IMG/VR virus record: IMGVR_UViG_3300046092_000062
Coordinates: 1 to 64,000 of that record
Length of the DNA: 64,000 nt
Strand: one strand, 5' to 3'
In this document: positions 1 through 64,000 of the stretch, piece by piece
How positions within the stretch are numbered: the stretch's first letter is position 1
How the letters are laid out: every line of letters begins with the position of its first letter
Position numbers and translations under genes: made by a program
Notes under the pieces: generated by a model
Database searches by the model: none
Seen by the model: only the letters and a program-made list of their open reading frames with translations
What the model was told of the DNA's origin: nothing

Positions 1-2
1 GC

Positions 3-797
3 GACGAGTTCGGTGGTGACGACTTAGGTGGTGACGACATGGGCGGCGAAGGCGATGTTGACGGCAAGTTCCAAGACATTAAATCTGCAATCGACGAATT
101 GCAAGCTGAATTTGACAAGCTAATGGGCGGCGAAGGCGACGGCACTAGCGGCACTGGCTCTGATGAGTTTGGTGGTGACGAAGGCGGCGATGACGAATTT
201 GGCGGCGAGCCAGAAGTTGGCGCAGAGCCAGAAGAAGAAGACATGTACGAAGCAAAAAGCGGTTCTGGTAACCCATTTGCTAAAAAAGGTTCTGGCGCAA
301 GCGGATCCGGTAAGTCTGGTAGCGGCGTAAGCGGCTCTGGTAAGTCTGGTTCTGGTAACCCATTTGCTAAAAAGGGTTCCGGCTCTGGTAAAGTAATGTC
401 AGAAACTGAAATGATGCGTGAATACGTAGAAAAGATTTCTGCTCCTTCTAACACAGAATTTACTCCAGTAGGTACTGGCACTGGTGGCGACAAAGCTGCT
501 GGTCTAACTAAAGGTATCGTTGCTGGTAAGAACGACATGGGCGGTACAACTGCTAACATCGCTAAAGGCGGTAGCGAAGCTGCTCCTGATGGACAATCTC
601 CAAAAGGCAAAGCAAGTGGTTTCGTTAAGCCAGCACAAGAAATTGATGTTGCAAAACGTAACGTAAACAAAGTTGGTGGCAACAAAGGCGCACAAGACTT
701 TTACGGCACCAAAGCAAAAGCTAAAACTGGCGAAGGCCAAACTACCGACGGTTCTGTTCCTGTAAGCAAGAACAGCATCGAAGGTGGTAAGAAGTAA
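3..797 (+). CDS. Acidic/Gly-rich prohead core (internal head) protein, 5'-truncated by the window edge
   Basis: Frame open from base 3; D/E/G-rich N-part, SGSGK/GSGNPFAKKG repeats; lies directly upstream of gp21-gp22-gp23. Confidence 0.55.
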   Translation, partial: DEFGGDDLGGDDMGGEGDVDGKFQDIKSAIDELQAEFDKLMGGEGDGTSGTGSDEFGGDEGGDDEFGGEPEVGAEPEEEDMYEAKSGSGNPFAKKGSGASGSGKSGSGVSGSGKSGSGNPFAKKGSGSGKVMSETEMMREYVEKISAPSNTEFTPVGTGTGGDKAAGLTKGIVAGKNDMGGTTANIAKGGSEAAPDGQSPKGKASGFVKPAQEIDVAKRNVNKVGGNKGAQDFYGTKAKAKTGEGQTTDGSVPVSKNSIEGGKK

Positions 798-810
798 TTA
801 GGGCAATAAT

Positions 811-1449
811 ATGGCTTTGTACCTAAAAGAGAACTTAACTTTTGACCGAGCAGGTCTACAGATTATTTCTGAAGACTCTGCTGACGGGAAGGGTAAGAAT
901 CTCTATATGAAAGGGATATTCATCGAGGGAGGCGTGAAGAACGCTAACCAACGTGTTTATCCCGTTCATGAAATCGGAAAAGCTGTGGAAACCATCAATG
1001 AACAAATCAAAGGTGGTTATTCAGTCCTGGGCGAAGTGGATCATCCAGACGACCTAAAGATCAACTTGGACCGTGTGTCCCACATGATTGAACAAATGTG
1101 GATGGACGGACCATGCGGCTACGGAAAACTAAAAGTCTTGCCAACTCCAATGGGTAAACTTGTGGAAGCAATGATTACCAGCGGTGTTAAGCTAGGTGTT
1201 AGTTCTCGTGGTAGCGGAAACGTAAACGAAAGCAGTGGTCATGTTAGTGATTTTGAAATCATTACTGTGGACATTGTTGCTCAACCGAGTGCTCCTCACG
1301 CTTATCCTAAAGCAATTTATGAAGGTTTGATGAACATGCGTGGCGGCAATCGAATTTTTGAGATGGCGAAAGATGCTACTCAAGATCAAAAAGTGCAAAA
1401 GCACCTGAGAGAAGCTATGACAAGCTTCATCAAAGACCTTAAGATATAA
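811..1449 (+). CDS. gp21: Prohead core scaffold protease (T4 gp21-like)
   Basis: KNANQRVYP, GEVDHP, LGVSSRGSG and DIVAQPSAP motifs of T4-type prohead proteases; synteny. Confidence 0.93.
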   Translation: MALYLKENLTFDRAGLQIISEDSADGKGKNLYMKGIFIEGGVKNANQRVYPVHEIGKAVETINEQIKGGYSVLGEVDHPDDLKINLDRVSHMIEQMWMDGPCGYGKLKVLPTPMGKLVEAMITSGVKLGVSSRGSGNVNESSGHVSDFEIITVDIVAQPSAPHAYPKAIYEGLMNMRGGNRIFEMAKDATQDQKVQKHLREAMTSFIKDLKI

Positions 1450-1463
1450 CAGGAGAAAACCTA

Positions 1464-2570
1464 ATGTTAGATGCTATCAAACCATTGCTAGACAGCGGCA
1501 TTATCAACGAAAGCACTCAAACGGCTATTAACGAAGCATGGGAAGCACGTCTTTCCGAAGCTAAGGAAACAGTACGTGCAGAGCTTCGCGAAGAATTTGC
1601 GCAACGCTATCAGCATGACAAACAAGTCATGGTAGAGGCTCTAGACAAAATGGTAACAGAAAGTCTTACTGCTGAATTAGCTGAATTCCAAGAAGAAAAG
1701 CAAGCCCTTGCTGAAGACCGTGTGAAATTTAAACGTCACATGAGCGAAAGCGCAGGCAAGTTTAACTCTTTCATGGTAAGCAAGCTAAGTGAAGAAATTC
1801 AAGAATTACGTAGTGACCGCAAGGTTTACGAAAACTCTATCGGTAAGTTAGAAAACTTTGTGATCAAGGCGTTAGCCGAAGAACTAAAAGAATTCGAACA
1901 AGACAAGCAAGCAGTCGTTGAAACTAAAGTCCGCTTAATTGCTGGTGCTAAAGAGAAGATGGCAGAGCTACAACAGCAATTTATTGCACGTAGTTCTACA
2001 CTTGTTAAAGAAGCTGTTGCTAAGAATTTAGAGTCAGAGTTGACTCAACTAAAAGAAGACATCCAAATTGCTCGTGAGAACATGTTCGGTCGTCGACTAT
2101 TTGAAGCTTTCGCTAGCGAATTCAGCGTTACTCACTTAAATGAGAACAAAGAAATTCAAAAGCTACAAGCTGCATTGACACAGTCTAAGCAAGAAATTGC
2201 TGAGTCTCGTCGTGCTGCTGAAGAAGCTGCAATGATCGTTGAATCAAAAGAAAAAGAGATTCGTGTAATCAAAGAAAGTTCAGAACGTAGCCAGTTAATG
2301 GCAAACTTGATGAAACCTTTGAGTCGAGAGAAGGCCGCAGTTATGAGCGAACTTCTAGAGAGTGTGCAAACTGCTAAGTTGCAGGGCGCATATGAAAAGT
2401 ATCTTCCAGCGGTACTAAATAACAAAGCAACTGTTGCTACACCTGCTCCACAAAAGCAAGTAATGACAGAAAGCCGAGTTGAAGTTACTGGAGATAAGGC
2501 TGCTAAGAATGCTGCGGACCGAGTTGACACAAATGTGATCGACTTGAAGCGTTTAGCAGGGCTAAAATAA
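1464..2570 (+). CDS. gp22: Prohead core scaffolding protein (gp22-like)
   Basis: Long E/K-rich coiled coil between gp21 and gp23; AGGAGA SD. Confidence 0.8.
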   Translation: MLDAIKPLLDSGIINESTQTAINEAWEARLSEAKETVRAELREEFAQRYQHDKQVMVEALDKMVTESLTAELAEFQEEKQALAEDRVKFKRHMSESAGKFNSFMVSKLSEEIQELRSDRKVYENSIGKLENFVIKALAEELKEFEQDKQAVVETKVRLIAGAKEKMAELQQQFIARSSTLVKEAVAKNLESELTQLKEDIQIARENMFGRRLFEAFASEFSVTHLNENKEIQKLQAALTQSKQEIAESRRAAEEAAMIVESKEKEIRVIKESSERSQLMANLMKPLSREKAAVMSELLESVQTAKLQGAYEKYLPAVLNNKATVATPAPQKQVMTESRVEVTGDKAAKNAADRVDTNVIDLKRLAGLK

Positions 2571-2597
2571 TAAACCCTAATTAGGAGAAATGAAATT

Positions 2598-3773
2598 ATG
2601 ACAACCGCATTACTAGAGAGCCGTTGGGGCGAAACAAAAGACGCCCTACTAGAAGGCTTACAAGGTTCGAAGAGAACTACAATGGGCGTGATCTTAGAGA
2701 ACACCCGTAAACAATTGAGCGAATCTGCAACAGCAGGTGGCACATCTGCAGGTAGCGTGGCTACACTTAACCGTGTAATCTTGCCAGTTATCCGTCGCGT
2801 TATGCCTACAGTTATCGCTAACGAAATCGTTGGTGTTCAGCCAATGACAGGCCCAGTTGCTCAGATTCATACACTACGTGTACGTTATGCTGATGGTACA
2901 ACAGGTCCAGACAGCAGCCAAAACACTGGCGCTGGTGACGAAGCATTGAGCCCATTCAAGATTGCTACTCAGTACTCAGGTACAGGTACAACTGGTAAGG
3001 CTGCAAGCACAGCTACTTTGGAAGGCGTACCTGGTAACCGTATCAACGTACAAATCTTGAAGCAAGTTGTTGAAGCTAAGACACGTAAATTGTCTGCACG
3101 TTGGACATTTGAAGCTGCTCAAGACGCACAAGCTATGCACGGTTTGGACGTTGAAGCAGAAGTTATGGCTGCTTTGGCACAAGAAATCACAGTTGAAATC
3201 GACCAAGAGATCCTAGGTTCTCTACGTTCGTTGGCAGCTACTGAATTCACATTCAACCAAGCTACTGTATCTGGTACAGCTACATTCGTTGGTGACGAGC
3301 ACGCCGCATTGGCAGTATTGATCAACCGCGCAAGCAACTTGATCGCTCAACGCACACGTCGTGGTGCTGGTAACTGGGCAGTTGTGTCTAGTGCTGCTTT
3401 GACAGTATTGCAATCTGCTACAACTAGCGCATTTGCACGTACTACAGAAGGTACATTCGAAGCTCCTACAAACACTAAGTTTGTTGGTACATTGAACGGT
3501 GCTATGAAGATTTATGTTGACGGCTATGCCCAAGACGGACAATCTGTATTGGTTGGTTACAAAGGTTCGAGCGAAGCTGATGCAGCAGCGTTCTATTGCC
3601 CATACGTACCATTGATGAGCTCTGGTGTTGTTCTAGACCCAAGCACATTCGAACCAGTAGTTGGCTTCATGACCCGTTACGGTTATGTTGAGTTGACAAA
3701 CACAGCTAGCTCTTTGGGCAACGCTGGTGACTACTTGGCAGAAATCGCTGTAAGCAACTTGAGCTTCCAGTAA
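2598..3773 (+). CDS. gp23: Major capsid protein (gp23-like)
   Basis: LPVIRRVMP..IANEIVGVQPMTGP, KTRKLSARWTFEAAQD, EIDQEIL, FYCPYVPL, GFMTRYG motifs. Confidence 0.97.
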   Translation: MTTALLESRWGETKDALLEGLQGSKRTTMGVILENTRKQLSESATAGGTSAGSVATLNRVILPVIRRVMPTVIANEIVGVQPMTGPVAQIHTLRVRYADGTTGPDSSQNTGAGDEALSPFKIATQYSGTGTTGKAASTATLEGVPGNRINVQILKQVVEAKTRKLSARWTFEAAQDAQAMHGLDVEAEVMAALAQEITVEIDQEILGSLRSLAATEFTFNQATVSGTATFVGDEHAALAVLINRASNLIAQRTRRGAGNWAVVSSAALTVLQSATTSAFARTTEGTFEAPTNTKFVGTLNGAMKIYVDGYAQDGQSVLVGYKGSSEADAAAFYCPYVPLMSSGVVLDPSTFEPVVGFMTRYGYVELTNTASSLGNAGDYLAEIAVSNLSFQ

Positions 3774-3810
3774 TATCTACCCACAGCACCGCAAGGTGCT
3801 GTCCCCTAAG

Positions 3811-3834
3811 AAGCCCCTTAATTGGGGCTTTTTT
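3811..3834 (+). terminator. Intrinsic terminator after major capsid gene
   Basis: AAGCCCC-TTAATT-GGGGCTT + TTTT; extra hairpin ACAGCACC-GCAA-GGTGCTGT just upstream. Confidence 0.85.
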
Positions 3835-3855
3835 ACGACTACACCACTTTATCAG

Positions 3856-3861
3856 TAAATA
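3856..3861 (+). promoter_or_regulatory. T4-type late promoter core TAAATA (recurs before many late genes)
   Basis: TAAATA also at 24506, 39514, 43859, 51579, 60929 and on the minus strand at 32920-32925 and 62229-62234; matches the core of the gp55 TATAAATA box. Confidence 0.75.
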
Positions 3862-3865
3862 CTAT

Positions 3866-4735
3866 ATGAAACAGATTTTTCGATATTCCCCGCTAGACGC
3901 CTTGTTGTTATTGAACTTAATACTTGTTGGATCTATTCCATATATGGTAGCATACTTTGACCCTCCTGTATGGTCTTGGTTTTTGATTAGCGTATTCCAT
4001 ATTTGGTTTATTGTTAACGTGCAAAATACATGTTTACATCATCATGCTCATTGCAGCGTTTTTGTTTCAACGACTGCCAATAGAATATATGAATTATTTG
4101 TAAGTGCAGTAGCCGGATTACCGCTTCAATTATGGCGCTACGGGCACTTGCTACACCACAAGCACATAAATGATAAGCCAGTTAATGGTAAAACAAAAGA
4201 TCCAGTTTCTGTTTTTAAATATAGCAAAACGGATGAGCCTACTAATTTTTGGGTCTACTGCTGGAAATCTGCACTCTACGGTGACGCCAAGTGGTCTTGG
4301 GTATCAGTGATTCCTGACATTCTAAAAGTTAAAGAGTTGTATACTCGATTTAAAAGAGAACAATGGGCAGTTAGAATTTACTTGCTAAGTATATTTTTAA
4401 TAAATCCTGTGTACGGTTTATTTTTAATTCCAGTATACTTTTTAGCCTACTTTGTTAATAATGCAAATAGCTACGGGGAACACTGGGGAGTACTAGATCG
4501 CAGAGGCGATACTACACAGGACTCTATTGGCATTTATAGCACATGGTATAATATCTTTGGATTCGGTGCAGGGTACCATCAAGAACACCATCATAGACCG
4601 GGCGTTCATTGGACGCAAATGCACACGGTGACGTCGTCACTACACCCCGACAGAAAAATAGTTAAAGGGATACACATCCTAAACAATCCATTTTGGAGTC
4701 ACTTTAAGCTACTGTTTAAGAAAAACGCTAAATAG
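3866..4735 (+). CDS. Membrane fatty-acid desaturase/hydroxylase family protein
   Basis: Three His boxes (LHHHAH, HLLHHKH, HQEHHH) and hydrophobic TM segments. Confidence 0.8.
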   Translation: MKQIFRYSPLDALLLLNLILVGSIPYMVAYFDPPVWSWFLISVFHIWFIVNVQNTCLHHHAHCSVFVSTTANRIYELFVSAVAGLPLQLWRYGHLLHHKHINDKPVNGKTKDPVSVFKYSKTDEPTNFWVYCWKSALYGDAKWSWVSVIPDILKVKELYTRFKREQWAVRIYLLSIFLINPVYGLFLIPVYFLAYFVNNANSYGEHWGVLDRRGDTTQDSIGIYSTWYNIFGFGAGYHQEHHHRPGVHWTQMHTVTSSLHPDRKIVKGIHILNNPFWSHFKLLFKKNAK

Positions 4736-4819
4736 TATGTTCGCTCTTAATTGAGAGTTTATGCAGTTACCCAACTGCGTAGGCCTAGAACGCTATTCAC
4801 ATTTTTAAGGAGAAACAAA

Positions 4820-5770
4820 ATGGGACGTCCTTTAGCAAAAAGATTTTTCGGTAACCGTAACATCGGTACCAACGGTGGTTATACAGCAGACGATGGCATC
4901 GGCGGTGAAGGTGTAGCAAGCGCAGCAGTTAGCGGCGGTGCATACACAACTCGTCCAGTATTCACATTTACTGCACCATCATTACCGGCTGGCGTGACTG
5001 CTACTGCTACAGTAACATCAAAAGCAAAAACAGGTGCAGTAACTACAGCCGGTACAGGTTATGTAGTTGGTGATTTGTTAACTTTAACATCCACAGGCGG
5101 CTCTGCTATTGCTTATGTTGCAACAGTTGACACAGGCGGCGAGATTTTATCCGTTAACTTCAGTGGTACCGGCGCAAGCGTTGGTAGCTTTGAAGCATTG
5201 CCTGGTGCAAAATTTCCTTCTACCCCAACTGGTGGCCGTAGCTGCACAAGCAACAGCGTAGCAGGTACAGGTGCAGAAATTACTGTTACATTTGAAGCCC
5301 TATCAACGGTTATCACTAACAGCGGTTCTGGTTATACAGCAGCCCCAACAGCGGCAACTGGCCCAACACAGTCAGTTACACTAGGCGTAGTAACATTGAC
5401 AACAGACAGCGGCGATGTTGGTTCAGTAACTAACCAAGAAAATGCTATTATCGCTTACGCTTATGTAACTGGTAACAGCTTGGTTGCTGACATTAACGCA
5501 CAAAAAGGTAGCAACCGCTATCGCGTTACCACTAGCGAAGGTACAGAAGTATGTAAGCTAGTTGCAGCTACTCCAGCAGCGGTGGGCGAAATGTCTATTA
5601 CTGCTACAGACAGCAGCGGCAAGACTTACTATGTAACTAAGCTAACTAGCCACAACGCATTGTTAACACAATACGGCACAGCTGGGCACGAATTTACTGA
5701 CGGTACTATGGTTCGTTGGACATTTGATGCTCCTACATTGAACACTACTGTTCAAATTGCTAACGCTTAA
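4820..5770 (+). CDS. Virion structural protein (G/T/A-rich, fibre or decoration)
   Basis: Start MGRPLAKRFFG after AAGGAG; ITNSGSGYTAAPT-type repeats seen in phage structural proteins. Confidence 0.55.
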   Translation: MGRPLAKRFFGNRNIGTNGGYTADDGIGGEGVASAAVSGGAYTTRPVFTFTAPSLPAGVTATATVTSKAKTGAVTTAGTGYVVGDLLTLTSTGGSAIAYVATVDTGGEILSVNFSGTGASVGSFEALPGAKFPSTPTGGRSCTSNSVAGTGAEITVTFEALSTVITNSGSGYTAAPTAATGPTQSVTLGVVTLTTDSGDVGSVTNQENAIIAYAYVTGNSLVADINAQKGSNRYRVTTSEGTEVCKLVAATPAAVGEMSITATDSSGKTYYVTKLTSHNALLTQYGTAGHEFTDGTMVRWTFDAPTLNTTVQIANA

Positions 5771-5784
5771 TTGCAAGCAAACTA

Positions 5785-5813
5785 AAAATAGCACCTTCGG
5801 GTGCTATTTTTTT
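5785..5813 (+). terminator. Intrinsic terminator with UUCG tetraloop
   Basis: AAAATAGCACC-TTCG-GGTGCTATTTT + T run. Confidence 0.9.
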
Positions 5814-5864
5814 GGCCCTAAGTAATATTTTGTTAGCATAAATATCTAATAACGGAATTTATAA

Positions 5865-6482
5865 ATGTCTCAAACTACAAGATTTAACGGTATATGGACA
5901 ATTACTGGTACAGAAGCAACTAGTAACGTTCAAATAAACAACCATACTTTAATTGTCAACGGCAACTTAAAGGTGTTAGGTACGGTAGCAAACATTTCGT
6001 CAACTAACACTCAAGTTGTTGACAACATTATCACTTTGAACCAAGGCGAAACAGGTGCTGGCGTAACAGCAGTTTACTCGGGTATTGAAGTAGATCGTGG
6101 CATATCTCCTAAGGTTGCACTCCGTTGGAACGAAGGTACTCTTATTTGGGAACTAACTAAAAACGGAGCTACATACGAGCCAATTTACTCAGGCGCGCCT
6201 GGTATTGCTAGTTTAGGCGATGACCCAAACCCACAACTAGGCGCAAACCTAGATGTATTAAGCAGAAGTATTTTTAGTTCAAACACTGAAATTATTAAAC
6301 ACGACACTAACGTTGCGATTCAAAATACAACGATAGCACCGAGCGCACACACTGGATACAATGTTATCTATAGCCAGATTCCGGACAGCGGACGCACTGG
6401 TATATTTGTAACAAACGACTCGGTGCAACAACAAGAATTAATCTCTAAGAACAAAGCACTATTTTACTCTTTGATGATGTAA
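5865..6482 (+). CDS. Virion structural protein (tail/baseplate associated)
   Basis: DNIITLNQGE...GIEVDRG...WNE fibre-type module; PQLGANLDV motif. Confidence 0.55.
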   Translation: MSQTTRFNGIWTITGTEATSNVQINNHTLIVNGNLKVLGTVANISSTNTQVVDNIITLNQGETGAGVTAVYSGIEVDRGISPKVALRWNEGTLIWELTKNGATYEPIYSGAPGIASLGDDPNPQLGANLDVLSRSIFSSNTEIIKHDTNVAIQNTTIAPSAHTGYNVIYSQIPDSGRTGIFVTNDSVQQQELISKNKALFYSLMM

Positions 6483-6492
6483 GGAAAAGAAA

Positions 6493-6795
6493 ATGATTAC
6501 AAGCGTACAACTAACAACTACCGCAGCAAATATTATCTACGGTACAAGCACACAATCAAAGGGTATTACAGCGATGTATCTTTGCAATACCGATGGGACA
6601 TCAGCAACGGCTAACGTGTTCCTAGTACCAGCTGGTGGTACTGTAGCAGATTGCAGAATCTACAGCAATCTAAGCATTGCAGCATCTGATACACACATTT
6701 CAGATTTGGAGCGCATTGTCTTAGATGCAGGCGACAGTATCTGGGCAAACGCAAGTGGTAACATTGTAATGACCATTAGCTCAATGGGAGCTTAA
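6493..6795 (+). CDS. Small virion structural protein
   Basis: 100 aa, SD AAGGA, in structural operon. Confidence 0.5.
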   Translation: MITSVQLTTTAANIIYGTSTQSKGITAMYLCNTDGTSATANVFLVPAGGTVADCRIYSNLSIAASDTHISDLERIVLDAGDSIWANASGNIVMTISSMGA

Positions 6796-6797
6796 TA

Positions 6798-7226
6798 ATG
6801 GCCCGCTTCTTAAAGAACACACAACTTAAAGGTGGCAGCTACGCTATTCAATTACCTCTTGGTACAAGTAGCTTAGGCCCCGACTTTCCAGTTAACGGAC
6901 AGATTCGTTACAATCAAACAAATAGTAAAATTGAATTCTTTTACAACAGTGCATGGAACCAAGTTGCTAAAATTGGTACAGTGGCATTAGTGGTAGATGA
7001 ATTCACTGGCGATAATGCCACAGTAGATTTTACTATGAGCCAAAGCGAAAGCAGCGCAAGTAACATTCTAGTAACAGTTAGCGGAGTATACCAAGCGCCG
7101 GTAAACAACTACACCGTGTCTGGAACACAGTTGACATTTACAAGCCCTCCTCCTGCAATTGATGCAAGTGGTAACCCAAACAAAATCATTGTTGTACATA
7201 ACATCAATAGCACAAACGCAGCTTAA
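6798..7226 (+). CDS. Virion structural protein
   Basis: GQIRYN..IEFF module and 'VSGVYQ.P..NYTVSGTQLTFTSPP' module shared with downstream fibres. Confidence 0.55.
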   Translation: MARFLKNTQLKGGSYAIQLPLGTSSLGPDFPVNGQIRYNQTNSKIEFFYNSAWNQVAKIGTVALVVDEFTGDNATVDFTMSQSESSASNILVTVSGVYQAPVNNYTVSGTQLTFTSPPPAIDASGNPNKIIVVHNINSTNAA

Positions 7227-7237
7227 CGGAGAACTAG

Positions 7238-9271
7238 ATGGCAATCGGTAGAATATCAGGTTCAATGCTAGTGTCCAATTTGGACAGACAAGGCACGGAT
7301 CTACAGTTCACAACAAATAGTCAGCCATTATTCTACATGAACTTTAGTCAGTTCCGGACTGGCATTAACACAAACGTAGCGACCCAAACACTAACAATTA
7401 ACGGTAACCTAAGTACAAGTGGTATTCTAATTGATGGTAATACTATTTCTGCCTTAAACGGCGGAGCTGTTACATTTGCCGGTAACGCAAACTTAGGCCC
7501 AATCGGTAATGTTAAAATTACTGGTGGTACAAACGGGTACTTGATCTTTACAGACGGCGCAGGTAATTTGTCATTCGGCGATCCTAGTGTAGTAGTTGGA
7601 GAAACCATCAATGCAAACGTTATTTCATTAGGATCCAATGCAACAGGCTCTTTTAACAGCGCATTAACATTTACCAATACTACTAAAGTCACTGATGCAA
7701 TCGCAAGCCTAAACCAATTAGTTGGTACAGTCACTGATGCAACAGGTTCGGTGATTCATGTTGCTGGTAACATAACAGCGGGTAATGTAAATAGTAATTT
7801 CTACGGCAACGTAGTGGGCAATACTACTGGAATTCACACCGGTGACGTTAGCGGCAACATTACAGGCACAACAGCTTCGTTTACGAACGTATCTGGCACG
7901 TTATTAACAGCAAACCAACCCAACATTACCTCAGTTGGAACTCTTGTAGCTCTTAGTGTTACAGGTAACGTAGCAGCAGGCAATGTTTCGGCAGCTACCC
8001 TTAATGGTAGTCTTAGCGGAGTGGTACTTACACCTGCACAGCCAAATATTACCAGTGTTGGCTCCTTGACAAGTTTGGTAGTAACAGGAAACGTTCAAGC
8101 CGGTAATGTGTCTGCCACTCAATTCAATGGTGACACATTTGGCATTCATACTGGTAATGCAAGTGGAACAAGTGCTAGTTTTACTAGTATTGCAGGTACG
8201 TTAACTACTGCCGCACAAACTAACATTACCACAGTCGGTACTCTAATCAGTTTAGCAGTTACTGGAAACGTTAGTGCAGCAAATGTTAACGCAACAATGC
8301 ACGGAAACATTGTTGGGGCGTCGGCTTTGTTTAGCAGCAACGTAACATCCACTGGATTTATTGCAGTTGGTACCGGAGCCGATAATCGTGACGCAGGAGC
8401 TATTGGATTTGTAAACGACAGTTTTGGATTCACAACACAAAACAACGATGCGGTAGTGATTTTAAACGAGCAAGGTGTAACAGAACAAGTATTGTTCTTA
8501 GGCGACACAGGATTGGGTAACAGTGGAACACTATTAGGTGTAGCAGTTGGTAGTACTCCGGTTCTGAATTTAACAGGCGCCGGAGATCTAACAGTTACTG
8601 GAAACGTAAATGCAGGAACGTTTAACGGTGTCCATCACGGCAATGTTAGCTCAAACAACATCACGGGTATTAACGGCAATTTAACAATCACAGTTCCTGC
8701 AAACCAGGTAGCAATCTTTGCTTCAACTACTGCATTACAAATTCCATCAGGTGACGATGCTGCACGACCAGCTGGTGTTGCAGGATATACTCGCTATAAT
8801 ACTTCTAGCTCTGTCTTAGAGTATTACGATGGCGCAACTTGGGTTCCTGTAACTAACAAAGTTACAAGTCAGACGTTTAGCGGTAACGGAGTTGATGACA
8901 CGTTTGCACTAACTCGTGCAACCACGTTAGCCGGGGTGTTAGTGAGCATCAACGGTACATTGCAACAGCCGACAGTAGCATACACCATTGGACTAACTGG
9001 TGATACTATTACCTTTGCTGAAATTCCATTATCAACTGATGTAATTGAAATTCGTTTCTTGGGCGGCGTAACTAGTGTCAGCGGAACAGTTACTGGTGAC
9101 CTAAGCGTTCAAGGTAATGTTACATTAAGTGGAATATTAAAAGCTCCGCAAACAACTAAAGCATCAAACGCAATCGGAACACCTGGGCAAATTTGCTGGG
9201 ATGCCAACTACTTATATATCTGCACTGCAACAAATACGTGGAAACGCACGTTGCTATCTGGCGGATACTAA
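7238..9271 (+). CDS. Tail fibre / baseplate structural protein
   Basis: T/G/N-rich, repeated QPNITSVGTL..L.VTGNV units, RYNT..LEYYDG module. Confidence 0.7.
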   Translation: MAIGRISGSMLVSNLDRQGTDLQFTTNSQPLFYMNFSQFRTGINTNVATQTLTINGNLSTSGILIDGNTISALNGGAVTFAGNANLGPIGNVKITGGTNGYLIFTDGAGNLSFGDPSVVVGETINANVISLGSNATGSFNSALTFTNTTKVTDAIASLNQLVGTVTDATGSVIHVAGNITAGNVNSNFYGNVVGNTTGIHTGDVSGNITGTTASFTNVSGTLLTANQPNITSVGTLVALSVTGNVAAGNVSAATLNGSLSGVVLTPAQPNITSVGSLTSLVVTGNVQAGNVSATQFNGDTFGIHTGNASGTSASFTSIAGTLTTAAQTNITTVGTLISLAVTGNVSAANVNATMHGNIVGASALFSSNVTSTGFIAVGTGADNRDAGAIGFVNDSFGFTTQNNDAVVILNEQGVTEQVLFLGDTGLGNSGTLLGVAVGSTPVLNLTGAGDLTVTGNVNAGTFNGVHHGNVSSNNITGINGNLTITVPANQVAIFASTTALQIPSGDDAARPAGVAGYTRYNTSSSVLEYYDGATWVPVTNKVTSQTFSGNGVDDTFALTRATTLAGVLVSINGTLQQPTVAYTIGLTGDTITFAEIPLSTDVIEIRFLGGVTSVSGTVTGDLSVQGNVTLSGILKAPQTTKASNAIGTPGQICWDANYLYICTATNTWKRTLLSGGY

Positions 9272-9352
9272 TCTAAACCTACTTAATTCATTCTTTGCCG
9301 TAATTGGCAAGGAATGTCTTTTGGCTAAATATGTTATATTGGAGCGTTTGGC

Positions 9353-12300
9353 ATGGCCGTAACTAGAATTAAGAATAATCAGATCACTGATAGTACAATT
9401 ACCTATACCAAGATTGCGGCCGGCACATTAGTTGGTAGTAACTTTAACCAGGATTTAACATTAAATTCTAACATTAGCATTGTTGGTAACCTAACGGTAA
9501 CTGGAGTCTCTAGTTCGGTTAATAGTACAAACACATACGTTAATGACCCTATTGTGGTATTCAACAATGGGTACACTGGATCCCTAGCTGGATACGACAT
9601 TGGTATGCTAGTAAACCGTAACCTTGCTAGTTTAGCAGGATACGGAAGTGTGAACACAGCATGGGTTTGGGTCGAAGCAGATCAAGCCTTTGAGGCAATT
9701 ACTACAACCGATACTGGTAACGGAATAACAACAATTAACAACAGCGGTTTTGCTAACGTTAAAATTGGTAACTTAAATGCAGTAAGTGGATCGTTCTCTG
9801 GGACCATTGAGGCAACAACCTTAACTGGTTCTCATACTGGAACAGCAGCATTCAGCACAGCAACCGCGACTAACTTCTCAACTGGCAACGCACAAATTCT
9901 AGGTGGTAATGTACAAGGAATTGCATACTTACAAGCATCAAGTTTCTCAACTGGTAATGCGGTTATCACCGGTGGATCTTTAAACGCAATTTCAATTGGT
10001 GCAACTACTCCGGCAGCAGGGTTTTTTACTACTGCCACTTCTGCCCAATCGGTTATTACCGGTAATGCCAGTGTTGGCGGCAACCTAAGTGTAAACGGTA
10101 ATATTATTTTGGTTAGCGGTAACATTACAACTGCTAACTCTGCATTCTTTGTAGGTAACACAGTAACGGGCTTTAACGCTCTATACGCCGGCATCCCGGC
10201 AGGTTACGCAATCTTACCACAAGTGGTTGCTCAGTTCTCGGAAGATTACAACGGGTACGCACAACTCAACACACAAAACATTAACGCAGGCGGAAGTGCA
10301 ACCACTGACTACGTTGCCACAGCTAATAATGGATCTGATACAACATTTTATGTTGACCTTGGTATAGCAAGTGATGGGTACGATGGATCGAGCCCTAATA
10401 ATAGTTTAGGTACTGCACTATTCCAAAATGATGCGTACCTATATACTCAAGCAAATACTCCATCTAGTTACGGCGGTAACCTGGTGCTTGGTACAACTAC
10501 CGGACAGAGATTTGTTAAATTTGTAAGCGGTGGCGGCAACGTCGAGCACGTAGTAGTAGAAATGTCACATGCTGGCGCTACTTCAACATCAACCACATCT
10601 GGTGCGTTAACTGTTGTTGGTGGTATTGGCGCTACCGGAGACATTTACGCATCATCATTTAATGGCAACATCAACACATTAAATGCGTCTGTGACTAATC
10701 TAACTAGCGGCAATGTTCAGATCACAAGTGGATCAATCACTGGCATTACAGGCGCAGCAACTACTTTCGCAGCAACTAACTTTAGTTCTGGTAACGCACA
10801 AATCTCAGGTGGCAATGCTCAAGGCATTGTATATCTACAGTCCACAAATCTTAGCACAGGTAATGCTTTAATTACTGGCGGATCAATCACTGGCATTACA
10901 GGCGCAGCAACTACTTTCGCAGCAACTAACTTTAGTTCTGGTAACGCACAAATCACAGGTGGATCAGTAACTGGCGTCACTGGTGCAGCAACAACGTTAA
11001 CAGCAACTAACTTCAGTACAGGTAACGCACAGGTAACAGGCGGCAGCTTAATTAATTTTGATGCTCAATCAAATACATTTACTGCAACAAACTTCAGTAC
11101 AGGTAACGCACAGATCAGCGGCGGCTTTATCCAAGGTATCAACACTATTCAAGTTGATAACTTTTCAACTGGTAACGCTTTAGTTACTGGGGGCAGCTTA
11201 ACTGGAGTAACAGGTCAGTTTAATACCTTAGTTGCAACGAATTTTAGCAGCGGAAACATTGTTGGTGTTCTAACTGGCACAGCTAGTACCGCTAACGTTT
11301 CGTTGTATCAAACTGTAAACAATTCAGTAGTTAACACAGACTTCTACCCAGAATTTACAGACCGTTACACAACCGGTAACAGTGCAGCATACGTATCAGC
11401 AGCATTTAAGATGAATCCCTACACCGGCATATTCAGTGCAAGCGGTGTAAATGTTACTGCGGTAACTCCATCTAATTCAACTGGCTCTGGCGCACTAATC
11501 GTAACTGGTGGTGCAGGCATTGGTGGTAATTTGTATGTTGGTGCTGATGCAGTAGTAATTGGTAACTTAACAGTTCAAGGTACAATGACTGCTATCCAAT
11601 CGCAGACATTGGACGTAACAGATTTAAACATTACTGTAGCCAAAGGCGCAGGCAGTGCAGCAGCAGCCAATGGTGCAGGTATCACCGTTGATGGAGCAGC
11701 AGCGAGCTTGGTATATGCGTCAGCTACAGATAGCTGGAACTTTAACAAACAAGTAATTGGTCAGTTTACTACAAGTAATATACAAGCAACTGGCGGCTCA
11801 GTTACTGGCATCACTGGTGCAGCAACAACGTTAACAGCAACTAACTTTAGTTCTGGTAACGCACAAATCACAGGTGGTAATGCTCAAGGCATCGGATACC
11901 TACAATCAACAAATTTCTCAACTGGTAACGCATTAGTAACTGGCGGCTCAGTTACTGGCATCACTGGTGCAGCAACAACGTTCCATGTTGACAACTTTAG
12001 CAGTGGGAACATTGTTGGAGTGCTTACCGGAACTGCCAGCACAGCCAACGTTAGTTTATACTCTGAAGTAACAGACACAACTAACACTGCAAACTTCTAT
12101 CCAATGTTCACTGACAGGTCAACAGTTGGAAATAGTTCTGCGTTTGTTACTTCTGGTATCACAATGAATCCAGGGACTAATACAGTTCAAGCAACAACAT
12201 TCATTGGTACGTTCAATGGCACTGCATCTATTACCAGTGGATCTATTACTGGAGTAACGGGCGCAGCAACTTACTGGCATGCCAACAACTTTAGCTCAGC

Positions 12301-14359
12301 TAACGTAAGAATTCAATCTGGTAATATCACCATTCAGAATCTGCTAGCAAACACAGTGGCAGCTGGAAATATATTCTCAGCAAACGTAAACTTTGATGGT
12401 GGTACAATTACTGGTATTAGTGGTAACGCGATTGTTTTCCACGTTGGTACCTTGTCTGCTAGTGTTGCAAATATCGTTGGTGGCACACTAACTAGCCTTA
12501 CAAACGTTGCTACTAATAATTTCTTTACCTCAAACGCATATATCACTGGCGGCGTAATTACTGGAGTCACAGTAGATGCGGATACATTAGGTGTAACTAA
12601 CTTCTCTACTGCCAACGCAGTACTAACCGGCGGTAGTATTGACTCAATGGCCATTGGGTTGAATGATCCGAGCTCAGGTAAATTTACGAATATTGAAACC
12701 ACTGGCGTAATTATAACCACCGGGAATCTAGTCATTGAGTCTACTGCTCCTTTATTAAACCCATTGGACGCAGCATTTATTATTCCCAATGGCGGCGCAG
12801 CAATTGGTGGCGATGCCTTTGTTAAAGGAACTCTAAACGTAGGCGAAGCTTCGTTAACTACAGCATTGTCTAACTCGTCTATCGCAGCAGTTAACGCAGT
12901 AGGCGACTTTGCACAGATGTACATGCTGAATACTACTAGCAGTGGTAGTGCAGACTTCTCAGCATACGGCGACAACGGAACTGACACCGGAGGCTGGTCA
13001 GACTTAGGTATGACTGGTAGTGAGTTTAGTGACCCTAACTACACTATCACTAAGCCAAATGACGGTTATGTAATTGTTCGTCCTCAATTGGGGTATGGCG
13101 GTAACTTAGTATTGGCCACAAGTGAAGTTGGAACACACAATGACGTGATCATTGGTGTTGGTAGCTTTGATGAATCCGCAGAAGTTGCACGTTTCCATGG
13201 CAACGCATCCACTGGCGGATACCTTCAGTTAACACAAGGCACCGCAGCAACAAGCACATCCACTGGTGCTTTGCGTATAATCGGCGGTGCCGGAGTAAGC
13301 GGAAATGTATACGTAGGCTCAAATCTTTCAGTCACAGGCACTAGTTTGTTAACTGGTAACGCAACCTTAAGTAAGGCCGTTACTATTAACAGTACCCAAA
13401 CAGCAGGCATGGACTTTAGGGTAGCAGGTGTAAACTCTAGTACTTTAATTTGGGCAAGACCTGACACCACATACGATCAGGTATTGATTGGTAATTCAGC
13501 AACAGTTGGAACATTAGTACAGGGTGCTAAGTTGTTCATTAACAGTACTGACAGTATGATGCTACCAGCTGGTACTAGTGGACAACGTCCTGGTAATAGT
13601 GGTGGGTCTGACGTACCGGGCATGTTCCGATACAACACTACATTAAATGCGATTGAATATTTTGGTGGTAGCGAAGGTGCGTGGAGTACAGTAAGTACAC
13701 AATTTACTTTAATTAGCGATCAACAGTTTAGTGGAACTGGGTCTCAAACAAACTTTACATTATCGTCTAATCAAACGACCAACAATTGTATTGTTAGTAT
13801 AAATGGTATCATTCAGCTGCCATTGTTGGCATACTCAATTACGGCCAACGTACTGACATTCACAACTGCGCCAGCTAACGGCACAGTAATTGACGTTCGT
13901 AAATTAACAACCACGAACCAAATTACTGAATTGGCGAGCCAAAATGATCGAGTGATTGTGGCAATGGACAACACTGCTGGTATTCAACTATACAGCGGCA
14001 CAAGTGGAAGAACATTGCAGCGCACACTAGATCCAAGTGGTGCATGGGTTGGGCAAACAGCACCAGTGGTAGTATTTGGTATTGATGTAGACACAGCAGT
14101 TGATATTTTCCCAACAGCAACCTATCGTAGTGCAAAATACTTGATTCAAGCTACAGTAACAGGAAAACATCAGGTCATGGAAGCATTAGTTATTCATGAC
14201 GGAACAACTGCAACAATTACCACTTATGGTATTGTGCAAACAAACGGAAACGTTGGCGTGCTATCGGCTACAGTAAGTGGTGGTAACGTTAATGTAAACT
14301 TTACAGCCGCTAACGCTAACACTAATGTTCGCGTAAGCAAGGAGTATGTGTTAATCTAA
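9353..14359 (+). CDS. Large repetitive tail fibre protein (1668 aa)
   Basis: Many ATNFS(T/S)GNAQITGG repeats; GALTVVGGIG fibre motif. Confidence 0.75.
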   Translation: MAVTRIKNNQITDSTITYTKIAAGTLVGSNFNQDLTLNSNISIVGNLTVTGVSSSVNSTNTYVNDPIVVFNNGYTGSLAGYDIGMLVNRNLASLAGYGSVNTAWVWVEADQAFEAITTTDTGNGITTINNSGFANVKIGNLNAVSGSFSGTIEATTLTGSHTGTAAFSTATATNFSTGNAQILGGNVQGIAYLQASSFSTGNAVITGGSLNAISIGATTPAAGFFTTATSAQSVITGNASVGGNLSVNGNIILVSGNITTANSAFFVGNTVTGFNALYAGIPAGYAILPQVVAQFSEDYNGYAQLNTQNINAGGSATTDYVATANNGSDTTFYVDLGIASDGYDGSSPNNSLGTALFQNDAYLYTQANTPSSYGGNLVLGTTTGQRFVKFVSGGGNVEHVVVEMSHAGATSTSTTSGALTVVGGIGATGDIYASSFNGNINTLNASVTNLTSGNVQITSGSITGITGAATTFAATNFSSGNAQISGGNAQGIVYLQSTNLSTGNALITGGSITGITGAATTFAATNFSSGNAQITGGSVTGVTGAATTLTATNFSTGNAQVTGGSLINFDAQSNTFTATNFSTGNAQISGGFIQGINTIQVDNFSTGNALVTGGSLTGVTGQFNTLVATNFSSGNIVGVLTGTASTANVSLYQTVNNSVVNTDFYPEFTDRYTTGNSAAYVSAAFKMNPYTGIFSASGVNVTAVTPSNSTGSGALIVTGGAGIGGNLYVGADAVVIGNLTVQGTMTAIQSQTLDVTDLNITVAKGAGSAAAANGAGITVDGAAASLVYASATDSWNFNKQVIGQFTTSNIQATGGSVTGITGAATTLTATNFSSGNAQITGGNAQGIGYLQSTNFSTGNALVTGGSVTGITGAATTFHVDNFSSGNIVGVLTGTASTANVSLYSEVTDTTNTANFYPMFTDRSTVGNSSAFVTSGITMNPGTNTVQATTFIGTFNGTASITSGSITGVTGAATYWHANNFSSANVRIQSGNITIQNLLANTVAAGNIFSANVNFDGGTITGISGNAIVFHVGTLSASVANIVGGTLTSLTNVATNNFFTSNAYITGGVITGVTVDADTLGVTNFSTANAVLTGGSIDSMAIGLNDPSSGKFTNIETTGVIITTGNLVIESTAPLLNPLDAAFIIPNGGAAIGGDAFVKGTLNVGEASLTTALSNSSIAAVNAVGDFAQMYMLNTTSSGSADFSAYGDNGTDTGGWSDLGMTGSEFSDPNYTITKPNDGYVIVRPQLGYGGNLVLATSEVGTHNDVIIGVGSFDESAEVARFHGNASTGGYLQLTQGTAATSTSTGALRIIGGAGVSGNVYVGSNLSVTGTSLLTGNATLSKAVTINSTQTAGMDFRVAGVNSSTLIWARPDTTYDQVLIGNSATVGTLVQGAKLFINSTDSMMLPAGTSGQRPGNSGGSDVPGMFRYNTTLNAIEYFGGSEGAWSTVSTQFTLISDQQFSGTGSQTNFTLSSNQTTNNCIVSINGIIQLPLLAYSITANVLTFTTAPANGTVIDVRKLTTTNQITELASQNDRVIVAMDNTAGIQLYSGTSGRTLQRTLDPSGAWVGQTAPVVVFGIDVDTAVDIFPTATYRSAKYLIQATVTGKHQVMEALVIHDGTTATITTYGIVQTNGNVGVLSATVSGGNVNVNFTAANANTNVRVSKEYVLI
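10730..10954 (+). repeat. 75-bp identical direct repeat (10730-10804, 10880-10954) within tail fibre repeat array
   Basis: GGATCAATCACTGGCATTACAGG...GGTAACGCACAAATC occurs twice, 150 nt apart. Confidence 0.9.
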
Positions 14360-14401
14360 ATTTGTAATTTATTTTAACCGCCAGCAGGGATATATGGAAC
14401 T

Positions 14402-17400
14402 ATGGCAAACGGAAATTTTGTAGTACACAACGGGCTAACAGTTGGCCTAGCAAACATTGATGCAACAACTGGTTCGATTTATAGTGATCGTCACCTCTTC
14501 ACTAACGGGGCATCTATTGTAACAAGTATTAGCAACTCTAGTGAGATTTTAGCTAATGCAACAATTGGGCCAACCGTTGGATTAAGCCTAAGCACAACCG
14601 GGGTGTCAGCCGGAAACTACGGTAGCGCGACACTCATTCCAACGGTTGTTGTTGACAGCAAAGGTCGTATTACTGGGGTAACCACAAACACAGCAGTTAC
14701 TACAGTTGGGTTGACTGGCACTAGTGGCACAGGCTCAGTTACCAGTGGTAGCTCATTGGTATTTGCAAGTACAAACGGAGTAGCAGTTGCAGCCAGTGGC
14801 AGCACGATAACTATTTCAACTCCTCAAGATTTACGAACCACTGGATCGGTTATATTTGTGGACGCCACGTTAAGCGGAAACTTATCGGCGACCAAAGTTT
14901 TGGTAACTGGGACTACGGCAAGCTCAAGCAACGTAACTGGAGCAGTCACTGTTGCTGGCGGTGTAGGTATTGCTGGTACTGTGTATGCAGGGGAAATTTA
15001 TGATACTAACCGTCGAGTAGTAAGCACAAGTACCGGCGCTGGTAATCTTACTATTAGCGGACCTACTATTACGCTTCCGTTTACTGGACCAGGAACTACC
15101 ACTGTTGGTGGGTCGACATCCATTCCGATTATCACAACAGATGCGTTTGGTCGCATAAGCGAATTAAGCACAGCGAGCATTAGTACTACTCTTAATACCA
15201 GTGGTACAACAGGAACTGGTGCTGTTAACCTAGCAAACCAGACTCTAACATTCTCTAGTACAAATGGATTTGTTGCCGCGGTAAGCGGAACTAACGTTTC
15301 ACTATCGAGTCCGCAGGATTTACGCACAACTGCCTCTCCACAATTTGCTGGGATTACCTCAACTGGTGCAGCACAAATTAACAGTACACTTGGAGTAACT
15401 GGTGCAACAACTATCACTAGCTCTACTAACAGCACTGGTAGTGGTAATGGCGCACTAGTTGTAACAGGTGGTGTTGGGGTTGGTGGCACACAATACATTG
15501 GTGGAGACTTACACGTTATTGGTAACGTGTATACTCCAAACTTGATTGCAACTAGTACTAGTACGCTAAACACAAGTAGTCCAATGGTTTACTTCCAAGG
15601 AAGTCCTTACCCATATAACTTTGAGACAGGATTCTATGGACACTTTGTTGGCGGTCCTGCTAACGTCTACTCGCACATGGGTTTCGTTCGTAATCACAAT
15701 AACAATCATTGGACATTGTTTAGTAACGTAGCAAGCGAGCCGACTTCGACTACTATCAACTTTGCGGATCCTGGACTGATTTATGACACACTAGATCTTG
15801 GTGATATTAATGTAGTAAATACTACCCAAAGCATTAGTACAACAACAGGTGCAGCAGTCGTTGCTGGTGGCGTAGGCATTGGCGGTAACTTAAACGTAAA
15901 CAGTGCAGGTTACTTTGGTTACTTAGCAAGCTCGACTAACTTAAACAACCCAACATTGATTTCTACTGCGTCAAGTCAGTCAGTTGACGCAGGTGCGTTC
16001 TATGTGCAGACTGCGGTTATTAACAGTTCTGCAACTGGCTCTGCGGATATGATCGCATATCCTAATAACTATGATGGGTTAACTGGATTTGCAGACATTG
16101 GCGTAACTGGTAACATCTTTAGCGATCCGTTGTATACTATTACCAGCGCCAACGATGGTTATTTCTTTGTTAGCGCATTAGCCGACAGCGGACTTGGCGG
16201 CAATATGGTACTAGCAACAGATAGTACAGGAACATTTAATGACATAGTTATTGCTACAGGCAGCTTCTACTCAAACGCAGAAGTTGCACGTTTCCACGGA
16301 AATGCCAGCACCGGTGGATATTTTTCTCTTACTCAAGGCACGGCTGCAACAAGTGTGTCATCTGGCGCATTGCAAGTAACTGGTGGCGCAGGCATTACTG
16401 GCAGTTTGTATGCTGGCGGCATTTACACTAACAGCCTTAATTTTGCTAACGGTAGTCCGTTCACCTCGACTACGTTAGCAAACACAGCAGACATTACGGC
16501 AAACGTTCCGAGTGGGGCCAACGCGGGATTGAGTCTAACTGCAACTGGTGTAACAGCTGGAAACTATGGTAGCGCAACTAGTATCCCGACTATTGTAGTT
16601 GATAGCAAAGGACGTATTACTAGCATCACAACAAACGCAGCGAGCTCAACAATTACCTTGTCAGGTACTAGCGGCTCAGGTTCTGTGTCGGGTGGTGGTA
16701 CACTAACCTTTACTGGGGCAACGGGAATTACCACTTCAATTAGTGGGTCAACTGTTACCTTTAGTTTGCCGCAGAGTGTTTCTAGCGGTGCATCACCAAC
16801 ATTTGATGGTACTAACTTCACTGGCAACGCCACTGGGTTGAGCATTGGTGGCTCAGCAGTAACCGCAGTAACAGCCACTAACTTAAACGGTGGAACAATA
16901 TCAGCAACGACTGGTGCATTTACTGGTAACGTAACACGCACTAGCAGACCGTTTGTAACTAACTTCTCGGGCAACGTAGCACCCTCTAGCCCAATTCAAG
17001 GTGACGAATGGTTCCGCGGCAATACCGGTACTATGTACAAATACGTATACGATAACGTAAGTAGCACATACAACTGGTTGAACATCAGTAGCGCATTGTA
17101 TAACGCGGCAACTACAGCAACATCTAACACATTGGCTCTAAGAGACAGCGGCGCCAACTTAACAGCAGCTAACTTCATTGGTGTGGCTAGCAGCGCAAAA
17201 TATGCTGACTTGGCAGAGATCTACACAAGCGATAGTGCATACGAAGCAGGCACAGTAGTTGTGTTTGGCGGCGAAGAAGAAATTACAGCAACTAACTTAT
17301 CACATGACACCAGAGTAGCAGGGGTTATTTCTACTAACCCGGCTTACTTGATGAACAGTGAAGCAGTTGGTCTGCCAGTTGCGTTTACAGGGCGTGTCCC

Positions 17401-17578
17401 TTGTAAAGTAGTTGGTATTGTAAATAAAGGTGACATTCTAGTTACGTCTGGTATTCCTGGTGTAGCTCAAAGGATGGAGTCTGCACTATATAAACCTGGT
17501 TGCATTATTGGCAAGGCACTAGGCGAAAACAGAACTAACAACATAGCTACTATTGAAGTAGTGGTAGGGAGATTTTAA
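14402..17578 (+). CDS. Tail fibre protein with C-terminal chaperone-like domain
   Basis: AGNYGSAT.IPT.VVDSKGRIT repeats; C-terminal ADLAEIY...GRVPCKV.G.V.KGD.LV domain common in T4-like fibres. Confidence 0.75.
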   Translation: MANGNFVVHNGLTVGLANIDATTGSIYSDRHLFTNGASIVTSISNSSEILANATIGPTVGLSLSTTGVSAGNYGSATLIPTVVVDSKGRITGVTTNTAVTTVGLTGTSGTGSVTSGSSLVFASTNGVAVAASGSTITISTPQDLRTTGSVIFVDATLSGNLSATKVLVTGTTASSSNVTGAVTVAGGVGIAGTVYAGEIYDTNRRVVSTSTGAGNLTISGPTITLPFTGPGTTTVGGSTSIPIITTDAFGRISELSTASISTTLNTSGTTGTGAVNLANQTLTFSSTNGFVAAVSGTNVSLSSPQDLRTTASPQFAGITSTGAAQINSTLGVTGATTITSSTNSTGSGNGALVVTGGVGVGGTQYIGGDLHVIGNVYTPNLIATSTSTLNTSSPMVYFQGSPYPYNFETGFYGHFVGGPANVYSHMGFVRNHNNNHWTLFSNVASEPTSTTINFADPGLIYDTLDLGDINVVNTTQSISTTTGAAVVAGGVGIGGNLNVNSAGYFGYLASSTNLNNPTLISTASSQSVDAGAFYVQTAVINSSATGSADMIAYPNNYDGLTGFADIGVTGNIFSDPLYTITSANDGYFFVSALADSGLGGNMVLATDSTGTFNDIVIATGSFYSNAEVARFHGNASTGGYFSLTQGTAATSVSSGALQVTGGAGITGSLYAGGIYTNSLNFANGSPFTSTTLANTADITANVPSGANAGLSLTATGVTAGNYGSATSIPTIVVDSKGRITSITTNAASSTITLSGTSGSGSVSGGGTLTFTGATGITTSISGSTVTFSLPQSVSSGASPTFDGTNFTGNATGLSIGGSAVTAVTATNLNGGTISATTGAFTGNVTRTSRPFVTNFSGNVAPSSPIQGDEWFRGNTGTMYKYVYDNVSSTYNWLNISSALYNAATTATSNTLALRDSGANLTAANFIGVASSAKYADLAEIYTSDSAYEAGTVVVFGGEEEITATNLSHDTRVAGVISTNPAYLMNSEAVGLPVAFTGRVPCKVVGIVNKGDILVTSGIPGVAQRMESALYKPGCIIGKALGENRTNNIATIEVVVGRF

Positions 17579-18543
17579 TGGCTTTTCCAGTAAGTCCAAC
17601 AAACGGACAAACATACACAAACAACAACGTCACCTACGTATATGATGCAGGTATGGGCGTATGGGATCCACAAGGATCTGTTGCTACAGCTAGCCCTGTG
17701 CAAAGCGTTGCCGGTAGAACTGGTGCAGTTACATTAACCGCAGCGGACATTGCAGCAGGTACATTCCCTGGTGCTATTTCTATGGCTAGTACATTGAGCG
17801 TAAGTGGCGCAAGTACTATGGCTGCAATATCTGCAAGCACCGGAGCATTTAGTGGTGCAGTAACAATGGCAAATACACTAGCAGTAACTGGTGCCGTCAC
17901 TGGTGCGAGTTTTGCTGGAGCAGGCACTGGGTTAACTGGCACCGCAACATCGTTAAGCATTGGCGGCAGTGCAGCATCTGCAACATCGTCAGTATACACT
18001 TATCGAAGCACAGTTGACACAGTTCCAGCAGTAGTAATGAATAGTGATGGTACATATTATGGCCACATGTCTCGCATTGGTACACAAAGATGGTGTGTGG
18101 GCTACGGCGGTGGCGTAGGAGCCGGTACTACTGCAACATTAACTTGGGGCACAACGGGCGTTGACGTAGTAGGCCCACTAACAGCAACTACAACAGTTAC
18201 AGCTTACTACTCAGATGAGCGGTTAAAAACCAAAATTGGTAATATTGAAAACGCATTAGATAAAGTAGATCAACTAAGTGGCTTCTTATACGTTGAAAAC
18301 GATTTAGCTAGGGAACTTGGCTTTAATAACACTACACAGCAGGTTGCGTTAAGTGCCCAGGCGGTACAGCGTGTGCAGCCAGAAGCAGTGGCTTTAGCAC
18401 CGTTTGATAGAGATGCACAAGGTAACAGCAAAAGTGGCGAGAACTACTTAACTGTGCAATACGAACGACTGGTTCCTTTATTAGTAGAAGCAATTAAAGA
18501 ATTGCGTCAAGAAGTAAATACAATTAAGAAACAACTCAAATAA
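17578..18543 (+). CDS. Tail fibre protein with intramolecular chaperone (peptidase S74-like) domain
   Basis: YYSDERLK..I.N AL.KV..L.G...YERLVPLLVEAIKEL. Confidence 0.85.
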   Translation: MAFPVSPTNGQTYTNNNVTYVYDAGMGVWDPQGSVATASPVQSVAGRTGAVTLTAADIAAGTFPGAISMASTLSVSGASTMAAISASTGAFSGAVTMANTLAVTGAVTGASFAGAGTGLTGTATSLSIGGSAASATSSVYTYRSTVDTVPAVVMNSDGTYYGHMSRIGTQRWCVGYGGGVGAGTTATLTWGTTGVDVVGPLTATTTVTAYYSDERLKTKIGNIENALDKVDQLSGFLYVENDLARELGFNNTTQQVALSAQAVQRVQPEAVALAPFDRDAQGNSKSGENYLTVQYERLVPLLVEAIKELRQEVNTIKKQLK

Positions 18544-18546
18544 ACT

Positions 18547-19206
18547 ATGGCAGTATCAATTGACAACAGCGGACTAACATTCAGCGATGGCTCCAAGCAA
18601 AATGGGTCACCTACATCTAACAACGACTATGGTCAATTAGTCTCTATTACTACTTTTACATCAAGCGGCACATATACTGCGCCAACACCGTGTAGGAAAC
18701 TATTGGTTAAAGTACACGGAGCAGGTGGCGGCGGGGCTGGACATTTTGAAAGTGGTGGTGCTGGCGGGTACGCAGAACGCTTGATTCATGCAGTAAGCCC
18801 TGGGCAAACATTTGCAGTCACAGTAGGCGGAGGTGGCGGAGGTGTTGGTTATTACGCAGCAGGCGGCACTGGAGGCACTAGCAGCTTTGCAGGTTTAGTC
18901 ACAGCCACTGGCGGCTACGGAGCAAACGCAAACTACAGTCACACTGGTGGACATGGTGGAACTGGATCAGGCGGACAAGTGACAATCGCCGGAGGCGGTG
19001 GCGTAGGTCATACAAACGGATTTGGTGCCTACGGCGCACGTGGCGTTTCTGGATACTACGGTGGCGGCATGGGAACACGACATAGCGGCGGCGAACAAAT
19101 TGGCCCAGGTGCACCGGGTGCGGGTGCAAGTGGTGGAACAACTAGTAACGCAGGCGGCGGCAAAACAGCAGCAGCCGGTATTGTTGTAGTATATGCTTAC
19201 TCTTAA
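18547..19206 (+). CDS. Glycine-rich adhesin-like virion protein, paralog 1
   Basis: FTSSGTYT, GAGGGG, ESGGAGGY, GGHGG motifs. Confidence 0.65.
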   Translation: MAVSIDNSGLTFSDGSKQNGSPTSNNDYGQLVSITTFTSSGTYTAPTPCRKLLVKVHGAGGGGAGHFESGGAGGYAERLIHAVSPGQTFAVTVGGGGGGVGYYAAGGTGGTSSFAGLVTATGGYGANANYSHTGGHGGTGSGGQVTIAGGGGVGHTNGFGAYGARGVSGYYGGGMGTRHSGGEQIGPGAPGAGASGGTTSNAGGGKTAAAGIVVVYAYS

Positions 19207-19214
19207 GGAATAAT

Positions 19215-19871
19215 ATGGCAATTACATTAGGTGCAAGCGGCATTACATTCGGTGATGGGTCTTCTCAGACAACAACGTACTCTGACAGAGGTCAGCCAAT
19301 TAGTATTCAAATGTTTACATCAACGGGTACATATACTGTTCCATCTAACTGCACTAGAATATTAGTGCAAGTACAAGGTGGCGGCGGTGGCAGTGCTGGC
19401 TACTGCGAAAGTGGTGGCGCTGGTGGATACGCAGAAGGTATGTACTCAGTCTCTCCGGGTGCAACATACACAGTAACCATTGGTGGCGGAGGTGGTGGCG
19501 TTGGCTATTACGCAGCCGCAGGATCAGGCGGCACTACTAGCTTTGGGTCATTGTTGTCGGCCTCGGGCGGGCATGGCGCAAATAACAACGCCAGTCACGG
19601 TGGTGGGCACGGCGGTAACAGCTTTAGTGGAGCACAACTATCAACAGTTGGCGGTACAGGTGCAGGGCACGGAAATTCAGCAAGCCACGCAGCAACAGCA
19701 GGCGGTGGTGCAAGTTTCTTCGGAGGAACTGGCGTATACAATAGGGGTTCCACAACTGCAACAAATTACGGTGCTGCATGGGGAGCCGGTGCATCGGGCG
19801 GCAGAACTAACGACGGCGGAGCCGGCACAACCGGCCAAGTTGGAGTATGCGTAATAATTGCATACACATAA
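19215..19871 (+). CDS. Glycine-rich adhesin-like virion protein, paralog 2
   Basis: Same motif scaffold as 18547 ORF. Confidence 0.65.
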   Translation: MAITLGASGITFGDGSSQTTTYSDRGQPISIQMFTSTGTYTVPSNCTRILVQVQGGGGGSAGYCESGGAGGYAEGMYSVSPGATYTVTIGGGGGGVGYYAAAGSGGTTSFGSLLSASGGHGANNNASHGGGHGGNSFSGAQLSTVGGTGAGHGNSASHAATAGGGASFFGGTGVYNRGSTTATNYGAAWGAGASGGRTNDGGAGTTGQVGVCVIIAYT

Positions 19872-19880
19872 GGATATAAC

Positions 19881-20600
19881 ATGGCAGTAACATTAGGTGC
19901 AAGCGGCATTACATTTAGTAACGGAACAACGCAGACTTCGCGATTAAACGGTGGACTTGCGTTAAACGGTACAGACCGCGGAGATTTAATTGATATACAG
20001 TCATTTAGACAAAGCGGCACATGGACTAATCCTGGGGCCACAGTGGTACACGTTAAATTAGTTGGTGGCGGCGGCGGCGGAGCTGGTTATTGCGAAGGCG
20101 GCGGAGCTGGCTGCTATGCAGAAAACGTATTTGGCGTAAGCGGTGTGGCATCAGTTGCAGTTACAGTTGGTGGTGGTGGATCATATGCAGCATACTATAG
20201 TGCGGCCGGTAATGGTGGCACTAGCAGTTTTGGTTCTTATATGAGCGCCATTGGCGGCTACGGAGCCAATCAGCAATACAGCCACAGCGGAGGTCACGGC
20301 GGAAACAGTGCAGCTGGCCAAGCAGTTCACGTACAAGGCGGTGCAGGGTGGGGCCATACTAACAGCGTGGGCCACGGATCACTTGGCTCACTCGGCGGCG
20401 CAAGTTATTTTGGCGGAGCACAGGCACACATACGAAATCACAGTAATCTAGGATGGAACGTGCAGCACGGCATATCAACCGGTGCACCTGGATCTGGTGG
20501 GCCCGGCAACGTAACAGATTGGGGTTATAGTCACCCACGCGGGCACAGTGCCGGCGAGTACGGACAAGCTGGACTAGTTATTGTTTACTCTTATAGATAA
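19881..20600 (+). CDS. Glycine-rich adhesin-like virion protein, paralog 3
   Basis: Same motif scaffold; N-terminus MAVTLGASGITF shared with paralog 2. Confidence 0.65.
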   Translation: MAVTLGASGITFSNGTTQTSRLNGGLALNGTDRGDLIDIQSFRQSGTWTNPGATVVHVKLVGGGGGGAGYCEGGGAGCYAENVFGVSGVASVAVTVGGGGSYAAYYSAAGNGGTSSFGSYMSAIGGYGANQQYSHSGGHGGNSAAGQAVHVQGGAGWGHTNSVGHGSLGSLGGASYFGGAQAHIRNHSNLGWNVQHGISTGAPGSGGPGNVTDWGYSHPRGHSAGEYGQAGLVIVYSYR

Positions 20601-20616
20601 TCAAAAGGAAAATAAA

Positions 20617-21039
20617 ATGACATTACGAGCACTTTTACACAATACAGAACCTGGAAGAATTTGCGAAATTCGAGAAGTTGGTGACGAATTTGAAGTTCAC
20701 CCAGAATTCCAATGGGTTGACGTCCCGGATGGAACAACCTCACACGATACATACAACGAAGATGGTACTATTACCAAATTTGATATTACCAAGCTGCCTG
20801 GATTTGCTGAAACAGCATACCAAGTAGCACGTGGTATTGCATATACCTCAGTTGGCAATCAAATGGACATGCTTTTTAAAGAGCTCCAGGCTACAGGCAC
20901 GATAAGTAATAGTGGGCCCTGGGCAACACACATTGCAAACGTTAAAGCAATGATTCCAAAAGATGATCCTCAAGCGGTGCATGAGTGGAATCAACGACAT
21001 TGGGAATCAATTCAAGCAGGTATGCAGGGCAACATTTAA
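20617..21039 (+). CDS. Putative tail fibre assembly protein
   Basis: Start after AAGGA; F.VH..FQWVD.PD and Q.DML(F/W)..L...W..HI..VK..IPK pattern typical of fibre chaperones. Confidence 0.5.
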   Translation: MTLRALLHNTEPGRICEIREVGDEFEVHPEFQWVDVPDGTTSHDTYNEDGTITKFDITKLPGFAETAYQVARGIAYTSVGNQMDMLFKELQATGTISNSGPWATHIANVKAMIPKDDPQAVHEWNQRHWESIQAGMQGNI

Positions 21040-21053
21040 CCCTAAGGTGATTT

Positions 21054-22280
21054 ATGGATTTCAATAAACGGTTTTCGGTCGCACATTACGATCGATTTCA
21101 TGGTGAACACGCTGGCGTATTTTATGAAACAATGAAAAATGCGGACCCAAAGTACCTGGCAAATTTGCACGATGTGTACTTTGGGAAATTCTTCTATTAC
21201 GAATACAACGGTCAACAAAAACGCTGCGGCAACCCAATGGGCGTTGAAGCAAGCGACGAGCAAATTGATTATTTGTTTAAGCTACAAGAAGAAACCGGTG
21301 TTGAAATCAGTTTAACATTCAATACAGTTGAAGTGCCGCACGAAGTTGCTTTTGATCAGTCAGTAAGAGATCAATTTGTAGAATGGATTGGCGGCTACTA
21401 CGATCGCGGCCTGCGTAGTTGCACAATGAGCAGCGAGCATATCCTACGTATGGGTATCCTACAGCAGCGTTGTCCTGACATGCGTTGGAAAAGCACAGTG
21501 AATCAAATTGTAGCCGACGCACAGCAGTTCATTGATTACGCATACTTGGGCTACAACACCATTCTATTAGATCGCAGTTTGAATCGTAACATTCGCGAAC
21601 TAAAGCGCATCAAGAGAGCACAGGATTACTTAAACAGTCTTAACCCACAGAAGAAGTTAATGACCAGTCTGTTAGTGGCTGAGGCCTGCATCTATCACTG
21701 CCCGTTTAAGAAAGAGCATGACAGCGTTGGCGAAGTAATTGGCACTGAGTATTTTAAAAGCATTGCAGATTTAAGTTGTAATGGTTGGAGACAACATCAA
21801 GACTTTGCAGCCCTTCCACGCAGCGGAATTAATTTAGTAGCAGGGCAAGCAGATACATTTAAAGAGTTTGCAGAGCTAGTGGATATTTTTAAATATTCGG
21901 GGCGACTAACTGCTCCAATGTTTAAACCAGAAGATGCCAAATACATGAAAGCATGTTGGTACTACGACGATGTTAACAAATTTAAGCAAAGCATTAGCTT
22001 CGTGGGGAAAACTGTTTATGCAGACGACTTTAACGAAGTAATTGACAATAACGCAGGTCCGATGCACAATTGGATCCCTGGTTGGATCGACACTCGACAT
22101 ACCAAAGAAGACTTTAAAACTACCTATAAGCCGTACACAGGAATCTGGGCAACTGATCCCGGTAAACGACTGGAAAAGATTTTGCGCACATGTCGCAATC
22201 AGTGTTGGGACTGCCACGAATGTGAACGCACATTTGGTATGCAGGATGTTGATTCTGCTCTGCAAATTAGAAAGCAATAA
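21054..22280 (+). CDS. U32-family-like (Fe-S hydroxylase/'peptidase U32') protein
   Basis: Cys clusters EACIYHCPF, LSCNGW, CRNQCWDCHEC; LLDRSLNRN and FKYSGR segments resembling U32 TIM barrels. Confidence 0.5.
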   Translation: MDFNKRFSVAHYDRFHGEHAGVFYETMKNADPKYLANLHDVYFGKFFYYEYNGQQKRCGNPMGVEASDEQIDYLFKLQEETGVEISLTFNTVEVPHEVAFDQSVRDQFVEWIGGYYDRGLRSCTMSSEHILRMGILQQRCPDMRWKSTVNQIVADAQQFIDYAYLGYNTILLDRSLNRNIRELKRIKRAQDYLNSLNPQKKLMTSLLVAEACIYHCPFKKEHDSVGEVIGTEYFKSIADLSCNGWRQHQDFAALPRSGINLVAGQADTFKEFAELVDIFKYSGRLTAPMFKPEDAKYMKACWYYDDVNKFKQSISFVGKTVYADDFNEVIDNNAGPMHNWIPGWIDTRHTKEDFKTTYKPYTGIWATDPGKRLEKILRTCRNQCWDCHECERTFGMQDVDSALQIRKQ

Positions 22281-22876
22281 TGTCTGACATACAGATCTTT
22301 GATAAAATAATCCCACAAGGGTATGCAGATCAAATTGAATTTGATGTAACTAGTACCCCATTTCCGTGGCACTATATTAATGATGTCACTAACAAAAGCT
22401 ACGGCAATAATTCTGGCATGGTACATCTTGCTTATGACCTTGGCGCAAATCCGAGCGAATGGTTTCCATTTATTAAGCCGATTGTATACGCAATCACTGA
22501 AGCAGCGGGCCACACCATCGAGCAACTGTTACGCATTAGGATTGGGTACTTGAGTCAAACACTCAAAGAGGGATATGACCATAATACACCTCACGTGGAT
22601 TTCACGATGCCACACTATACTGCATGTTACTACATCAGTGATAGCGACGGGGACACAGTGATATTTGACCAGACACTTGCAGAAATACAAGAATCAAATA
22701 TCACCGAGCAGGCGCTTTATGATTTTGTGGCGAACAATAAATTCACTGTAGCACAACGTTGCAGTCCAAAGAAAGGTCGTGTTTGCGTGTTTGATGGACT
22801 TAGATTTCATGCAAGTACAAAGCCAGCAGAGCACGATAGACGATTAGTAATCACAGTAAACTACACAGCGAGATAA
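22280..22876 (+). CDS. 2OG-Fe(II) oxygenase
   Basis: PHVD (HxD), YYI.DSDGDT, FDG..FHAS, R.VI.VNY. Confidence 0.85.
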   Translation: MSDIQIFDKIIPQGYADQIEFDVTSTPFPWHYINDVTNKSYGNNSGMVHLAYDLGANPSEWFPFIKPIVYAITEAAGHTIEQLLRIRIGYLSQTLKEGYDHNTPHVDFTMPHYTACYYISDSDGDTVIFDQTLAEIQESNITEQALYDFVANNKFTVAQRCSPKKGRVCVFDGLRFHASTKPAEHDRRLVITVNYTAR

Positions 22877-22877
22877 A

Positions 22878-24500
22878 ATGCACCATAACGTAAAATCAAT
22901 TACCATCGTGGGCGGTGGATCAAGTGGATGGATGACAGCAGCAGCAATAGCTAGGCTTCTACCCAACATTAAACTAACTCTAGTTGAGAGTCCCAATATC
23001 CCTACTATTGGTGTAGGCGAAAGTACTATTGGACATATTAATCAATACCTAGCATTAATTGGTATTAAAGACGAAGACTGGATGGCAGCATGTAATGCAA
23101 CATACAAGACCAGTATCAAGTTCATTGACTTTAGAGAAAACCCAAAAGAAGAACCACACAAGTTTCATTACCCATTTGGTATCCTGGACTTTACAGATAA
23201 GCCACGCGGCCCAATGGAATGGTTTTTAGCAGCAGCCGATCGCGGCAATCTTGATCCCAGTAACTTTGCAGAGTTTTATCACGACAGTATTTTAATGACT
23301 GACAAGAATAAAATTACACGCAACGAGGATTACAAAATTCGTGGGTTTAACTTTAAAGAAGATACAGCGTACCACATGGATGCTACCTTATTCGGCGCAT
23401 GGCTCAGAGATAACCTGTGCTTACCAAGTGGTATGACTCACATTCTAGATACCGTCACTGACGTTGTGCAACGTGAAGATGGATCGATTGAAAAAGTTGG
23501 AACAGAGAACAGCGGATACCTTGAAGCAGACTTGTTTGTTGATTGTACTGGATTCAAGAGCTTGCTATTAGACCAAACTCTCAATGAGCCATTTACTAGC
23601 TTCCACGACACACTGTTAAATGATAGAGCAGTAGCTACAGTAATTCCCTACATTGACAAAGAAGCAGAAATGGAAAACTACACAAGCTGCACTGCCATTG
23701 AGTGCGGCTGGGTATGGAACATTCCATTATGGAATCGCATTGGCACAGGCTATGTTTATAGCAGCAAACATGCCACTGAAGAAGAAGCAGAAGCGCAATT
23801 CCGCAAACACCTAAAGAGCAATCGCATGATGTTTCCGGATGCAGAACGTGCAGACACATGTGAGCTAAGACATATTAAGATCAAGCACGGCGTCCATGAA
23901 CGTGCATGGGTCAAAAACGTAGTAGGTATCGGACTTGCTAACGGTTTCATTGAGCCACTGGAAAGTACAGGACTGATGCTAACGCACGAAGGGATTGTTA
24001 AATTATGCAATACTCTGTTAATGCGTAACGGCGTTGTTAGCAACTACGATGTAGATTTGTTTAACTATGGATTCCAAGAACAGATTCTAGGATTCAAAGA
24101 CTTTATCAGTCAGCACTATGCACTAAGCTGCCGCAACGATACTCCATACTGGAAAGAAGTTACAGGCGATTTAACGTATTCACGAGCAATGGGCGGGACT
24201 ATTAACTTGTCTGGGCTAGCACACGATGTACGGTCAGCGTCCGATTTGGGTATGCGTATGCACCGCACCCGAACATTTGATAACAACATGGGCGGGATTT
24301 TGTATATTGCAGCAGGACAGGGATACAATCCAGTTGAGCCAAACTACATAAGATACGAGGACACAAGACGCCACGAGTCGCCTGAACTGCGTGCCACTAT
24401 CTACGATAAATGGCTAGAGCACAAAGAAGAAGTAATGGCACACATCGAGACTTTGCCGACGCACTACCAATTCTTATACGATAACTTCTATAGCAAGTAA
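22878..24500 (+). CDS. Flavin-dependent (tryptophan) halogenase family protein
   Basis: GGGSSGWM, IGVGES, FVDCTGF, GWVWNIPL (WxWxIP), GFIEPLESTG. Confidence 0.92.
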   Translation: MHHNVKSITIVGGGSSGWMTAAAIARLLPNIKLTLVESPNIPTIGVGESTIGHINQYLALIGIKDEDWMAACNATYKTSIKFIDFRENPKEEPHKFHYPFGILDFTDKPRGPMEWFLAAADRGNLDPSNFAEFYHDSILMTDKNKITRNEDYKIRGFNFKEDTAYHMDATLFGAWLRDNLCLPSGMTHILDTVTDVVQREDGSIEKVGTENSGYLEADLFVDCTGFKSLLLDQTLNEPFTSFHDTLLNDRAVATVIPYIDKEAEMENYTSCTAIECGWVWNIPLWNRIGTGYVYSSKHATEEEAEAQFRKHLKSNRMMFPDAERADTCELRHIKIKHGVHERAWVKNVVGIGLANGFIEPLESTGLMLTHEGIVKLCNTLLMRNGVVSNYDVDLFNYGFQEQILGFKDFISQHYALSCRNDTPYWKEVTGDLTYSRAMGGTINLSGLAHDVRSASDLGMRMHRTRTFDNNMGGILYIAAGQGYNPVEPNYIRYEDTRRHESPELRATIYDKWLEHKEEVMAHIETLPTHYQFLYDNFYSK

Positions 24501-24515
24501 AGCAATAAATACGGT

Positions 24516-25253
24516 ATGAAGACAATACAACCACTATACCGTAGCACCTATGTTGATGAGCAATATATTAGAGACCGCACTGCCACTGACGGAGTGTGGA
24601 CAGAGTCTTTAACAAAACAACGCATTGAATCAACTGGGACGCAGTTTGGCACAAAGGCACTGGTAATTGGAAATGGCGAAAGCAGAGCCAAGTTTAACTT
24701 AGCAAACATTAAAAATCACAAAAATGGTGCAATATCTTTAGGAGCGTTACAGACATACGGTTGCAATGCGTTGCACCGAGAGTACACTCCGCACTTTTTG
24801 TTTGTTACTAGACCTGAAATTCTCAAAGAAGTAGTAGATAGCAACTACACAGCAGCTAATATTGTGTACGCTAATAGATCTTACGTTAATGCTGATCCAA
24901 CGCAGCTATACTACATACCACAAGACCCATGCTGGAACAGTGGAGCAATGGCAGCATATATGGCCTGTTTCGACGGCCACTCCAAAGTCTACATGGTGGG
25001 ATTTGATGGAGTAGATACCCCAACGCATAGCTACAACCTGTATCAAGATACCAATGGATATCCAGAATTAAAAGATGGATACAGCGAAGCGTTCTATATT
25101 CAGTCGATGCTGCAAGTCTTTAACACCTATCCTGATGTTGATTTTGTACGAGTCAAGCCAACTGACTCATTCAGACTTCCTGAAGAATGGAAGTGGGTAC
25201 CTAACTTACGTCAAATTGATTTTAACCAATTTGTAAACGAAGTAGATTTATAA
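24516..25253 (+). CDS. Rossmann-like transferase (DUF115/glycosyltransferase-like)
   Basis: LVIGNGESR, YGCNALHRE, NSGAMA, VYMVGFD motifs. Confidence 0.45.
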   Translation: MKTIQPLYRSTYVDEQYIRDRTATDGVWTESLTKQRIESTGTQFGTKALVIGNGESRAKFNLANIKNHKNGAISLGALQTYGCNALHREYTPHFLFVTRPEILKEVVDSNYTAANIVYANRSYVNADPTQLYYIPQDPCWNSGAMAAYMACFDGHSKVYMVGFDGVDTPTHSYNLYQDTNGYPELKDGYSEAFYIQSMLQVFNTYPDVDFVRVKPTDSFRLPEEWKWVPNLRQIDFNQFVNEVDL

Positions 25254-25670
25254 GATACTCTCTAGTGTTTTGATCTTTTCCAACACGCTTTGGAAATTAA
25301 ATGTGCGCCACACACCTGGATGCAATGGCTTAGGGTGATCCTCGATGCTAGTCCAGGCGTACCCTCTATGCTCGTGATTTAGTTCGGGCACAAACTCACG
25401 CTCTACTGTAACTAGATATGTGTGATATTCAAAGTTAGCGTTATCACTAGTAAAGTGTTCTAGCGGAATAATCTTGTTTGAATCAACTGGGCCAATCTCT
25501 TCAATGATTTCTCTACCCAGTGCTTGAATAGCAGTTTCGTCTTTTTCAACCTTACCGCCAACTAGTCCCCAATGGCCATTATGCTTGTGTCCATTGCGTA
25601 ACACAAACAAATAACGTTTTGTTTTCTGGCTGTAGAATAAAGCTCCTACGCCTACAGTATGATTGACCAT
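25248..25670 (-). CDS. NUDIX hydrolase
   Basis: Nudix box GGKVEKDETAIQALGREIIEEIG. Confidence 0.9.
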   Translation of the reverse strand: MVNHTVGVGALFYSQKTKRYLFVLRNGHKHNGHWGLVGGKVEKDETAIQALGREIIEEIGPVDSNKIIPLEHFTSDNANFEYHTYLVTVEREFVPELNHEHRGYAWTSIEDHPKPLHPGVWRTFNFQSVLEKIKTLESIL

Positions 25671-27028
25671 TCGCCTTCGTGATATACACCGTCGATGCTC
25701 TTGGTCCAGTTGCCTGCAAGCCATTTATATTGAACACCGGTAGTTAAGTTAGTAACGTATTCTAACGTAGAGTGATCGGTGCTGTCAAGACTTACGGTCC
25801 AATTGGTTCCGTTAAACTCAATAATATCGTTTGCGCTTGCAGTTAAGTTACCCCACACTGTGGTGCCTTGCCCGATGCCATCTAAGATAAGATATCGTGT
25901 GCCCGCAGTTGGTGCTAATAAATTGTTGTCATCTACGTTAACATTTCGTGGATCAATAATAGCGTCAATTGGATCTAGTGTGTTAGCTGGCGCAGTGTCT
26001 GTGTCTAGCGTAAACAATAACAAGGTATCATCGGTTGGATGATATGCAATAGTGCCCACTAGTTCAGTGGTTGCAGTTACTCCGTCAATTTCGTCGTATG
26101 CTACTGCTAACTGTAAACGAACCTGACTTGCACCATCTTTAAGACTACCGTACATGCCAATCAGTGGCTTCCAGAAATCAGCAGTGCCAATCTTATCTGT
26201 GCCGTCTGCATTAGACATTTCGTTTTTCTTTAATAGCTTTAGGGTGTTGCCAGTAAACAATACGCTATAGTGCAGCGGAGTTAGCATTTTACGTGCTAAC
26301 AAATTGCTTTCAGCCATTGCGTTCTCGTCTAAGTTACCATTGGCATCAAAAATGCTAGTGATGATCTTTTGCACAACACCAAGTTGTTTGACTTTTGCAG
26401 GACCGCTGATCCAAATTGGAATCTCAAAAGTCATTGTGCAAATATCAATTGGTTCTTCGCCACCTGTTGGCACACTTCTACTTGACCAGTTTAGGTCAGT
26501 GCGAGTGACCACAGTTAAGCTAGTCCAGTCAATGTAGTTGTCTGTGCTTTGAATTTCCATGCTGGGATTAAACAGCACACCAATTTGCTCAACCAGTTGC
26601 AGCTTTTGCTCAGTATTACTAGTCCAGATATCCAACTTCAATGTTAGCTTGTAAGGTACCGGCATCATACGCTCAACAGTGTACGCACTGTCTTGCGTAG
26701 TACCATATTCGCCAGTCATTGGGTCGTAACTCTTTTGTCGTAAGTTTAGTTTGCTAACAAAGAACGGCTCTTGCATACGGGACTGATCGTATTGCAGTCC
26801 GTTAATATAAACAGCCATTGCGGGCACAGCGTTTAAACTGTTTTCGCTATTGTTGCGTAGAATCATTGCAGCTTGTCTACTAACATCGCCGTAGACAACA
26901 GGCACACGTTGTAGCGCAGTTGCACCGTTACGGTCCTTACCAAACTCCACTTGGAAGTTGCTCATCATACGGATGAACTGTGTTACGAATCGACGGATCT
27001 GACCGTCATAAAAATATTGTTGAGCCAT
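25652..27028 (-). CDS. gp15: Tail terminator / sheath stabilizer (gp15-like)
   Basis: N-terminal QYFYDGQIRRFV.QF..MMSNFQV...VPVVYG; PVPY.L..KLDIW; EQI.VLFNP. Confidence 0.8.
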   Translation of the reverse strand: MAQQYFYDGQIRRFVTQFIRMMSNFQVEFGKDRNGATALQRVPVVYGDVSRQAAMILRNNSENSLNAVPAMAVYINGLQYDQSRMQEPFFVSKLNLRQKSYDPMTGEYGTTQDSAYTVERMMPVPYKLTLKLDIWTSNTEQKLQLVEQIGVLFNPSMEIQSTDNYIDWTSLTVVTRTDLNWSSRSVPTGGEEPIDICTMTFEIPIWISGPAKVKQLGVVQKIITSIFDANGNLDENAMAESNLLARKMLTPLHYSVLFTGNTLKLLKKNEMSNADGTDKIGTADFWKPLIGMYGSLKDGASQVRLQLAVAYDEIDGVTATTELVGTIAYHPTDDTLLLFTLDTDTAPANTLDPIDAIIDPRNVNVDDNNLLAPTAGTRYLILDGIGQGTTVWGNLTASANDIIEFNGTNWTVSLDSTDHSTLEYVTNLTTGVQYKWLAGNWTKSIDGVYHEGEWSIIL

Positions 27029-28125
27029 TAATTATCTGCCGTTGGTTTAAGGATCTTACTTAGACCCTGCAATGTAGTGTGTGTACCACCACTATGGTCA
27101 GTGTAGGTACTAGTGTCGTTAACAAAGCTGCTACGAAGAGTGTGATTCTCTGGACCATTGGTTAAGTTGGTGCGCACCGCATCTTCGATTTTAACCCAAC
27201 GACTGCCGTCAAATCTAAACAGTCTATTAGGAACATAGTCAAGGCGCAAGTAATAATCGCCCTCGTCTGGAGTACCAGGAAATGCAATTCCGGCAGCAAC
27301 AGCAATACCGTTTGGCGCTAGCCCGTCACCAGTTAAGTAACCGTGTACTTTGTCTGTTGGGGTATTGCTAGCAACATCTGGTGGAGTGTTGGATTGAATG
27401 TAAATGCCGCTAGTGTCATACCCCGAAGCCGGCACGTCAGACTCAGCTTGAGCAATAATAGCGTCATTGATGTTTTGATATTTCTGGATAGTACTCAAAA
27501 TGTCTCCCACTGGTGTAGTGGTGTTTGTCCCGCCTGGGATATTCTTAAGAATATCTTTGTACTCCTGGCTATCAGTTAGAGGGTTCAACTTAACACGCCA
27601 AATGTGTGGCCACCAAGTTGGGGTAAACCCTTCACTGCCAAATTGTGCATCACTACAAACATAAAAACGCTTTAGGGCAACGGGAGTACTTTGATCCAAA
27701 CTGTTATAGTCCATCAAGTGCATAAGTTCAAGAACGTCGCCGTTCATGATTTTTCGCCCAATGTTATCAATCATGTCGTTTAAGTGGAACGTCATAAACA
27801 GTGTGCCAGTTTGCAAGAACAAACCAAATTGGCTCAAGTCAAAACTGTTATCTGCTACTTGATACTGCCCGCGCATGTTGTATACGCTGGTATCATATTT
27901 GCGATCCCTATTTTCCAAGAACAGCAAGTCTTGAATATTCATTTCACTTTGGTTAGTGTAAACAGGCTTAGTAGCATCTGTGCTACCAGTTTGTTCAGTT
28001 GGTCCCAAGTATTTGTGCAGCAACACGCCTGTTCCGCCAATGGTGTACATTTCGCTAATTCTGCGATCCAAGAACTTGTAATCATTTGTATGCTTACCGT
28101 CTTTCCAAAGACTTAAACGTGCCAT
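27028..28125 (-). CDS. gp14: Neck protein (gp14-like head-tail connector)
   Basis: DLLFLENRDRKY, LSQFGLFL, GDVLEL, FRFDG.RW; adjacent to gp15. Confidence 0.7.
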   Translation of the reverse strand: MARLSLWKDGKHTNDYKFLDRRISEMYTIGGTGVLLHKYLGPTEQTGSTDATKPVYTNQSEMNIQDLLFLENRDRKYDTSVYNMRGQYQVADNSFDLSQFGLFLQTGTLFMTFHLNDMIDNIGRKIMNGDVLELMHLMDYNSLDQSTPVALKRFYVCSDAQFGSEGFTPTWWPHIWRVKLNPLTDSQEYKDILKNIPGGTNTTTPVGDILSTIQKYQNINDAIIAQAESDVPASGYDTSGIYIQSNTPPDVASNTPTDKVHGYLTGDGLAPNGIAVAAGIAFPGTPDEGDYYLRLDYVPNRLFRFDGSRWVKIEDAVRTNLTNGPENHTLRSSFVNDTSTYTDHSGGTHTTLQGLSKILKPTADN

Positions 28126-28153
28126 GCTATTTCCTCAATGTAGTATTTATGGT

Positions 28154-28182
28154 TTGACTCATTAACCATTTTGTTGTATAAT
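28154..28182 (+). promoter_or_regulatory. Sigma70-type early promoter
   Basis: TTGACT-N17-TATAAT, ATG 6 nt downstream. Confidence 0.85.
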
Positions 28183-28188
28183 AGCCCT

Positions 28189-28452
28189 ATGCAAGCCAAA
28201 CACCAAGCACATCACGACGAGCTAGACGCATGTCTAGTTGTATTGCAAAATACCAAAGATATTGTTGCTAAAAGCGCACTGTGGAAGTTTTACAACAATC
28301 TACGCCTAACTTGGGTTGCACTGGACAATGAAATGATTGAGTGCAGACGCCGCGGGCGGGTAACATCAAAGTACACAGAATTGGAAGTGCAGTTTGCCGA
28401 GCACTGTAAAAACTTTGAACACTGGCAGATTATGGCTGCACTTTTGTACTAA
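28189..28452 (+). CDS. Hypothetical protein (likely leaderless)
   Basis: ATG at predicted +1 of promoter; 87 aa. Confidence 0.6.
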   Translation: MQAKHQAHHDELDACLVVLQNTKDIVAKSALWKFYNNLRLTWVALDNEMIECRRRGRVTSKYTELEVQFAEHCKNFEHWQIMAALLY

Positions 28453-28453
28453 C

Positions 28454-28482
28454 TTGACCTAAAATGGTTTCGCTGCTATAAT
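28454..28482 (+). promoter_or_regulatory. Sigma70-type early promoter
   Basis: TTGACC-N17-TATAAT, ATG 6 nt downstream. Confidence 0.85.
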
Positions 28483-28488
28483 ACAGTT

Positions 28489-28920
28489 ATGGAATATAAA
28501 GTAGAGTCAAACAGCAAAACAACCCAAAAGTTTTTGGAAAGTTTGATGCCATCCTTTATCAAGCAATTGGGCTTGCAAAGTAGTACGAAAGCATTACTCG
28601 TTAAAGTAACAGCAGATACCCCAGAAGGTATGGAAGGCGCGACCCTGTTTATGGAGTTTGCGGACTGCTATCTTGTGCTAATCAAGCCCCCAAAGAAACG
28701 TATCAACAAGGTCAAGCTGATCGACTTGGCGACTACACTGGCACACGAAATGGTGCATGTGCGCCAGCTTGCTAAGGGCATGATGAAATTTTTGCCCAAC
28801 AATGCACGTATGTGGATGGGAAAGCGTTATAATAAGTCAGTAACTTATTTGAACCAGCCCTGGGAGTTGGACGCATTTTCTAAACAAGAAATTTTGGTTC
28901 GCAGAGCCATTGAGGAATAA
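28489..28920 (+). CDS. HExxH zinc-metallopeptidase-like protein
   Basis: TLAHEMVHVRQ and PWELDA motifs. Confidence 0.65.
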   Translation: MEYKVESNSKTTQKFLESLMPSFIKQLGLQSSTKALLVKVTADTPEGMEGATLFMEFADCYLVLIKPPKKRINKVKLIDLATTLAHEMVHVRQLAKGMMKFLPNNARMWMGKRYNKSVTYLNQPWELDAFSKQEILVRRAIEE

Positions 28921-29148
28921 ATGTATAAATTAATAAACAAAGCAGGAACAGAGTTAGATGGGTTTGAAACCTTAGACTCTGCTATGCAAGCTGCAAAGGC
29001 AGTGGGATTCTTTGTAACAATCAAAGGCCCTGAGTTTGAAGTATGTGGTGTGTTTGGAGTAGACACAGTTGCGGATGGCAAGTGCCCAGATGGCATCGCA
29101 TACGATTGGAACAAAGCATCGCGCATTGGCGCACCGAAACGACGTTAA
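28921..29148 (+). CDS. Hypothetical protein
   Basis: 75 aa ORF abutting upstream stop, GAGGA SD. Confidence 0.6.
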   Translation: MYKLINKAGTELDGFETLDSAMQAAKAVGFFVTIKGPEFEVCGVFGVDTVADGKCPDGIAYDWNKASRIGAPKRR

Positions 29149-29157
29149 GGAAAAGAC

Positions 29158-30324
29158 ATGGCAACAGTAGCTGGCATTAAGATTAAAGTTAAAGCACCGC
29201 GAGCACAGCGCATCGCATTTGCTGACGAAAAGTACACAGGCCCCGAGCCAGAGTGGCCAGCTGAATCTGCAGACTGGGACGGAGATAAGTTTGACAACCT
29301 TCTGCGTAAGAGTTTCTATTACTACAATTACTACTACAGTCAAAAAGACTGTAAGAAGTATGTAGTTGAGTGGCTGCAAAAGAACAGCAAGCTAACAGCA
29401 GAAGAAATCCGTGCGTTTAACCGAGCAGGAGATCGTTTGCTGCCAATGACAGTGTGCAGTTTGATCATGGCACATCGACAAGGCATGCCGTTCCGTGGAC
29501 GCCACATTGAGTTTATTATTAACAGCGTACAAACTGTTATTGACCAAGCTGAACCGGAAGTTGTAGAGACTGCGGAGGGAGACAAACCCAAAGCATACGT
29601 GCCAACTATCCAGGATCGCCTTAACGAAAAGACCAGCGAAATCATTGGAGAGCTTGAGGGCATCTTTGACGATATTGCAACAGGAGTTAAAAACCCTTCC
29701 AAGTTGTATGACTTCTTGGTTGCTAACAACGTGGTGCAAAGCCAGTTAGGAAAGTATGAAGGACTATTTCGCAAGCGCAAAGACGAACTATTACTCGCAC
29801 AGTCTAAAACCGATGACCAAGTACGAGAAGGTTACAGCCATCTTAAAGCCGCTGATTTCAAACGAATTATTGGCTGGATCGATGACTTGCTCTCAGCTGT
29901 GGACCAATACCGCGGGGTCAAGAAAGCAACTAAAAAGGCTCGAGTTAAGAAAGCCCCGAGCAAAGAAAAGTTGGTGGCAAAGCTCAAGTATGCTAAAGCA
30001 GATGCTGCACTTAAAATTGTTTCTATCAATCCTGCGGACATTATCGGAGCAGGCGAGCTCTGGGTCTATAACACTAAGACTCGGAAGCTGGGCAAATACG
30101 TGGCCGCTGCATATAAGCAGCTCAGCATCAAAGGTACTAGCATTGAAGGCTTCGACACAGACAAAAGCACAAGTAAGACTCTACGTAAACCGGACGAAAA
30201 GCTGAAAGAGTTTGCTAAAGCAGGTAAAATCCAACTTCGCAAGTTCTTGGACGATATCAAAGCAACAGAGACCAAGCTAAACGGCCGCATTAGTGCAGAC
30301 GTAGTATTGCTCCGCATTCAGTAA
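29158..30324 (+). CDS. Hypothetical basic protein
   Basis: 388 aa ORF with AAGGA SD; Lys-rich C-terminal domain. Confidence 0.7.
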   Translation: MATVAGIKIKVKAPRAQRIAFADEKYTGPEPEWPAESADWDGDKFDNLLRKSFYYYNYYYSQKDCKKYVVEWLQKNSKLTAEEIRAFNRAGDRLLPMTVCSLIMAHRQGMPFRGRHIEFIINSVQTVIDQAEPEVVETAEGDKPKAYVPTIQDRLNEKTSEIIGELEGIFDDIATGVKNPSKLYDFLVANNVVQSQLGKYEGLFRKRKDELLLAQSKTDDQVREGYSHLKAADFKRIIGWIDDLLSAVDQYRGVKKATKKARVKKAPSKEKLVAKLKYAKADAALKIVSINPADIIGAGELWVYNTKTRKLGKYVAAAYKQLSIKGTSIEGFDTDKSTSKTLRKPDEKLKEFAKAGKIQLRKFLDDIKATETKLNGRISADVVLLRIQ

Positions 30325-30373
30325 GCCACAAGTCCTGTCTATCGGTAATAAATACTGGTAACAGGACTTTTCT

Positions 30374-31270
30374 ATGGCCATTAAAAACACAACACTCTAC
30401 GATGCAAACGGTAATCTTCCAACAGATACCCTTTTCCAATCCAACACAGGCACAGGTAGCGGGCATATTCAATATGATTCGGCAGACTACGATAGCGCCA
30501 ATGCAAAACGTGCGGAAATAACAGACTACATCCGTATGCGCTTAGGCGACGGCATGGTAGACGTAGAACTTGAAAAAGAGCACTACGAAATGGCTATCAA
30601 ACAAGCCATGGTCAAGTACCGCCAACGCAGCAGTAATGCAGTAGAGGAAAGCTATGCGTTCCTACAGCTATTGCCAGAAACACAAGAATACATCCTTCCT
30701 AAAGAAATTATGGAAGTGCGCCAAGTTAACCGCCGCGGTATTGGTAGCGTAACCGGAACAACAGCCAGCCAGTTTGAACCATTTGCATCGGGTTACCTAA
30801 ACACTTACATGTTAGTAGCAGGGCGTGTGGGCGGTTTAGCCAGCTATGAACTATTTGTAGACTATCAAAAGCAATCCATGAAGATGTTTGGTGGCTTCAT
30901 GAACTTTACATTCAATCCAGTTACTAAAAAGCTAACCATTGTTCGTAAGATTCCGTTCCAGGGACAAGGCGACACCAACTTTGAAAACGCAGAGTCCTGC
31001 TTGCTATGGTGCTACAACTACAAACCAGACTGGCACTTGCTAAACGACTATCGTGTTATGCCTTGGTTACAGGAATATGCCTATGCGTTTGCTAAAGAGT
31101 TGTTGGGACATGCCTACAGCAAGTTTGCAAGTATTGCTGGCCCACAAGGTGGTACCACTCTAAACGGTGCAGCATTGGTTAGCGAAGCTAGAGAAGAAAT
31201 GGCAGCACTTGAGGAAGAACTAAAACGATTCCAAGATGGTGGTACTCCAATGACATGGGTGACAGGTTAA
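30374..31270 (+). CDS. gp13: Neck protein (gp13-like)
   Basis: YIRMRLG..MVDVEL..EHY..AI; WLQEYA.A..KE.LG....KF..I.GPQGG.TLNG. Confidence 0.85.
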   Translation: MAIKNTTLYDANGNLPTDTLFQSNTGTGSGHIQYDSADYDSANAKRAEITDYIRMRLGDGMVDVELEKEHYEMAIKQAMVKYRQRSSNAVEESYAFLQLLPETQEYILPKEIMEVRQVNRRGIGSVTGTTASQFEPFASGYLNTYMLVAGRVGGLASYELFVDYQKQSMKMFGGFMNFTFNPVTKKLTIVRKIPFQGQGDTNFENAESCLLWCYNYKPDWHLLNDYRVMPWLQEYAYAFAKELLGHAYSKFASIAGPQGGTTLNGAALVSEAREEMAALEEELKRFQDGGTPMTWVTG

Positions 31271-31275
31271 TCATA

Positions 31276-31923
31276 ATGAGAATCAATGAAGTTATAACAG
31301 AATCACTTGTCGACGAAGCCCAAATGGACGATGATATTAAGAAAGTCATGCAGAAGCAAGGCTATAAGTTCTTGGGTCACGGGCAGGACCAAGACGCTTA
31401 CCTAGCACCAGACGGTACTATCTTAAAGATATTTGGTTACGAAACTGATAGCAGAGGAATGTCTGAAGGGCAACGCAGCTTTATTGACTTTGCCAACTTC
31501 TGTATGGCAAACGCTAACAACCCATTCTTGCCACAGTTCGGGGGATGGACTAAGTTTCATTTCAAAGGCCAAGGGTATTTGCAAATCAAATGTGAGCGAT
31601 TATTTGAGGTATCAGAAGATTTGGGCGAAATGCTGGCAGATTTAGTTGATAGAATTGAACTCTTTAGTCCAGAACAGGCTATAGAAAGATTCATGCACTG
31701 GGATGTTGATAATGATAGATATCCCGAACGCGCCGGAGAGTTAATTACTATGATTGGTGGTGAACAACAGCTCTTGTTGTTTGCTCGAACAGTTAAGCAA
31801 TTATCCATTATTGGGCGTAAAAAAGGTTACGGAATAGATTTGCATAGCGGAAACTTTATGCTCGGCAGTGATGGAGAGATTGTGATTAACGATCCGTTCT
31901 TTACTGGCAGTATGCGCCGTTGA
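31276..31923 (+). CDS. Protein-kinase-like fold protein
   Basis: FLGHGQD (Gly loop), ILKIF (Lys), DLHSGN catalytic loop, VINDP. Confidence 0.6.
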   Translation: MRINEVITESLVDEAQMDDDIKKVMQKQGYKFLGHGQDQDAYLAPDGTILKIFGYETDSRGMSEGQRSFIDFANFCMANANNPFLPQFGGWTKFHFKGQGYLQIKCERLFEVSEDLGEMLADLVDRIELFSPEQAIERFMHWDVDNDRYPERAGELITMIGGEQQLLLFARTVKQLSIIGRKKGYGIDLHSGNFMLGSDGEIVINDPFFTGSMRR

Positions 31924-31972
31924 CCTTTAGCATACAATATGCAATAATGCCCTTATACGTAAGGGCTTTTTT

Positions 31973-32584
31973 ATGATTATAGGAATTTGTGGTTTTATTG
32001 GGTCGGGTAAAGATACAGCAGCAGACTATTTGGTGAACTTCCACGAGTTTAAGCGCGAAAGCTATGCAAACACTCTTAAGGATGCAGTGGCATCGGTGTT
32101 CGGATGGGATAGAGAAATGCTGGAAGGGCGCACAGGGCAAAGTAGACTCTGGCGAGAAGAGACTGACCTGTGGTGGAGCAGCCGACTTGGCATGCCAATT
32201 ACCCCACGTTGGGTATTACAAAACTGGGGAACAAACGTTCTTAGAGCACACTTCCATGATGACATCTGGATTGCTAGCTTAGAAAACAAATTGCGTACCA
32301 GCAAGGACAGTATTGTTATTAGTGACTGCCGATTCCCTAACGAAATCGCGGGACTAAAAGCTCAAGCTGCTAAGGTAGTGTGGGTGCAGCGCGGCATTAC
32401 TCCGCATTGGTATAGCATTGCAGAACAAGCCAATAGAGGTGATATCAAAGCGCAGGAATGGTTAGCTAAAGAAGGCATCCATGCCAGTGAGTATAGCTGG
32501 GCAGGTACACATTTTGATCATATCATTGACAACAATGGCACTATTGATCAGCTATACAGCCAACTTAAAAGTCTGGTAGTATAG
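31973..32584 (+). CDS. gp1: Deoxynucleoside monophosphate kinase (T4 gp1-like)
   Basis: IIGICGFIGSGKDT P-loop; PRWVLQNWGT; ISDCRFPNE; HASE. Confidence 0.9.
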   Translation: MIIGICGFIGSGKDTAADYLVNFHEFKRESYANTLKDAVASVFGWDREMLEGRTGQSRLWREETDLWWSSRLGMPITPRWVLQNWGTNVLRAHFHDDIWIASLENKLRTSKDSIVISDCRFPNEIAGLKAQAAKVVWVQRGITPHWYSIAEQANRGDIKAQEWLAKEGIHASEYSWAGTHFDHIIDNNGTIDQLYSQLKSLVV

Positions 32585-32915
32585 TACTGGTCTTCCAAGG
32601 TAACTTGCTCTTACTAACTTCTATTGCACAGTTGGCGCAAATGGTCTTGAGATTAGTCCAGTTAGTGTTATTCAACTTACCATCTAAATGAAACACCTGT
32701 AACTGATCAGGATGTTTAGCACTAAAGCCGCATTTTTCACATTGCGGCTTTTTCTTGTACCCGCTCAGTGCCCACGCCGGTCTTTTAGGCTTTAATTTCT
32801 TGCCTTTACGTAGACAGCTATCGCATTGCTTGCGATAATGCGTTACACCTTCCTTGATGTAGTTAACTGCAACCGGTCTAGTGTTGCAAGTAGGGCAGAT
32901 TGGGCGTTGTTCCAT
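32565..32915 (-). CDS. Zn-finger / degenerate HNH protein
   Basis: CPTC, CDSC, CEKC, HLDG...N...NL.TICANC; start preceded by TAAATA-N4. Confidence 0.65.
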   Translation of the reverse strand: MEQRPICPTCNTRPVAVNYIKEGVTHYRKQCDSCLRKGKKLKPKRPAWALSGYKKKPQCEKCGFSAKHPDQLQVFHLDGKLNNTNWTNLKTICANCAIEVSKSKLPWKTSTILPDF

Positions 32916-33015
32916 AATGTATTTATGGGCAAACCTTTGCAAAGGGCACCGTAACGGACCAATTTTGTCATATCCAAATAAATATTGATATCGTGTATTA
33001 TAAAGGAAACACAAT

Positions 33016-36000
33016 ATGGCACTAATTTCTCCAGGTTTACAATTAAGTGTAACCGACGAAAGTCAATATGTACCAGGCGCAGTTGGATCTGTACCATTGG
33101 TCATCTTGGCTACCGCTCAAGACAAAACAAATCCGGCAGGCGCAACTGCATTGGGTACAACAAAAGCAAATGCAGGTAAGTTACAAGCGTATGCTAGCCA
33201 ACGTGAGTTAGTTAGTGCATTTGGTTATCCATCATTCCAACAAAGCAGTGCTGGTACAGCATTGCACGGTGACGAGCGTAACGAATACGGCTTGATGGCA
33301 GCTTACAGTGCATTGGGCATTGGTAACCGCGTGTATGCAATCCGTGCTGATATCGACTTAGCTCAATTGGAAGCAACAAGCAACCGTCCTACAGGTACTG
33401 TAGCCGATGGTACATACTGGTTAGATCTATTAGATACTAACTGGGGTATCAACGAATGGGATGCTAGCGCAGGCGTATTCAATGCAGTAACTCCAGCAGT
33501 TATTACAGATAGCGCTCAATACTCAAACGTTGGTGGTATTAACACTCCGTTAGCGAGCGTTGGCGAAATTGGTTCTTATGCAGTGGTATTAAACCCAGCT
33601 GGTTCGGGCGGATTCTCTTCTAGCGTTTGGTATACATTCAAGAAGTTAACAACAAACGCATGGGCAGTTCTAGGTAGCCGTACATGGCAAGCCGACCACG
33701 CTACAATCCGTGGTACAACTTCTAGTCCAGTAATTGCATCTGCATCACCAGCAGCAGCAATCACAATCAACGGTACTACAGTTACAGTTGGTAGCACAAG
33801 CGTTACTAAATCATTGGCTGACGTAGTTACTGCAATTAACGCAGCAACTATCACAGGTGTTACAGCCCGTGCAGTAAACAACAAGCTAGAAATCCTTGCA
33901 ACTGATTTGGCATTAAACGATGCAGTAGTTATTGCTGACAGCGCACAAACTCCATTGGCAACATTGGGTATTGCTGCTGGTACATACAATGCACCAACAT
34001 CAACATACGGTTCTTATGTTGCTATTCCGGCATGGAGAAGCACAGACACAACACCACGTCCAAGTGGTAGCGTATTCTTTAAGACTAGCGCAATTGGCGG
34101 CGGCGCTGACATCGTTATCAAGAAGTACAGCGCAGGAACAGGTACATGGACTACTCAAGCAGCTCCGTTGTACAACCACCCAAACAATGCAATCTTTAAC
34201 TTGGATCCAACCGCAGGCGGATTTAACATTGCAGCAGGCACACTATATGTTCGTTACGATGTAACTGATGGTACTGTTGGCGACTTTAAGCCTTACTACC
34301 GTCGTGTAGCAGGTGCAACAAAGATCACTAGTAATGCAGCGGCCAGTGTAAACCCATTTACATCTGGTAACGCATTTACAATCACTGTGACTTCGATTGG
34401 AACTAGTGCGCTAACCACTTACTCAATCTCATTGAGCAGCACAGGATTGGCTAACTTTGCAGCAGCAATCCAAGCAGCAAACATTCCTGAACTTACAGTT
34501 TCTGCAGATACTACTGCTAAGACAATCACATTGACTCACAAGTACGGTGGTGATATCACATTGACTAACGTGACTGGTACTCCGGTTGCTGATGCAGGTT
34601 TTGATACAACTATTGCAGGTGTGCAAGCTGATGCAACTGGTGCATTGGAACTAACGAACTGGAGCCCATTGGCATATACATACAGTGTAAATGAGCCAAC
34701 CCAAGATCCAGTTGACGGTACACTATGGTACTATGGTTCTGCAACAGATGTTGATATCATGATCAATACAACAACTGGTTGGATGGGCTACCAAAACGAA
34801 ACCAACGATGCACGTGGTTACAACTTGTCGTTGACTGACGACAACGGGGTTATTGTTAGTGCAAGCAAGCCAACTACTCAAGTTAGCGGCAGCGCATTGG
34901 CAGCAGGTGATTTGTGGTTAGACACAAGCGACTTAGAAAACTGGCCAGCATTGTATCGCTTCAGCTCTACTACATGGGTTAAGATCGATAACACAGACCA
35001 AATTGGTCAAAACGGTATCATCTTTGCTGATGCACGTTGGGGAACAGCAGGTACAGTAGATCCAGTTAGCGGTAGCTTGCCAGCTATTACAGATTTGTTG
35101 ACTAGCGATTACTTGGATCTTGACGCTCCTGACTATCGTTTGTATCCACGTGGTACATTGTTGTTTAACACACGCCGTAGCGGTTATAACGTTAAGCGTT
35201 TTGTAAGCAACTACTTCAGCGAAGCTAATTTCCCAGACGATTCATTGCCAACTGTGGCTAACGCATGGGTAAGCGCAAGCGGATTAAAGGACAATGGCAG
35301 CATGTATGCTGGTCACCAAGCTCAACGCCACATGGTTGTTAGCGCATTGAAGGCAGCATTGGACGGCAACACAGCAGTTCGTGAAGACCAATACGCATTC
35401 AACTTGATTGCAGCTCCTGGTTACCAAGAACTTATTGCTAACATGGTTGCTCTAAACAACGACCGTCAAAACACAGCGTTTATTATCGGTGACACACCGT
35501 TCCGTTTAGCTCCAAACACAATTGACTTGATCAATTGGAGCAACAACACAGACAACGCAACTGGTTTGACAACAAACGATCCGTACCTAGGTGTTTACTA
35601 CCCAGGCGCAGCGCAAACAAACGACGTGCAAGGTAACACTATTGTTGTTCCAGCAAGTCACGTTGCTCTACGTACATTCTTGCACAGTGATAACATTAGC
35701 TATCAATGGTTTGCACCAGCTGGTACACGCCGTGGTTTAGTTGACAACGCTAACAGCGTAGGTTACATTGACGCAGCAACTGGTGAGTATAACCCAATTG
35801 GTGTTAACCAAGGACTACGTGATAGCTTGTATGAAAACAAGATTAACCCAATCACTAACTTGCCAGGAATTGGTTTAGTTGTATGGGGCCAAAAGACTCG
35901 TAACCCAGTTGCAAGCGCAATGGATCGTGTAAACGTAGCTCGTCTAGTTAACTACATCCGTACAATTCTTGCTAGCGTTGGTAACGGCTTCTTGTTTGAA

Positions 36001-36246
36001 CCAAACGACAAGATCACTCGTGATCAGTTGAAGACTATTATCAGTGGTGCAGTAAACGACTTGGTAAGCAAGCGCGGAGTATACGACTACTTGGTAGTAT
36101 GTGACGACAGCAACAACACACCAACACGTATTGCACGTAATGAGTTGTATGTTGATATCGCTATTGAGCCAATGAAGGATGTTGAGTTTATCTACATTCC
36201 AATCCGCTTGTATAATCCAGGTGGCATTAAGCAATTAGGCGCATAA
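33016..36246 (+). CDS. gp18: Tail sheath protein (gp18-like) with large insertion
   Basis: LISPGLQLSVTDES; WFAPAG.RRG; RD.LYENKINPI; VWGQKT; DRVNVARL; FEPND. Confidence 0.95.
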   Translation: MALISPGLQLSVTDESQYVPGAVGSVPLVILATAQDKTNPAGATALGTTKANAGKLQAYASQRELVSAFGYPSFQQSSAGTALHGDERNEYGLMAAYSALGIGNRVYAIRADIDLAQLEATSNRPTGTVADGTYWLDLLDTNWGINEWDASAGVFNAVTPAVITDSAQYSNVGGINTPLASVGEIGSYAVVLNPAGSGGFSSSVWYTFKKLTTNAWAVLGSRTWQADHATIRGTTSSPVIASASPAAAITINGTTVTVGSTSVTKSLADVVTAINAATITGVTARAVNNKLEILATDLALNDAVVIADSAQTPLATLGIAAGTYNAPTSTYGSYVAIPAWRSTDTTPRPSGSVFFKTSAIGGGADIVIKKYSAGTGTWTTQAAPLYNHPNNAIFNLDPTAGGFNIAAGTLYVRYDVTDGTVGDFKPYYRRVAGATKITSNAAASVNPFTSGNAFTITVTSIGTSALTTYSISLSSTGLANFAAAIQAANIPELTVSADTTAKTITLTHKYGGDITLTNVTGTPVADAGFDTTIAGVQADATGALELTNWSPLAYTYSVNEPTQDPVDGTLWYYGSATDVDIMINTTTGWMGYQNETNDARGYNLSLTDDNGVIVSASKPTTQVSGSALAAGDLWLDTSDLENWPALYRFSSTTWVKIDNTDQIGQNGIIFADARWGTAGTVDPVSGSLPAITDLLTSDYLDLDAPDYRLYPRGTLLFNTRRSGYNVKRFVSNYFSEANFPDDSLPTVANAWVSASGLKDNGSMYAGHQAQRHMVVSALKAALDGNTAVREDQYAFNLIAAPGYQELIANMVALNNDRQNTAFIIGDTPFRLAPNTIDLINWSNNTDNATGLTTNDPYLGVYYPGAAQTNDVQGNTIVVPASHVALRTFLHSDNISYQWFAPAGTRRGLVDNANSVGYIDAATGEYNPIGVNQGLRDSLYENKINPITNLPGIGLVVWGQKTRNPVASAMDRVNVARLVNYIRTILASVGNGFLFEPNDKITRDQLKTIISGAVNDLVSKRGVYDYLVVCDDSNNTPTRIARNELYVDIAIEPMKDVEFIYIPIRLYNPGGIKQLGA

Positions 36247-36322
36247 AGTAGGTATATAACGGGACCATACCGGTCCCGTTAACTCACCCAAAATTAGGTA
36301 AATACCTTAACAGGAGAATAAG

Positions 36323-36940
36323 ATGGCAGTATCATCATTAACAAGAATTACAGTACCATTGGCAACTAACCAAAGTGCATCGGCACAGGGTTTGCTAATG
36401 CCAAAGTTGAAGTATCGCTTCCGCGCTACTTTTGAAAACTTTGGTGTAAGTGCTGACAAAACAGAATTAACAAAACAAGTAGTTGACATCAAACGTCCTA
36501 ACGTTAACTTCAACCCTATTACTGTTGACGTTTACAACAGCAAAGTATATTTGCAAGGTAAACCAGAATGGCAAGAGATTACAGTTAACCTACGCGACGA
36601 TGCCGCTGGTAACGTAAGCCGCTTAGTTGGCGAACAGATCCAGAAGCAGTTTGACTTTGCTGAACAATCTAGTGCAGCAAGTGGTATTGACTATAAGTTC
36701 TTGTTACGTTACGAAGTACTAGACGGCGGTAATGGTGCTAACCAGCCTAACGTTTTAGAAACTTGGGAACTATACGGTTGTATGTTGAGCAGCGTAGACT
36801 ACGGTGACATGGCATATAGCTCTAGTGACCCTGTGCAAATCGCATTAACCATGCGCTTTGATAACGCAGTACAGACTCCAACAGGTACCGGTATTGGTAC
36901 AGCGGTTGGTAGAACACTAGGCACAATGATCTCCGGATAA
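36323..36940 (+). CDS. gp19: Tail tube protein (gp19-like)
   Basis: Follows sheath; KYRFR..F, GKPEWQ.IT..LRDD, ETWELYGC, D.VQI.LT.RFD. Confidence 0.85.
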   Translation: MAVSSLTRITVPLATNQSASAQGLLMPKLKYRFRATFENFGVSADKTELTKQVVDIKRPNVNFNPITVDVYNSKVYLQGKPEWQEITVNLRDDAAGNVSRLVGEQIQKQFDFAEQSSAASGIDYKFLLRYEVLDGGNGANQPNVLETWELYGCMLSSVDYGDMAYSSSDPVQIALTMRFDNAVQTPTGTGIGTAVGRTLGTMISG

Positions 36941-36973
36941 GCCTAGACGAGCATTATTATAAAAAAGCACTTG

Positions 36974-37000
36974 AGCCCGGTTTAATCACCGGGCTTTTTT
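36974..37000 (+). terminator. Intrinsic terminator after tail tube
   Basis: AGCCCGGT-TTAATC-ACCGGGCT + T run. Confidence 0.85.
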
Positions 37001-37032
37001 CTGGCTAAATAATACATAATAGGATACGTATT

Positions 37033-38706
37033 GTGAGCATTAATCAGTTTTTACAACAAGTGGGCAAAGGTGATCAGATTAAAGATTATCAACACGCCGC
37101 TAAGTTATACGTTGGAGACAACTTCAACTTAGCACCACGTCAGGGCTACCTGTTTCACGTGTTCTTGGACTTGGCTCCTGCATTTCTTAATAAGATTGGT
37201 GACGACTCTAGAGTAAAAGCGGGTATGCTAGTTAAAAGCGTAGACCTTCCTAAGTTTACTGTTGATACCAAGACACTAAACAGCTATAACAAATACGACA
37301 TTGTACAAACTAAAGTAAAGTACGATCCGATTACTATTACATTCCACGACGACCATGCTGACGTAGTTCGCAGCATTTGGTTTCAGTACTATAACCACTA
37401 CTTCCGTGATTCTGATTTAGGATATTCGGACTCAGGCGGCCAAGTTAATCCTGCATACATGCAATCAACTAAGTACGGACAACGCCCAAACAACAGTTGG
37501 GGTTACACTCCTCGTTCAGACGTTGGTAGACTGATTAATGCTATCCGTATCTATAGCATGAGCCAAAAACGTTTTGCAGAATACACACTAATTAACCCTG
37601 TTATTACTAGCTTTAAGCATGGGCAACACCAAGCCGGGTCAAGTGACCCAATTCAGCACGAAATGACTATTTCATATGAATCCGTTATCTACGGAGCAGG
37701 ATGGGTAAGTAGTCAAACCGTGCGTGGATTTGCTGGAGCAATTTACGATCACTCTCCGAGCCCACTAACCCCTGCAGGTGGTGGTACACAAAGCATTATT
37801 GGCCCAGGCGGCCTGTTAGCAACAGCAGACAGCATTGTTGGCGACCTAAGTAAAACCCCACCCGCTGAAACTAATCCGGGTGCAGCGTTCTTTAAGGCCT
37901 TTAGAGGTTACCAAAACTTAAAGAATATGAACTTAGGTGCGGTGGCTAAAACAGAACTAACACAACTTGGTATGGACATGCTACGTGGTAACAATCCATT
38001 GAATCGATTGTTTGTGCCTAACGCAGGTAATTTAGCAAACGGCTCTCCAATTTATGAATACGGCAAAGGCGCAAGCCCGGGCGCAGGCGGAAACGGTAAC
38101 GCCAATGGAGTAACAAGTAATGGTACTGGTATTGGCAGCTCGAGTATGCTGGGTCTAGCCGGTACAGTACTTGGTGGACTTGGAGCAAGTGTTCTAGTTG
38201 GTAGTAGAGCTGGCGGTGGAATTTCTGGGCTGTTAGCAGTGGGCGGATTAGTGACAGGCGCCGGGGCACTAAACAAATTAATCAAAATCAACCCAACAAC
38301 TGGCGCAGCAGAAAGTGTGTCAACATTATCTGACAAGACACTAGCCGAACAGAAACTTGCATCAATTCCTGGAGCCAATGTAAACGAGCAATTAAACAAC
38401 ACCTTATCTTCAACAAATACTAATACTGAAGATGCGGTAGCAAATGCAACAGATACTGCAATGACTAACCCTTCTTTCTTTGAAAACGACGGATCGGTAT
38501 CTACAGCAACTAATCCGAACCCAACTGCGGTAGCATCGTTTGATGAGTTTGGTACTCCAACGACCACAGCAGCGCAAAGCCCGTACGAGGTCGCAGGAGA
38601 CACAGTAGACTATGCAACATCACAAGCGGAACAAAACTCAAACTTCTCAATGAGCGACTTTGGTAGCTTGGACTTACCAACTGACCAAGGTGACGTAGAG
38701 GCATAA
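37033..38706 (+). CDS. Tail-tube-fold baseplate protein (gp48/gp54-like)
   Basis: LVKSVDLPKF, YDPITITFHDD, YTLINP.ITSF, MTISYE: tube-like domain plus long C-terminal tail; GTG start. Confidence 0.6.
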   Translation: MSINQFLQQVGKGDQIKDYQHAAKLYVGDNFNLAPRQGYLFHVFLDLAPAFLNKIGDDSRVKAGMLVKSVDLPKFTVDTKTLNSYNKYDIVQTKVKYDPITITFHDDHADVVRSIWFQYYNHYFRDSDLGYSDSGGQVNPAYMQSTKYGQRPNNSWGYTPRSDVGRLINAIRIYSMSQKRFAEYTLINPVITSFKHGQHQAGSSDPIQHEMTISYESVIYGAGWVSSQTVRGFAGAIYDHSPSPLTPAGGGTQSIIGPGGLLATADSIVGDLSKTPPAETNPGAAFFKAFRGYQNLKNMNLGAVAKTELTQLGMDMLRGNNPLNRLFVPNAGNLANGSPIYEYGKGASPGAGGNGNANGVTSNGTGIGSSSMLGLAGTVLGGLGASVLVGSRAGGGISGLLAVGGLVTGAGALNKLIKINPTTGAAESVSTLSDKTLAEQKLASIPGANVNEQLNNTLSSTNTNTEDAVANATDTAMTNPSFFENDGSVSTATNPNPTAVASFDEFGTPTTTAAQSPYEVAGDTVDYATSQAEQNSNFSMSDFGSLDLPTDQGDVEA

Positions 38707-38707
38707 T

Positions 38708-39085
38708 ATGGCAAATCCAACAAACTTAAATGCAGTTGACTTATCAGTTAACGACAGTACAAATCCAAATACTTACTTCAACAACTATTTTGGGTCAAAC
38801 GTAAAAGTTAGCCCAAACGTTGATGCTGCTATTCTAAGTTACTTCGAAGAAGTGACATATAATAAAGAAGCAGCTAAGGCATTGGCAGCAGCGGTTATTT
38901 ACACTAGTTCACAGCAGGGCATCAACCCAATGGAATCACTAAAAGAATTTACCAAGTTACCTAAGGGCGAATTAAACGCATACCTGGTAATGTTCTTGAA
39001 TATGAATCGCAAAGGCACTAGTTACCTTGGTATTACTAACCAGCCTATTGCTAACAAGTATGTTAGCCGCTCAATTATTTTATGA
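38708..39085 (+). CDS. Hypothetical protein (tail/baseplate region)
   Basis: 125 aa ORF in operon. Confidence 0.6.
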   Translation: MANPTNLNAVDLSVNDSTNPNTYFNNYFGSNVKVSPNVDAAILSYFEEVTYNKEAAKALAAAVIYTSSQQGINPMESLKEFTKLPKGELNAYLVMFLNMNRKGTSYLGITNQPIANKYVSRSIIL

Positions 39086-39516
39086 GTAAGTATGCACAGG
39101 GGCAGTTCCAAATCAAGAACCCTGAAAAGTATGTGGGGTTAAAAACCCCTACATACCGCTCTAGCTGGGAATTTGTGTTTATGCAGTTCTTAGACAATAA
39201 TCCTAGTGTAGTACAATGGGCAAGCGAAGCTATACGCATTAACTATCGCAACCCGTTAACAAATAAAAACACAATCTACGTACCAGATTTTTTAATGGTC
39301 TATGTAGATGCAGCAGGGCAGCAACATGCCGAAGTTATTGAAGTCAAGCCCACTAAAGAAACCAGTCTGCAAGAAGCAGGCAAAAGCCCACGAGCACAGG
39401 CAGCAGCCATTATAAACATGGCTAAGTGGGAAGCAGCTAGGGCTTGGTGTAGGAGCCAGGGGTTGACGTTTAGAGTGATTACAGAAAACGAAATCTTCCA
39501 CCAAGGCGGCAAATAA
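39082..39516 (+). CDS. gp4: Head completion nuclease (gp4-like, TnsA fold)
   Basis: KNPEKY.G, YRSSWE..FM, WASE.I.I.Y, Y.PDF, IEVKP, F.VITE. Confidence 0.9.
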   Translation: MSKYAQGQFQIKNPEKYVGLKTPTYRSSWEFVFMQFLDNNPSVVQWASEAIRINYRNPLTNKNTIYVPDFLMVYVDAAGQQHAEVIEVKPTKETSLQEAGKSPRAQAAAIINMAKWEAARAWCRSQGLTFRVITENEIFHQGGK

Positions 39517-39523
39517 ATACCAT

Positions 39524-40036
39524 ATGACTAAAAAATTAGAATCGTTGTTTAACTTGCCCGACACCAAAGTTGACACTGATATGACTATCGACGAAGCGGT
39601 GCAGTTTGCAAAAGACAACAAAGACATCATTACACAAGTAGATGATGCAATAGATAAGATTGATGCTAGCTTACCCCTAGTGCGAGACTTAGAAGCAGGC
39701 GATGAAGAGCTAGATGAGCTAGCTAAACTAGCCAAGGAAAAGTTTGAGGACCTAATGGATTTGGGCATGAACGTTGATCCACGCTTTGGGGGCCCTATTA
39801 TGCAAACAGCAGGCGTATTGCTTGGTCATGCTATTAGTGCAAAAACAGCTAAAATGGACAAGAAGTTGAAAATGATTCAGCTACAGTTAGCCAAAGCCAA
39901 ACACGATCATCAAGTTAAAAAGGACGCTGCTAAAGCAGGCCCGGACGAAGACGAAGAACCAATTGATGGTAAAGGTATGGTGCTAGATCGCAACGCATTG
40001 CTAGCACAGATTATCGAAAACTCAAAGAAACAATAA
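39524..40036 (+). CDS. Hypothetical helical protein, possibly terminase small subunit
   Basis: Helical 170 aa protein near gp4/terminase; assignment by context only. Confidence 0.35.
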   Translation: MTKKLESLFNLPDTKVDTDMTIDEAVQFAKDNKDIITQVDDAIDKIDASLPLVRDLEAGDEELDELAKLAKEKFEDLMDLGMNVDPRFGGPIMQTAGVLLGHAISAKTAKMDKKLKMIQLQLAKAKHDHQVKKDAAKAGPDEDEEPIDGKGMVLDRNALLAQIIENSKKQ

Positions 40037-40051
40037 ATATACGATATAGGA

Positions 40052-40651
40052 ATGACGATGAAACCATACCAACAATACATTTTTGAACTTAACAAAGTAT
40101 ACGAATACCGTGTTAAGATCGCAGGTACAAACCCAACAGGTGAAGTAATGGAGCGCATTAAAAACGCACTAGACGCTTACCAAGTTGAAACGGTAACTCC
40201 AGCTAAGAGCATGCCAATCCAAGAGCACAGAGATTTCCCGCACATGGGTGCAACTGAGTGCTGGACATTTGAGGTGGCTGTTAAATACCCAACAACTAGC
40301 GCACAATTACGCCAAATTATCAAAGAACGTGCAGGCCTTAACGCCGATTGCGTTTGTGTATACGGCAAGAACGAGTATGACTTCAATGAAGAATTTGAAG
40401 CACACGGAAAAGATCACGAAGGTAGCTTATTAGAGCAACCTGAATTGAAAGCAGATGAAGGCGGCCAAGAACTAGTTGGTAAAAGCCGTTTCGATAGCTT
40501 GTTAAAAGAGCTAAGTGCCCGCACATATGAATTTGCCGAAGACAGCAAAGAAGCTGGCAAAACAACAAACTCAGCTCCTACAAACGATAAGAGTCCAGTA
40601 GGCAGCACACAAGTTAAATTACCAACACCACCTAAAGGATCTGTGAGATGA
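40052..40651 (+). CDS. Hypothetical protein
   Basis: 199 aa ORF, ATGA overlap with next gene. Confidence 0.65.
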   Translation: MTMKPYQQYIFELNKVYEYRVKIAGTNPTGEVMERIKNALDAYQVETVTPAKSMPIQEHRDFPHMGATECWTFEVAVKYPTTSAQLRQIIKERAGLNADCVCVYGKNEYDFNEEFEAHGKDHEGSLLEQPELKADEGGQELVGKSRFDSLLKELSARTYEFAEDSKEAGKTTNSAPTNDKSPVGSTQVKLPTPPKGSVR

Positions 40652-42450
40652 GCAACAGCAACGGAATGTATAACGTTCTAAACGTTTTTAAAAAGTTATT
40701 ACCACTTAACGAGTCTACTGCAAAAGAAGTAGCAAAAGAAGTCTACGACGAAGTAGAAGCTAAAGGCAGCATCTTAGAAGGTGTTAGCAAGGTTGAAGCT
40801 AAACTACGTGAGCAATTTGAAAAGTCTAAGAAGGCTAACAAAGACTACGACAAAGATGGTAAAGTTGAAACTGAAAAAGACGAAGTCATTGGCTCACGTC
40901 GTAAAGCAGCGGGACTAGACGAAGAATACGAACAACTAAAGACCAAGCAAGGCACAATCCACAAGGTTGGCCGCTATGGTAACGAATACGATGTAGGGGA
41001 TGATGGCACTAAAAAAGCCAAGCACGTACCTAAGACAGGTCAAAAGGGCCGTCCTAAGAAAGAAAAGCCAGCTGAGATTAACGCTCCTAAAGGCGACATC
41101 TTTGGTCGTACTACAGGTAAAGCTCCTAAGGGCAAGGGTACCGTAGTTAAAGGTAAAGACACTTACGATACAGTAGACGAAGGAGAAGTAGTGCCGGTCA
41201 AAGGTGGATCAGTTCACAAAGGCACATACGGCTACCAGACTGACGTGAACGATGATGGCACTAAAAAAGCCAAGCACGTACCTAAGACAGGTCAAAAGGG
41301 CCGTCCTAAGAAAGAGCGTGAGCCAGAATTCAAAGCACCAAAGGGTGATATTTTTGGTCGTACTACAGGTAAAGCTCCTAAGGGCAGCACAGGTACAGTA
41401 ATTCGCGGCAAGGCCAACATTGACACAGTAGACGAAAGCTCTGCATTAAAGCAAGCTAAACGTGGCTACAATCAAGCAGCCAAAGATGCAAACACTGATC
41501 AAGTAGGTGCAGGTAAGAAAATTGACACTATGAAGAACAGCTTGCGCCACAAGGATGTAGTTAAGTCTCATAGTATTTCTGAAAGCCGTTTAGTGCTTGA
41601 AAGCGTTAACTTCCGTAAAATGATGGACGAAGCTGACATGAATATGAATGAAATGCTTGAAGCTATTAATCAAGACATCCAGTCGTACAAAATGTCCGGT
41701 GACATGCCAGAGCGTTTACGTGACTTTATGCACTTGCATTCACATGCTAAAAAGCAAATGGAAGAAGCAAGCGTATTGCCGCAAAACATTCCAGCAGTAC
41801 AACGCAAGGCAGCAGGTCAAAACTTCCCAGTAACAATGGATCAAGTTCAAGACACTAGCCGTAACATCAGCGATCCAAAGACGTTAGCACAGAACACAGG
41901 ACGTGGCCCTGCAGAAGAATTAGACGAGCTAGCTAAGTTGGCCGGTCTAACTATGGAAAGCAAGAATGTTAACGAAAACTTTGGCGAAGAAGCAGCAGCA
42001 ATGCAAGACACTCACGGCAAGATTAACGTTAATACCAATGCTAGCAGCGATGGTAGCAAGAACATTAACATTACAGCAGACGGCGAAGCAGCAGAGCAAC
42101 TATTGCAGATGTTGAAAATTGCTGGATTGGGTAACGGCGCAGCAGCAGCTCACGCACAGGACGTTGTGTCTAGTGGTAGCGGAGTTGAAATGTGTGATGA
42201 GCCAATTGAAATTGAAATGGACGAAGCTGAAGAGCAGTATGCTAACACTCCCGAAGAATGTTACCAAGGCCAAGATGTTATCACACATCAAGGCGATGAC
42301 ATGAACCGCGAGAAGAAGCAGTTCAAGCGTGAGTATCCTGGGGACAACCCAATGGCTGTTAACAAAATGGCCACTGAGAACATTGACGTTGTGTCCAATA
42401 TGGGCCGTGATTTAATGGCACAGTATCAGGCAATGAAACTACGTAAATGA
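40648..42450 (+). CDS. Hypothetical (probably internal head) protein with duplicated basic AT-hook-like module
   Basis: Two 84-aa units each with GQKGRPKK; ELAKLAGL motif. Confidence 0.6.
   Translation: MSNSNGMYNVLNVFKKLLPLNESTAKEVAKEVYDEVEAKGSILEGVSKVEAKLREQFEKSKKANKDYDKDGKVETEKDEVIGSRRKAAGLDEEYEQLKTKQGTIHKVGRYGNEYDVGDDGTKKAKHVPKTGQKGRPKKEKPAEINAPKGDIFGRTTGKAPKGKGTVVKGKDTYDTVDEGEVVPVKGGSVHKGTYGYQTDVNDDGTKKAKHVPKTGQKGRPKKEREPEFKAPKGDIFGRTTGKAPKGSTGTVIRGKANIDTVDESSALKQAKRGYNQAAKDANTDQVGAGKKIDTMKNSLRHKDVVKSHSISESRLVLESVNFRKMMDEADMNMNEMLEAINQDIQSYKMSGDMPERLRDFMHLHSHAKKQMEEASVLPQNIPAVQRKAAGQNFPVTMDQVQDTSRNISDPKTLAQNTGRGPAEELDELAKLAGLTMESKNVNENFGEEAAAMQDTHGKINVNTNASSDGSKNINITADGEAAEQLLQMLKIAGLGNGAAAAHAQDVVSSGSGVEMCDEPIEIEMDEAEEQYANTPEECYQGQDVITHQGDDMNREKKQFKREYPGDNPMAVNKMATENIDVVSNMGRDLMAQYQAMKLRK
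40999..41315 (+). repeat. 65-bp identical direct repeat (40999-41063, 41251-41315)
   Basis: GATGATGGCACTAAAAAAGCC...CCTAAGAAAGA twice, period 252 nt. Confidence 0.9.
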
Positions 42451-42839
42451 AAACGTTAAAAGAGTATATCTCGGAAGTTGAGCACATGATCGCCGAAGGC
42501 GGCATGTTGCCAATGACTAAGGACCAGAAAGGTGCAATTAAAAATGCAACTACCTTTCCGGACCAAAACATGAGTACTGGCTCTGCATATAAGGGTTGGC
42601 GTTTTGGTATTGCTTTAGCAGGAGCACCGGAGTTTCCTACTAAAGCCGATAACTGGATTGGCGGCGATCCTTTGCTAGCACCATATACTAAAGAAGAAAT
42701 GGACATCATTAACTATGCTTCGCAGCAAGTTGGTGACGGAAGTAAGCAGACTTGGAGCGGTAGTCGCAGCAAAGAAATGGATAACGTTCAAAAGACTAGT
42801 CCAACAGCTAAACCTAAGAAAAACAAGTACGGCGTTTAA
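42447..42839 (+). CDS. Hypothetical protein
   Basis: 130 aa; MKTLKEYISE N-terminus. Confidence 0.65.
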   Translation: MKTLKEYISEVEHMIAEGGMLPMTKDQKGAIKNATTFPDQNMSTGSAYKGWRFGIALAGAPEFPTKADNWIGGDPLLAPYTKEEMDIINYASQQVGDGSKQTWSGSRSKEMDNVQKTSPTAKPKKNKYGV

Positions 42840-43222
42840 TGAAACAGTACCGAATTACGTCAGCTGATTATGTACCATCTGCAAAAGAGTCATTGATTCC
42901 TGATGCGGTGTTACATGATCCTGCCGCAGTTGGTATGCACGATTTAGCACGTATGCAGGAATTGGCAGGAATCACAGAAACTCGTGATAAAGCTGCACAT
43001 GCTGGCAACCACAATCCCGGTGGAAAAATGAGTCCTGTGGGCAGCAACATTAGCGACACAGCAATGGACAAGAAACGTTTAGAGCACGAACATCACATCA
43101 AGCCTGGTAGCCCAGAATGGTTCCAGTTGTGGTTCTCTAGACCGTACCTAACAGGCGAAAAGCCAGTGGGCAAAACTGCACCCACTGGCAATACGCTTTT
43201 CTCTAAACCTAGTAGTAATTAA
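42839..43222 (+). CDS. Hypothetical protein
   Basis: 127 aa; MQELAGI motif, IKPGSPEWFQLWF. Confidence 0.65.
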   Translation: MKQYRITSADYVPSAKESLIPDAVLHDPAAVGMHDLARMQELAGITETRDKAAHAGNHNPGGKMSPVGSNISDTAMDKKRLEHEHHIKPGSPEWFQLWFSRPYLTGEKPVGKTAPTGNTLFSKPSSN

Positions 43223-43752
43223 CCGTTAGCAACGGCTCGGTCAATACCCAAGTACTGATTCCAGCTCGGGTGTCCAACGTTGAATTGACGGTCTTTCCAA
43301 GTCTTAATCAATGAATGGTAAGTTGGTTTAAACGGCATACGCAGAGGCGTTTGCAGCTTATGTCCTTTCTTACTATTACATGGCTTACATGCAGTTACGG
43401 AGTTTTCCCAAGTAGTTTTACCACCAGCGGCACGTGGAATCACGTGGTCGATAGTTAGCTCTGCGTTGGGGAATGTATCGCCGCAGTATTGGCATTGATA
43501 CAAGTCACGTAGGTACATGTTGTGGCGACTAAACTTAACAGCCTTCTTAAAGTTGAAGTACTCTTTAGTCATCGCTACCGCCGGAATTTTAATCGTCAAG
43601 TGCTCACTACGGATCTCGCGATCTTCGTAGGATTCGAGCACATGGATACGATCCAAAAACATTAGTTTTACGGCGTGCTGCCAGCCGATTACACTCAGCG
43701 GAAGGATGCTGATAGGTTGTAAGTCGGCATTAAGTAATAGCGTGTCTGACAT
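43219..43752 (-). CDS. HNH endonuclease
   Basis: RD.YQCQYCG...TIDHVIPRAAGG...WEN.VTAC..CN..KG. Confidence 0.92.
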   Translation of the reverse strand: MSDTLLLNADLQPISILPLSVIGWQHAVKLMFLDRIHVLESYEDREIRSEHLTIKIPAVAMTKEYFNFKKAVKFSRHNMYLRDLYQCQYCGDTFPNAELTIDHVIPRAAGGKTTWENSVTACKPCNSKKGHKLQTPLRMPFKPTYHSLIKTWKDRQFNVGHPSWNQYLGIDRAVANG

Positions 43753-43799
43753 AATTTCTCTTTTCGAATGTTAAAGACCCAACTGTATTTAACCCTTTT

Positions 43800-43828
43800 A
43801 GTATAGCAGAACAGTCATTTCGTGTCAA
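43800..43828 (-). promoter_or_regulatory. Sigma70-type promoter for the HNH gene
   Basis: Minus strand TTGACA-N17-TATACT. Confidence 0.8.
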
Positions 43829-43868
43829 CCAAAACTTATATAAACGGCGCACTTATCGTAAATACATT

Positions 43869-45437
43869 ATGAGCAAAGCACTTGAAACAACCATCGTAAA
43901 GACGCCATACCAAAAGGCATCTTACACCCAACAGCAAATTGTAGAATTTGCACGTTGCTCGGATCCTGTAACGGGACCTGAGTACTTTATGAGCAACTAC
44001 TTCTTCATCCAGCACCCAACTAAGGGTAAGATGTTGTATCAGCCATTTGAGTACCAAAAGCGACTAATCGAAAATTACCACAATTATCGTTTCTCCATTT
44101 CGTTGATGCCACGTCAAACTGGTAAATCGACTAGTGCAGCAGGATACTTGTTGTGGTATGCTATGTTTGTGCCAGACTCAACTATTCTAATTGCAGCTCA
44201 CAAGTACACAGGCGCACAGGAAATTATGCAGCGTATCCGCTACGCATACGAACTATGTCCGGACTTTATTAGAGCAGGGGCAACCAGTTACAATAAAGGA
44301 TCCATTGACTTTGAAAACGGATCACGCTTAGTATCACAAACCACAACTGAAACAACAGGACGTGGTATGTCCATTTCCTTGCTATACGCTGACGAATTTG
44401 CATTCGTTAGACCGGGTATTGCTAAAGAGTTTTGGACTTCTATTTCGCCTACACTATCTACTGGTGGTAAAGCGATTATTACGTCAACTCCAAACAGTGA
44501 CGAAGACCAATTTGCGTTAATCTGGAAAGGGGCCAACAAGTGTATTGACGAGTTTGGCAATGAAACTGCATTAGGCACAAACGGCTTCCGTGCATATCAA
44601 GCCAATTGGTGGGAGCATCCAGACCGCGATGAAAAGTGGAAAGCAGAAGAAATTGGGCGTATCGGTGAAGAACGTTTCCGTCGTGAACACGGTTGCGAGT
44701 TCTTGATCTATGATGAAACCTTAATTAACGCTACTACTCTAATCGAAATGGCAAGCATTGATCCAATTGAGCGACAAGGACAAGTGCGGTGGTATGCAAA
44801 GCCGCAACGCGATAAGACTTATGTGGTTGCTCTTGATCCAAGTTTAGGCACAGGTGGAGACCCTGCTGCTATCCAAATTTTAGAATTGCCCACACTTAAA
44901 CAAGTAGGGGAATGGCAGCACAACAAAACCCCTGTTCAACGACAAGTTGTTATTCTCAAAGAGATTTGCAATTATCTATATGAAGTAACGGGAACGGAAA
45001 ACTCCATTTACTACAGTGTTGAAAACAATACCTTAGGCGAAGCAGCACTAGTTGCTATTGCAGAAGTAGGCGAAGAAAACATTCGTGGACTATTCCTATC
45101 TGAGCCATACAAGAGTGGGGGTGGCCGTAGATCGCGCAAGGGATTTACTACCACAAGCAAGAGCAAGATTGCAGTGTGTGCTAAGTTTAAGAGTTTGGTA
45201 GAGCAGAAGAAGTTGTTTATTGCATCACGCAATTTAATCGGCGAGCTTAAAACCTTTGTGGCAATGGAAAACAGTTTTAAAGCCAAAATCGGTGAAACAG
45301 ACGACTTGGTAATGGCTATGCTTCTAGCAGTTAGAATGGTACAAGCACTACAGAGCTTTGATGCACAGTTAGATGATCATGTTAAGGACATGGATGAATA
45401 TATACAACCTATGCCCTTCATTATGTCTATGGGCTAA
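43869..45437 (+). CDS. gp17: Terminase large subunit (gp17-like)
   Basis: LMPRQTGKST Walker A, LLYADEFAF Walker B, IITSTPN, DDLVMA. Confidence 0.96.
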   Translation: MSKALETTIVKTPYQKASYTQQQIVEFARCSDPVTGPEYFMSNYFFIQHPTKGKMLYQPFEYQKRLIENYHNYRFSISLMPRQTGKSTSAAGYLLWYAMFVPDSTILIAAHKYTGAQEIMQRIRYAYELCPDFIRAGATSYNKGSIDFENGSRLVSQTTTETTGRGMSISLLYADEFAFVRPGIAKEFWTSISPTLSTGGKAIITSTPNSDEDQFALIWKGANKCIDEFGNETALGTNGFRAYQANWWEHPDRDEKWKAEEIGRIGEERFRREHGCEFLIYDETLINATTLIEMASIDPIERQGQVRWYAKPQRDKTYVVALDPSLGTGGDPAAIQILELPTLKQVGEWQHNKTPVQRQVVILKEICNYLYEVTGTENSIYYSVENNTLGEAALVAIAEVGEENIRGLFLSEPYKSGGGRRSRKGFTTTSKSKIAVCAKFKSLVEQKKLFIASRNLIGELKTFVAMENSFKAKIGETDDLVMAMLLAVRMVQALQSFDAQLDDHVKDMDEYIQPMPFIMSMG

Positions 45438-45460
45438 ATATACAAATAACAGGTTTAACT

Positions 45461-46909
45461 ATGCGCGAATTAGACAAGATTGCAGAGAATTTATTTAACA
45501 AGATCCGTACTCGTTTTGAGAACGTGAACTTAGGCGACGAGAACGCCAAACATACCGAAGACCCAGCACAAGCACGTTTCATTAACTTTGATTACGTTGA
45601 CTCGGCTGGTAAGAACTACGGTAACATCACAATCAGTATCATCGACGAAACAGGCTTGAAGATCTATTTCAGCAAGCACATTACTGATGCACTAGAAGGT
45701 GAAGAACAAGACAATTGGTTCAACTTCCTTAAAGGTATCCGTCGCTTTGCTAAAGCTAACTTATTGAGCTTTGACGTTCGCGACATTACCAAGAGCAACT
45801 TGGACCTACGTGACCTAAAGCAACAAAGTAAATCAGACAGCACATACACTGATGATGAAGTTACAATGAACGAAAGCAAGATGTGGGGCACTAGCCGCAG
45901 CAGCTATCAAGAAATGGGCCCTGCTCGTATTATTGTTCGCCACAGTAACAACGTAGACGAAGAAAAACGCGGAAGCCGTAGCCGTAACATTGAAGCAGTA
46001 TTCATTGAAAACCACGTTGGCGAACGCAGATTGCTAGACTTTAAAAATCTACACGGTGCCCGTGCAATGGCACAACACTGCTCACAAGGTGGATCAGTTG
46101 ATGATGAGTTAGGCGAAAGCATTACTAGCATTGTGAAAGAAATGGGTGCAATGAGCCATTTTGTTCGCGAAGCTAAACGTCGCCAATTTGAAGATACAGA
46201 AACTAGCAGCATGGCTCAAGCAGCAGTGCAGCGTTACGGTGAACTAAAGAATCAACTGAAACATTTGGGTGGACGCAGAGGTTACGACAGCTACAAGCAA
46301 TCGTATCATCCAGCACACGACATTGAAGAAGAAATTGATGTAGACGCATTACGCGAACGCTTTGTTAAAAAGGTTTACGATGATCGTTTCACTGAAGCAT
46401 TGCCGTTTGTATATAAAGCCTACAAGGATCAACAAAAGCGTATGCACACACCAATGGGCGAAGAATTTGAACAGTGGGCAAATGATATCACTGAAGATAC
46501 ATTCGAGTCTGACGACGAAGAGTACGAAGCATTGTCTAGAGTAATGAGTAAGCCAATTAACGCTGGTATGGATGGTCTAGACGCAGCTCAAGCTATTGCC
46601 CACATTTTTGGTGAAGAGAGCTTAGAAGAGAAGCTAACTGACTTGGGTCGTACCGCAGGTCCGGATGCAGACGCTCGCCAAACAATTTTGGATTGGATGA
46701 GAGCAAACGGCATGACCATCGTAGCCAACAAGATCCAAGCAGAAATTGCACCAGAAAACACTGCTCCAACAGATGGTACTGCACCAGCGCAACCTGCGCC
46801 AGCAGCTGGATCGCAACCAATGGCAGCAACCACAACAGACGAAGTACCGACAAATGAGTCACATGACCCACTTGATGTTATGAAACGTCTTGCAAGACTA
46901 GTTCGATAA
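45461..46909 (+). CDS. Hypothetical protein
   Basis: 482 aa ORF; C-terminal MKRLARL motif. Confidence 0.7.
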   Translation: MRELDKIAENLFNKIRTRFENVNLGDENAKHTEDPAQARFINFDYVDSAGKNYGNITISIIDETGLKIYFSKHITDALEGEEQDNWFNFLKGIRRFAKANLLSFDVRDITKSNLDLRDLKQQSKSDSTYTDDEVTMNESKMWGTSRSSYQEMGPARIIVRHSNNVDEEKRGSRSRNIEAVFIENHVGERRLLDFKNLHGARAMAQHCSQGGSVDDELGESITSIVKEMGAMSHFVREAKRRQFEDTETSSMAQAAVQRYGELKNQLKHLGGRRGYDSYKQSYHPAHDIEEEIDVDALRERFVKKVYDDRFTEALPFVYKAYKDQQKRMHTPMGEEFEQWANDITEDTFESDDEEYEALSRVMSKPINAGMDGLDAAQAIAHIFGEESLEEKLTDLGRTAGPDADARQTILDWMRANGMTIVANKIQAEIAPENTAPTDGTAPAQPAPAAGSQPMAATTTDEVPTNESHDPLDVMKRLARLVR

Positions 46910-46929
46910 TAGTTCAAACTTGTTTAGCC

Positions 46930-46954
46930 AAAGGCGCAGAAAATTGCGCCTTTT
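46930..46954 (+). terminator. Intrinsic terminator
   Basis: AAAGGCGCA-GAAAAT-TGCGCCTTT + T. Confidence 0.8.
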
Positions 46955-46957
46955 CTT

Positions 46958-46987
46958 TTGACTTAGCTAAATACATTATCGTATACT
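46958..46987 (+). promoter_or_regulatory. Nested sigma70 (TTGACT-N18-TATACT) and late (TAAATA, 46968) promoters for ssb
   Basis: Both motifs read directly upstream of gp32. Confidence 0.65.
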
Positions 46988-47054
46988 ACACACTGTGCCG
47001 TATACGATTAGGCACATTAAAAGACCATCTTAATTTATATAAAGGAAATACATC

Positions 47055-48065
47055 ATGGCTATGACACTTGCAGAAATTCGCGCTAAACTACAATCACAAG
47101 AGAACCGCACAGGCGGTAATCGTCCCCAAGGCGACAACGCCATTTACGCACACTGGAACATTCCAGAAAACACGACAGCTCGTGTTCGATTCCTCCCAGA
47201 CGCAGACACTAAAAACTCATTCTTTTGGGTTGAACGTGCTATGATCAAATTGCCATTTGCTGGCATTAAAGGTCAAAGCGACAGCAAGCCTGTTGTGGTC
47301 CAAGTACCTTGCGTTGAGATGTGGGGCGATGCTTGCCCAATCTTGGCAGAAGTACGTACATGGTTTAAAGACCCAGCAATGGAAGAAATGGGTCGCAAGT
47401 ACTGGAAAAAGCGCAGCTACTTGTTCCAAGGTTTCGTTCGTGAAAACCCACTGAGCGATGACAAAACTCCAGAGAACCCAATCCGTCGATTCATCATCAG
47501 CCCACAAATCTTTACTTTGGTAAAGAACGCATTGATGGATCCAGAAATGGAAAACTTGCCAACTGACTACGCAGGCGGTCTTGACTTCAACATCAAGAAG
47601 ACTAGCAAGGGTGGTTATGCTGACTACAACAGCAGCACATGGGCACGTAAAGAAAGTTCTTTGAACTCCACAGAAGCTGAGGCCATTGAGACTCACGGCT
47701 TGTACAACTTGGCAGACTTCTTGCCAAAGCGTCCAGACGCTACAGCGTTGCAAGTCATGAAGGAAATGTTTGAAGCATCAGTTGACGGTCAACCGTACGA
47801 TGCAGATCGTTGGGCCAACTACTTCAAGCCAGCTGGCTTGCAAGTTGGTTCTGGTTCTACTGGTGACGAAGTGGCAGCTAAACCTGTCCCACAAGCTCGT
47901 CCAGCAGTTGCAGCACCTGCCGCAGCTCCGGTAGTTAACGAGACCCCAGCATGGGAAGATGATGCAGCAGAAGCCGCAGAAGCTCCAGTTGTTGCTCCAG
48001 CAGCTAAGCCAAGCAGCCAAAAAGCTGAAGACATCCTTGCGATGATTCGCAACCGTAAGCAGTAA
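47055..48065 (+). CDS. gp32: Single-stranded DNA-binding protein (gp32-like)
   Basis: VRFLPDAD, C.EMWG..CP, RKYWKKRSY, D..G.DF.IK.T.KGGYADY..S. Confidence 0.92.
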   Translation: MAMTLAEIRAKLQSQENRTGGNRPQGDNAIYAHWNIPENTTARVRFLPDADTKNSFFWVERAMIKLPFAGIKGQSDSKPVVVQVPCVEMWGDACPILAEVRTWFKDPAMEEMGRKYWKKRSYLFQGFVRENPLSDDKTPENPIRRFIISPQIFTLVKNALMDPEMENLPTDYAGGLDFNIKKTSKGGYADYNSSTWARKESSLNSTEAEAIETHGLYNLADFLPKRPDATALQVMKEMFEASVDGQPYDADRWANYFKPAGLQVGSGSTGDEVAAKPVPQARPAVAAPAAAPVVNETPAWEDDAAEAAEAPVVAPAAKPSSQKAEDILAMIRNRKQ

Positions 48066-48127
48066 TCTGCACAAGGGAGAGACTAGACATTGCTCTAGCT
48101 CTCCTTTATTTTTCAAGGAACAATAAT

Positions 48128-49207
48128 ATGGCAAAACCATTTGACGTAAGTAAATTTCGTAAGACTCTTACGAAAAGCATTGAAGGCCTGAGCGTAGGCT
48201 TTAACGACCCAACAGACTGGGTTAGCACAAACAATTTCGCACTTAACTACTTGATCAGCGGAGACTTTACAAAAGGTGTTCCAATGGGCAAGGTTACAGT
48301 GTTTGCTGGTGAATCCGGCGCAGGCAAGAGTTTCATCTGCTCGGGCAACTTAGTTGCCAACGCACAAAAGCAAGGCATTTTCCCTATCTTAATTGACACT
48401 GAAAACGCTCTTGATGAAAAGTGGCTACACGCATTGAACGTGGACACAAGCGAAGACAAGTTGCTGAAACTTAACATGGCTATGATCGACGACGTTGCTA
48501 AAATGATTAGCGAGTTTGTTAAAGAATACAAAGCCATGCCAGAAGACCAACGCCCTAAGGTCTTGTTTATTCTCGACTCGTTAGGTATGTTGTTGACTCC
48601 AACTGACGTTAACCAGTTTAATGCAGGTGACATGAAGGGTGACATGGGTCGTAAGCCTAAAGCACTTACTGCACTTGTTCGTAACTGTGTAAACATGTTT
48701 GGCGATTTGAACTTGGGCTTGGTTGCAACTAACCACACATACGCATCGCAAGATATGTTTGACCCAGACGACAAAATCTCCGGTGGTCAAGGCTTTATCT
48801 ACGCTAGCTCTATTGTAGTTGCTATGCGCAAGTTGAAGTTGAAGGAAGACGAAGACGGTAACAAGGTATCCGAAGTTAAGGGTATCCGTGCTGCATGTAA
48901 GATCATGAAGACACGTTACGCAAAGCCGTTTGAGTCAGTTCAAGTTAAGATCCCATACGAAACAGGTATGAACCCATACTCTGGTATGACTGACTTAATT
49001 GAAGCCAAAGGCATGTTGAAGAAAGAAGGCAACAGCCTTGTTTACACAACAGTCGATGGCGAGATTATCAAGAAGTTCCGCAAGGCATGGGAACGCAACG
49101 ATGACGGTTGCTTGGATACAGTAATGGCAGACATTACAAACAATCCACACATCTTTGACAAGAGTGTTGCAGAAGACGCTCCTGATATTGAAGAAGCAGC
49201 AGAGTAA
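48128..49207 (+). CDS. uvsX: RecA-like recombinase (UvsX)
   Basis: GESGAGKS P-loop, IDTENAL, DSLGML, NHTY, SGGQG..YASS. Confidence 0.95.
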   Translation: MAKPFDVSKFRKTLTKSIEGLSVGFNDPTDWVSTNNFALNYLISGDFTKGVPMGKVTVFAGESGAGKSFICSGNLVANAQKQGIFPILIDTENALDEKWLHALNVDTSEDKLLKLNMAMIDDVAKMISEFVKEYKAMPEDQRPKVLFILDSLGMLLTPTDVNQFNAGDMKGDMGRKPKALTALVRNCVNMFGDLNLGLVATNHTYASQDMFDPDDKISGGQGFIYASSIVVAMRKLKLKEDEDGNKVSEVKGIRAACKIMKTRYAKPFESVQVKIPYETGMNPYSGMTDLIEAKGMLKKEGNSLVYTTVDGEIIKKFRKAWERNDDGCLDTVMADITNNPHIFDKSVAEDAPDIEEAAE

Positions 49208-50145
49208 TGCTACTAAAGGACATCAAGAGCTTACATGTTGAACTAAGCTCAAAATGTAATGCTTGGTGTCCTAGTTGTGCTCGAAATAAAAATGGATTTG
49301 GCCTCAAAGACGGCCTGGTACCGCAGAATCTAGTAGTTGACAAGCTACGCACTGCAATCGACGCATTGCCTGGTTTGACCAAAGTACAGTTCTGCGGTCG
49401 CTACGGAGATCCGGCTATTCACCCAGACTTGAGTGAAATCCTTGACTGGACTATTCCGCGAGTGAAACAGATTACGATCCACACAAATGGAAGTGTGCGA
49501 AATGCAGACTGGTGGGCGGAAATCGGCTGCAAGTTAAGCAATACAGATCATAGAGTCTGGTTTGGGATCGATGGCCTAGCAGGAGTCCACGAGATATATA
49601 GACAGGGCACGGACTTTGACAAAGTGATTGAAAACGCAACAGCATTTATCAACGCAGGCGGCAAAGCAGTTTGGCAATTTATTCCATTTAAGCACAACGA
49701 GCACCAACTTAATGCTTGCATTAAGCTAGCGAATCAGTTAAAATTCGCAGACTTTGAATTAGTTGAGGGAGTGCGTAACGTTGAGACAGCACGAAACTAT
49801 CGTACAGGCGAAGAGTTTATTCTTGAGCCTTGGACAAAAGATCAAACCTTTAACTTCAGAGTGAACCATGAGCGAAAGTTAAGTACAAAGAATTGTGCCC
49901 ACCTTGAAGCTCCTGGGCTATATATAACAGCTAGCGGAAAGTACACTTTGTGCTGCCACTTTGACCCGTTTGATGATAGGTTTGATCCAATTGGATTTGA
50001 CACCATTGAAGAAACAGAACAATTGGATATCGCTAGTGAAATAAATACCCAGCCTAGACCGTTATGTGTTTTTGCATGTGCCGGGCTAAAGATGGATCGT
50101 AAACTAATACCGTTAACAAAATTAAGGAAATCAAATGAGCATTGA
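49207..50145 (+). CDS. Radical SAM protein with SPASM/twitch-like C-terminus
   Basis: CNAWCPSC (CxxxCxxC), GDP, TNGS, later Cys cluster. Confidence 0.9.
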   Translation: MLLKDIKSLHVELSSKCNAWCPSCARNKNGFGLKDGLVPQNLVVDKLRTAIDALPGLTKVQFCGRYGDPAIHPDLSEILDWTIPRVKQITIHTNGSVRNADWWAEIGCKLSNTDHRVWFGIDGLAGVHEIYRQGTDFDKVIENATAFINAGGKAVWQFIPFKHNEHQLNACIKLANQLKFADFELVEGVRNVETARNYRTGEEFILEPWTKDQTFNFRVNHERKLSTKNCAHLEAPGLYITASGKYTLCCHFDPFDDRFDPIGFDTIEETEQLDIASEINTQPRPLCVFACAGLKMDRKLIPLTKLRKSNEH

Positions 50146-50371
50146 AGCAGATGTACTAAGTGAAGTGTACACGATTCTAAAACAATACATTCCCGTTAAA
50201 GACCGACAGGAAGCAGCAGACAACCTCATGGGCCTGTTAGTTGACGCATTAAATGATCTTGAATTAAAAGAGTTTAGCGGGACCGATGCTGCACTTGGCC
50301 GTGCATACAAGGAGTATGCAGCAGGGTACGAAGACGACGAAGACGACATTGATTCTGGTTACGAAGATTAA
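50135..50371 (+). CDS. Hypothetical acidic protein
   Basis: 78 aa, D/E-rich C-terminus. Confidence 0.6.
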   Translation: MSIEADVLSEVYTILKQYIPVKDRQEAADNLMGLLVDALNDLELKEFSGTDAALGRAYKEYAAGYEDDEDDIDSGYED

Positions 50372-50373
50372 TT

Positions 50374-50829
50374 ATGTGGTATAACCGTGTTGTTAGCGAC
50401 CTAAGTAAAATTCCTGATTGCATTGAGTACTTTGAAAAAGAGTTAATAAATGCACGTGGGGAAATTGCTATCCGCGGAAACGTTGAGAAAAGCATTAGTA
50501 ATCTCCCGGGAGTGACAGAGTATAGATTCAACCAACTGCAAGAGATTGAAGCTATCCTGAACTTCCTTAACATTCAGTTGCGAAAAATTAGGCAGAAGCA
50601 TTACAAGAAATACCTCGAGGGGTATAACCGTGCATTAACTAGTCGCGATGCTGAAAAGTACGCAGAAGCAGAAGACGAAGTGGTTGATATGGAAACTATC
50701 ATTAACGAAGTTGCACTATTGAGAAATAAGTGGCTTGGTGTAATGAAGGGTTTAGAAAGCAAAAACTTCATGATGGGACACGTTGTTCGTTTACGCACAG
50801 CGGGTATGGAAGATATTGTAATTCAATAA
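50374..50829 (+). CDS. uvsY: Recombination mediator UvsY-like protein
   Basis: Helical; Y.EAEDEV...E..LLRNK(W).G.MKG(L)E.K.F...V.LR.AG, near uvsX. Confidence 0.75.
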   Translation: MWYNRVVSDLSKIPDCIEYFEKELINARGEIAIRGNVEKSISNLPGVTEYRFNQLQEIEAILNFLNIQLRKIRQKHYKKYLEGYNRALTSRDAEKYAEAEDEVVDMETIINEVALLRNKWLGVMKGLESKNFMMGHVVRLRTAGMEDIVIQ

Positions 50830-51581
50830 TGGCATTTAAAAACGCCCAAGCAAGTCACGAGCATAGCAGACGAGTTTTAGATTTACTATACGAATACGAT
50901 AGTTTTCTAGATAGCTTAACTGTAGTTGCAGACTTTGGCTGCGGCGCAGGATTAGATGCAGCGTGGTGGGCAGGGTTACAAACACGCGATGACCCGCCTG
51001 AGCCACGCAATCTTATTGTATATGCAGTCGATCAAACTATATCACAGATTGATCAGCGGGTAAAGCAGCTACATAACGTAAAACCTATAGAAGCAAACTT
51101 TGAGCATGACCACGTTATCCCTAGAGCGTGTGATCTCATGTGGGTACACGACAGTTTCCAATATTGCCTTAATCCAATACAGACGCTACGGTATTGGAAC
51201 CAGCAAATTAATCTAAACGGAATGTTAGTTCTAAGTATTCCGCAAAACACCTTTAGTCAATACAACCGCCCGCAATCGCATAGTTATAACGGAGTCTACC
51301 ATAACTATACTCTTGTTAATCTCATGTACATGCTGGCCGTAAGTGGGTTTGATTGCAGAGATGCGTACTTCTATAAAGAGGCAAACGATCCGTGGCTATA
51401 TGCGGCTGTGTACAAAACAAGCGACCCTTTAGACGCCAAAACCACTACTTGGTACACCCTTGCGGAGCAGAATCTAGTCAATGACAGCACTATTGCAAGC
51501 CTTAATGCGCATGGGTACGTTAGGCAAGAAGACTTAATAGTAACGTGGCTAGACAAAGATTTCTACCGTATAAAAGAATAA
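50829..51581 (+). CDS. Class I SAM-dependent methyltransferase
   Basis: VADFGCGAG motif I; TAATG stop/start overlap. Confidence 0.8.
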   Translation: MAFKNAQASHEHSRRVLDLLYEYDSFLDSLTVVADFGCGAGLDAAWWAGLQTRDDPPEPRNLIVYAVDQTISQIDQRVKQLHNVKPIEANFEHDHVIPRACDLMWVHDSFQYCLNPIQTLRYWNQQINLNGMLVLSIPQNTFSQYNRPQSHSYNGVYHNYTLVNLMYMLAVSGFDCRDAYFYKEANDPWLYAAVYKTSDPLDAKTTTWYTLAEQNLVNDSTIASLNAHGYVRQEDLIVTWLDKDFYRIKE

Positions 51582-51588
51582 ATACTTC

Positions 51589-52719
51589 ATGCGAAATTTA
51601 ATTAACATTTTTGAAGATCCTGCATTAAAGAAACAAGTTATTGACGTGGTAAAAACCACCGACGATACCTCCGTATTGCAGAAGGTACTTAACACTCTGA
51701 AAGCCGGTAACATCGAGGAACGTATTACTGGCGTTCTATCTAAAGATGCTGATGCGTCACGATTCATTAAACAAATTGCACAAGTGATTGTGCAAATTGA
51801 TGCTCCGGTAGAGAGTAAGGATGCGTTCCTTAAACAATACAAGCAAGGTATTATTGATACTGGAAAGTTAATGGATGGCAATGCTCATTCGTTTGATGAC
51901 TTGATTAGAGGCGACGACTTTGCAAAAGAGTTGTTTATTGTGCTATCCAAAACCCTAACATCACAAGGCGTGGGTCCCGGCGAAGTTGCTCTTGCAGTAA
52001 TGAGTCCGGATATTTCCTGGAGTGGACGTGCAGTCGGCGGCGGCGACATCCAAGTTGGTAGCAAAGCAGTTGAAGTTAAAACCAGCATCTCCAGTGGCGG
52101 ACGTTGGATCAACACTCGTAAAGCCAACATGAACATGCAAGGCATTCTTAAAGCGATTCAAGGTGCAATGGTTCCGGGCCCAAATGGTCAAATCGAAGCA
52201 TTGCCTGAGCGTATCAATCCAGACTACTGGATAAACAAGATCCGCCCAGTTATTGAGCCAACACAGCTCAATGCAGTTACCAAAGTGATGGCCGACGGAC
52301 TGTTTAATGCAGTTGATAACTCTCGTTACCAGCAAGCCCTAGAAGGTGGAGCAGCCGCAGACATCCGTGAAGCTATCCTGGCAGTTGGTTTTGACAACTA
52401 CAAAGAGTATAGTAAGTTTGACGGAATGTTGCTAATGGATGTAAAGACTGAATCCGCGCAGTACTTTGAAGATTACGACTCAATGATTGGCAAGATCAAA
52501 AGCGATATGCCATACATCTATGGCCCCGAGAGCGAAGGTATGCCAAAAGTAACATTACTGCTAGGTGATGCTGGATACGACATGGGCGCAGCAGATTCTG
52601 CACCAGCTGCACCTGTTGCAGCACCAAAGTCTATTGTTGGCGGACATACTAAGATAACCCCTCCTGGTAAGAGATCTGCGCCAGCTGGTGCCGACAACGG
52701 GATGAGAGCAAAACGATGA
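51589..52719 (+). CDS. Hypothetical protein with PD-(D/E)xK-like motif
   Basis: GPGEVAL...GDIQVG.K.VEVKT. Confidence 0.45.
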   Translation: MRNLINIFEDPALKKQVIDVVKTTDDTSVLQKVLNTLKAGNIEERITGVLSKDADASRFIKQIAQVIVQIDAPVESKDAFLKQYKQGIIDTGKLMDGNAHSFDDLIRGDDFAKELFIVLSKTLTSQGVGPGEVALAVMSPDISWSGRAVGGGDIQVGSKAVEVKTSISSGGRWINTRKANMNMQGILKAIQGAMVPGPNGQIEALPERINPDYWINKIRPVIEPTQLNAVTKVMADGLFNAVDNSRYQQALEGGAAADIREAILAVGFDNYKEYSKFDGMLLMDVKTESAQYFEDYDSMIGKIKSDMPYIYGPESEGMPKVTLLLGDAGYDMGAADSAPAAPVAAPKSIVGGHTKITPPGKRSAPAGADNGMRAKR

Positions 52720-52762
52720 AGTTACAATAAAACAACATCAACTAACCCAAAAACGGTACCTG

Positions 52763-52771
52763 TGCTATAAT
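52763..52771 (+). promoter_or_regulatory. Extended -10 promoter
   Basis: TGCTATAAT upstream of lipoprotein gene. Confidence 0.55.
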
Positions 52772-52793
52772 GCAACGTACCGTTTTTTAATGG

Positions 52794-53978
52794 ATGAACA
52801 GAATGCGTAAAACTTTAGTATTACTTTCTTGCCTAGCACTAGTCGCATGTGGCGGCGGTGGGGGTAGTGCTGGCAGCACCGTTGGGGCGCAGCAAAGCAC
52901 AGTAGCTGGAGCAATGACGCAAGTGACATCTGTGGGTCTACACCCAAACACAGTATACAACACAGCAGTCGGCGACCTAACAGGCGATGGACTTGATGAT
53001 GTAGTTATTAGTGGGTGGAATTTTGACGGAACCCCTGCACGGATCTGGGTGTTTGTGCAAAACTCAAATGGTACACTAACTGACAGAACAGATCTGCTCC
53101 CAGTTAATACAGTAAACGGAAGCCAGCATGTGTTTATTGCAGACTTTGACAACGACGGCCGAAACGACATTTTTGTTCCGGGATTTAAAGACGGCGGGGT
53201 TATGGACTCTACTAACAGCGTAATGTTTTGGAACAACGGCGCTTTTACACGTGATGTATTTGCAGATCGCGTAATGGCCCACGGTGCGTGTATTGACGAC
53301 ATCGACAATGATGGTGACATGGATATGTTGGTCTCGGGGGACCAAGGAGCAAGTATTTTATATGTAAATAATGGTAATCGTAACTTTACTGCCGATGTAT
53401 GGAAGTTTGGTGGCCAGTGGTTTGCAACATGCTCAATCACACATCAAGCAAACGGTGATGTTAACGTATTAATGGGTAACAATCGCAGCGTAGCAGGATA
53501 CTCTAGCATTGTGGCAGTTTACAACAGCGCACTACAATTGCAGTACAGTATTGGCATTGGTGCAACAGGGCAGGATGTGATTAATTCGGCAGCAATTGAT
53601 GTTAACGGTGATGGTCGTAAGGATTTTGTGGTAGCCGCAAGCAATTTGCATCCAGCATTACCATCTCGCTATATACTGCTAAACACCGGATTAAATACAT
53701 ACAGTAACGGCGGTCAAATTGATTCGTTGGGTAGCGACTACTACACAGAAATCACAACAGTAAACGGGACTCCTGCTTTACTTCTTGCAGCAACAGCAGG
53801 CGATAGCAGGCTTTATACATTTGCAAACGGAATAGCAACAGCATATCAACCACATGCGTTTAGTGCAATGGCAGGAACAAAGACTGCACAAGCTAATGCA
53901 GTTTACCGAAATATGCACTCAGGAAAGATTTTTATGCTACAATTACTGGATGATGCGTTTTATACGCAAGAGATGTAA
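52794..53978 (+). CDS. Lipoprotein with FG-GAP/VCBS beta-propeller repeats
   Basis: Lipobox LALVAC-GGGG; repeats GDLTGDGLDD, DFDNDGRND, DIDNDGDMD, DVNGDGRKD. Confidence 0.85.
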   Translation: MNRMRKTLVLLSCLALVACGGGGGSAGSTVGAQQSTVAGAMTQVTSVGLHPNTVYNTAVGDLTGDGLDDVVISGWNFDGTPARIWVFVQNSNGTLTDRTDLLPVNTVNGSQHVFIADFDNDGRNDIFVPGFKDGGVMDSTNSVMFWNNGAFTRDVFADRVMAHGACIDDIDNDGDMDMLVSGDQGASILYVNNGNRNFTADVWKFGGQWFATCSITHQANGDVNVLMGNNRSVAGYSSIVAVYNSALQLQYSIGIGATGQDVINSAAIDVNGDGRKDFVVAASNLHPALPSRYILLNTGLNTYSNGGQIDSLGSDYYTEITTVNGTPALLLAATAGDSRLYTFANGIATAYQPHAFSAMAGTKTAQANAVYRNMHSGKIFMLQLLDDAFYTQEM

Positions 53979-53989
53979 ATAAGAATACC

Positions 53990-54064
53990 GCACCAATAGC
54001 TTAATGGTAAAGCAGCCGACTCATAATCGGTCGAGTCTTGGTTCAATTCCAAGTTGGTGCACCA
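53990..54064 (+). tRNA. tRNA-CAT (Ile2-like loop CTCATAA)
   Basis: Cloverleaf, encoded CCA; anticodon arm resembles Ile2 tRNAs. Confidence 0.85.
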
Positions 54065-54069
54065 AATAT

Positions 54070-54144
54070 CTGGCGTTAGTACAATGGATAGTACAATGAG
54101 CTTCTACCTCATGAATGTGGGTTCGATTCCTGCACGCCGGACCA
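54070..54144 (+). tRNA. trnR: tRNA-Arg(TCT)
   Basis: ATGAG-CTTCTAC-CTCAT; CCA. Confidence 0.9.
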
Positions 54145-54154
54145 AACAAATTGC

Positions 54155-54183
54155 TTGACACTCTTGTGTTAAGCATATATAAT
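54155..54183 (+). promoter_or_regulatory. Consensus sigma70 promoter
   Basis: TTGACA-N17-TATAAT. Confidence 0.92.
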
Positions 54184-54192
54184 AGAAGTATT

Positions 54193-54276
54193 GCGAGAGT
54201 GGAGAAATGGTATACTCAGGAGACTTAAAATCTCCCGTCGAAAGGCATACGGGTTCGAGTCCCGTCTCTCGCACCA
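54193..54276 (+). tRNA. trnL: tRNA-Leu(TAA), long variable arm
   Basis: GGAGA-CTTAAAA-TCTCC; CCA. Confidence 0.92.
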
Positions 54277-54293
54277 AATGGTAAAAGTTGTAG

Positions 54294-54322
54294 TTGACAC
54301 AGAAAGACAAGTGTCATACAAT
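54294..54322 (+). promoter_or_regulatory. Sigma70 promoter
   Basis: TTGACA-N17-TACAAT. Confidence 0.85.
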
Positions 54323-54397
54323 TGAGGCTTGTAACAAACAAAGAAACGAAAGTTTAAACAAAGAGATAAATAAATTTACCAGATGTTGTTAAAGAGG

Positions 54398-54426
54398 TTG
54401 ACAACAAAGGTAAATAAACATACAAT
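54398..54426 (+). promoter_or_regulatory. Sigma70 promoter of the main tRNA operon
   Basis: TTGACA-N17-TACAAT; ATG 6 nt downstream. Confidence 0.85.
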
Positions 54427-54432
54427 ACTAAC

Positions 54433-54582
54433 ATGATGCAAAACATTCTTCATTCACTTAAACAACAACAGTCTACCTTAGGCACAGTGGCCTATTGGTC
54501 AGCGATGTCGTTTAGTTTGAATACGAATGATCGCGCACCGGAGATTAGTTTAGGGTTCTTAGAGGGAAGTGGTTACGCTTAA
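54433..54582 (+). CDS. Putative leaderless leader peptide (49 aa) of tRNA operon attenuator
   Basis: ATG at predicted +1; MMQNILHSLKQQQSTLGTVAYWSAMSFSLNTNDRAPEISLGFLEGSGYA*. Confidence 0.55.
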   Translation: MMQNILHSLKQQQSTLGTVAYWSAMSFSLNTNDRAPEISLGFLEGSGYA

Positions 54583-54608
54583 CAAGTAGTAGCTAACAAA
54601 CTTAAAGG

Positions 54609-54638
54609 ACCCTAGGATTAAAAACCCTAGGGTTTTTT
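54609..54638 (+). terminator. Intrinsic terminator / attenuator hairpin
   Basis: ACCCTAGG-loop-CCTAGGGT + TTTTT; left arm can alternatively pair with 54551-54560. Confidence 0.85.
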
Positions 54639-54655
54639 GTTTTAAGGAAGAAATT

Positions 54656-54808
54656 TTGAAGGTAGACTTTAATAAAAGAATTCGTGAAGTAAAGTTTACT
54701 GCCGAGCATACGCTAACAACAGAACAACGTAATACGTTGATTCAAGAAAAGTTAGAACGTGCAAGGAAGGAACTAGAAAGCCGTAAAAAGTTTTCACTTC
54801 ACGCATAG
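54656..54808 (+). CDS. Small hypothetical protein (50 aa, TTG start)
   Basis: AAGGAAG SD; charged helical sequence; first ORF after attenuator. Confidence 0.45.
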   Translation: MKVDFNKRIREVKFTAEHTLTTEQRNTLIQEKLERARKELESRKKFSLHA

Positions 54809-54969
54809 ACAGTGTTAGATAAGTGCTATATGCCCAGGTAACGAGGACCTGAAAGAACACTATAATAATCTTTAAACGGGCGGACAGTTGGATGAAATGC
54901 TGGCGGTAACAGCAGAGTACAAATAACTGGTTAGGGCATTGACCCTAACATATCCTGTAGCAATACAGG

Positions 54970-55048
54970 GTATTCACAAACAAACTAGACGAATCAATTA
55001 TATGATACATTATTGTTGGCAGCGACCCACTAGTTTGTTTATGAATAC
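54970..55048 (+). ncRNA. Long closed-stem RNA element
   Basis: GTATTCACAAACAAACTAG / CTAGTTTGTTTATGAATAC, one C-A mismatch. Confidence 0.55.
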
Positions 55049-55128
55049 CTTAAGGATGAAGATGATAGATAGATTCTGATTCTATACTATGTCCGAGCCC
55101 AGCGCCGGAAACCTTAAGGGATATATTT

Positions 55129-55202
55129 GGGCTGTTCGTATAATGGGATTACACTGGCCTTGCACGTCAGTTATTGGGGTTCGATCCCCCAACGGTCCAC
55201 CA
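55129..55202 (+). tRNA. trnA: tRNA-Ala(TGC)
   Basis: Loop CTTGCAC; G3:U70; CCA. Confidence 0.92.
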
Positions 55203-55207
55203 AATTT

Positions 55208-55282
55208 GGATGTATAGCAAAGTGGTAATGCACTACCTTCATACGGTAACTATCGCTAGTTCGAATCTAGCTACATCCACCA
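55208..55282 (+). tRNA. tRNA-CAT (Met or Ile2)
   Basis: Loop TTCATAC; CCA. Confidence 0.85.
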
Positions 55283-55284
55283 AG

Positions 55285-55431
55285 TTTTGAGATAGACGTA
55301 GGACTTGAGTCCCACATAGCATAGTGTAGTGTCTGCTACATGATAACGCCAGGCTGCTATAGTGGTTGATAAACTCGTCCATACGAGACAATCCAGTGAG
55401 TCCTCCCAGGAGGATAGTTGGGCTCTCAAAA
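55285..55431 (+). ncRNA. Multi-hairpin structured RNA
   Basis: TTTTGAGA...TCTCAAAA closing stem; inner hairpins GGACTTGAGTCC, CTCGTCCATACGAG, TCCTCCCAGGAGGA. Confidence 0.5.
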
Positions 55432-55439
55432 ATCTATTC

Positions 55440-55524
55440 GGGGTTTGAATACGTAACATATAGGACGAAACTGCGTGTAACTCACGTGGGCAGTATCAGG
55501 TGAAAGCCCTGACAAACTCCACCA
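55440..55524 (+). ncRNA. tRNA-like RNA with Ala-type acceptor and non-canonical arms
   Basis: GGGGTTTG/CAAACTCC-ACCA, G3:U70; 5-bp T-stem with TGAAAGC loop; no 7-nt anticodon loop. Confidence 0.6.
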
Positions 55525-55530
55525 ATTTTT

Positions 55531-55605
55531 AGGCTTGACATGAACTGGTGTTCATACTATCCTTACACGATAGATTAGGGAGTTCAATTCTCCACTAGCC
55601 CACCA
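55531..55605 (+). tRNA. trnV: tRNA-Val(TAC)
   Basis: CTATC-CTTACAC-GATAG; weak acceptor; CCA. Confidence 0.8.
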
Positions 55606-55612
55606 AGTTAAT

Positions 55613-55686
55613 CTGGGTATAGGATAATGGTAGTCGACGAGTCTTGGATACTCGAGGCGCTGGTTCGATTCCAGCTACCCAGACCA
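55613..55686 (+). tRNA. trnP: tRNA-Pro(TGG)
   Basis: CGAGT-CTTGGAT-ACTCG (A37); CCA. Confidence 0.9.
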
Positions 55687-55691
55687 ATCAC

Positions 55692-55780
55692 GGGGAGTTA
55701 TGCAGGCTGGGCCTGTCACGGTCTTGAAAACCGATGGACTGCGAAAGTGGTTAGAGTTCGATTCTACTATCTCCCCGCCA
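55692..55780 (+). tRNA. trnS: tRNA-Ser(TGA)
   Basis: Loop CTTGAAA, long variable arm, G73. Confidence 0.9.
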
Positions 55781-55786
55781 ATATAT

Positions 55787-55860
55787 TGCTCGTTAGCTCA
55801 ATGGTAGAGCAGTCGACTGATAATCGACCGACACAAGTTCGATTCTTGTACAAGCAACCA
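55787..55860 (+). tRNA. trnI: tRNA-Ile(GAT)
   Basis: GTCGA-CTGATAA-TCGAC; CCA. Confidence 0.9.
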
Positions 55861-55868
55861 AAGTTAAT

Positions 55869-55952
55869 GGATACTCGACACAGTTGGAGAGGTGTGGCTG
55901 GCTGTAACCCAGTTCGTAAAGTGAGTAGGTTCGATTCCTACAGTATCCACCA
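55869..55952 (+). tRNA. trnY: tRNA-Tyr(GTA)
   Basis: Loop CTGTAAC, long variable arm; CCA. Confidence 0.9.
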
Positions 55953-55959
55953 AGTTTAT

Positions 55960-56036
55960 ATACCAGTAGTTCCAATTGGCAGAACAGCAGTCTCCAAAAT
56001 TGCGTGTTGGGAGTTCGAATCTCTCCTGGTATGCCA
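55960..56036 (+). tRNA. trnW: tRNA-Trp(CCA) with A24
   Basis: Loop CTCCAAA, G73; D-stem GTTC/GAAC. Confidence 0.92.
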
Positions 56037-56041
56037 TATAC

Positions 56042-56117
56042 GCCCCTGAAACCTTTAATGGATGAGGTCCTGTCTTGTAAGCAGGAGAAGTCGGTTCGAT
56101 TCCGGACTGGGGCACCA
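56042..56117 (+). tRNA. trnT: tRNA-Thr(TGT)
   Basis: CCTGT-CTTGTAA-GCAGG; CCA. Confidence 0.88.
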
Positions 56118-56123
56118 AGTTAT

Positions 56124-56202
56124 TCCGAGAAATCCAAGCAAGGTGCAGGGACCTGACTGTTAATCAGTGGTTAGGTGGGTTCGATCCCCACACTCGGAGC
56201 CA
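56124..56202 (+). tRNA. trnN: tRNA-Asn(GTT)
   Basis: Loop CTGTTAA, G73; CCA. Confidence 0.88.
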
Positions 56203-56207
56203 ATCAT

Positions 56208-56379
56208 GTCTAGTTGGAAATGAAAGTAACCCAAAGGGAGCGACCTGAACAATCGCTGTCTAGTACGCTTACAAAGTAATTGTCCTGACTGTTCGACCCA
56301 AGAGGTGTTAAACCCGTAGATTCAGTTCCTACGCTCTCGCTCAAGGGATGTCGCTGTGTCACAGCAGCACTAGGCTCCA
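56208..56379 (+). ncRNA. 172-nt RNA closed by an acceptor-like stem ending in TCCA
   Basis: GTCTAGT/ACTAGGC-T-CCA; interior not a cloverleaf. Confidence 0.45.
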
Positions 56380-56387
56380 ATTTTTAT

Positions 56388-56462
56388 CACTGTGTTTAGC
56401 GGGTCTGCGCAAACCTTGCCAATAGATGGGAATGTGTATTTCGACGTACACCACAGTGGCCA
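56388..56462 (+). pseudogene. Degenerate tRNA (anticodon arm not assignable)
   Basis: CACTGTG/CACAGTG-G-CCA and T-arm present; D and anticodon stems poorly paired. Confidence 0.55.
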
Positions 56463-56469
56463 ATTTTGT

Positions 56470-56543
56470 TCGGGGATGGTGTAATGGTAACACAACAGAC
56501 TTTGACTCTGTCGTTCCGGGTTCGAGCCCCGGTTCCCGTGCCA
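56470..56543 (+). tRNA. trnQ: tRNA-Gln(TTG)
   Basis: ACAGA-CTTTGAC-TCTGT; CCA. Confidence 0.9.
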
Positions 56544-56550
56544 GTTTTAT

Positions 56551-56625
56551 AGTTCCTTAGTTCAGCGGTAGAACGCTACATTGACATTGTAGAGGTCAGT
56601 GGTTCGACACCACTAGGAACTACCA
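56551..56625 (+). tRNA. trnV: tRNA-Val(GAC)
   Basis: CTACA-TTGACAT-TGTAG; CCA. Confidence 0.92.
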
Positions 56626-56628
56626 AAT

Positions 56629-56704
56629 GCAACTTTAGCTGATGTGGTCATAGCGGTGGTCTGAAGAGCCATTGAAGCAGGTTCGATCCCTGCAGGTTGC
56701 ACCA
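56629..56704 (+). tRNA. trnF: tRNA-Phe(GAA)
   Basis: Loop CTGAAGA (G37); CCA. Confidence 0.9.
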
Positions 56705-56714
56705 AAATTTAAAT

Positions 56715-56791
56715 GCCCCGTTACGCTAATTGGTAGTGCGGATTCTCTCAAAAGGAGTTGGCTGTCTGTTCGAATCAGACACGGGGTACCA
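56715..56791 (+). tRNA. trnL: tRNA-Leu(CAA), short variable loop
   Basis: Loop CTCAAAA; 5-nt variable region; CCA. Confidence 0.85.
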
Positions 56792-56797
56792 TACAAT

Positions 56798-56874
56798 GCC
56801 TTCGTACGCTAATTGGTAGTGCGGATAGTTTTAGAAACTGTTGGTTGGGGGTTCGAATCCGCCCGAAGGTACCA
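56798..56874 (+). tRNA. trnL: tRNA-Leu(TAG), short variable loop
   Basis: Loop TTTAGAA; same D-arm as neighbours; CCA. Confidence 0.85.
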
Positions 56875-56877
56875 CAT

Positions 56878-56954
56878 GCCCCTGTACGCTAATTGGTAGT
56901 GCGGACAGACTTAAAATCTTTTGGTTGCAGGTTCGAATCCAGCCAGGGGTACCA
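56878..56954 (+). tRNA. trnL: tRNA-Leu(TAA), short variable loop
   Basis: Loop CTTAAAA; same D-arm; CCA. Confidence 0.85.
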
Positions 56955-56957
56955 AAT

Positions 56958-56986
56958 TTGACACTTAATGAAATGGCTGCTATAAT
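56958..56986 (+). promoter_or_regulatory. Consensus sigma70 promoter (second at 57053-57081, TTGTCC-N17-TACAAT)
   Basis: TTGACA-N17-TATAAT. Confidence 0.92.
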
Positions 56987-57181
56987 ACACACATGTTAAG
57001 AAATTAGCATAAAGTGCAGAGTAGCATAAAAACAACAGTTAGAAAATAACAGTTGTCCAATAAAGAAATTGGTGCTACAATACATACATGTTAAACAAAC
57101 AACGCAGCGCAGTGATCGTACTGTAATGCTAACAGTCTTTAAAAAGATACTGTCATATATCCCTGTTAAGTTCAGGGCTCT

Positions 57182-57262
57182 ATATGCAAACACATTAATT
57201 AACCTGGAGTGCGGTCACAGGGCATCGCAAGGTGTGGTAGCCGTGTTAATGTGTTTACATAT
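57182..57262 (+). ncRNA. Closed-stem RNA element, copy 1
   Basis: ATATGCAAACACATTA ... TAATGTGTTTACATAT. Confidence 0.6.
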
Positions 57263-57265
57263 AGT

Positions 57266-57340
57266 GGAGCTATCGTCTATCGGTTAGGACATCTGGTTTT
57301 CATCCAGGCAAGCGGGGTTCGATTCCCCGTAGCTCTTCCA
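57266..57340 (+). tRNA. trnE: tRNA-Glu(TTC)
   Basis: Loop TTTTCAT; CCA. Confidence 0.88.
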
Positions 57341-57414
57341 AGTTTTTACATTGTTTAAACCGCGGCTGATTTTAAAGTCGGATGAAGGCGAAACTAACAA
57401 TGTGATTCTATTTT

Positions 57415-57559
57415 GTGCTTCATACTATCAATTGGGAGAGCATTACCTAAAACACTAAGTAGGACATCGACAGTAAAGGCCAGTGGCCTAGGATGTGTAA
57501 GCCGTAAGTATACGGTATGTTCAGGTGATGTGTGTAGGTTCGAATCCTACTGATGTACA
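57415..57559 (+). ncRNA. tRNA-like RNA with ~75-nt insert in the anticodon loop
   Basis: Acceptor GTGCTTC/GATGTAC-A (G3:U70), TTACCT/AGGTGA stem around insert, GTAGG-TTCGAAT-CCTAC T-arm; CCA not encoded. Confidence 0.6.
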
Positions 57560-57567
57560 CAAGTTAT

Positions 57568-57719
57568 GCGGGGTCTCACATGGTGTGGCTGAAGAGATTG
57601 ATCACTCGGAGGCGAATGCGAAAATGCGAGGCCTTATGCAAGCAACCCCAAAGAGTAATTCCGAGTAAGGCACTGTAAGCATAAGGGCTTTCAGGGTTCG
57701 AATCCCACGCCCTGCACCA
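57568..57719 (+). ncRNA. tRNA-like RNA with pseudoknotted insert replacing the anticodon loop
   Basis: GCGGGGT/GCCCTGC-A-CCA (G3:U70), TTCGAAT T-loop; ACTCGGA/TCCGAGT and CCTTATGC/GCATAAGG helices cross. Confidence 0.65.
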
Positions 57720-57787
57720 ATCAAGACACATCAAAGTAGCGACTATTGCTGGAGGCGGTAGCACGTAATTAGTGTGTCGAGTTTTTC

Positions 57788-57926
57788 GTGGTAAGTCTGG
57801 AGACAAGTTATTTGACTGTATGCGTAGCAGGATTGCAAACCCGAGGGGCATATGGCGATGGGAAGTGATATCACCCGTTTGTAAAAACAGATGACTAGTT
57901 GGGTTCAACTCCCAATTACTACACCA
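57788..57926 (+). ncRNA. tRNA-like RNA (139 nt) with Ala-type acceptor and long insert
   Basis: GTGGTAA/TTACTAC-A-CCA (G3:U70); TTGGG-TTCAACT-CCCAA T-arm. Confidence 0.65.
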
Positions 57927-58000
57927 TATGCAAACACATTATACAAACCTGAATCAGCAATAGCATTGCAAAGGTTTAAATGTGTAGTGTGTTTACATAT
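57926..58000 (+). ncRNA. Closed-stem RNA element, copy 2
   Basis: Same ATATGCAAACACATTA / TGTGTTTACATAT ends as 57182, different interior. Confidence 0.6.
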
Positions 58001-58002
58001 TG

Positions 58003-58183
58003 TGTTGTTAAGGCTGATGACGGCAATCTGAAAGCAGTCTGAAATCTGACCCTGAAACAAAGTAGCTTTGCCGAGCGAATGTAGACGGAGTCTCTATAGT
58101 GTAGTGGAAGCACACCGGCATAATACGCCGGGGGCCTAGGTTCGATTCCTAGTAGGGTTTATTAGATATCAGCCTTAACAGCA
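58003..58183 (+). ncRNA. Long hairpin RNA enclosing a tRNA-like domain with AAT anticodon
   Basis: TGTTGTTAAGGCTGAT/ATCAGCCTTAACAGCA outer stem; inner D-arm, CCGGC-ATAATAC-GCCGG, CTAGG-TTCGATT-CCTAG; no CCA. Confidence 0.55.
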
Positions 58184-58195
58184 TAAAGAAATAAT

Positions 58196-58281
58196 GGGGA
58201 TACGGCGCAGTTGGAGAGGCGCGGCAGACTGTAAATCTGTTTCCACTGGATGAGTTGGTTCGAATCTAACTATCCCCACCA
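58196..58281 (+). tRNA. trnY: tRNA-Tyr(GTA)
   Basis: Loop CTGTAAA, long variable arm; CCA. Confidence 0.92.
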
Positions 58282-58282
58282 A

Positions 58283-58740
58283 GAATACTAAGACAACACT
58301 TAGTAAGATGAGTAGACGGAAACCGACCCGGGAGAGAATTCCCGGGCTTCAATAATACGAATCACCGGCGAAACGCTGCGGGTCCCGCCCGCTGTATTAT
58401 TGACGAACGATAAGCAAAGTCGGTCCAGTAGGGGTAAGAAAAGTGTTGTTAGCGGAAAGAGCTGCAACGAGACAGAAGTTAAGCGGGCATAGGCCGACAG
58501 TTTAACGCCGTGTATTCTCGAACTAATTCAAGAATTGATCGGAAAGCAAGAGCCGAAGAGTAGACACTAGCGAATGGCGGGCTGCGTTCGCATAAGTTGG
58601 GATAACTGACTAGTAGGGTAAGAGTCCCTAGTATGCCTCCTAATTCACAAATGTAAGATAGTTGCAAATGCGTCCTGCAGGTAAGTTTGCAACCGTAACA
58701 TCACAGACGGGCGACTCTGTGTAAGAAATACGACCCAGAA
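58283..58740 (+). ncRNA. Large (~450 nt) multi-domain structured ncRNA candidate
   Basis: No credible ORF; many hairpins plus long-range ACAACACTT/AAGTGTTGT and CAATAATAC/GTATTATTG helices, between tRNAs. Confidence 0.6.
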
Positions 58741-58746
58741 ATTTAT

Positions 58747-58822
58747 GCTCCATTAGCTCAATTGGGAGAGCGCGACACTGTCACTGTCGAGGTAAGCGGA
58801 TCGAAACCGCTATGGGGCGCCA
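58747..58822 (+). tRNA. trnD: tRNA-Asp(GTC)
   Basis: CGACA-CTGTCAC-TGTCG; CCA. Confidence 0.92.
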
Positions 58823-58829
58823 GTTTTAT

Positions 58830-58904
58830 ATCCTGTTAGATTATCGGTTAGATCAACAGCCTTTCAAGTTGTAGAGACGGGTTCGATTCCCGTACAGGAT
58901 GCCA
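58830..58904 (+). tRNA. trnE: tRNA-Glu(TTC)
   Basis: Loop CTTTCAA, G73; CCA. Confidence 0.9.
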
Positions 58905-58909
58905 GTTAT

Positions 58910-58996
58910 GGATAGTAGTGTGCATGGTGCCGAGTTGGTTTGCTAAACCGATCTACTGCGAAAGCGGTAACAGTTCGATTCTGTTTCTATCCTCCA
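58910..58996 (+). tRNA. trnS: tRNA-Ser(GCT)
   Basis: Loop TTGCTAA, long variable arm; CCA. Confidence 0.88.
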
Positions 58997-59003
58997 AGTT
59001 TTA

Positions 59004-59078
59004 GCGGGTAAGGTGTTTACGGATACACACTAGTCTTCCAAACTTGAGTAGTCGGTTCGATACCGACTACCCGCTCCA
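59004..59078 (+). tRNA. trnG: tRNA-Gly(TCC)
   Basis: Loop CTTCCAA, U73; CCA. Confidence 0.9.
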
Positions 59079-59085
59079 AGTTAAT

Positions 59086-59160
59086 GCCGTGGTAGCTCTC
59101 TGGGAGGGTGCCTCACTGTCGATGAGTTTTAGGCGGGTTCGATTCCCGTCCACGGCGCCA
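59086..59160 (+). tRNA. trnD: tRNA-Asp(GTC)
   Basis: Loop CTGTCGA (G37); CCA. Confidence 0.88.
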
Positions 59161-59163
59161 GTT

Positions 59164-59366
59164 TTGTAAGTGTCAGCAAGAGAAAGTCACGCTATACAAT
59201 ATTCTTCGAAGGTGTTGTATAGTAAAAGGTTAATGGGTTCGAATCCCACCGTGCGCGGGCCATTTGGAGGCTGTACTGGACAAGTATTCCTAGTGGCAGA
59301 CTGCCCCCGTCCGGACTTGTTAATTCGGGTGAAGCGTTGAGATAACAGCGGCTCAACTACTTACAA
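59164..59366 (+). ncRNA. ~200-nt structured RNA with an internal T-loop hairpin
   Basis: TTGTAAGT/ACTTACAA closing stem; GGG-TTCGAAT-CCC at 59235-59247; CTATACAA/TTGTATAG hairpin. Confidence 0.55.
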
Positions 59367-59375
59367 ATTCAATTT

Positions 59376-59450
59376 ACCCGGTTAGCTCAGTGGTAGAGCA
59401 GCGGCTTGATAAGCCGTTGGTCGCAAGTTCAAATCTTGCATCGGGTACCA
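59376..59450 (+). tRNA. trnI: tRNA-Ile(GAT)
   Basis: GCGGC-TTGATAA-GCCGT; CCA. Confidence 0.92.
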
Positions 59451-59459
59451 AAATTTATA

Positions 59460-59487
59460 TTGACATACACAGTTTGTCATATATAAT
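59460..59487 (+). promoter_or_regulatory. Sigma70 promoter
   Basis: TTGACA-N16-TATAAT. Confidence 0.85.
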
Positions 59488-59495
59488 AGTGTTAT

Positions 59496-59571
59496 TGGCA
59501 TATAGCTCAGTTGGTAGAGCGCTTGACTGTTAATCAAGATGTCCCTGGTTCGAGCCCAGGTTTGCCAGCCA
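59496..59571 (+). tRNA. trnN: tRNA-Asn(GTT)
   Basis: CTTGA-CTGTTAA-TCAAG; CCA. Confidence 0.93.
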
Positions 59572-59577
59572 AATTTC

Positions 59578-59651
59578 GCCCCATTAGTTAAATGGTAGAA
59601 CACCGGTTTTGTAATCCGGGGATAGCAGTTCGATTCTGTTATGGGGCACCA
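59578..59651 (+). tRNA. trnT: tRNA-Thr(TGT)
   Basis: Loop TTTGTAA; CCA. Confidence 0.9.
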
Positions 59652-59658
59652 AGGTTAT

Positions 59659-59732
59659 AGCGGGTAGGGCGGCCACCACTCCAGTCTCATAAGCTCGGAG
59701 CATCGCAAGTTCAAATCTTGCACCCGCATCCA
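59659..59732 (+). tRNA. tRNA-CAT with 1:72 mismatch and reduced D-arm (initiator-like?)
   Basis: Loop CTCATAA; A1/A72 unpaired; CCA. Confidence 0.7.
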
Positions 59733-59737
59733 TATAA

Positions 59738-59813
59738 GGGGGATTAGCTCATTTGGGAGAGCGGCTGCTTTGCAAGCAGTAGGTGACCAGTTCGATCCTG
59801 GTATCCTCCACCA
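59738..59813 (+). tRNA. trnA: tRNA-Ala(TGC)
   Basis: Loop TTTGCAA; G3:U70; CCA. Confidence 0.93.
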
Positions 59814-59924
59814 ATATTCACTGAACCAGCAGTAAGCTGGAATGTATAGTAGACGAGAATTAGTGTACTGCTATATGTCTGACACGGACTTGAGTGGACA
59901 GCCCACAGTGTTGTAAATCATATT

Positions 59925-60001
<77 letters not shown>

Positions 60002-60005
60002 ATTT

Positions 60006-60080
60006 GCGTCTGTAGTACAATGGAAAGTACACTAGGCTACGAACTTAGGAATGGTGGTTCGATTCCATCCAGACGCACCA
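60006..60080 (+). tRNA. trnR: tRNA-Arg(ACG)
   Basis: Loop CTACGAA; CCA. Confidence 0.92.
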
Positions 60081-60098
60081 ATCAACAAAGGAAATACA

Positions 60099-60527
60099 AT
60101 GTCAGCATTCAAAGTATTGCGCGGTGAGCGCATTAACGGAATCTTTCTAGGCAACGACAGCTGGGCATTAGTATTCCGTACAGTCAACGGCAAGTATTTT
60201 CGTTTTGACACTCAGAACGATTGTTGCAACAGCGTGTGGTTCAATCACATTAATGGTGCTACTATCCTAGGTGAAGGCAACAGCTTTGACCTATTGCGCG
60301 GCGCATTAGTGACTGAAACAGAAGACAAGGGTTGGGGCGATAATCGCGAAGAAGACGGATACGAAGTAGTTCAAGACGGGTTCTGGACTATCAAAACCGA
60401 CCGCGGCTACATTGATATTGAAGTGCGTAACAGCCACAATGGCTACTACGGCGGATCAGTTAAGCACATCGAAGACTTTGAGCTTGACCAAATCGAAGGC
60501 TTAAAGCAAGTTACGGAAGATTTTTAA
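60099..60527 (+). CDS. Hypothetical protein
   Basis: AAGGA SD; DCCNSVWF and RNSHNGYYGG motifs. Confidence 0.7.
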   Translation: MSAFKVLRGERINGIFLGNDSWALVFRTVNGKYFRFDTQNDCCNSVWFNHINGATILGEGNSFDLLRGALVTETEDKGWGDNREEDGYEVVQDGFWTIKTDRGYIDIEVRNSHNGYYGGSVKHIEDFELDQIEGLKQVTEDF

Positions 60528-60537
60528 AAGGGTAGTT

Positions 60538-60747
60538 ATGTCAAATAGTAGAAACACTTCGTCAGCAGCAGTAGAGCAAGTAGGCAACCGATTTGATTTG
60601 GTGCTTATTGCAAGTGCGCGAGCACGTGAACTCAAGCGAGGACATGCTGCAAAAGTAAGTGGTGCCGGCGGCATTACTGCAACAGTGTTGAAAGAAATTG
60701 AAGAAGGAAAAATTGGCCGCGAGTACTTGAAAAAGTTGCGCGACTAA
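60538..60747 (+). CDS. rpoZ: RNA polymerase omega subunit
   Basis: AVEQVGNRFDLVLIASARAREL..G....V.....AT.L.EIEEGKI. Confidence 0.88.
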   Translation: MSNSRNTSSAAVEQVGNRFDLVLIASARARELKRGHAAKVSGAGGITATVLKEIEEGKIGREYLKKLRD

Positions 60748-60754
60748 GAGTTAT

Positions 60755-60829
60755 GGAGTTGTTAGTTTAGTGGCAAAACCGCGGGTTGTGATTCCGCTAT
60801 CACGGGTTCGATTCCCGTACTTCTCCCCA
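60755..60829 (+). tRNA. trnH: tRNA-His(GTG)
   Basis: Encoded G-1:C73; loop TTGTGAT; CCA. Confidence 0.92.
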
Positions 60830-60938
60830 GAGCCTCGCCGTTGCTAGTGGCGTATAATAGGATAAATTATTAGCACACAGACCCCGTCTTTGGGCAATCG
60901 GACGTTAAACGGTTGTCCACCAATTCATTAAATACTGT

Positions 60939-61997
60939 ATGAAGATAATTGATTGCGATAGCCATTACCTACCACCTACAGTATTTGACCATGTACCAGA
61001 GCATCTAAGGCATTTGTTGCCTACGTTTGATTTCTCGGTTGACGGAAAGTTAAATCGCGTAAATTTTGAAATTGATCCAGTTAAAATTAGTGAAGGTAAG
61101 CCGCCTGAGTCGTTTGGGCAGACTGCCGGAGTAACTAACATTGACAGCAGGATTGAGGATTTTGCTAAGTTAAAAATCACAAAGCAACTGTTGTGTCCGC
61201 AAGAGCTTGCTATGCGGTTTAACTATTCTGTTGAACCAGAACTAGCCGCTGCAATGTGCAGAAGCTACAATATAGAGATTAAGAAAGTGGTTGACGCACA
61301 TCCTGACAAGTTCTTTGCAACTGCACTAGTACCATTGCAGGACATGAAGGCAGCAACAGTTGAACTCAATTGGGCTATACGTCACGGATTTAAAGCAGTA
61401 TATCTTGATAACTCGTTTATATCTGCAGATGGCACAAGTATGCCTACCATGTGTATGCCTGATATTAGTGATCTAATTGAAATCTGTGCAATGCAGAGAA
61501 TAACAATTTATTTTCATAGCATGATGCACCACGTGTTTCCCTTTGACGATCATTATCGCAAATTGCAAAGATTTTTACCCGGGTCAATCCAGCTAAACAT
61601 ATACAGCTTATTGATGTCTGGTATTTTTGATCGTTACCCTGTAATGCAGGTAGTATTCGCAGAAGGGGCAGATGTACATGCGATGCGATCGTACAATACA
61701 GTGCAGGGAGTATTTGAGCGTAAGCTGCCAGACGTACAAATGAAAAATCATCCGCTAGTGTATTTTAAAAATAACATCAGCTTTACAGTTGACATAGAGA
61801 ATACTGCTCTAATGCAACTGCTAATAAAAACTTTCGGAAGCGAACGATTGCTGTTCAGTACAGATTATCCGCACGATGACGAGTCGGGACTAAACCAATT
61901 GCACGACGTGGACGATTTGATTGCATTAAAATTAAGCAATAATGATTTAGAGAACATCGCTTACAAAAACGCCGAACGAATTTTTCGGTTAGTATAG
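60939..61997 (+). CDS. Amidohydrolase-2 family metal-dependent hydrolase/decarboxylase
   Basis: IIDCDSHY, YFHSMMH, LLFSTDYPHDD, NAERIF. Confidence 0.88.
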   Translation: MKIIDCDSHYLPPTVFDHVPEHLRHLLPTFDFSVDGKLNRVNFEIDPVKISEGKPPESFGQTAGVTNIDSRIEDFAKLKITKQLLCPQELAMRFNYSVEPELAAAMCRSYNIEIKKVVDAHPDKFFATALVPLQDMKAATVELNWAIRHGFKAVYLDNSFISADGTSMPTMCMPDISDLIEICAMQRITIYFHSMMHHVFPFDDHYRKLQRFLPGSIQLNIYSLLMSGIFDRYPVMQVVFAEGADVHAMRSYNTVQGVFERKLPDVQMKNHPLVYFKNNISFTVDIENTALMQLLIKTFGSERLLFSTDYPHDDESGLNQLHDVDDLIALKLSNNDLENIAYKNAERIFRLV

Positions 61998-62003
61998 AAT
62001 TGT

Positions 62004-62077
62004 TGGGGATTAGTTAAACGGTATAACTACGGATTTTGATTCCGTCATTAGTGGTTCGATTCCACTATCCTCTGCCA
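62004..62077 (+). tRNA. trnQ: tRNA-Gln(TTG)
   Basis: ACGGA-TTTTGAT-TCCGT; CCA. Confidence 0.9.
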
Positions 62078-62224
62078 AAATTTCATATCCTGTACGAACG
62101 GCAGCTCTTGCTTTTCAGGATAATCTCGTGTAAAATGTTTAACACAAGAGAAGCTCTTAGCATCGGAATAAGTTCCGTTGCCGAGTTTAAGTAATTCATC
62201 GAATCCAGGATTGGGTTTGCTCAT
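62048..62224 (-). CDS. Small antisense late protein (58 aa)
   Basis: Start preceded by TAAATA-CAGT, the spacing seen for other late genes; 3' end overlaps tRNA-Gln. Confidence 0.4.
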   Translation of the reverse strand: MSKPNPGFDELLKLGNGTYSDAKSFSCVKHFTRDYPEKQELPFVQDMKFWQRIVESNH

Positions 62225-62249
62225 ACTGTATTTAACACAAGGAAACAAA

Positions 62250-62753
62250 ATGCCCTGGATCCAAAACGTAGCACGTAGCGATGTCACTAAAGGGTTTCAC
62301 ATCAACCCCGGTGATAACGCTATGTTGATTCAAATCGTTGACTGCGGCAGCGAATTTCCTACTCCCCTTTACAAGTTTAAAGAAGCTCATCAATTTGAGT
62401 TTTTAGATGTAGAGGAAAAGGACTACGTTCTTGAAGAAGAAATGAAGTGCAGTCACGAACAAGCCGCAGAGCTAGTTCGTTTGTTGCAACATGCACTAGA
62501 GAATCGCATGAACGTTATTGTTCATTGCCATGCTGGTGTTTGCCGCAGCGGTGCAGTATGTGAAGTTGGAGTCATGCTTGGCTTTGATGACACTGAAGCA
62601 TTTCGTGCTCCTAACTTGCTAGTCAAGCATCGCATGATGAAGCAGCTGGGTTGGACGTATGATGAGAACGAAGAGCCAACGATCAATGGTCAACCATATC
62701 AATACAGCGCAGGCGGGATCATTTTACCCCCAAGTCACGAAGGTGATATTTAA
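62250..62753 (+). CDS. Cys-dependent (PTP/DSP-type) phosphatase
   Basis: HCHAGVCRS = HCxxGxxR signature; AAGGA SD. Confidence 0.85.
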   Translation: MPWIQNVARSDVTKGFHINPGDNAMLIQIVDCGSEFPTPLYKFKEAHQFEFLDVEEKDYVLEEEMKCSHEQAAELVRLLQHALENRMNVIVHCHAGVCRSGAVCEVGVMLGFDDTEAFRAPNLLVKHRMMKQLGWTYDENEEPTINGQPYQYSAGGIILPPSHEGDI

Positions 62754-63094
62754 TGCACAAAATCTACGTTGATGTTCCGTACGAGTACAACTATGTGTAC
62801 CGAGTTGATCATGATGAGTCCACTGGTCCAGAAGTGCTAGCAAGGGACTTTGGGGTAAAGTTTGCGTTTATTTGCAACGCTGCTCAGAGATTCAGCAACC
62901 CCGAAGGACTTGGAGCAGTGGGCAATACAGGTGATGCTCACGTGGTATGGCTTGAGTCGGAGAAAGACGAATTGTTCTTTCTAATCAAGTCCGGATTTAC
63001 CAAGTTAAATAAAGATGTAGTTGAACTATTCTTGAAAGCAAGATTGGAAGCTATGCGATTAAAAGAGAGGAATGATTATGAAACGTGTAATTGA
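62753..63094 (+). CDS. Hypothetical protein
   Basis: 113 aa ORF, TAATG overlap. Confidence 0.55.
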   Translation: MHKIYVDVPYEYNYVYRVDHDESTGPEVLARDFGVKFAFICNAAQRFSNPEGLGAVGNTGDAHVVWLESEKDELFFLIKSGFTKLNKDVVELFLKARLEAMRLKERNDYETCN

Positions 63095-63749
63095 GGTCCG
63101 TGCCGCAGAAGGTGGCGAAGACAGTAAACTATTTGTAAAAGACTTGGCACAAGCCTACATTAAATTTGCACACAGCAAAGGCTGAACTAGCCGCCTGATA
63201 AATGAGTATCTTGGCGAAGTTCATATCTTAGTCGAGGGTGCTGATTTATCTGGCTTATACAACGAGCCAGGTGGACACCGAATACAGCGTGTACCACCAA
63301 CAGAGCGAAAAGGACGAGTACATACCAGTACTGTTACTGTCGCTGTTGTTGATCCAAGTGTGCCGACCACTACCATAAAAGAATCTGATTTGCGGATTGA
63401 ATGGTACAGCGGAACAGGCGCAGGAGGACAACACCGTAACAAGCACCAAAACAGTGCCCGCGTTACGCACATACCTAGTGGCACAGTAGTAACAGCACAG
63501 TGTCGCAGTAGGGAAAATAGTTTGGCAGAAGCTATGCAAACTATTCGAGAAAGAGTTGACAAGATAACAAAAGACTGTTATAATAACAACTTAGCAAGCA
63601 ACAGAAAGCAACAAGTTGGTTCAGGGATGCGAGGAGACAAAATTCGCACATACCGCTTTCAGGACGATACAGTTAAAGATCACGTAAGTGACAAGACTGC
63701 AAGCGTTAAGAAAGTGTTAGCCGGCAACTTTGACTTACTTTGGAATTAA
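63078..63749 (+). CDS. prfA: RF1-type peptide chain release factor lacking domain 1, interrupted by in-frame TGA at codon 36 (63183-63185)
   Basis: EVRAAEGG..., HRIQRVPPTE.KGRVHTS (PxT), GAGGQH.NK (GGQ), IRTYRF; one frame from ATG 63078 with one TGA. Confidence 0.85.
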
Positions 63750-63763
63750 AAAGGAAAATTGAC

Positions 63764-63787
63764 ATGAAACGTTCAGGTAAACGATAG
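63764..63787 (+). CDS. Mini-ORF MKRSGKR ending in TAG followed by a hairpin
   Basis: AAGGAA SD 7 nt upstream; stem GTGTCATCC/GGATGGCAC starts at the G of TAG. Confidence 0.4.
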   Translation: MKRSGKR

Positions 63788-63849
63788 TGTCATCCTAGAC
63801 CCCCGTATGGTCCTGGATGGCACGTAAAAGAAAAATATTTACGATCCAT

Positions 63850-63924
63850 CCACAGCAAACTTTGCTGGCGAAGTACCCGGCTCTTACCCGGACTAACAGA
63901 GTTCGATTCTCTGGCTGTGGACCA
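63850..63924 (+). tRNA. trnK: tRNA-Lys(CTT)
   Basis: Loop CTCTTAC; CCA. Confidence 0.85.
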
Positions 63925-63927
63925 TAT

Positions 63928-64000
63928 GGGGGTATAACTTAGCGGCTAAAGTATCTGGCTTTTAACCAGAGAACCAGAGTTCGATTCTCTGTGCCCCTAC
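63928..64000 (+). tRNA. trnK: tRNA-Lys(TTT), 3' end at window edge
   Basis: TCTGG-CTTTTAA-CCAGA. Confidence 0.9.

Follow-up and report, generated by a model that had tools for sequence, protein, structure and literature searches.

In tmRNA the 5′ end is processed by RNase P and the molecule is charged with alanine because of its G3·U70 pair (PMC3985003). Alanine identity via G3·U70 is also found in some of the allo-tRNAs, which fold as 8/4 or 9/3 cloverleaves (Mukai et al. 2017; PMC5389517). GOLLD and ROOL are phage and prophage RNAs, often located beside tRNA islands, that self-assemble via kissing loops with covarying intermolecular pairs (PMC12286853). Phage T4 has two small stable RNAs, species 1 and 2 (rnaC and rnaD), annotated inside its tRNA cluster, and rnaC (139 nt) carries a perfect T arm, CCGGG-UUCGAAU-CCCGG, near its 3′ end and adjoining the terminal stem. 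The HIV-1 DIS hairpin has a short G-C-rich stem and a loop (AAGCGCGCA) composed of 1-3 unpaired purines and then a 6-nt palindrome. To our knowledge, the odd RNAs present in phage tRNA arrays (T4 species 1 and 2, GOLLD, ROOL) have gone unexplained for decades.

The window that we analysed is a 64,000-nt stretch of DNA, the first 64 kb of an IMG/VR virus record (IMGVR_UViG_3300046092_000062; 320,767 bp, about 92% complete) whose source is a freshwater phage of the huge-phage class; positions are those of the window. Inside its tRNA array we found a conserved, previously undescribed tRNA-shaped RNA at 57568-57719, here called element 2, that is invisible to current annotation tools: neither default ARAGORN nor the Rfam tRNA model makes a tRNA call at these positions (E up to 10), and none of the families of Rfam 15 matches it even at E = 10. 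It resembles tmRNA in that the acceptor stem is 7 bp with G3·U70, the 3′ end is NCCA, the T arm bears a canonical T loop, the D region is reduced and a decoding anticodon is lacking, but members of its family are 101-158 nt long as opposed to about 300-400 nt for tmRNA, and they differ from tmRNA also in the palindromic loop described below. Like the T4 RNAs, it is a small RNA inside a phage tRNA cluster, yet a covariance model (R1) built from the homologue sequences of element 2 scored only 10.7 bits against the T4 region, on the T arm only, so that homology of element 2 to rnaC or rnaD was not found; also, neither the G3·U70/CCA design nor the palindromic loop is seen in rnaC. GOLLD and ROOL are RNAs of 500-800 nt and more that form 8- to 14-mer cages, whereas the family of element 2 comprises tRNA-shaped RNAs of 100-150 nt with one palindromic loop (two in the neighbouring element 3), and there is no homology between them.

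The tRNA array occupies the + strand from 53,990 onward and includes 35 tRNAs in the window out of 49 genome-wide by ARAGORN count, of which nearly all the canonical ones in the array have an encoded CCA. The stretch 57340-58089, between tRNA-Glu and tRNA-Ile, is without a called gene and contains three T-loop motifs (GGTTCRANTCC) and three tRNA-shaped elements. The features of the locus are as follows.

56958-56986, + strand: sigma-70 consensus promoter (TTGACA, 17 nt, TATAAT, with TG), 12/12 match.
57415-57559, + strand: element 1, a tRNA-like RNA with acceptor GUGC..., G3·U70 and a perfect T arm, without encoded CCA.
57568-57719, + strand (the same as the array tRNAs): element 2.
57788-57926, + strand: element 3, a tRNA-like RNA with G3·U70, ACCA, a mini hairpin GUC-UGGA-GAC and a perfect T arm; about 10 homologues.

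Downstream of the promoter lie tRNA-Glu, the three odd elements (1-3), tRNA-Ile and tRNA-Tyr, which would be co-transcribed. It may be noted that three such perfect 12/12 sigma-70 consensus promoters occur on the + strand (54155-54183, 56958-56986 and 59460-59487) and split the array into predicted transcription units. The tRNA-Ile(AAU) at 58089-58161 is the sole full-length array tRNA without an encoded CCA and has a mismatch in its acceptor stem. Three other T-arm-bearing sequences are missed by default ARAGORN; with a relaxed threshold 56124-56202 is called tRNA-Asn(GTT) and 55692-55780 tRNA-Ser(TGA), and the third, 59180-59268, has a T loop without a clear acceptor stem. Protein genes are also present within the array, coding for DUF7448 (60051-60527), Amidohydro_2 (60939-61997), a dual-specificity-phosphatase-like protein (62178-62753) and a 129-aa protein (63360-63749) with an RF-1 domain (PF00472, E = 2.6e-21) and a GGQ motif. 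The last looks like a ribosome rescue factor of the ArfB type or the peptidyl-tRNA-hydrolase type judging by its sequence, and relatives of it are encoded on 293 viral contigs. Elsewhere in the window the Rfam freshwater-2 RNA motif (RF02980) was found at 4743-4822 with 56.6 bits against a gathering score of 49.9. Outside the window, at 187515-187589, there is a tRNA with the anticodon CUA, an amber suppressor which ARAGORN labels 'Pyl' and which scores 66.7 bits with the Rfam tRNA model, making TAG recoding in the source phage possible.

Homologues of element 2 were collected by sequence patterns. Exact-pattern scans of IMG/VR with the 3′ end, an internal motif and a 5′ motif all led to the same few phage contigs, and a gapped pattern over metagenome contigs added 24 true loci along with one chance match (L123). 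The resulting set has 17 distinct full-length sequences (the window and 16 others) plus two truncated ones, from four IMG/VR phage records and about 25 freshwater metagenome contigs. On dividing the 17 by length, two size classes were obtained, five short forms of 101-106 nt and 12 long forms of 149-158 nt. When the four related phage records were scanned whole with R1, exactly one strong copy was present in each. Beyond these, BLAST of 57340-58090 against 50,697 GenBank phages returned zero matches, and in 185,579 prokaryote genomes scanned by pattern two matches turned up, both due to chance as they have neither an R1 match nor nearby tRNAs. When R1 was run on 80 viral loci (895 kb) that surround homologues of the GGQ protein, its only matches were ordinary tRNA-Gly genes whose acceptor stem is similar, and the family gained no member.

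A close relative (L141, a 354-kb phage) whose array is 92-98% identical and otherwise syntenic is missing element 2. On comparing its positions 4338-5864 with 56790-58567 of the window, element 3 comes before element 1, and the tRNA-Ala of 55129-55202 is missing as well; the same junction of element 3 to element 1 is present in a contig from an RNA library (X15). The cassettes of the array have thus been shuffled, and elements 1-3 behave as movable cassettes. Since element 2 is absent from such a close relative, it is dispensable.

The secondary structure of element 2 was derived by RNAalifold and by pair counting on the 17-sequence alignment. Its parts are given below.

57568-57574, + strand: 5′ strand of the acceptor stem, GCGGGGU, including G3 of G3·U70; pairs with 57709-57715 in 17/17 sequences.
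57577-57587, + strand: mini D-like hairpin, CACA-UGG-UGUG, invariant.
57588-57613, + strand: arm P3, at the anticodon-arm position; 3 bp, a 3x3 internal loop, 3 bp and an 8-nt loop (57597-57604) with the palindrome UGAUCA (57599-57604).
57614-57624, + strand: single-stranded linker GAAUGCGAAAA, 11 nt, identical in 17/17 sequences.
57625-57693, + strand: arm P4, at the variable-arm position, long form (about 70 nt), basal pairs covarying.
57694-57706, + strand: T arm, GGG, UUCGAAU, CCC, invariant.
57709-57719, + strand: 3′ strand of the acceptor stem, GCCCUGC, then discriminator A and encoded CCA, from the alignment.

In the conserved core 99.1% of the cells are paired, with compensatory changes at 7 pairs, a count that is small as the 17 sequences represent only about 9 lineages. 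The covariation score of the core is 0.240, as against 0.03-0.05 in a control with slid partners. As a whole, the 152 nt fold no more stably than shuffles do (minimum free energy, z = -0.31). Acceptor pair 5:68 changes once from G-C to A-U (in L114), and the G·U pairs of this stem are possible on the + strand only. G3·U70, the identity pair for AlaRS, is kept in all 17 homologues. Pair 2:71 is C-G as opposed to G-C in tRNA-Ala, and the discriminator varies among the homologues between A, G and U. The T stem has 3 bp in the window and 4 bp in those homologues with U at the next position, and is followed by two unpaired or mismatched nucleotides (57707-57708). With a T stem of only 3-4 Watson-Crick pairs and C-G at 2:71, handling by AlaRS and EF-Tu is not guaranteed. 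The mini D hairpin and the linker are the most uniform internal parts, although their invariance is in part a product of the search patterns used: the metagenome pattern required the linker, while the hairpin is unchanged also in homologues obtained by the 3′-end pattern, which did not require it. The GG of the hairpin loop would be positioned for a possible contact with the T loop. The complement of the linker GAAUGCGAAAA, sought as an antisense target, is no more frequent in the phage genome than expected by chance.

Arm P3 has 9 layers and a loop of 8-9 nt across the homologues, with G·A/A·G-type geometry in its 3x3 internal loop. Every cell of its stem is paired, pair 21:46 being U-A, G-C or A-U and pair 28:39 being G-C or A-U. 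Two other foldings were considered and rejected, namely a UGAC-GUCA pairing inside P3, ruled out by homologue L011, and a 23:41 pairing at the base, ruled out by L110; the base given by RNAalifold (21:46, 22:45 and 23:44) suits all sequences. Arm P4 has covarying pairs near its base (60:132, 62:130, 63:129 and 64:128 in alignment A2). At its apex some lineages have alternative, partly crossing helices (CUGAR/UUCAG; AGUGACUU/AGGUCACU), none of which is consistently supported: changes in L110 and L122 are uncompensated and the window has no partner. In the short forms the whole of P4 is replaced by a 6-bp hairpin of 18 nt with an AGCAAU loop, and P4 is thus an optional expansion.

The last six positions of the P3 loop show a rule of their own. 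Six hexamers occur among the homologues, UCAUGA, UGAUCA (window), UCUAGA, UAAUUG, UGAUCG and UGAUCU, and the inner four positions form a perfect palindrome in every sequence even though positions 2 and 5 are G:C, C:G or A:U and the centre is AU in some and UA in others. That U·G is tolerated at the outer pair speaks for pairing of RNA rather than of DNA. Pairing inside one loop would leave an impossible 2-nt loop, and therefore the pairing would have to be between molecules. A self-complementary loop kept by compensatory change is what distinguishes a kissing homodimer, and it was found in P3 with six variants and in element 3 with two variants in each of two loops; among the 35 normal anticodon loops taken as a control, just 1-2 are palindromic, these being the UUGCAA loops of tRNA-Ala. 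From sequence comparison, the palindrome thus points to loop-loop homodimerisation of element 2. The nearest-neighbour duplex energies predicted for the G-C-containing hexamers are about -5 kcal/mol, whereas those for UAAUUG (+0.2) and UAAUUA (-0.4) are close to 0 kcal/mol, and so some of the AU-rich variants may kiss weakly. Hetero-kissing between the loops of elements 2 and 3 was also considered, and discarded because the loops of co-resident copies do not match (L114, L115). The P3 loop resembles the HIV-1 DIS in having a few unpaired purines and then a palindrome flush with the 3′ strand of the stem; unlike the DIS, it sits in a tRNA-like RNA of a DNA phage, and its palindromes are AU-rich and differ between relatives.

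The neighbouring elements repeat parts of this design. For element 1, RNAalifold on 4 homologues gave 41 pairs, compensatory changes occurring at 10 of them, and all four sequences have G·U at 3:70; no obvious palindromic loop was seen in it. Element 3 has two hairpin loops that bear palindromes, UUGCAA and UGAUAUCA, which in relatives become UAAUUA and UAACGUUA, respectively, by two compensatory double changes each; the tRNA-Ala(UGC) of the phage itself has UUGCAA as its anticodon loop. G3·U70 is present in 3 of the 3 odd elements as against 3 of the 35 canonical tRNAs (two tRNA-Ala and one tRNA-Gln), and it is held in all members of the element 1 and element 3 families while other acceptor pairs change. 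In huge freshwater phages there is thus a new family, and probably a small superfamily, of tRNA mimics that have G3·U70 and self-complementary loops.

The initial annotation had proposed for 57568-57719 a tRNA body in which a pseudoknot, enclosed by an anticodon-like stem, replaces the anticodon loop. A tRNA body without a normal anticodon arm is indeed real and is conserved across the 17 homologues, and the sequence strings on which the proposal rested are all present in the window. Helix A (ACTCGGA, 57604-57610, with TCCGAGT, 57660-57666; 7 bp) and helix B (CCTTATGC, 57632-57639, with GCATAAGG, 57679-57686; 8 bp) do cross; of 2000 dinucleotide shuffles, 32 (1.6%) had a crossing pair of perfect stems with 7 bp or more each, and 37% had one stem of this length. 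As a feature of the family, however, the pseudoknot fails, for among the 12 long-form sequences used for this comparison it is limited to the window and a near-identical copy (L120). Covariation divides the two helices: helix A is paired in 67.5% of cells without convincing covariation and is missing in L115, a close relative, as well as in L106 and L109, while helix B is paired in 81% with compensatory changes. Helix B holds up because it is part of P4, which also contains the 3′ strand of helix A; the formation of helix A would need P3, the better-supported arm, to unfold. Also, the five short forms replace all of P4 and therefore have no region for a pseudoknot. The enclosing stem (CTGAAG, 57589-57594, with TTTCAG, 57689-57694) could have 5 Watson-Crick pairs and one G·U, with the last G of TTTCAG (57694) doubling as the first G of the T stem, but it is paired in only 70% of cells and is thus not a conserved helix; the strand on its 5′ side is part of P3 and the one on its 3′ side part of the P4 base, and both P3 and P4 are covariation-supported arms.

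Contigs of four metatranscriptome libraries from 3 studies cover 57338-57777 and 57836-57926, the spacers 57748-57835 and 57924-58011 being covered hardly or not at all, and in contigs from diverged relatives the match ends at 57721, the CCA end. As these are assembled contigs and not reads, from which strand and ends are not readable and in which DNA carry-over is possible, their position on the elements rather than the spacers is weak evidence for RNA.

The best explanation of element 2, and one that we would consider evenly balanced between right and wrong, is that it is a processed, alanylated, dimerising and non-decoding mimic of tRNA-Ala, a member of a previously undescribed phage family. 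Its acceptor/T minihelix, the tRNA-type 5′ spacer and the encoded CCA would enable host RNase P together with 3′ trimming to cut it from the transcript of the tRNA array as a stable RNA some 152 nt long. For alanine the classical determinant is G3·U70, and AlaRS charges even minihelices that carry it. An RNA without an anticodon that needs aminoacylation has few other options, and so the elements are read as alanine-accepting tRNA mimics; through the invariant G3·U70, element 2 would be charged by the host alanyl-tRNA synthetase without any anticodon. With its 4-6-nt palindrome, the P3 loop of one molecule would pair with that of a second, forming a kissing complex like that of the HIV-1 DIS. 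Since P3 with this loop stands in place of the anticodon arm, element 2 could not decode codons and would not be a tmRNA. As a guess, it may act as a tRNA-Ala decoy or a sponge for a tRNA-binding factor, or as an alternative donor of alanine. The T stem is known to affect delivery by EF-Tu, and the weak one of element 2 may disfavour such delivery, which would fit a role off the ribosome. Genes for AlaRS, a CCA-adding enzyme, FemAB and EF-Tu were not found in the source phage genome, and any partner of element 2 would thus be a host protein.

The main rival, which we regard as rather unlikely, treats the tRNA ends as signals for processing and stability only, as in engineered tRNA scaffolds, with P3, the linker and P4 as the active parts (e.g. 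a protein sponge or a self-assembling module) and G3·U70 inherited from tRNA-Ala and unused for charging. Such a reading would be consistent with the D hairpin and linker being the most invariant internal parts, with the weak T stem and with the missing CCA of element 1, and the identity of the element 3 loop UUGCAA with the anticodon loop of tRNA-Ala(UGC) suggests descent from tRNA-Ala. It does not explain why a G·U that is one mutation away from a stronger pair has been kept at 3:70 in three families, nor why the ACCA ends stay encoded in elements 2 and 3.

Taking the alanylated, dimerising mimic further, these phages may encode a set of self-associating tRNA-Ala mimics with alanine-accepting CCA ends, in which element 2 would form dimers and element 3 chains or rings, as a small-RNA counterpart of the GOLLD and ROOL cages; this is a tentative proposal and we think it unlikely as a whole. 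If true, the assemblies would perhaps concentrate or sequester host proteins that bind tRNA (AlaRS, EF-Tu or tRNA-directed defence nucleases) during infection.

That element 2 is a decoding tRNA of a non-canonical, allo-tRNA-like kind we hold to be very unlikely. It would have alanine identity and an extended limb in place of the stack of D stem and anticodon stem, and its 8-nt loop would make it a suppressor (missense, nonsense or frameshift) by reading triplets or quadruplets of the CAU, GAU, CUA or AAU type. P3, with 9 layers, is indeed about as long as a D stem plus an anticodon stem, the loops can be read as U-NNN-R/Y-A in the manner of U33-anticodon-37-38, and G3·U70 tRNAs with odd cloverleaves insert alanine (PMC5389517). 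Allo-tRNAs are also similar to element 2 in the unusual proportions of the acceptor/T branch, the long variable arms and the varied 'anticodons' (PMC5389517); but they have a normal 7-nt anticodon loop and decode, as opposed to a palindromic loop of 8-9 nt. A 9/3 allo-tRNA has 12 stacked pairs (a 9-bp acceptor and a 3-bp T stem); the branch of element 2 has a T stem of 3 bp as well, after 7 bp and two largely mismatched layers, 8 and 9, which are C·C and U-A in the window and C·C and U·U in other members. The combination of a 5-bp anticodon stem, a 7-nt loop, U33 and a purine at 37 that marks a canonical tRNA is not found in element 2: several variants have C or U at position '37', and the 'anticodon' differs between close relatives and always does so together with its palindromic partner. 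As a tRNA it also goes unrecognised by default ARAGORN and by the tRNA model of Rfam.

Still less probable is a miniature tmRNA, a plan that the initial annotation had likened to this locus and under which element 2 would be charged with alanine, enter stalled ribosomes and provide a tag and a stop from a short internal frame. The tRNA-like domain of tmRNA is present (G3·U70 in the acceptor, T arm and 3′ CCA) with no anticodon arm, and a GGQ release-factor-like gene is located in the same array. However, in place of a P2 helix that joins the two halves and encloses an mRNA-like domain there are two separate hairpin arms, P3 and P4, and a conserved pseudoknot is lacking. The GCA frame suggested as a tag falls in the optional P4 region, is missing from 5 of the 17 homologues and is not conserved. 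The only frame anchored in conserved sequence, GCG AAA AU., stops in 16 of the 17 homologues, but in L104 there is no stop before the 3′ end, and its products (AKI, AKIR, AKIQ, AKICLA, AKMSDFIQ, AKMRDCE etc., up to 16 residues in the window) would be tags of 3-16 residues without a common C-terminal ending, on which ground it was rejected. This frame also begins at the tRNA core, in the 11 nt between two helices and far from any decoding centre, and a palindromic loop has no role in trans-translation. ARAGORN as a tmRNA detector and the Rfam tmRNA models and clan give no match at 57568-57719. Moreover, the phage already has a genuine permuted two-piece tmRNA outside the window (180876-181270; tag ANDEQFLMVA by ARAGORN; 116 bits with Rfam beta_tmRNA and 112.6 bits with tmRNA_permuted), and an SmpB gene was not found in its genome. 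The beta_tmRNA match hints at a betaproteobacterial host.

A decaying tRNA pseudogene, or a tRNA gene broken by an insertion or intron and without a function of its own, is just as improbable, for although tRNA arrays gain and lose cassettes fast, L141 lacks element 2 and the intron mode of ARAGORN can force a tRNA-Ile(AAU) with a 46-nt 'intron' (a call with a mismatched acceptor stem that differs from the conserved one), compensatory changes are present in four helices across diverged phages, the non-tRNA modules are invariant, no removal of an insert yields a canonical tRNA and even the short forms remain non-canonical.

Phage tRNA arrays are usually taken as codon-supply kits. At this locus, three adjacent tRNA-shaped RNAs all have G3·U70 and two of them have loops under selection for self-complementarity. 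If the reading of element 2 as an alanylated and dimerising tRNA-Ala mimic is confirmed, it would add families that tRNA finders and Rfam now miss, and would provide a compact system of 100-150 nt, simple to synthesise, for the roles of tRNA mimics in phages and for self-assembly as a theme of tRNA islands.

What the first reader, a model, noticed from the sequence alone, without database searches (positions are those of the whole stretch)
58283..58740. ~450-nt ornate non-coding RNA candidate inside the tRNA array
Seen: a region without a credible ORF, packed with hairpins (CCCGGGA/TCCCGGG, GCGAA/TTCGC, ACTAG..GGG/CCC.TAGT, GTTGCAAA/TTTGCAAC, CACAGA/TCTGTG) and long-range helices (58293-58301 with 58441-58449), bounded by tRNA-Tyr and tRNA-Asp that could release it. 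Established: large ncRNAs such as GOLLD and ROOL occur among phage tRNA genes. I cannot tell by eye whether this is one of them or new.
Basis: partly seen in the sequence, partly recalled or inferred. Interest (0 to 1): 0.62.

Follow-up and report, generated by a model that had tools for sequence, protein, structure and literature searches.

The report
Three small structured phage RNA genes
The 465-base gap between two tRNA genes of this uncultured freshwater jumbo phage holds three separate, conserved, pseudoknotted small-RNA genes from previously undescribed families, not one large RNA, and what they do is still unknown.

Summary
There is no ORF over 62 aa, and all the hairpins it listed, plus the long-range helix 58293-58301/58441-58449, are kept by compensatory changes in relatives.

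The interpretation of one ~450-nt RNA of the GOLLD/ROOL kind does not hold. Rfam 15 gives no hit. The interval splits into three modules:
- A: 58283-58529
- B: 58530-58645
- C: 58647-58746

Each belongs to its own family in tRNA islands of uncultured jumbo phages, with 88, 33 and 21 distinct sequences collected. The modules occur in different orders, alone, separated by tRNAs, or (A) behind their own promoter. Complete genomes carry A without B, or B without A.

Covariation supports each fold, including a pseudoknot in each module. A's signature is absent from 185,579 prokaryote species genomes but present in 77 metagenome contigs. Metatranscriptome contigs from two studies cover A at 25-40 times the depth of its flanks.

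Best reading: these are trans-acting RNA genes co-transcribed with tRNAs and cut out by tRNA processing. The function is only inferred. A resemblance of A to the RNase P core that I saw by eye failed every statistical test.

The parts
56958..56986 (+). Perfect sigma-70-type promoter (TTGACA-17-TATAAT). It is the likely start of the transcription unit that contains the element.
   Evidence: 12 of 12 matches. The next such promoter on the + strand is at 59460-59487.
58196..58281 (+). tRNA-Tyr(GTA) ending in CCA. It forms the 5' boundary of module A.
58283..58529 (+). Module A, a ~245-nt pseudoknotted RNA gene. The 3' limit is approximate.
   Evidence: nhmmer and alignment A2. Structure counts. 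RNA contigs cover 58287-58520 and depth drops from 58521. A joint 57721->58284 in an RNA contig marks the 5' edge.
58287..58304 (+). A: 5' hairpin H1 (58287-58291 / 58300-58304). Its loop, 58293-58299, is the 5' strand of the pseudoknot.
   Evidence: The outer 3 bp are invariant, the inner 2 pairs are kept in only 20 of 36 sequences, and the loop covaries with 58443-58449.
58310..58326 (+). A: near-invariant block GAGTAGACGGAAACCGA. Its last 5 nt (58322-58326) can pair with 58420-58424.
   Evidence: The proposed pairing is invariant, so covariation cannot test it (helix 3).
58327..58346 (+). A: hairpin H3 (CCCGGG...CCCGGG).
   Evidence: helix 4: 5 of 6 pairs with changes on both sides.
58349..58403 (+). 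A: variable hairpin H4. Here it is a three-way branch; in relatives it is as short as CAC-GAAA-GTG.
   Evidence: helix 6, all 3 pairs covary. An RNA contig replaces 58352-58400 with CGAAAG.
58417..58434 (+). A: most conserved block, AAGTCGGTCCAGTAGGGG.
   Evidence: It is also conserved in sequences that were found with a different search pattern.
58443..58449 (+). A: 3' strand of the pseudoknot (GTGTTGT).
   Evidence: helix 2: 6 of 6 pairs with double changes, for example ACAACA/TGTTGT versus TTGTTT/AAACAA.
58450..58467 (+). A: hairpin H5 with the conserved loop GGAAAGAGCT.
   Evidence: helix 7: 82% of cells paired, 2 pairs with double changes.
58468..58520 (+). A: helix H6 (58468-58472 / 58516-58520). 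It encloses CAGAAG, hairpin H7 (58479-58505) and the conserved CGCCGTGTAT (58506-58515).
   Evidence: helices 8 and 9: all 9 pairs with double changes.
58530..58645 (+). Module B, a ~115-nt RNA gene. It has hairpin Pa (58539-58556), long-range P2 (58566-58569 / 58611-58614), P3 (58570-58591), a small hairpin (58595-58607), a GGG-TAAGAGT-CCC hairpin (58616-58628) and a 3' tail (58629-58640) that pairs with the P3 loop in relatives.
   Evidence: Alignment A3. Counts: 94.4% paired and 12 of 18 pairs with double changes. Loop-tail complementary runs of 8-10 bp.
58647..58746 (+). Module C, a ~100-nt RNA gene. It has P1 (58661-58668 / 58686-58693) with the palindromic loop CCTGCAGG (58674-58681), P2 (58702-58706 / 58717-58721) and a 3-bp pseudoknot (58709-58711 / 58734-58736).
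   Evidence: Alignment A5. Counts: 98.6% paired and 7 pairs with double changes.
58747..58822 (+). tRNA-Asp(GTC). RNase P cleavage at its 5' end would create the 3' end of module C.
   Evidence: The cleavage itself is inferred.

Best explanation
The interval is a tandem of three independent small-RNA genes, A (~245 nt), B (~115 nt) and C (~100 nt). Each folds into a compact structure with a pseudoknot. Each belongs to its own family, and these families move as cassettes among the tRNA islands of uncultured freshwater and wastewater jumbo phages.

In this phage the three are transcribed with about twelve tRNAs from the promoter at 56958-56986. They would be released by the host's tRNA-processing enzymes: RNase P at the 5' end of the next tRNA, and RNase Z, RNase E or exonucleases behind the previous one. 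Module A then persists as a discrete, abundant RNA. The modules act in trans as folded RNAs, not as coding sequence, spacers or cis-regulators.

Shown:
- modularity
- the folds
- restriction to phage and metagenome DNA
- accumulation of A in RNA libraries

Inferred:
- the processing route
- the function

My preferred function (about 0.35) is binding or decoying of host RNA-handling or tRNA-targeting proteins during takeover. That would fit accessory, patchily distributed cassettes sitting in tRNA islands. The next option (about 0.25) is self-assembling RNA-only particles in the manner of ROOL and GOLLD, hinted at by C's conserved palindromic loop.
For: Modularity:
- A and B lie in the order A-B here and in L126 and L132, but B-A in L124 and L135.
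- In L129 a tRNA-Tyr separates A from C.
- In L133, A alone fills a Tyr-Asp gap.
- The 100% complete records G011 and G015 and the 98% complete G012 have B but not A's 17-mer at up to 3 mismatches.
- The complete genomes G016 and G020 have A but not B.
- In L143 and L136, A has its own TTGACA/TATAAT promoter and no tRNA nearby.

Folds:
- A: 92.9% of cells paired, 26 of 41 pairs with double changes, 0 of 500 shuffles as high; slid controls pair 25-41% of cells.
- B: 94.4% paired, 12 of 18 pairs with double changes, plus a loop-tail pseudoknot.
- C: 98.6% paired, 7 pairs with double changes.

Distribution:
- A's 25-nt signature gives 0 hits in one genome each of 185,579 prokaryote species.
- It gives 77 metagenome contigs and 46+13 viral contig stretches.
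- It lies adjacent to tRNAs.

Expression:
- RNA-library contigs cover 58287-58520 at depth 444-589 (X20) and 116-194 (X22).
- The neighbouring tRNA-Tyr bin has depth 5-14 and the B/C bins 0-11.
- The two runs come from two different studies.

Transcription unit: perfect promoters at 56958 and 59460, and none between them.
Against: - No function was tested.
- The RNA evidence comes from assembled contigs, not raw reads. It cannot show RNA ends or strand. Part of the depth comes from related phages laid at 90% identity or more.
- B and C are barely covered in those libraries.
- The processing enzymes are assumed from general tRNA biology.
- Nothing points specifically to the decoy idea. No module mimics an anticodon arm.
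- The palindrome covariation in C rests on one variant sequence (L246).
Confidence: 0.7

Rival explanations
1. One ~450-nt ornate RNA, a relative or analogue of GOLLD/ROOL, works as a single molecule.
For: The three modules are contiguous here and in L108/L126, with no tRNA between them. GOLLD and ROOL lie near phage tRNA islands (PMC12286853).
Against: - No Rfam hit, even at E<=10.
- The modules are reordered, separated by tRNAs, or present alone in complete genomes.
- RNA contig depth falls about 40-fold at the A/B boundary.
- No covarying pair links the modules (one search covers A only; the B and C helices are all internal).
Confidence: 0.05
2. Module A is a circularly permuted, S-domain-less RNase P-like ribozyme. 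On this reading AAGUCGGU with ACCGA..CUU is P4, the variable hairpin is P3, H6/H7 is P15-17 and the pseudoknot is P6. The phage would then bring its own pre-tRNA 5'-processing activity.
For: By eye against the RF00010 consensus:
- AAGUCGGUCCAGUAGGG versus AAGUCCGGgCucCAuAGGg.
- GGAA-ACCGA...CUU versus AGAA-CCCGGCUU.
- A variable hairpin plus a purine-rich joiner lies 5' of AAGUC.

The location in tRNA islands fits. B's hairpin loop GUAAGAG equals the loop of the P13/14-region hairpin of RNase P: the B profile hits that spot in 7 RNase P RNAs at E 0.14-0.5.
Against: - RF00010 finds nothing in the whole phage genome at E<=10 or in either module order.
- The best local alignment of A to E. coli M1 RNA scores 19, against 18.1+-2.4 for shuffles.
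- The A profile against 104 RNase P RNAs gives only E>=40, and not at the proposed blocks.
- The putative P4 pairs never vary, so they are untested. L208 changes the G of AAG without compensation.
- B's GUGG/CCAC is a local covarying hairpin, not P10/11.
- A and B are not co-inherited.
- No rnpA gene is present.
Confidence: 0.05
3. Passive material: decayed tRNA genes, or spacers whose only role is to fold so that neighbouring tRNAs are processed correctly. No trans function.
For: The array holds many tRNA-like remnants. B's terminal hairpin resembles a T arm (repeat finder family D7). The position between tRNAs fits.
Against: - 17-18-nt unpaired blocks are invariant across 88 distinct sequences, with compensatory changes in the helices.
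- A occurs with its own promoter away from tRNAs.
- A accumulates far above the flanking tRNA bins in RNA libraries.
- ARAGORN and the tRNA covariance model find nothing here.
Confidence: 0.08
4. A small protein is encoded, for example by the 62-aa or 55-aa ORFs on the minus strand.
For: ORFs of 62 aa (58479-58667, minus strand) and 55 aa (58300-58467, minus strand) exist.
Against: Relatives differ by hairpin-sized insertions and deletions and by paired substitutions that keep helices, not reading frames. Both ORFs cross module boundaries that are broken in other phages. All tRNAs and promoters run on the + strand.
Confidence: 0.02

Closest known systems
GOLLD and ROOL RNAs (Rfam RF01998, RF03087)
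   Same: They are structured non-coding RNAs of phages and prophages, often beside tRNA islands. They have multiple pseudoknots, no known protein partner and unknown function, and kissing loops hold their oligomers together (PMC12286853). Module C has a conserved palindromic loop that could do the same.
   Different: There is no covariance-model match. The modules are 100-245 nt, against ~580 nt for ROOL (my recollection) and over 800 nt for many GOLLD RNAs. Here there are three unrelated units rather than one large RNA, and no oligomer has been shown.
Stable RNAs C and D (species 1 and 2) of the phage T4 tRNA gene cluster.
   Same: They are small stable non-tRNA RNAs encoded inside a phage tRNA operon and released by tRNA-type processing. 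Their function is still unknown.
   Different: blastn of the 465 nt against 50,697 phage records, which should include T4-like phages, found no similarity. The host range and structures differ.
Bacterial RNase P RNA, class A (RF00010)
   Same: Short motif-level resemblances: the AAGUC..CCAGUAGGG block of A, and the GUAAGAG hairpin loop of B. Both have a link to tRNA biology.
   Different: - No model or profile match.
- The similarity is not above shuffles.
- The order of elements would need a circular permutation.
- There is no S-domain.
- A and B are inherited separately.

Membership tests
GOLLD (RF01998) | Match to the family covariance model | tested here: not met
   cmscan finds no hit at the gathering score or at E<=10 on 57300-59400.
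GOLLD (RF01998) | A single large RNA, with many members over 800 nt | tested here: not met
   The interval is 465 nt and splits into units of 245, 115 and 100 nt.
ROOL (RF03087) | Match to the family covariance model | tested here: not met
ROOL / GOLLD | Homo-oligomeric nanocage | not testable with these tools
   This needs native gels or cryo-EM. The only hint is C's palindrome CCUGCAGG, which becomes CCAGCUGG in L246.
RNase P RNA class A (RF00010) | Match to the covariance model | tested here: not met
   Whole genome at E<=10: none, while the control search matched in 11 of 14 control genomes. The window in A-B order and L124 in B-A order: none.
RNase P RNA class A (RF00010) | Sequence similarity of the conserved regions CR-I and CR-V above chance | tested here: not met
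   Local alignment to M1 RNA scores 19, against a shuffle mean of 18.1. The A profile against 104 RNase P RNAs gives E>=40.
RNase P RNA class A (RF00010) | A P4 helix formed by two distant conserved strands | tested here: inconclusive
   ACCGA/UCGGU and CUU/AAG can pair but never vary (helices 3 and 5). One uncompensated change occurs in L208.
RNase P RNA class A (RF00010) | A specificity domain (P7-P14) in the same molecule or always supplied with it | tested here: not met
   A has only an 18-nt hairpin at that position. B is absent from the complete A-bearing genomes G016 and G020.
tRNA / tmRNA | A cloverleaf or tRNA-like domain detectable by ARAGORN or RF00005 | tested here: not met
   No call inside 58282-58746, with or without intron search.
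Cis-regulatory leader or riboswitch | A constant position upstream of a gene class | tested here: not met
   What follows varies: tRNAs of many kinds, other RNA modules, or nothing coding.

The most novel reading that the evidence does not exclude
Module A is a natural, circularly permuted, minimal RNase P-like ribozyme carried by jumbo phages. More broadly, these phage tRNA islands carry a shuffled toolkit of catalytic or self-assembling RNAs (A, B, C, the 215-nt module at 59161-59375 and others) that act on the tRNA pool.
Probability: 0.05. Interest if true: 0.95.

Novelty: new member of a known kind. Interest (0 to 1): 0.6.

Why it matters
Phage tRNA islands are already known to hold enigmatic large RNAs (GOLLD, ROOL). 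This locus suggests that in one widespread group of freshwater jumbo phages the islands are also packed with smaller RNA cassettes. These cassettes are unrelated to one another, strongly conserved, pseudoknotted and exchanged between phages. At least one of them is among the more abundant phage RNAs in lake metatranscriptomes.

That gives three new RNA families with good alignments and testable folds. They are small enough for chemical probing, crystallography or cryo-EM. It also gives a concrete question: what do phages gain from non-tRNA RNAs that ride on tRNA processing? If any module proves catalytic, or turns out to be a decoy for host tRNA-targeting defences, it would link tRNA islands to a new layer of phage-host conflict.

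Tried and rejected
Searches that found no homologue:
- blastn (distant mode) of the 465 nt against 50,697 phage records: no match.
- Paralogues in the phage's own genome: none.
- Loci around amidohydrolase homologues: not syntenic, no match.
- Eighty loci around terminase homologues and ten whole related records, including the 98% complete G001: no homologue by nhmmer or BLAST.
- A covariance model of A's core (R1) also found nothing in G001 or in the B-only loci.

The breakthrough came from the neighbouring DUF7448 gene, followed by exact-pattern scans.

Hypotheses rejected:
- Two-piece RNase P (A as catalytic domain, B as specificity domain). A and B are not co-inherited, B's 5' hairpin is local, and the sequence tests failed.
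- rnpA in the phage: absent.
- Group I intron, hammerhead, tmRNA, T-box and riboswitch classes were considered from motif memory. None has Rfam support.
- An apparent extra covariation between A columns 28-29 and 124-127 looks like a two-clade signal rather than a helix.

Calls that failed:
- One count call failed on string length.
- One literature call failed on a two-letter term.

The five completed literature searches for a phage-encoded RNase P or for described tRNA-island RNAs of this kind found nothing relevant beyond GOLLD and ROOL.

Full report
**Setting**

The window is the first 64 kb of a 320,767-bp IMG/VR virus record, 92% complete by CheckV. It encodes a tail sheath, a tail tube and a large terminase. 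A tRNA island runs from 53990 to about 76400 and holds 48 tRNA genes, all on the + strand. The record also has a permuted tmRNA and a CUA-anticodon tRNA elsewhere. The finding is the 465-nt gap 58282-58746 between tRNA-Tyr and tRNA-Asp.

**Checking the observation**

No ORF exceeds 62 aa. The fold energy is only modestly better than shuffles (z = -2.23), so the single sequence proves little. Rfam 15 reports nothing in the gap at gathering scores or at E<=10 with relaxed filters. That rules out GOLLD, ROOL, RNase P, tmRNA, group I introns and all other curated families, as far as covariance models can see.

**Finding relatives**

Direct DNA searches failed:
- the INPHARED phage collection
- the phage's own genome
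- 85 loci around amidohydrolase and terminase homologues
- ten related records searched whole

The small DUF7448 gene 1.3 kb downstream then led to a 354-kb contig with the same tRNA order and a 343-nt version of the element. That version showed the mosaic typical of structured RNA: identical unpaired blocks, hairpins replaced by others of different length, and paired substitutions.

Exact scans of IMG/VR with conserved blocks gave the following:
- 13 stretches with a 21-mer from module A
- 46 with a second A block
- 46 with a B block
- 7 with a C block, of which 4 are true homologues

A 25-nt A signature gave 77 metagenome contigs and none in one genome each of 185,579 prokaryote species.

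**The element is modular**

Profile searches show that the window's 465 nt are three units.
- Module A (58283-~58529) and module B (~58530-58645) are in the order A-B here and in L126 and L132, but B-A in L124 and L135.
- In L129, A is followed by a tRNA-Tyr and then by module C.
- In L133, A alone fills a Tyr-Asp gap exactly.
- In L134, B lies about 700 nt and three tRNAs upstream of A.
- The 100% complete records G011 and G015 and the 98% complete G012 carry B but not A's most conserved 17-mer at up to 3 mismatches.
- The 100% complete records G016 and G020 carry A but not B.
- C follows a tRNA CCA end directly in L151 and L213 and occurs in 27 of the loci held.
- In L143 and L136, A is not in a tRNA array at all. 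It sits a few bases behind a TTGACA-17-TATAAT promoter, and the same promoter recurs 500 nt downstream in front of a protein gene.

So A, B and C are separate genes that recombine as cassettes.

**Structures**

*Module A* (36-sequence alignment A2; 88 distinct sequences after adding metagenome hits). Its elements in order are:
- a 5' hairpin whose loop (58293-58299) pairs with 58443-58449
- the near-invariant block GAGUAGAYGGAAACCGA
- hairpin H3
- a variable hairpin H4 of 10-100 nt
- a purine-rich joiner that forms a 3-bp GNRA hairpin in one subtype
- the invariant block AAGUCGGUCCAGUAGGG
- hairpin H5
- helix H6, which encloses CAGAAG, hairpin H7 and CGCCGUGUAU

On A2 the proposed structure pairs 92.9% of cells, against 78.9% for shuffled partners and 25-41% for slid partners. 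Twenty-six of 41 pairs change on both sides, and 0 of 500 shuffles reach any of the five measures. The pseudoknot is the best-supported helix: all six pairs covary, for example ACAACA/UGUUGU against UUGUUU/AAACAA. The two helices made of invariant blocks (ACCGA/UCGGU and CUU/AAG) cannot be tested. The inner two pairs of H1 are not kept.

*Module B* (33 sequences, A3). Its elements in order are:
- a hairpin (GUGG/CCAC, UCGG/CCGA, GCGG/CCGC, UCGA/UCGA) with a 9-10-nt loop
- the joiner AAAGUAAA
- a long-range helix P2 that closes a multi-branch region with P3 and one or two further hairpins
- a GGG-UAAGAGU-CCC hairpin
- a 3' tail that pairs with the P3 loop

Counts are 94.4% paired and 12 of 18 pairs with double changes. 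Loop-tail runs of 8-10 bp, with different sequences in different lineages, occur where about 4.7 is expected. In this window's own copy the loop-tail run is only 4 bp, no better than shuffled tails.

*Module C* (21 sequences, A5). It has two hairpins, a 3-bp pseudoknot (GGG/CUC, GGG/CCC, GGU/ACC) and an 8-nt palindrome, CCUGCAGG, in the P1 loop. The one variant of that palindrome, CCAGCUGG, is again a palindrome. Counts are 98.6% paired and 7 pairs with double changes. The palindrome hints at a loop-loop dimer, but it rests on a single variant.

**Transcription and processing**

Two perfect sigma-70-type promoters lie on the + strand at 56958-56986 and 59460-59487, with none between them. A, B and C therefore most likely sit on one ~2.5-kb precursor with about twelve tRNAs.

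Among 67 full-length A copies in metagenome contigs, 20 of 58 with an upstream tRNA abut its CCA end. About 22 of 59 lie within 7 nt of the next tRNA. Tyr, Glu and Asp are the commonest tRNAs upstream, and Asp is the commonest downstream. Release by RNase P and the 3'-end tRNA nucleases is the natural inference, but it is not shown.

**Expression**

Twenty-four public runs hold the region. Six are metatranscriptomes. Contigs of four RNA runs were laid on 57000-60500.
- Bins 58287-58403 and 58404-58520 have summed contig depths of 589 and 444 in X20, and 116 and 194 in X22. These runs come from two studies.
- The tRNA-Tyr bin before them has depth 14 and 5. The B and C bins after them have 11 and 0-8.
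- A 149-nt contig spans 58287-58435 with 5 differences.
- One contig joins 57721 (the CCA end of a tRNA-like gene) to 58284.
- Another replaces 58352-58400 with CGAAAG. This is the short-H4 variant seen in L108.

So A, including variants from related phages, accumulates as an RNA whose limits match the module.

Caveats: these are assembled contigs, so ends and strand are not shown. Depth sums over relatives laid at 90% identity or more. DNA carry-over cannot be excluded formally, although a 30-40-fold step within 100 nt is hard to explain by DNA.

**The RNase P lead**

While reading the alignments I noticed several resemblances to the RNase P core:
- A's invariant AAGUCGGUCCAGUAGGG resembles the P4/P5/J5-7 stretch of bacterial RNase P RNA.
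- GGAA-ACCGA..CUU resembles J2/4 plus the P4 3' strand.
- A variable hairpin plus a purine joiner sits where P3 and J3/4 would be.
- B's GUAAGAG loop equals that of the P13/14-region hairpin.

I fetched E. coli rnpB and the RF00010 consensus and 104 further RNase P RNAs to test this. The tests were negative:
- RF00010 finds nothing in the whole phage genome or in either module order.
- A's best local alignment to M1 RNA (score 19) equals the shuffle mean of 18.1+-2.4.
- The A profile against the 104 RNAs gives only E>=40, and at a trivial CCGGGCU match rather than at the proposed blocks.
- The B profile hits the GGUAAGAG hairpin at E 0.14-0.5. That is a shared loop motif, not homology.
- B's supposed P10/11 strand is a local covarying hairpin.
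- A and B are not co-inherited.
- No rnpA gene is present.

I keep this reading at about 5%, because the catalytic-core helices are invariant and so cannot be tested by comparison.

**What it most likely is**

These are three new families of trans-acting structured RNAs that use the tRNA precursor, or their own promoter, for expression. Several properties are those of accessory host-takeover or counter-defence cargo rather than core phage functions:
- their patchy, cassette-like spread among related phages
- their absence from cellular genomes
- their placement in the most variable and defence-relevant part of the genome
- the abundance of A

Which partner they bind is unknown. A decoy or inhibitor role toward host RNA-processing or tRNA-cleaving proteins, and self-assembly like ROOL and GOLLD (PMC12286853), are the two options I rank highest. 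Neither is tested.

**Novelty**

There is no Rfam 15 family and no relevant paper in five completed full-text searches. The kind of thing is known: non-tRNA structured RNAs in phage tRNA islands, such as GOLLD, ROOL and, from my own knowledge, the T4 stable RNAs C and D. The families themselves appear to be new.

Read laying was given 3,501 letters. No alternative genetic code was used. The large protein searches were not needed.

Noticed in passing
window 59161-59375: A fourth conserved non-tRNA module of ~215 nt fills the gap between tRNA-Asp and tRNA-Ile. It has a tRNA-like 5' part: a long arm with the palindromic loop UUCGAA, plus a T-arm. Homologues occur in 42 held loci. RNA-library contigs cover 59200-59313 at depth 360-3,300 per contig, and the summed bins reach 580-11,700 in all four metatranscriptomes. 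A back-joint 59369->59162 appears in three of them, which suggests a tandem copy in relatives or a circular RNA. Rfam has no hit.
   Followed up: partly
window 57412-57560, 57567-57719, 57779-57926: Three ~150-nt genes end in a T-arm, an acceptor strand and CCA, but carry about 70 extra nucleotides. ARAGORN misses them, or in one case calls a tRNA-Ile with a 46-nt intron. Each has homologues in 6-11 other loci, and their order is permuted in L108.
   Followed up: partly
window 58000-58018 / 58168-58186: A 19-nt inverted repeat (89% complementary) brackets tRNA-Ile(AAT) at 58089-58161. Similar long stems bracket tRNA-like pieces downstream of module A in L136 and L143.
   Followed up: no
genome G000 180876-181270 and 187515-187589 (outside the window): ARAGORN calls a permuted (two-piece) tmRNA with the tag ANDEQFLMVA, and a tRNA with anticodon CTA (an amber suppressor).
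   Followed up: no
window 4743-4822: A match above the gathering score to the Rfam 'freshwater-2' motif (56.6 bits). It straddles the junction between the ORFs 3866-4735 and 4751-5770.
   Followed up: no
window 56958-56986 and 59460-59487: Two 12-of-12 sigma-70 consensus promoters lie inside the tRNA island. The second sits directly in front of tRNA-Asn. The same promoter-plus-leader sequence drives module A and a protein gene in L143.
   Followed up: partly
L135:5213-5400: The first 29 nt of module A are duplicated on both sides of module B. This looks like a recombination scar from an A-B-A arrangement.
   Followed up: no
L124:960-1174: The gap after module A holds a short ORF. By eye it looks like a homing-endonuclease fragment, which could explain cassette shuffling. 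It was not tested against any protein family.
   Followed up: no
window 22878-24500, 48128-50145, 60051-62753: Accessory genes near or within the island: a tryptophan-halogenase-like protein, a RecA-like ATPase, a radical-SAM protein, DUF7448, an amidohydrolase and a dual-specificity phosphatase-like protein.
   Followed up: no

Follow-up and report, generated by a model that had tools for sequence, protein, structure and literature searches.

A predicted translated leader with two mutually exclusive RNA folds precedes the tRNA-Lys genes of uncultured freshwater jumbo phages

The genomic context of the leader

The window analysed here is the first 64,000 nucleotides of a 320,767-bp phage genome (IMG/VR record IMGVR_UViG_3300046092_000062) that carries 48 tRNA genes and a permuted tmRNA. 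A tail sheath and a T4-type terminase mark it as a jumbo myovirus, and its nearest isolates are PA5oct-like phages, at 53% terminase identity. A stop-to-stop analysis showed no recoding of TAG or TGA in the genome, so the standard code (table 11) was used throughout.

Near the end of the window, a release factor (RF) gene ends at 63749 and is followed by tRNA-LysCUU (63850-63924) and tRNA-LysUUU (63928-64002, running just past the window end). A third tRNA-LysUUU lies at genome position 64135. The promoter, the leader and the first two tRNA-Lys genes are on the plus strand. The first of these tRNAs is atypical, with C1-G72 and an A8/U14 swap; it was called by ARAGORN and its cloverleaf was checked by eye, but the Rfam tRNA model does not report it at E<=10. 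The RF gene contains in its 3′ part a perfect sigma-70-type promoter (TTGACA-17-TATAAT, with TG) at 63556-63584, the likely source in this genome of the transcript that carries the leader. This promoter scores 11 or 12 of 12, at about the same position (191-197 nt before the RF stop), in all 30 RF genes examined (the window plus L001-L029, where L numbers denote the loci we retrieved), whatever lies downstream.

Between the RF gene and the tRNAs, a Shine-Dalgarno (SD) sequence AAGGAA (63751-63756) is separated by 7 nt from an ATG (63764-63766) that opens a mini-ORF, ATG AAA CGT TCA GGT AAA CGA, encoding MKRSGKR and ending in TAG (63785-63787; ORF plus stop, 63764-63787). Lys codons are found at 63767-63769 and at 63779-63781, two codons before the stop. 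The G of the TAG is the first base of a hairpin, here termed A, at 63787-63823, made of a 5′ arm (segment 1, 63787-63801) and a 3′ arm (segment 2, 63809-63823). It has a 9-bp base (GTGTCATCC/GGATGGCAC, with one G-T), a 2x2 internal loop, a 4-bp top (GACC/GGTC) and a 7-nt loop. The preliminary description had reported this SD-led mini-ORF with its abutting stem, including three of the four top pairs, and everything it recorded at this place is confirmed.

A second predicted fold competes with hairpin A

Folding of the 111-nt region does not give hairpin A as the minimum free energy (MFE) structure, and reveals a second fold that the preliminary description had not recorded. Instead of A, GGATGG (63815-63820), which is part of the 3′ arm of A, pairs with CCATCC (63846-63851) to form an alternative helix B (63815-63851). 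CCATCC corresponds to the last four bases of the pre-tRNA leader and tRNA bases +1 and +2 (positions -4 to +2), hence helix B contains the RNase P cleavage site and cannot form together with A. A small hairpin C (63823-63843; CGTAAA/TTTACG) with an A-rich loop is compatible with both folds and forms the inner part of helix B. Its stem is only partly supported on the alignment (62-65% of cells paired), and its loop is largely conserved, varying between AAAGACAA, AAAGAAAA and AAATCAA.

A third pairing, which we consider tentative, involves the SD (AGGA) and TGACAT, overlapping the first two bases of the ATG (segment 0, 63752-63765). These can pair with the 5′ arm GTGTCATCCT (in the window, AGGA with TCCT and TGACAT with GTGTCA), occluding the ribosome-binding site.

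The leader is conserved in relatives

A protein search with the RF gene gave 80 IMG/VR loci at 68-97% identity. The mini-ORF, TAG and stem were found next to the RF gene in only a few of them, namely L001/L002, L004 and L003 (on both sides of the gene in the latter), while in several others (L024/27, L048/52 and L066) they lie about 2.5 kb upstream of it. Every time, the element sits directly before tRNA-LysCUU.

To test conservation without circularity, a first scan was anchored only on the 3′ half of the element (loop GTAT, TGGCAC, AAAGACAA). It gave at least 88 distinct true copies, the rest being P-loop coding sequences. A second scan, anchored on the ORF and the 5′ arm, added at least 64 distinct copies with other 3′ halves, for a total of at least 150 sequence variants. 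Many copies are related, so that counts of sequences are not counts of independent events. Conservation of the start, of the stop identity and of the stem had been proposed as the test of the preliminary description, and all three are conserved in 85 of the 88 variants retrieved without the ORF as bait: an in-frame ATG...TAG ends exactly on the G that opens the stem. Of the remaining copies, two have the TAG mutated to ATG and stop at another TAG four codons further on, and one has TAA followed by G.

No copy was found outside these viral sequences except one. Blastn of GenBank phages with the window region and with a typical leader found nothing beyond tRNA matches. A pattern search of 185,579 prokaryote species genomes gave 78 hits, of which only one is a true copy; it sits on a 3.9-kb contig binned with a Polynucleobacter MAG and is probably phage DNA. 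No Rfam 15 family overlaps 63751-63849 at E<=10, and none was found at E<=5 on L201, a locus numbered as genome coordinate minus 61000. Full-text literature searches found no description of such a leader, which is not proof of novelty.

The mini-ORF has the features of a translated ORF

Over all 146 canonical copies, the ORF has 6-10 sense codons in 144, and every length difference in the alignment is a whole number of codons. The peptides are M-K-R-(S/T)-(G/A)-K-(R/L/Q/M/P) and shorter or longer versions. The ATG is invariant. The codon before the last is always Lys (AAA in 140 and AAG in 6), and codon 2 is AAA or AAG in 140 of 146, most of the other six being ORFs that were started by our script at an earlier in-frame ATG. 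Within each length class the third codon position is the most variable, with an entropy of 0.79-1.02 against 0.23-0.70 at positions 1 and 2; for example, Ser appears as TCA, TCT, TCC or TCG and Arg as CGT, CGA, CGC or AGA. An SD-like tetramer lies 4-8 nt before the ATG in 133/146. In addition, a sigma-70 promoter matching at least 10 of 12 positions (45 of them perfect) ends 20-31 nt before the ATG in 61/142, against 2/142 control windows, and the others follow the 3′ end of an upstream tRNA. In the window, the RF gene with its embedded promoter occupies that place.

Four freshwater metatranscriptome runs hold contigs over the leader and across the leader/tRNA junction, for example 2765-2851, 2785-2941 and 2805-3004 on L201, with a summed depth higher than on the flanks. 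As these are contigs that may include DNA and show neither ends nor strand, they are only weak support for transcription as one unit. The contig edge at the ATG most likely marks where conservation begins, rather than a 5′ end.

Conservation and energetics of the two predicted folds

RNAalifold run on 85 homologues predicts hairpin A on its own, with seven covarying pairs. On these sequences the base helix is 99.1% paired and the top helix 90.7%, seven pairs are changed on both sides, and no shuffle of 500 and no slid register was as good. The variable base of the 3′ arm (GG[A/T/G]TGG) changes together with both of its possible partners, the 5′ arm GTGTCA[T/A/C] and segment 3, seen as CCATCC, CAACCC or CACC. 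The outer helix of B is 88% paired, even though MAFFT puts one subtype a base out of register. Matched arm/segment-3 duplexes average -10.1 kcal/mol, against -7.7 for mismatched partners and -6.4 for shuffled ones.

For the hairpin region alone, A is the MFE in 80/85 sequences, while blocking the first 10 nt, the part that a ribosome sitting on the stop codon would hold, gives B in 85/85. Similarly, positions -1/+1 of the tRNA are unpaired in 124/131 free folds and paired in 129/131 blocked folds. Forced-A and forced-B energies differ by -1.3 +/- 2.9 kcal/mol, and by 3 or less in 85/128, so the two folds are near-isoenergetic. When the SD and ATG are included, the MFE in 72/128 is the third arrangement, in which the SD/AUG region pairs with the 5′ arm and B forms. 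This pairing is more complementary than shuffled sequence (-7.7 against -4.5), but a column-wise analysis gave no covariation, because its partner never varies. We also considered that the shifted stop in L105/L165 tracks a shifted B register, but this does not generalise to the LysUUU-first group and is not relied upon.

In these loci the leader precedes tRNA-Lys

The first downstream tRNA is Lys in all 131 copies where ARAGORN calls one (124 CUU and 7 UUU). In the first set, the uncalled cases were contig ends or loops that read CTCTTAA by eye. LysCUU is followed within 15 nt by LysUUU in 108 variants. Among 3734 tRNAs in the same loci, SD-led mini-ORFs occur before 114/132 distinct LysCUU contexts, and before 7% or less of every other species apart from LysUUU. 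The hairpin is present in 129/132 LysCUU contexts, the exceptions being a second LysCUU paralogue (genome position 74468) and one operon with the tRNA order swapped. The loci were partly fetched with the leader as bait, so these fractions describe this clade and not phages at large. No analogous leader was found before other tRNAs in these loci, apart from one lineage with MKRGYSM before tRNA-Tyr.

Relation to the RF gene and to readthrough

The preliminary description had inferred a possible second sensor, reporting RF1 activity or Lys/Arg tRNA status to the downstream tRNA-Lys genes and pairing with a UGA gate in the RF gene, and had noted that 3′ stems can stimulate readthrough. This interpretation is only partly supported. 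The link to the tRNA-Lys genes holds in every case where a tRNA could be called, and with the Lys codons of the ORF it makes a report of Lys-tRNA status to these genes a live and attractive reading. Coupling to the RF gene is not supported. The phage factor is RF1-type (PDB RF1 scores 2e-33 against 3e-18 for RF2, and the PPT motif aligns to the RF1 PVT), and its in-frame TGA, at the position of a conserved Trp, is kept in 80/80 homologues whatever lies downstream. However, only the window, L001/L002, L003 and L004 have the RF gene next to the leader, and three of the four leader-bearing genomes that are at least 99% complete lack the RF.

Stem-stimulated readthrough is not supported either. 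The frame past the TAG is open for 49 codons in this genome, but only because it runs through the tRNA gene, a feature particular to this lineage. Among the 146 variants the frame closes after 3 codons in 61 and anywhere up to more than 75 codons in the rest, so no extension product is conserved. Finally, the role of UAG as a dedicated RF1 sensor cannot be separated from geometry. TAG ends only 21 of 291 long ORFs (7%) in this genome, where it is the rarest stop, yet it is nearly universal in the leader, which could reflect RF1 dependence; but TAG is also the only stop codon that can end on the invariant G-C closing pair of the stem.

An attenuator-like model for tRNA-Lys maturation

We favour, with about even confidence, the view that this 110-nt stretch is the 5′ leader of a phage pre-tRNA transcript (LysCUU, LysUUU and further RNAs) that works like a classical leader-peptide attenuator with four segments (SD/AUG, 5′ arm, 3′ arm and pre-tRNA -6 to +3), its output being access to the 5′ processing site of the tRNA rather than a terminator. 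What the analysis itself establishes is the conserved 6-10-codon ORF with its SD, ATG, Lys codons and stop overlapping hairpin A, together with the conservation, mutual exclusion and near-equal predicted energies of A and of helix B, the latter containing pre-tRNA positions about -4 to +2/+3. Ribosome occupancy, RNase P sensitivity and any regulation are inferred, the 5′ maturation output only from the position of helix B.

A ribosome protects about 12-15 nt 3′ of the A-site codon and unwinds mRNA about 11 nt from the P site. In this model, a ribosome that has reached the UAG would hold the first 6-10 nt of segment 1 in its mRNA channel; the conserved 6-7-bp base of A must then be open, freeing GGATGG to pair with segment 3, and the RNase P site would be buried (OFF). 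With the AAA before the last codon in the A site, the ribosome would only touch the base of A, and with the AAA of codon 2 in the A site it would cover the SD/AUG, keeping this region from pairing with the 5′ arm. In both cases hairpin A would form, the pre-tRNA leader would stay single-stranded and tRNA-Lys would be matured (ON). With no ribosome at all, the SD/AUG region may pair with segment 1, which again favours B. The net effect would be that phage tRNA-Lys is released when Lys-tRNA is limiting for translation, through codon demand or through host cleavage of tRNA-Lys. The TAG would be explained mainly by geometry, with RF1 setting how long the ribosome dwells there. The general statement, that a translated leader and a two-state RNA govern the 5′ end of tRNA-Lys, seems to us more likely than not, whereas the specific response to Lys-decoding capacity is at best an even proposition.

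Several points weigh against this model. Helix B takes only 2-3 bp from a 7-bp acceptor stem, so its effect could be small or short-lived. Only two Lys codons are present, fewer than in the classical leaders, and the invariant AAA may be held by an intra-ORF helix (CGTT/AACG in the window) or by termination context rather than by decoding. Moreover, AAA is read by tRNA-LysUUU, yet the first gene controlled would be LysCUU.

Alternative explanations

A termination sensor, in which the dwell time at the RF1-specific UAG, set by host or phage RF1 activity, decides between A and B and so tunes tRNA-LysCUU, a near-cognate misreader of UAG, is unlikely but would fit the prevalence of TAG, the RF1-type phage factor and the folding results, since a ribosome at the stop is exactly what flips A to B. 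Against it stand the geometric constraint on TAG, the variant using TAA followed by G and the genomes lacking the RF gene, and in E. coli Lys at -2 and U after the stop reportedly favour fast, not tunable, termination. We regard as equally unlikely a processing or stability element, in which hairpins A and C and helix B guide nucleases or protect the precursor 5′ end, while translation merely keeps the leader unfolded or shields it from Rho or RNase E. The element does always sit at the 5′ side of a tRNA array, sometimes directly after the 3′ end of another tRNA, and the A-rich loop of C is largely conserved, but this reading does not explain the exact overlap of stop and stem, the invariant Lys codon, the near-equal energies of two exclusive folds, or why only tRNA-Lys among about 40 tRNA species has it.

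The remaining readings are less likely still. In a readthrough or suppression device, the UAG would be read through, stimulated by the 3′ stem or by the phage's own tRNACUA, and the passage of the ribosome or the extended peptide would be the signal. A stem does abut the stop, and suppression cannot be excluded, as the genome encodes a well-formed tRNA with anticodon CUA and its own promoter (187515-187589), as do two relatives for the tRNA. However, besides the lack of a conserved extension, the upper-stem covariation changes the would-be residues freely, and BLAST with this tRNACUA gave only T-arm-length matches or none in 3 of 5 complete relatives. The hairpin could also be the binding site of a phage or host protein, for example a synthetase, a nuclease or a repressor, with the ORF being secondary, since five base pairs of the GUGUCA/UGGCAC stem base never vary in 85 sequences while the upper stem covaries, and the CCGUAU-type loop is largely conserved. 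But the double duty of these bases, the 3′ arm having to fit helix B and the 5′ arm carrying the stop, can alone freeze them, no candidate protein is consistently adjacent, and the ORF shows coding-type variation. A promoter overlapping the ORF, TTGACA (63759)-18-GATAGT (63788), which would drive the tRNA-Lys genes and make the ATG and TAG by-products, scores 10 of 12 but is already contradicted: its -35 reads ATGTCA in the 97%-identical L001/L002 and is mostly xTGACA elsewhere, consensus promoters lie upstream of the ATG in relatives, and promoter-like hits in the region are no more frequent than in shuffles. Hairpin A was also rejected as a terminator, because it has no U-run and most relatives have no gene upstream.

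Comparison with known systems

The ribosome-mediated transcription attenuators (trpL, hisL, pheL and thrL leaders) share with this element a short SD-led leader ORF with codons for the regulated amino acid, a stop placed so that a terminating ribosome masks the first segment, mutually exclusive hairpins (A and B sharing GGATGG), and, in the proposed model, the same logic, with a stalled ribosome giving ON and a free-running or absent one OFF. Here, however, no terminator-like site lies at 63787-63851, A being followed by GTAAAAGAAAAA and B by the tRNA body, without a U-run; the controlled genes would be tRNAs and not biosynthetic enzymes, the alternative helix buries a tRNA processing site, there are only 2-3 regulatory codons, and the element is phage-borne. 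In translational attenuation leaders (ermC, ermB, cat, cmlA), ribosome position on a mini-ORF likewise remodels a downstream hairpin with a post-transcriptional output, but these expose the ribosome-binding site of a protein gene and need a drug-stalled ribosome. Here the tRNA starts 26 nt after hairpin A, no ORF or ribosome-binding site follows, and no consistent basic-X-basic (Arg/Lys-X-Arg/Lys) spacing was seen in the peptides read.

Recoding signals (UAG/UGA with a 3′ stem or pseudoknot, bacterial SECIS, PYLIS) also have a stop codon immediately followed by a stable conserved stem, as found here in 85/88, but no downstream frame is conserved, there is no Sec/Pyl machinery context, and the stem starts at the stop itself and has a conserved competing partner downstream. 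Lambda bar-type minigenes are phage-borne, very short SD-led ORFs whose translation interacts with tRNA pools; they are 2-3 codons long and act by peptidyl-tRNA drop-off of the last tRNA, whereas here the last codon is variable (Arg, Leu, Gln, Met, Pro) and the conserved features are the Lys codon before it and the two RNA folds. Finally, T-box leaders couple tRNA status to the expression of translation-related genes through alternative helices, but they bind tRNA directly, are not translated, end in a terminator or a sequestor, and regulate synthetases or transporters. No Rfam T-box match was found here, and by eye UGGC would pair with only three bases of the ACCA end and does not match discriminator A.

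Implications

If the model is right, and this remains tentative, this would be the first attenuator-type, ribosome-read sensor that controls a tRNA gene: phages would measure the capacity of the cell to decode lysine codons with a 6-10-codon leader ORF, and release their own tRNA-Lys from an RNase-P-resistant precursor fold only when ribosomes stall, one possible trigger being host anticodon nucleases that destroy tRNA-Lys. The element is short, modular and abundant in nature, which makes it directly testable and potentially usable as a synthetic sensor of decoding capacity. tRNA genes are usually treated as controlled at the promoter and by generic processing, and a translated leader with a two-state RNA switch in front of a tRNA would add a new output class, access to a processing site, to leader-peptide attenuation. 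It would also show that phages regulate their tRNA supply in response to translation itself, which would help explain why jumbo phages carry large tRNA arrays and could connect to tRNA-targeting host defences.

The release factor gene and its surroundings

The phage release factor (RF) gene at positions 63078-63749 of the window encodes a protein of the RF1 type, as its PPT aligns to the PVT motif of RF1. The protein starts about where RF domain 2 begins, so domain 1 seems to be missing. The gene carries an in-frame TGA (63183-85) at the position of a conserved Trp, and this TGA is kept in 80/80 homologues. In addition, a sigma-70 consensus promoter (TTGACA-17-TATAAT, 11-12 of 12) lies at positions 63556-63584, embedded in the coding sequence of the RF gene (VD..YNN). 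It sits at about the same place in all 30 RF genes examined, whatever gene follows. Elsewhere in the window, a phage-encoded protein of the tryptophan-halogenase family (Pfam PF04820, E 2.5e-109) was found at 22878-24500.

The RBS and first three codons of the RF gene (window 63061-63086, AGAGGAATGATTATGAAACGT) closely resemble those of the leader (AGAGGTAATGACATGAAACGT), as seen by comparison with the leader starts in the relatives' loci L139, L143, and others. Nearly all of the 45 RF homologues that we read begin with MKR, while three begin with MKK or TKK. This may be a trace of recombination between the two. In another relative, L003, the RF gene is flanked by two copies of the leader (L003 2675-2860 and 3583-3745). 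The upstream copy is followed by only the 5′ half of tRNALys(CUU), as if the RF gene had been inserted into the tRNALys operon.

Other tRNAs and structured RNAs of the genome

A well-formed tRNA with anticodon CUA, of the amber-suppressor type, was detected at genome positions 187515-187589 (locus L359) and has its own -10 element. There is also a permuted tmRNA (tag ANDEQFLMVA), at 180876-181270 (locus L360). The observation also covers L361 and L362, and in L362, a distant relative, the two are adjacent. The genome shows no sign of TAG recoding.

Structured RNAs of about 70-125 nt sit between the tRNAs, at genome positions 64003-64128, 64213-64285, and 64413-64510 (3001-3130, 3210-3290, and 3410-3510 of locus L201, which covers this part of the genome). 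Each is closed by a long terminal stem bracketed by CATAT...ATATGG. Two of them contain a GGTTCGATTCC T-arm-like motif, and none matches Rfam. Similar bracketed elements occur at the same place in the relatives L003, L027, L048, and L066.

The leader-linked tRNALys genes and distribution of the leader

The tRNALys(CUU) behind the leader (window 63850-63924) is atypical, with C1-G72, A8 with U14 instead of U8-A14, and, in this genome, a C27-A43 mismatch. It is not reported by the Rfam tRNA model, although it is called by ARAGORN. All the leader-linked Lys(CUU) genes that we read start with CC. Among the leader variants (for example, L282, L289, L302, L309, and L316), the Lys codon before the last codon of the leader ORF is AAA where Lys(CUU) follows (124 cases), but AAG in 5 of the 7 cases where Lys(UUU) comes first, and these may represent only a few lineages.

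In the prokaryote genome collection, the only copy of the leader is found on a short contig of 3.9 kb (L263, CAYYOB010000099.1) binned with a Polynucleobacter MAG. The 43.8% G+C of the phage would suit this freshwater genus as host, but mis-binning is just as likely. Finally, one lineage (L081 at 7261, L161, L169, and L197) has an MKR-type mini-ORF containing a Tyr codon (MKRGYSM/MKRGYSR, stop TAA) about 50 nt before tRNATyr, followed by a small hairpin. Although seen in this one lineage only, it may be an analogous leader for another amino acid.
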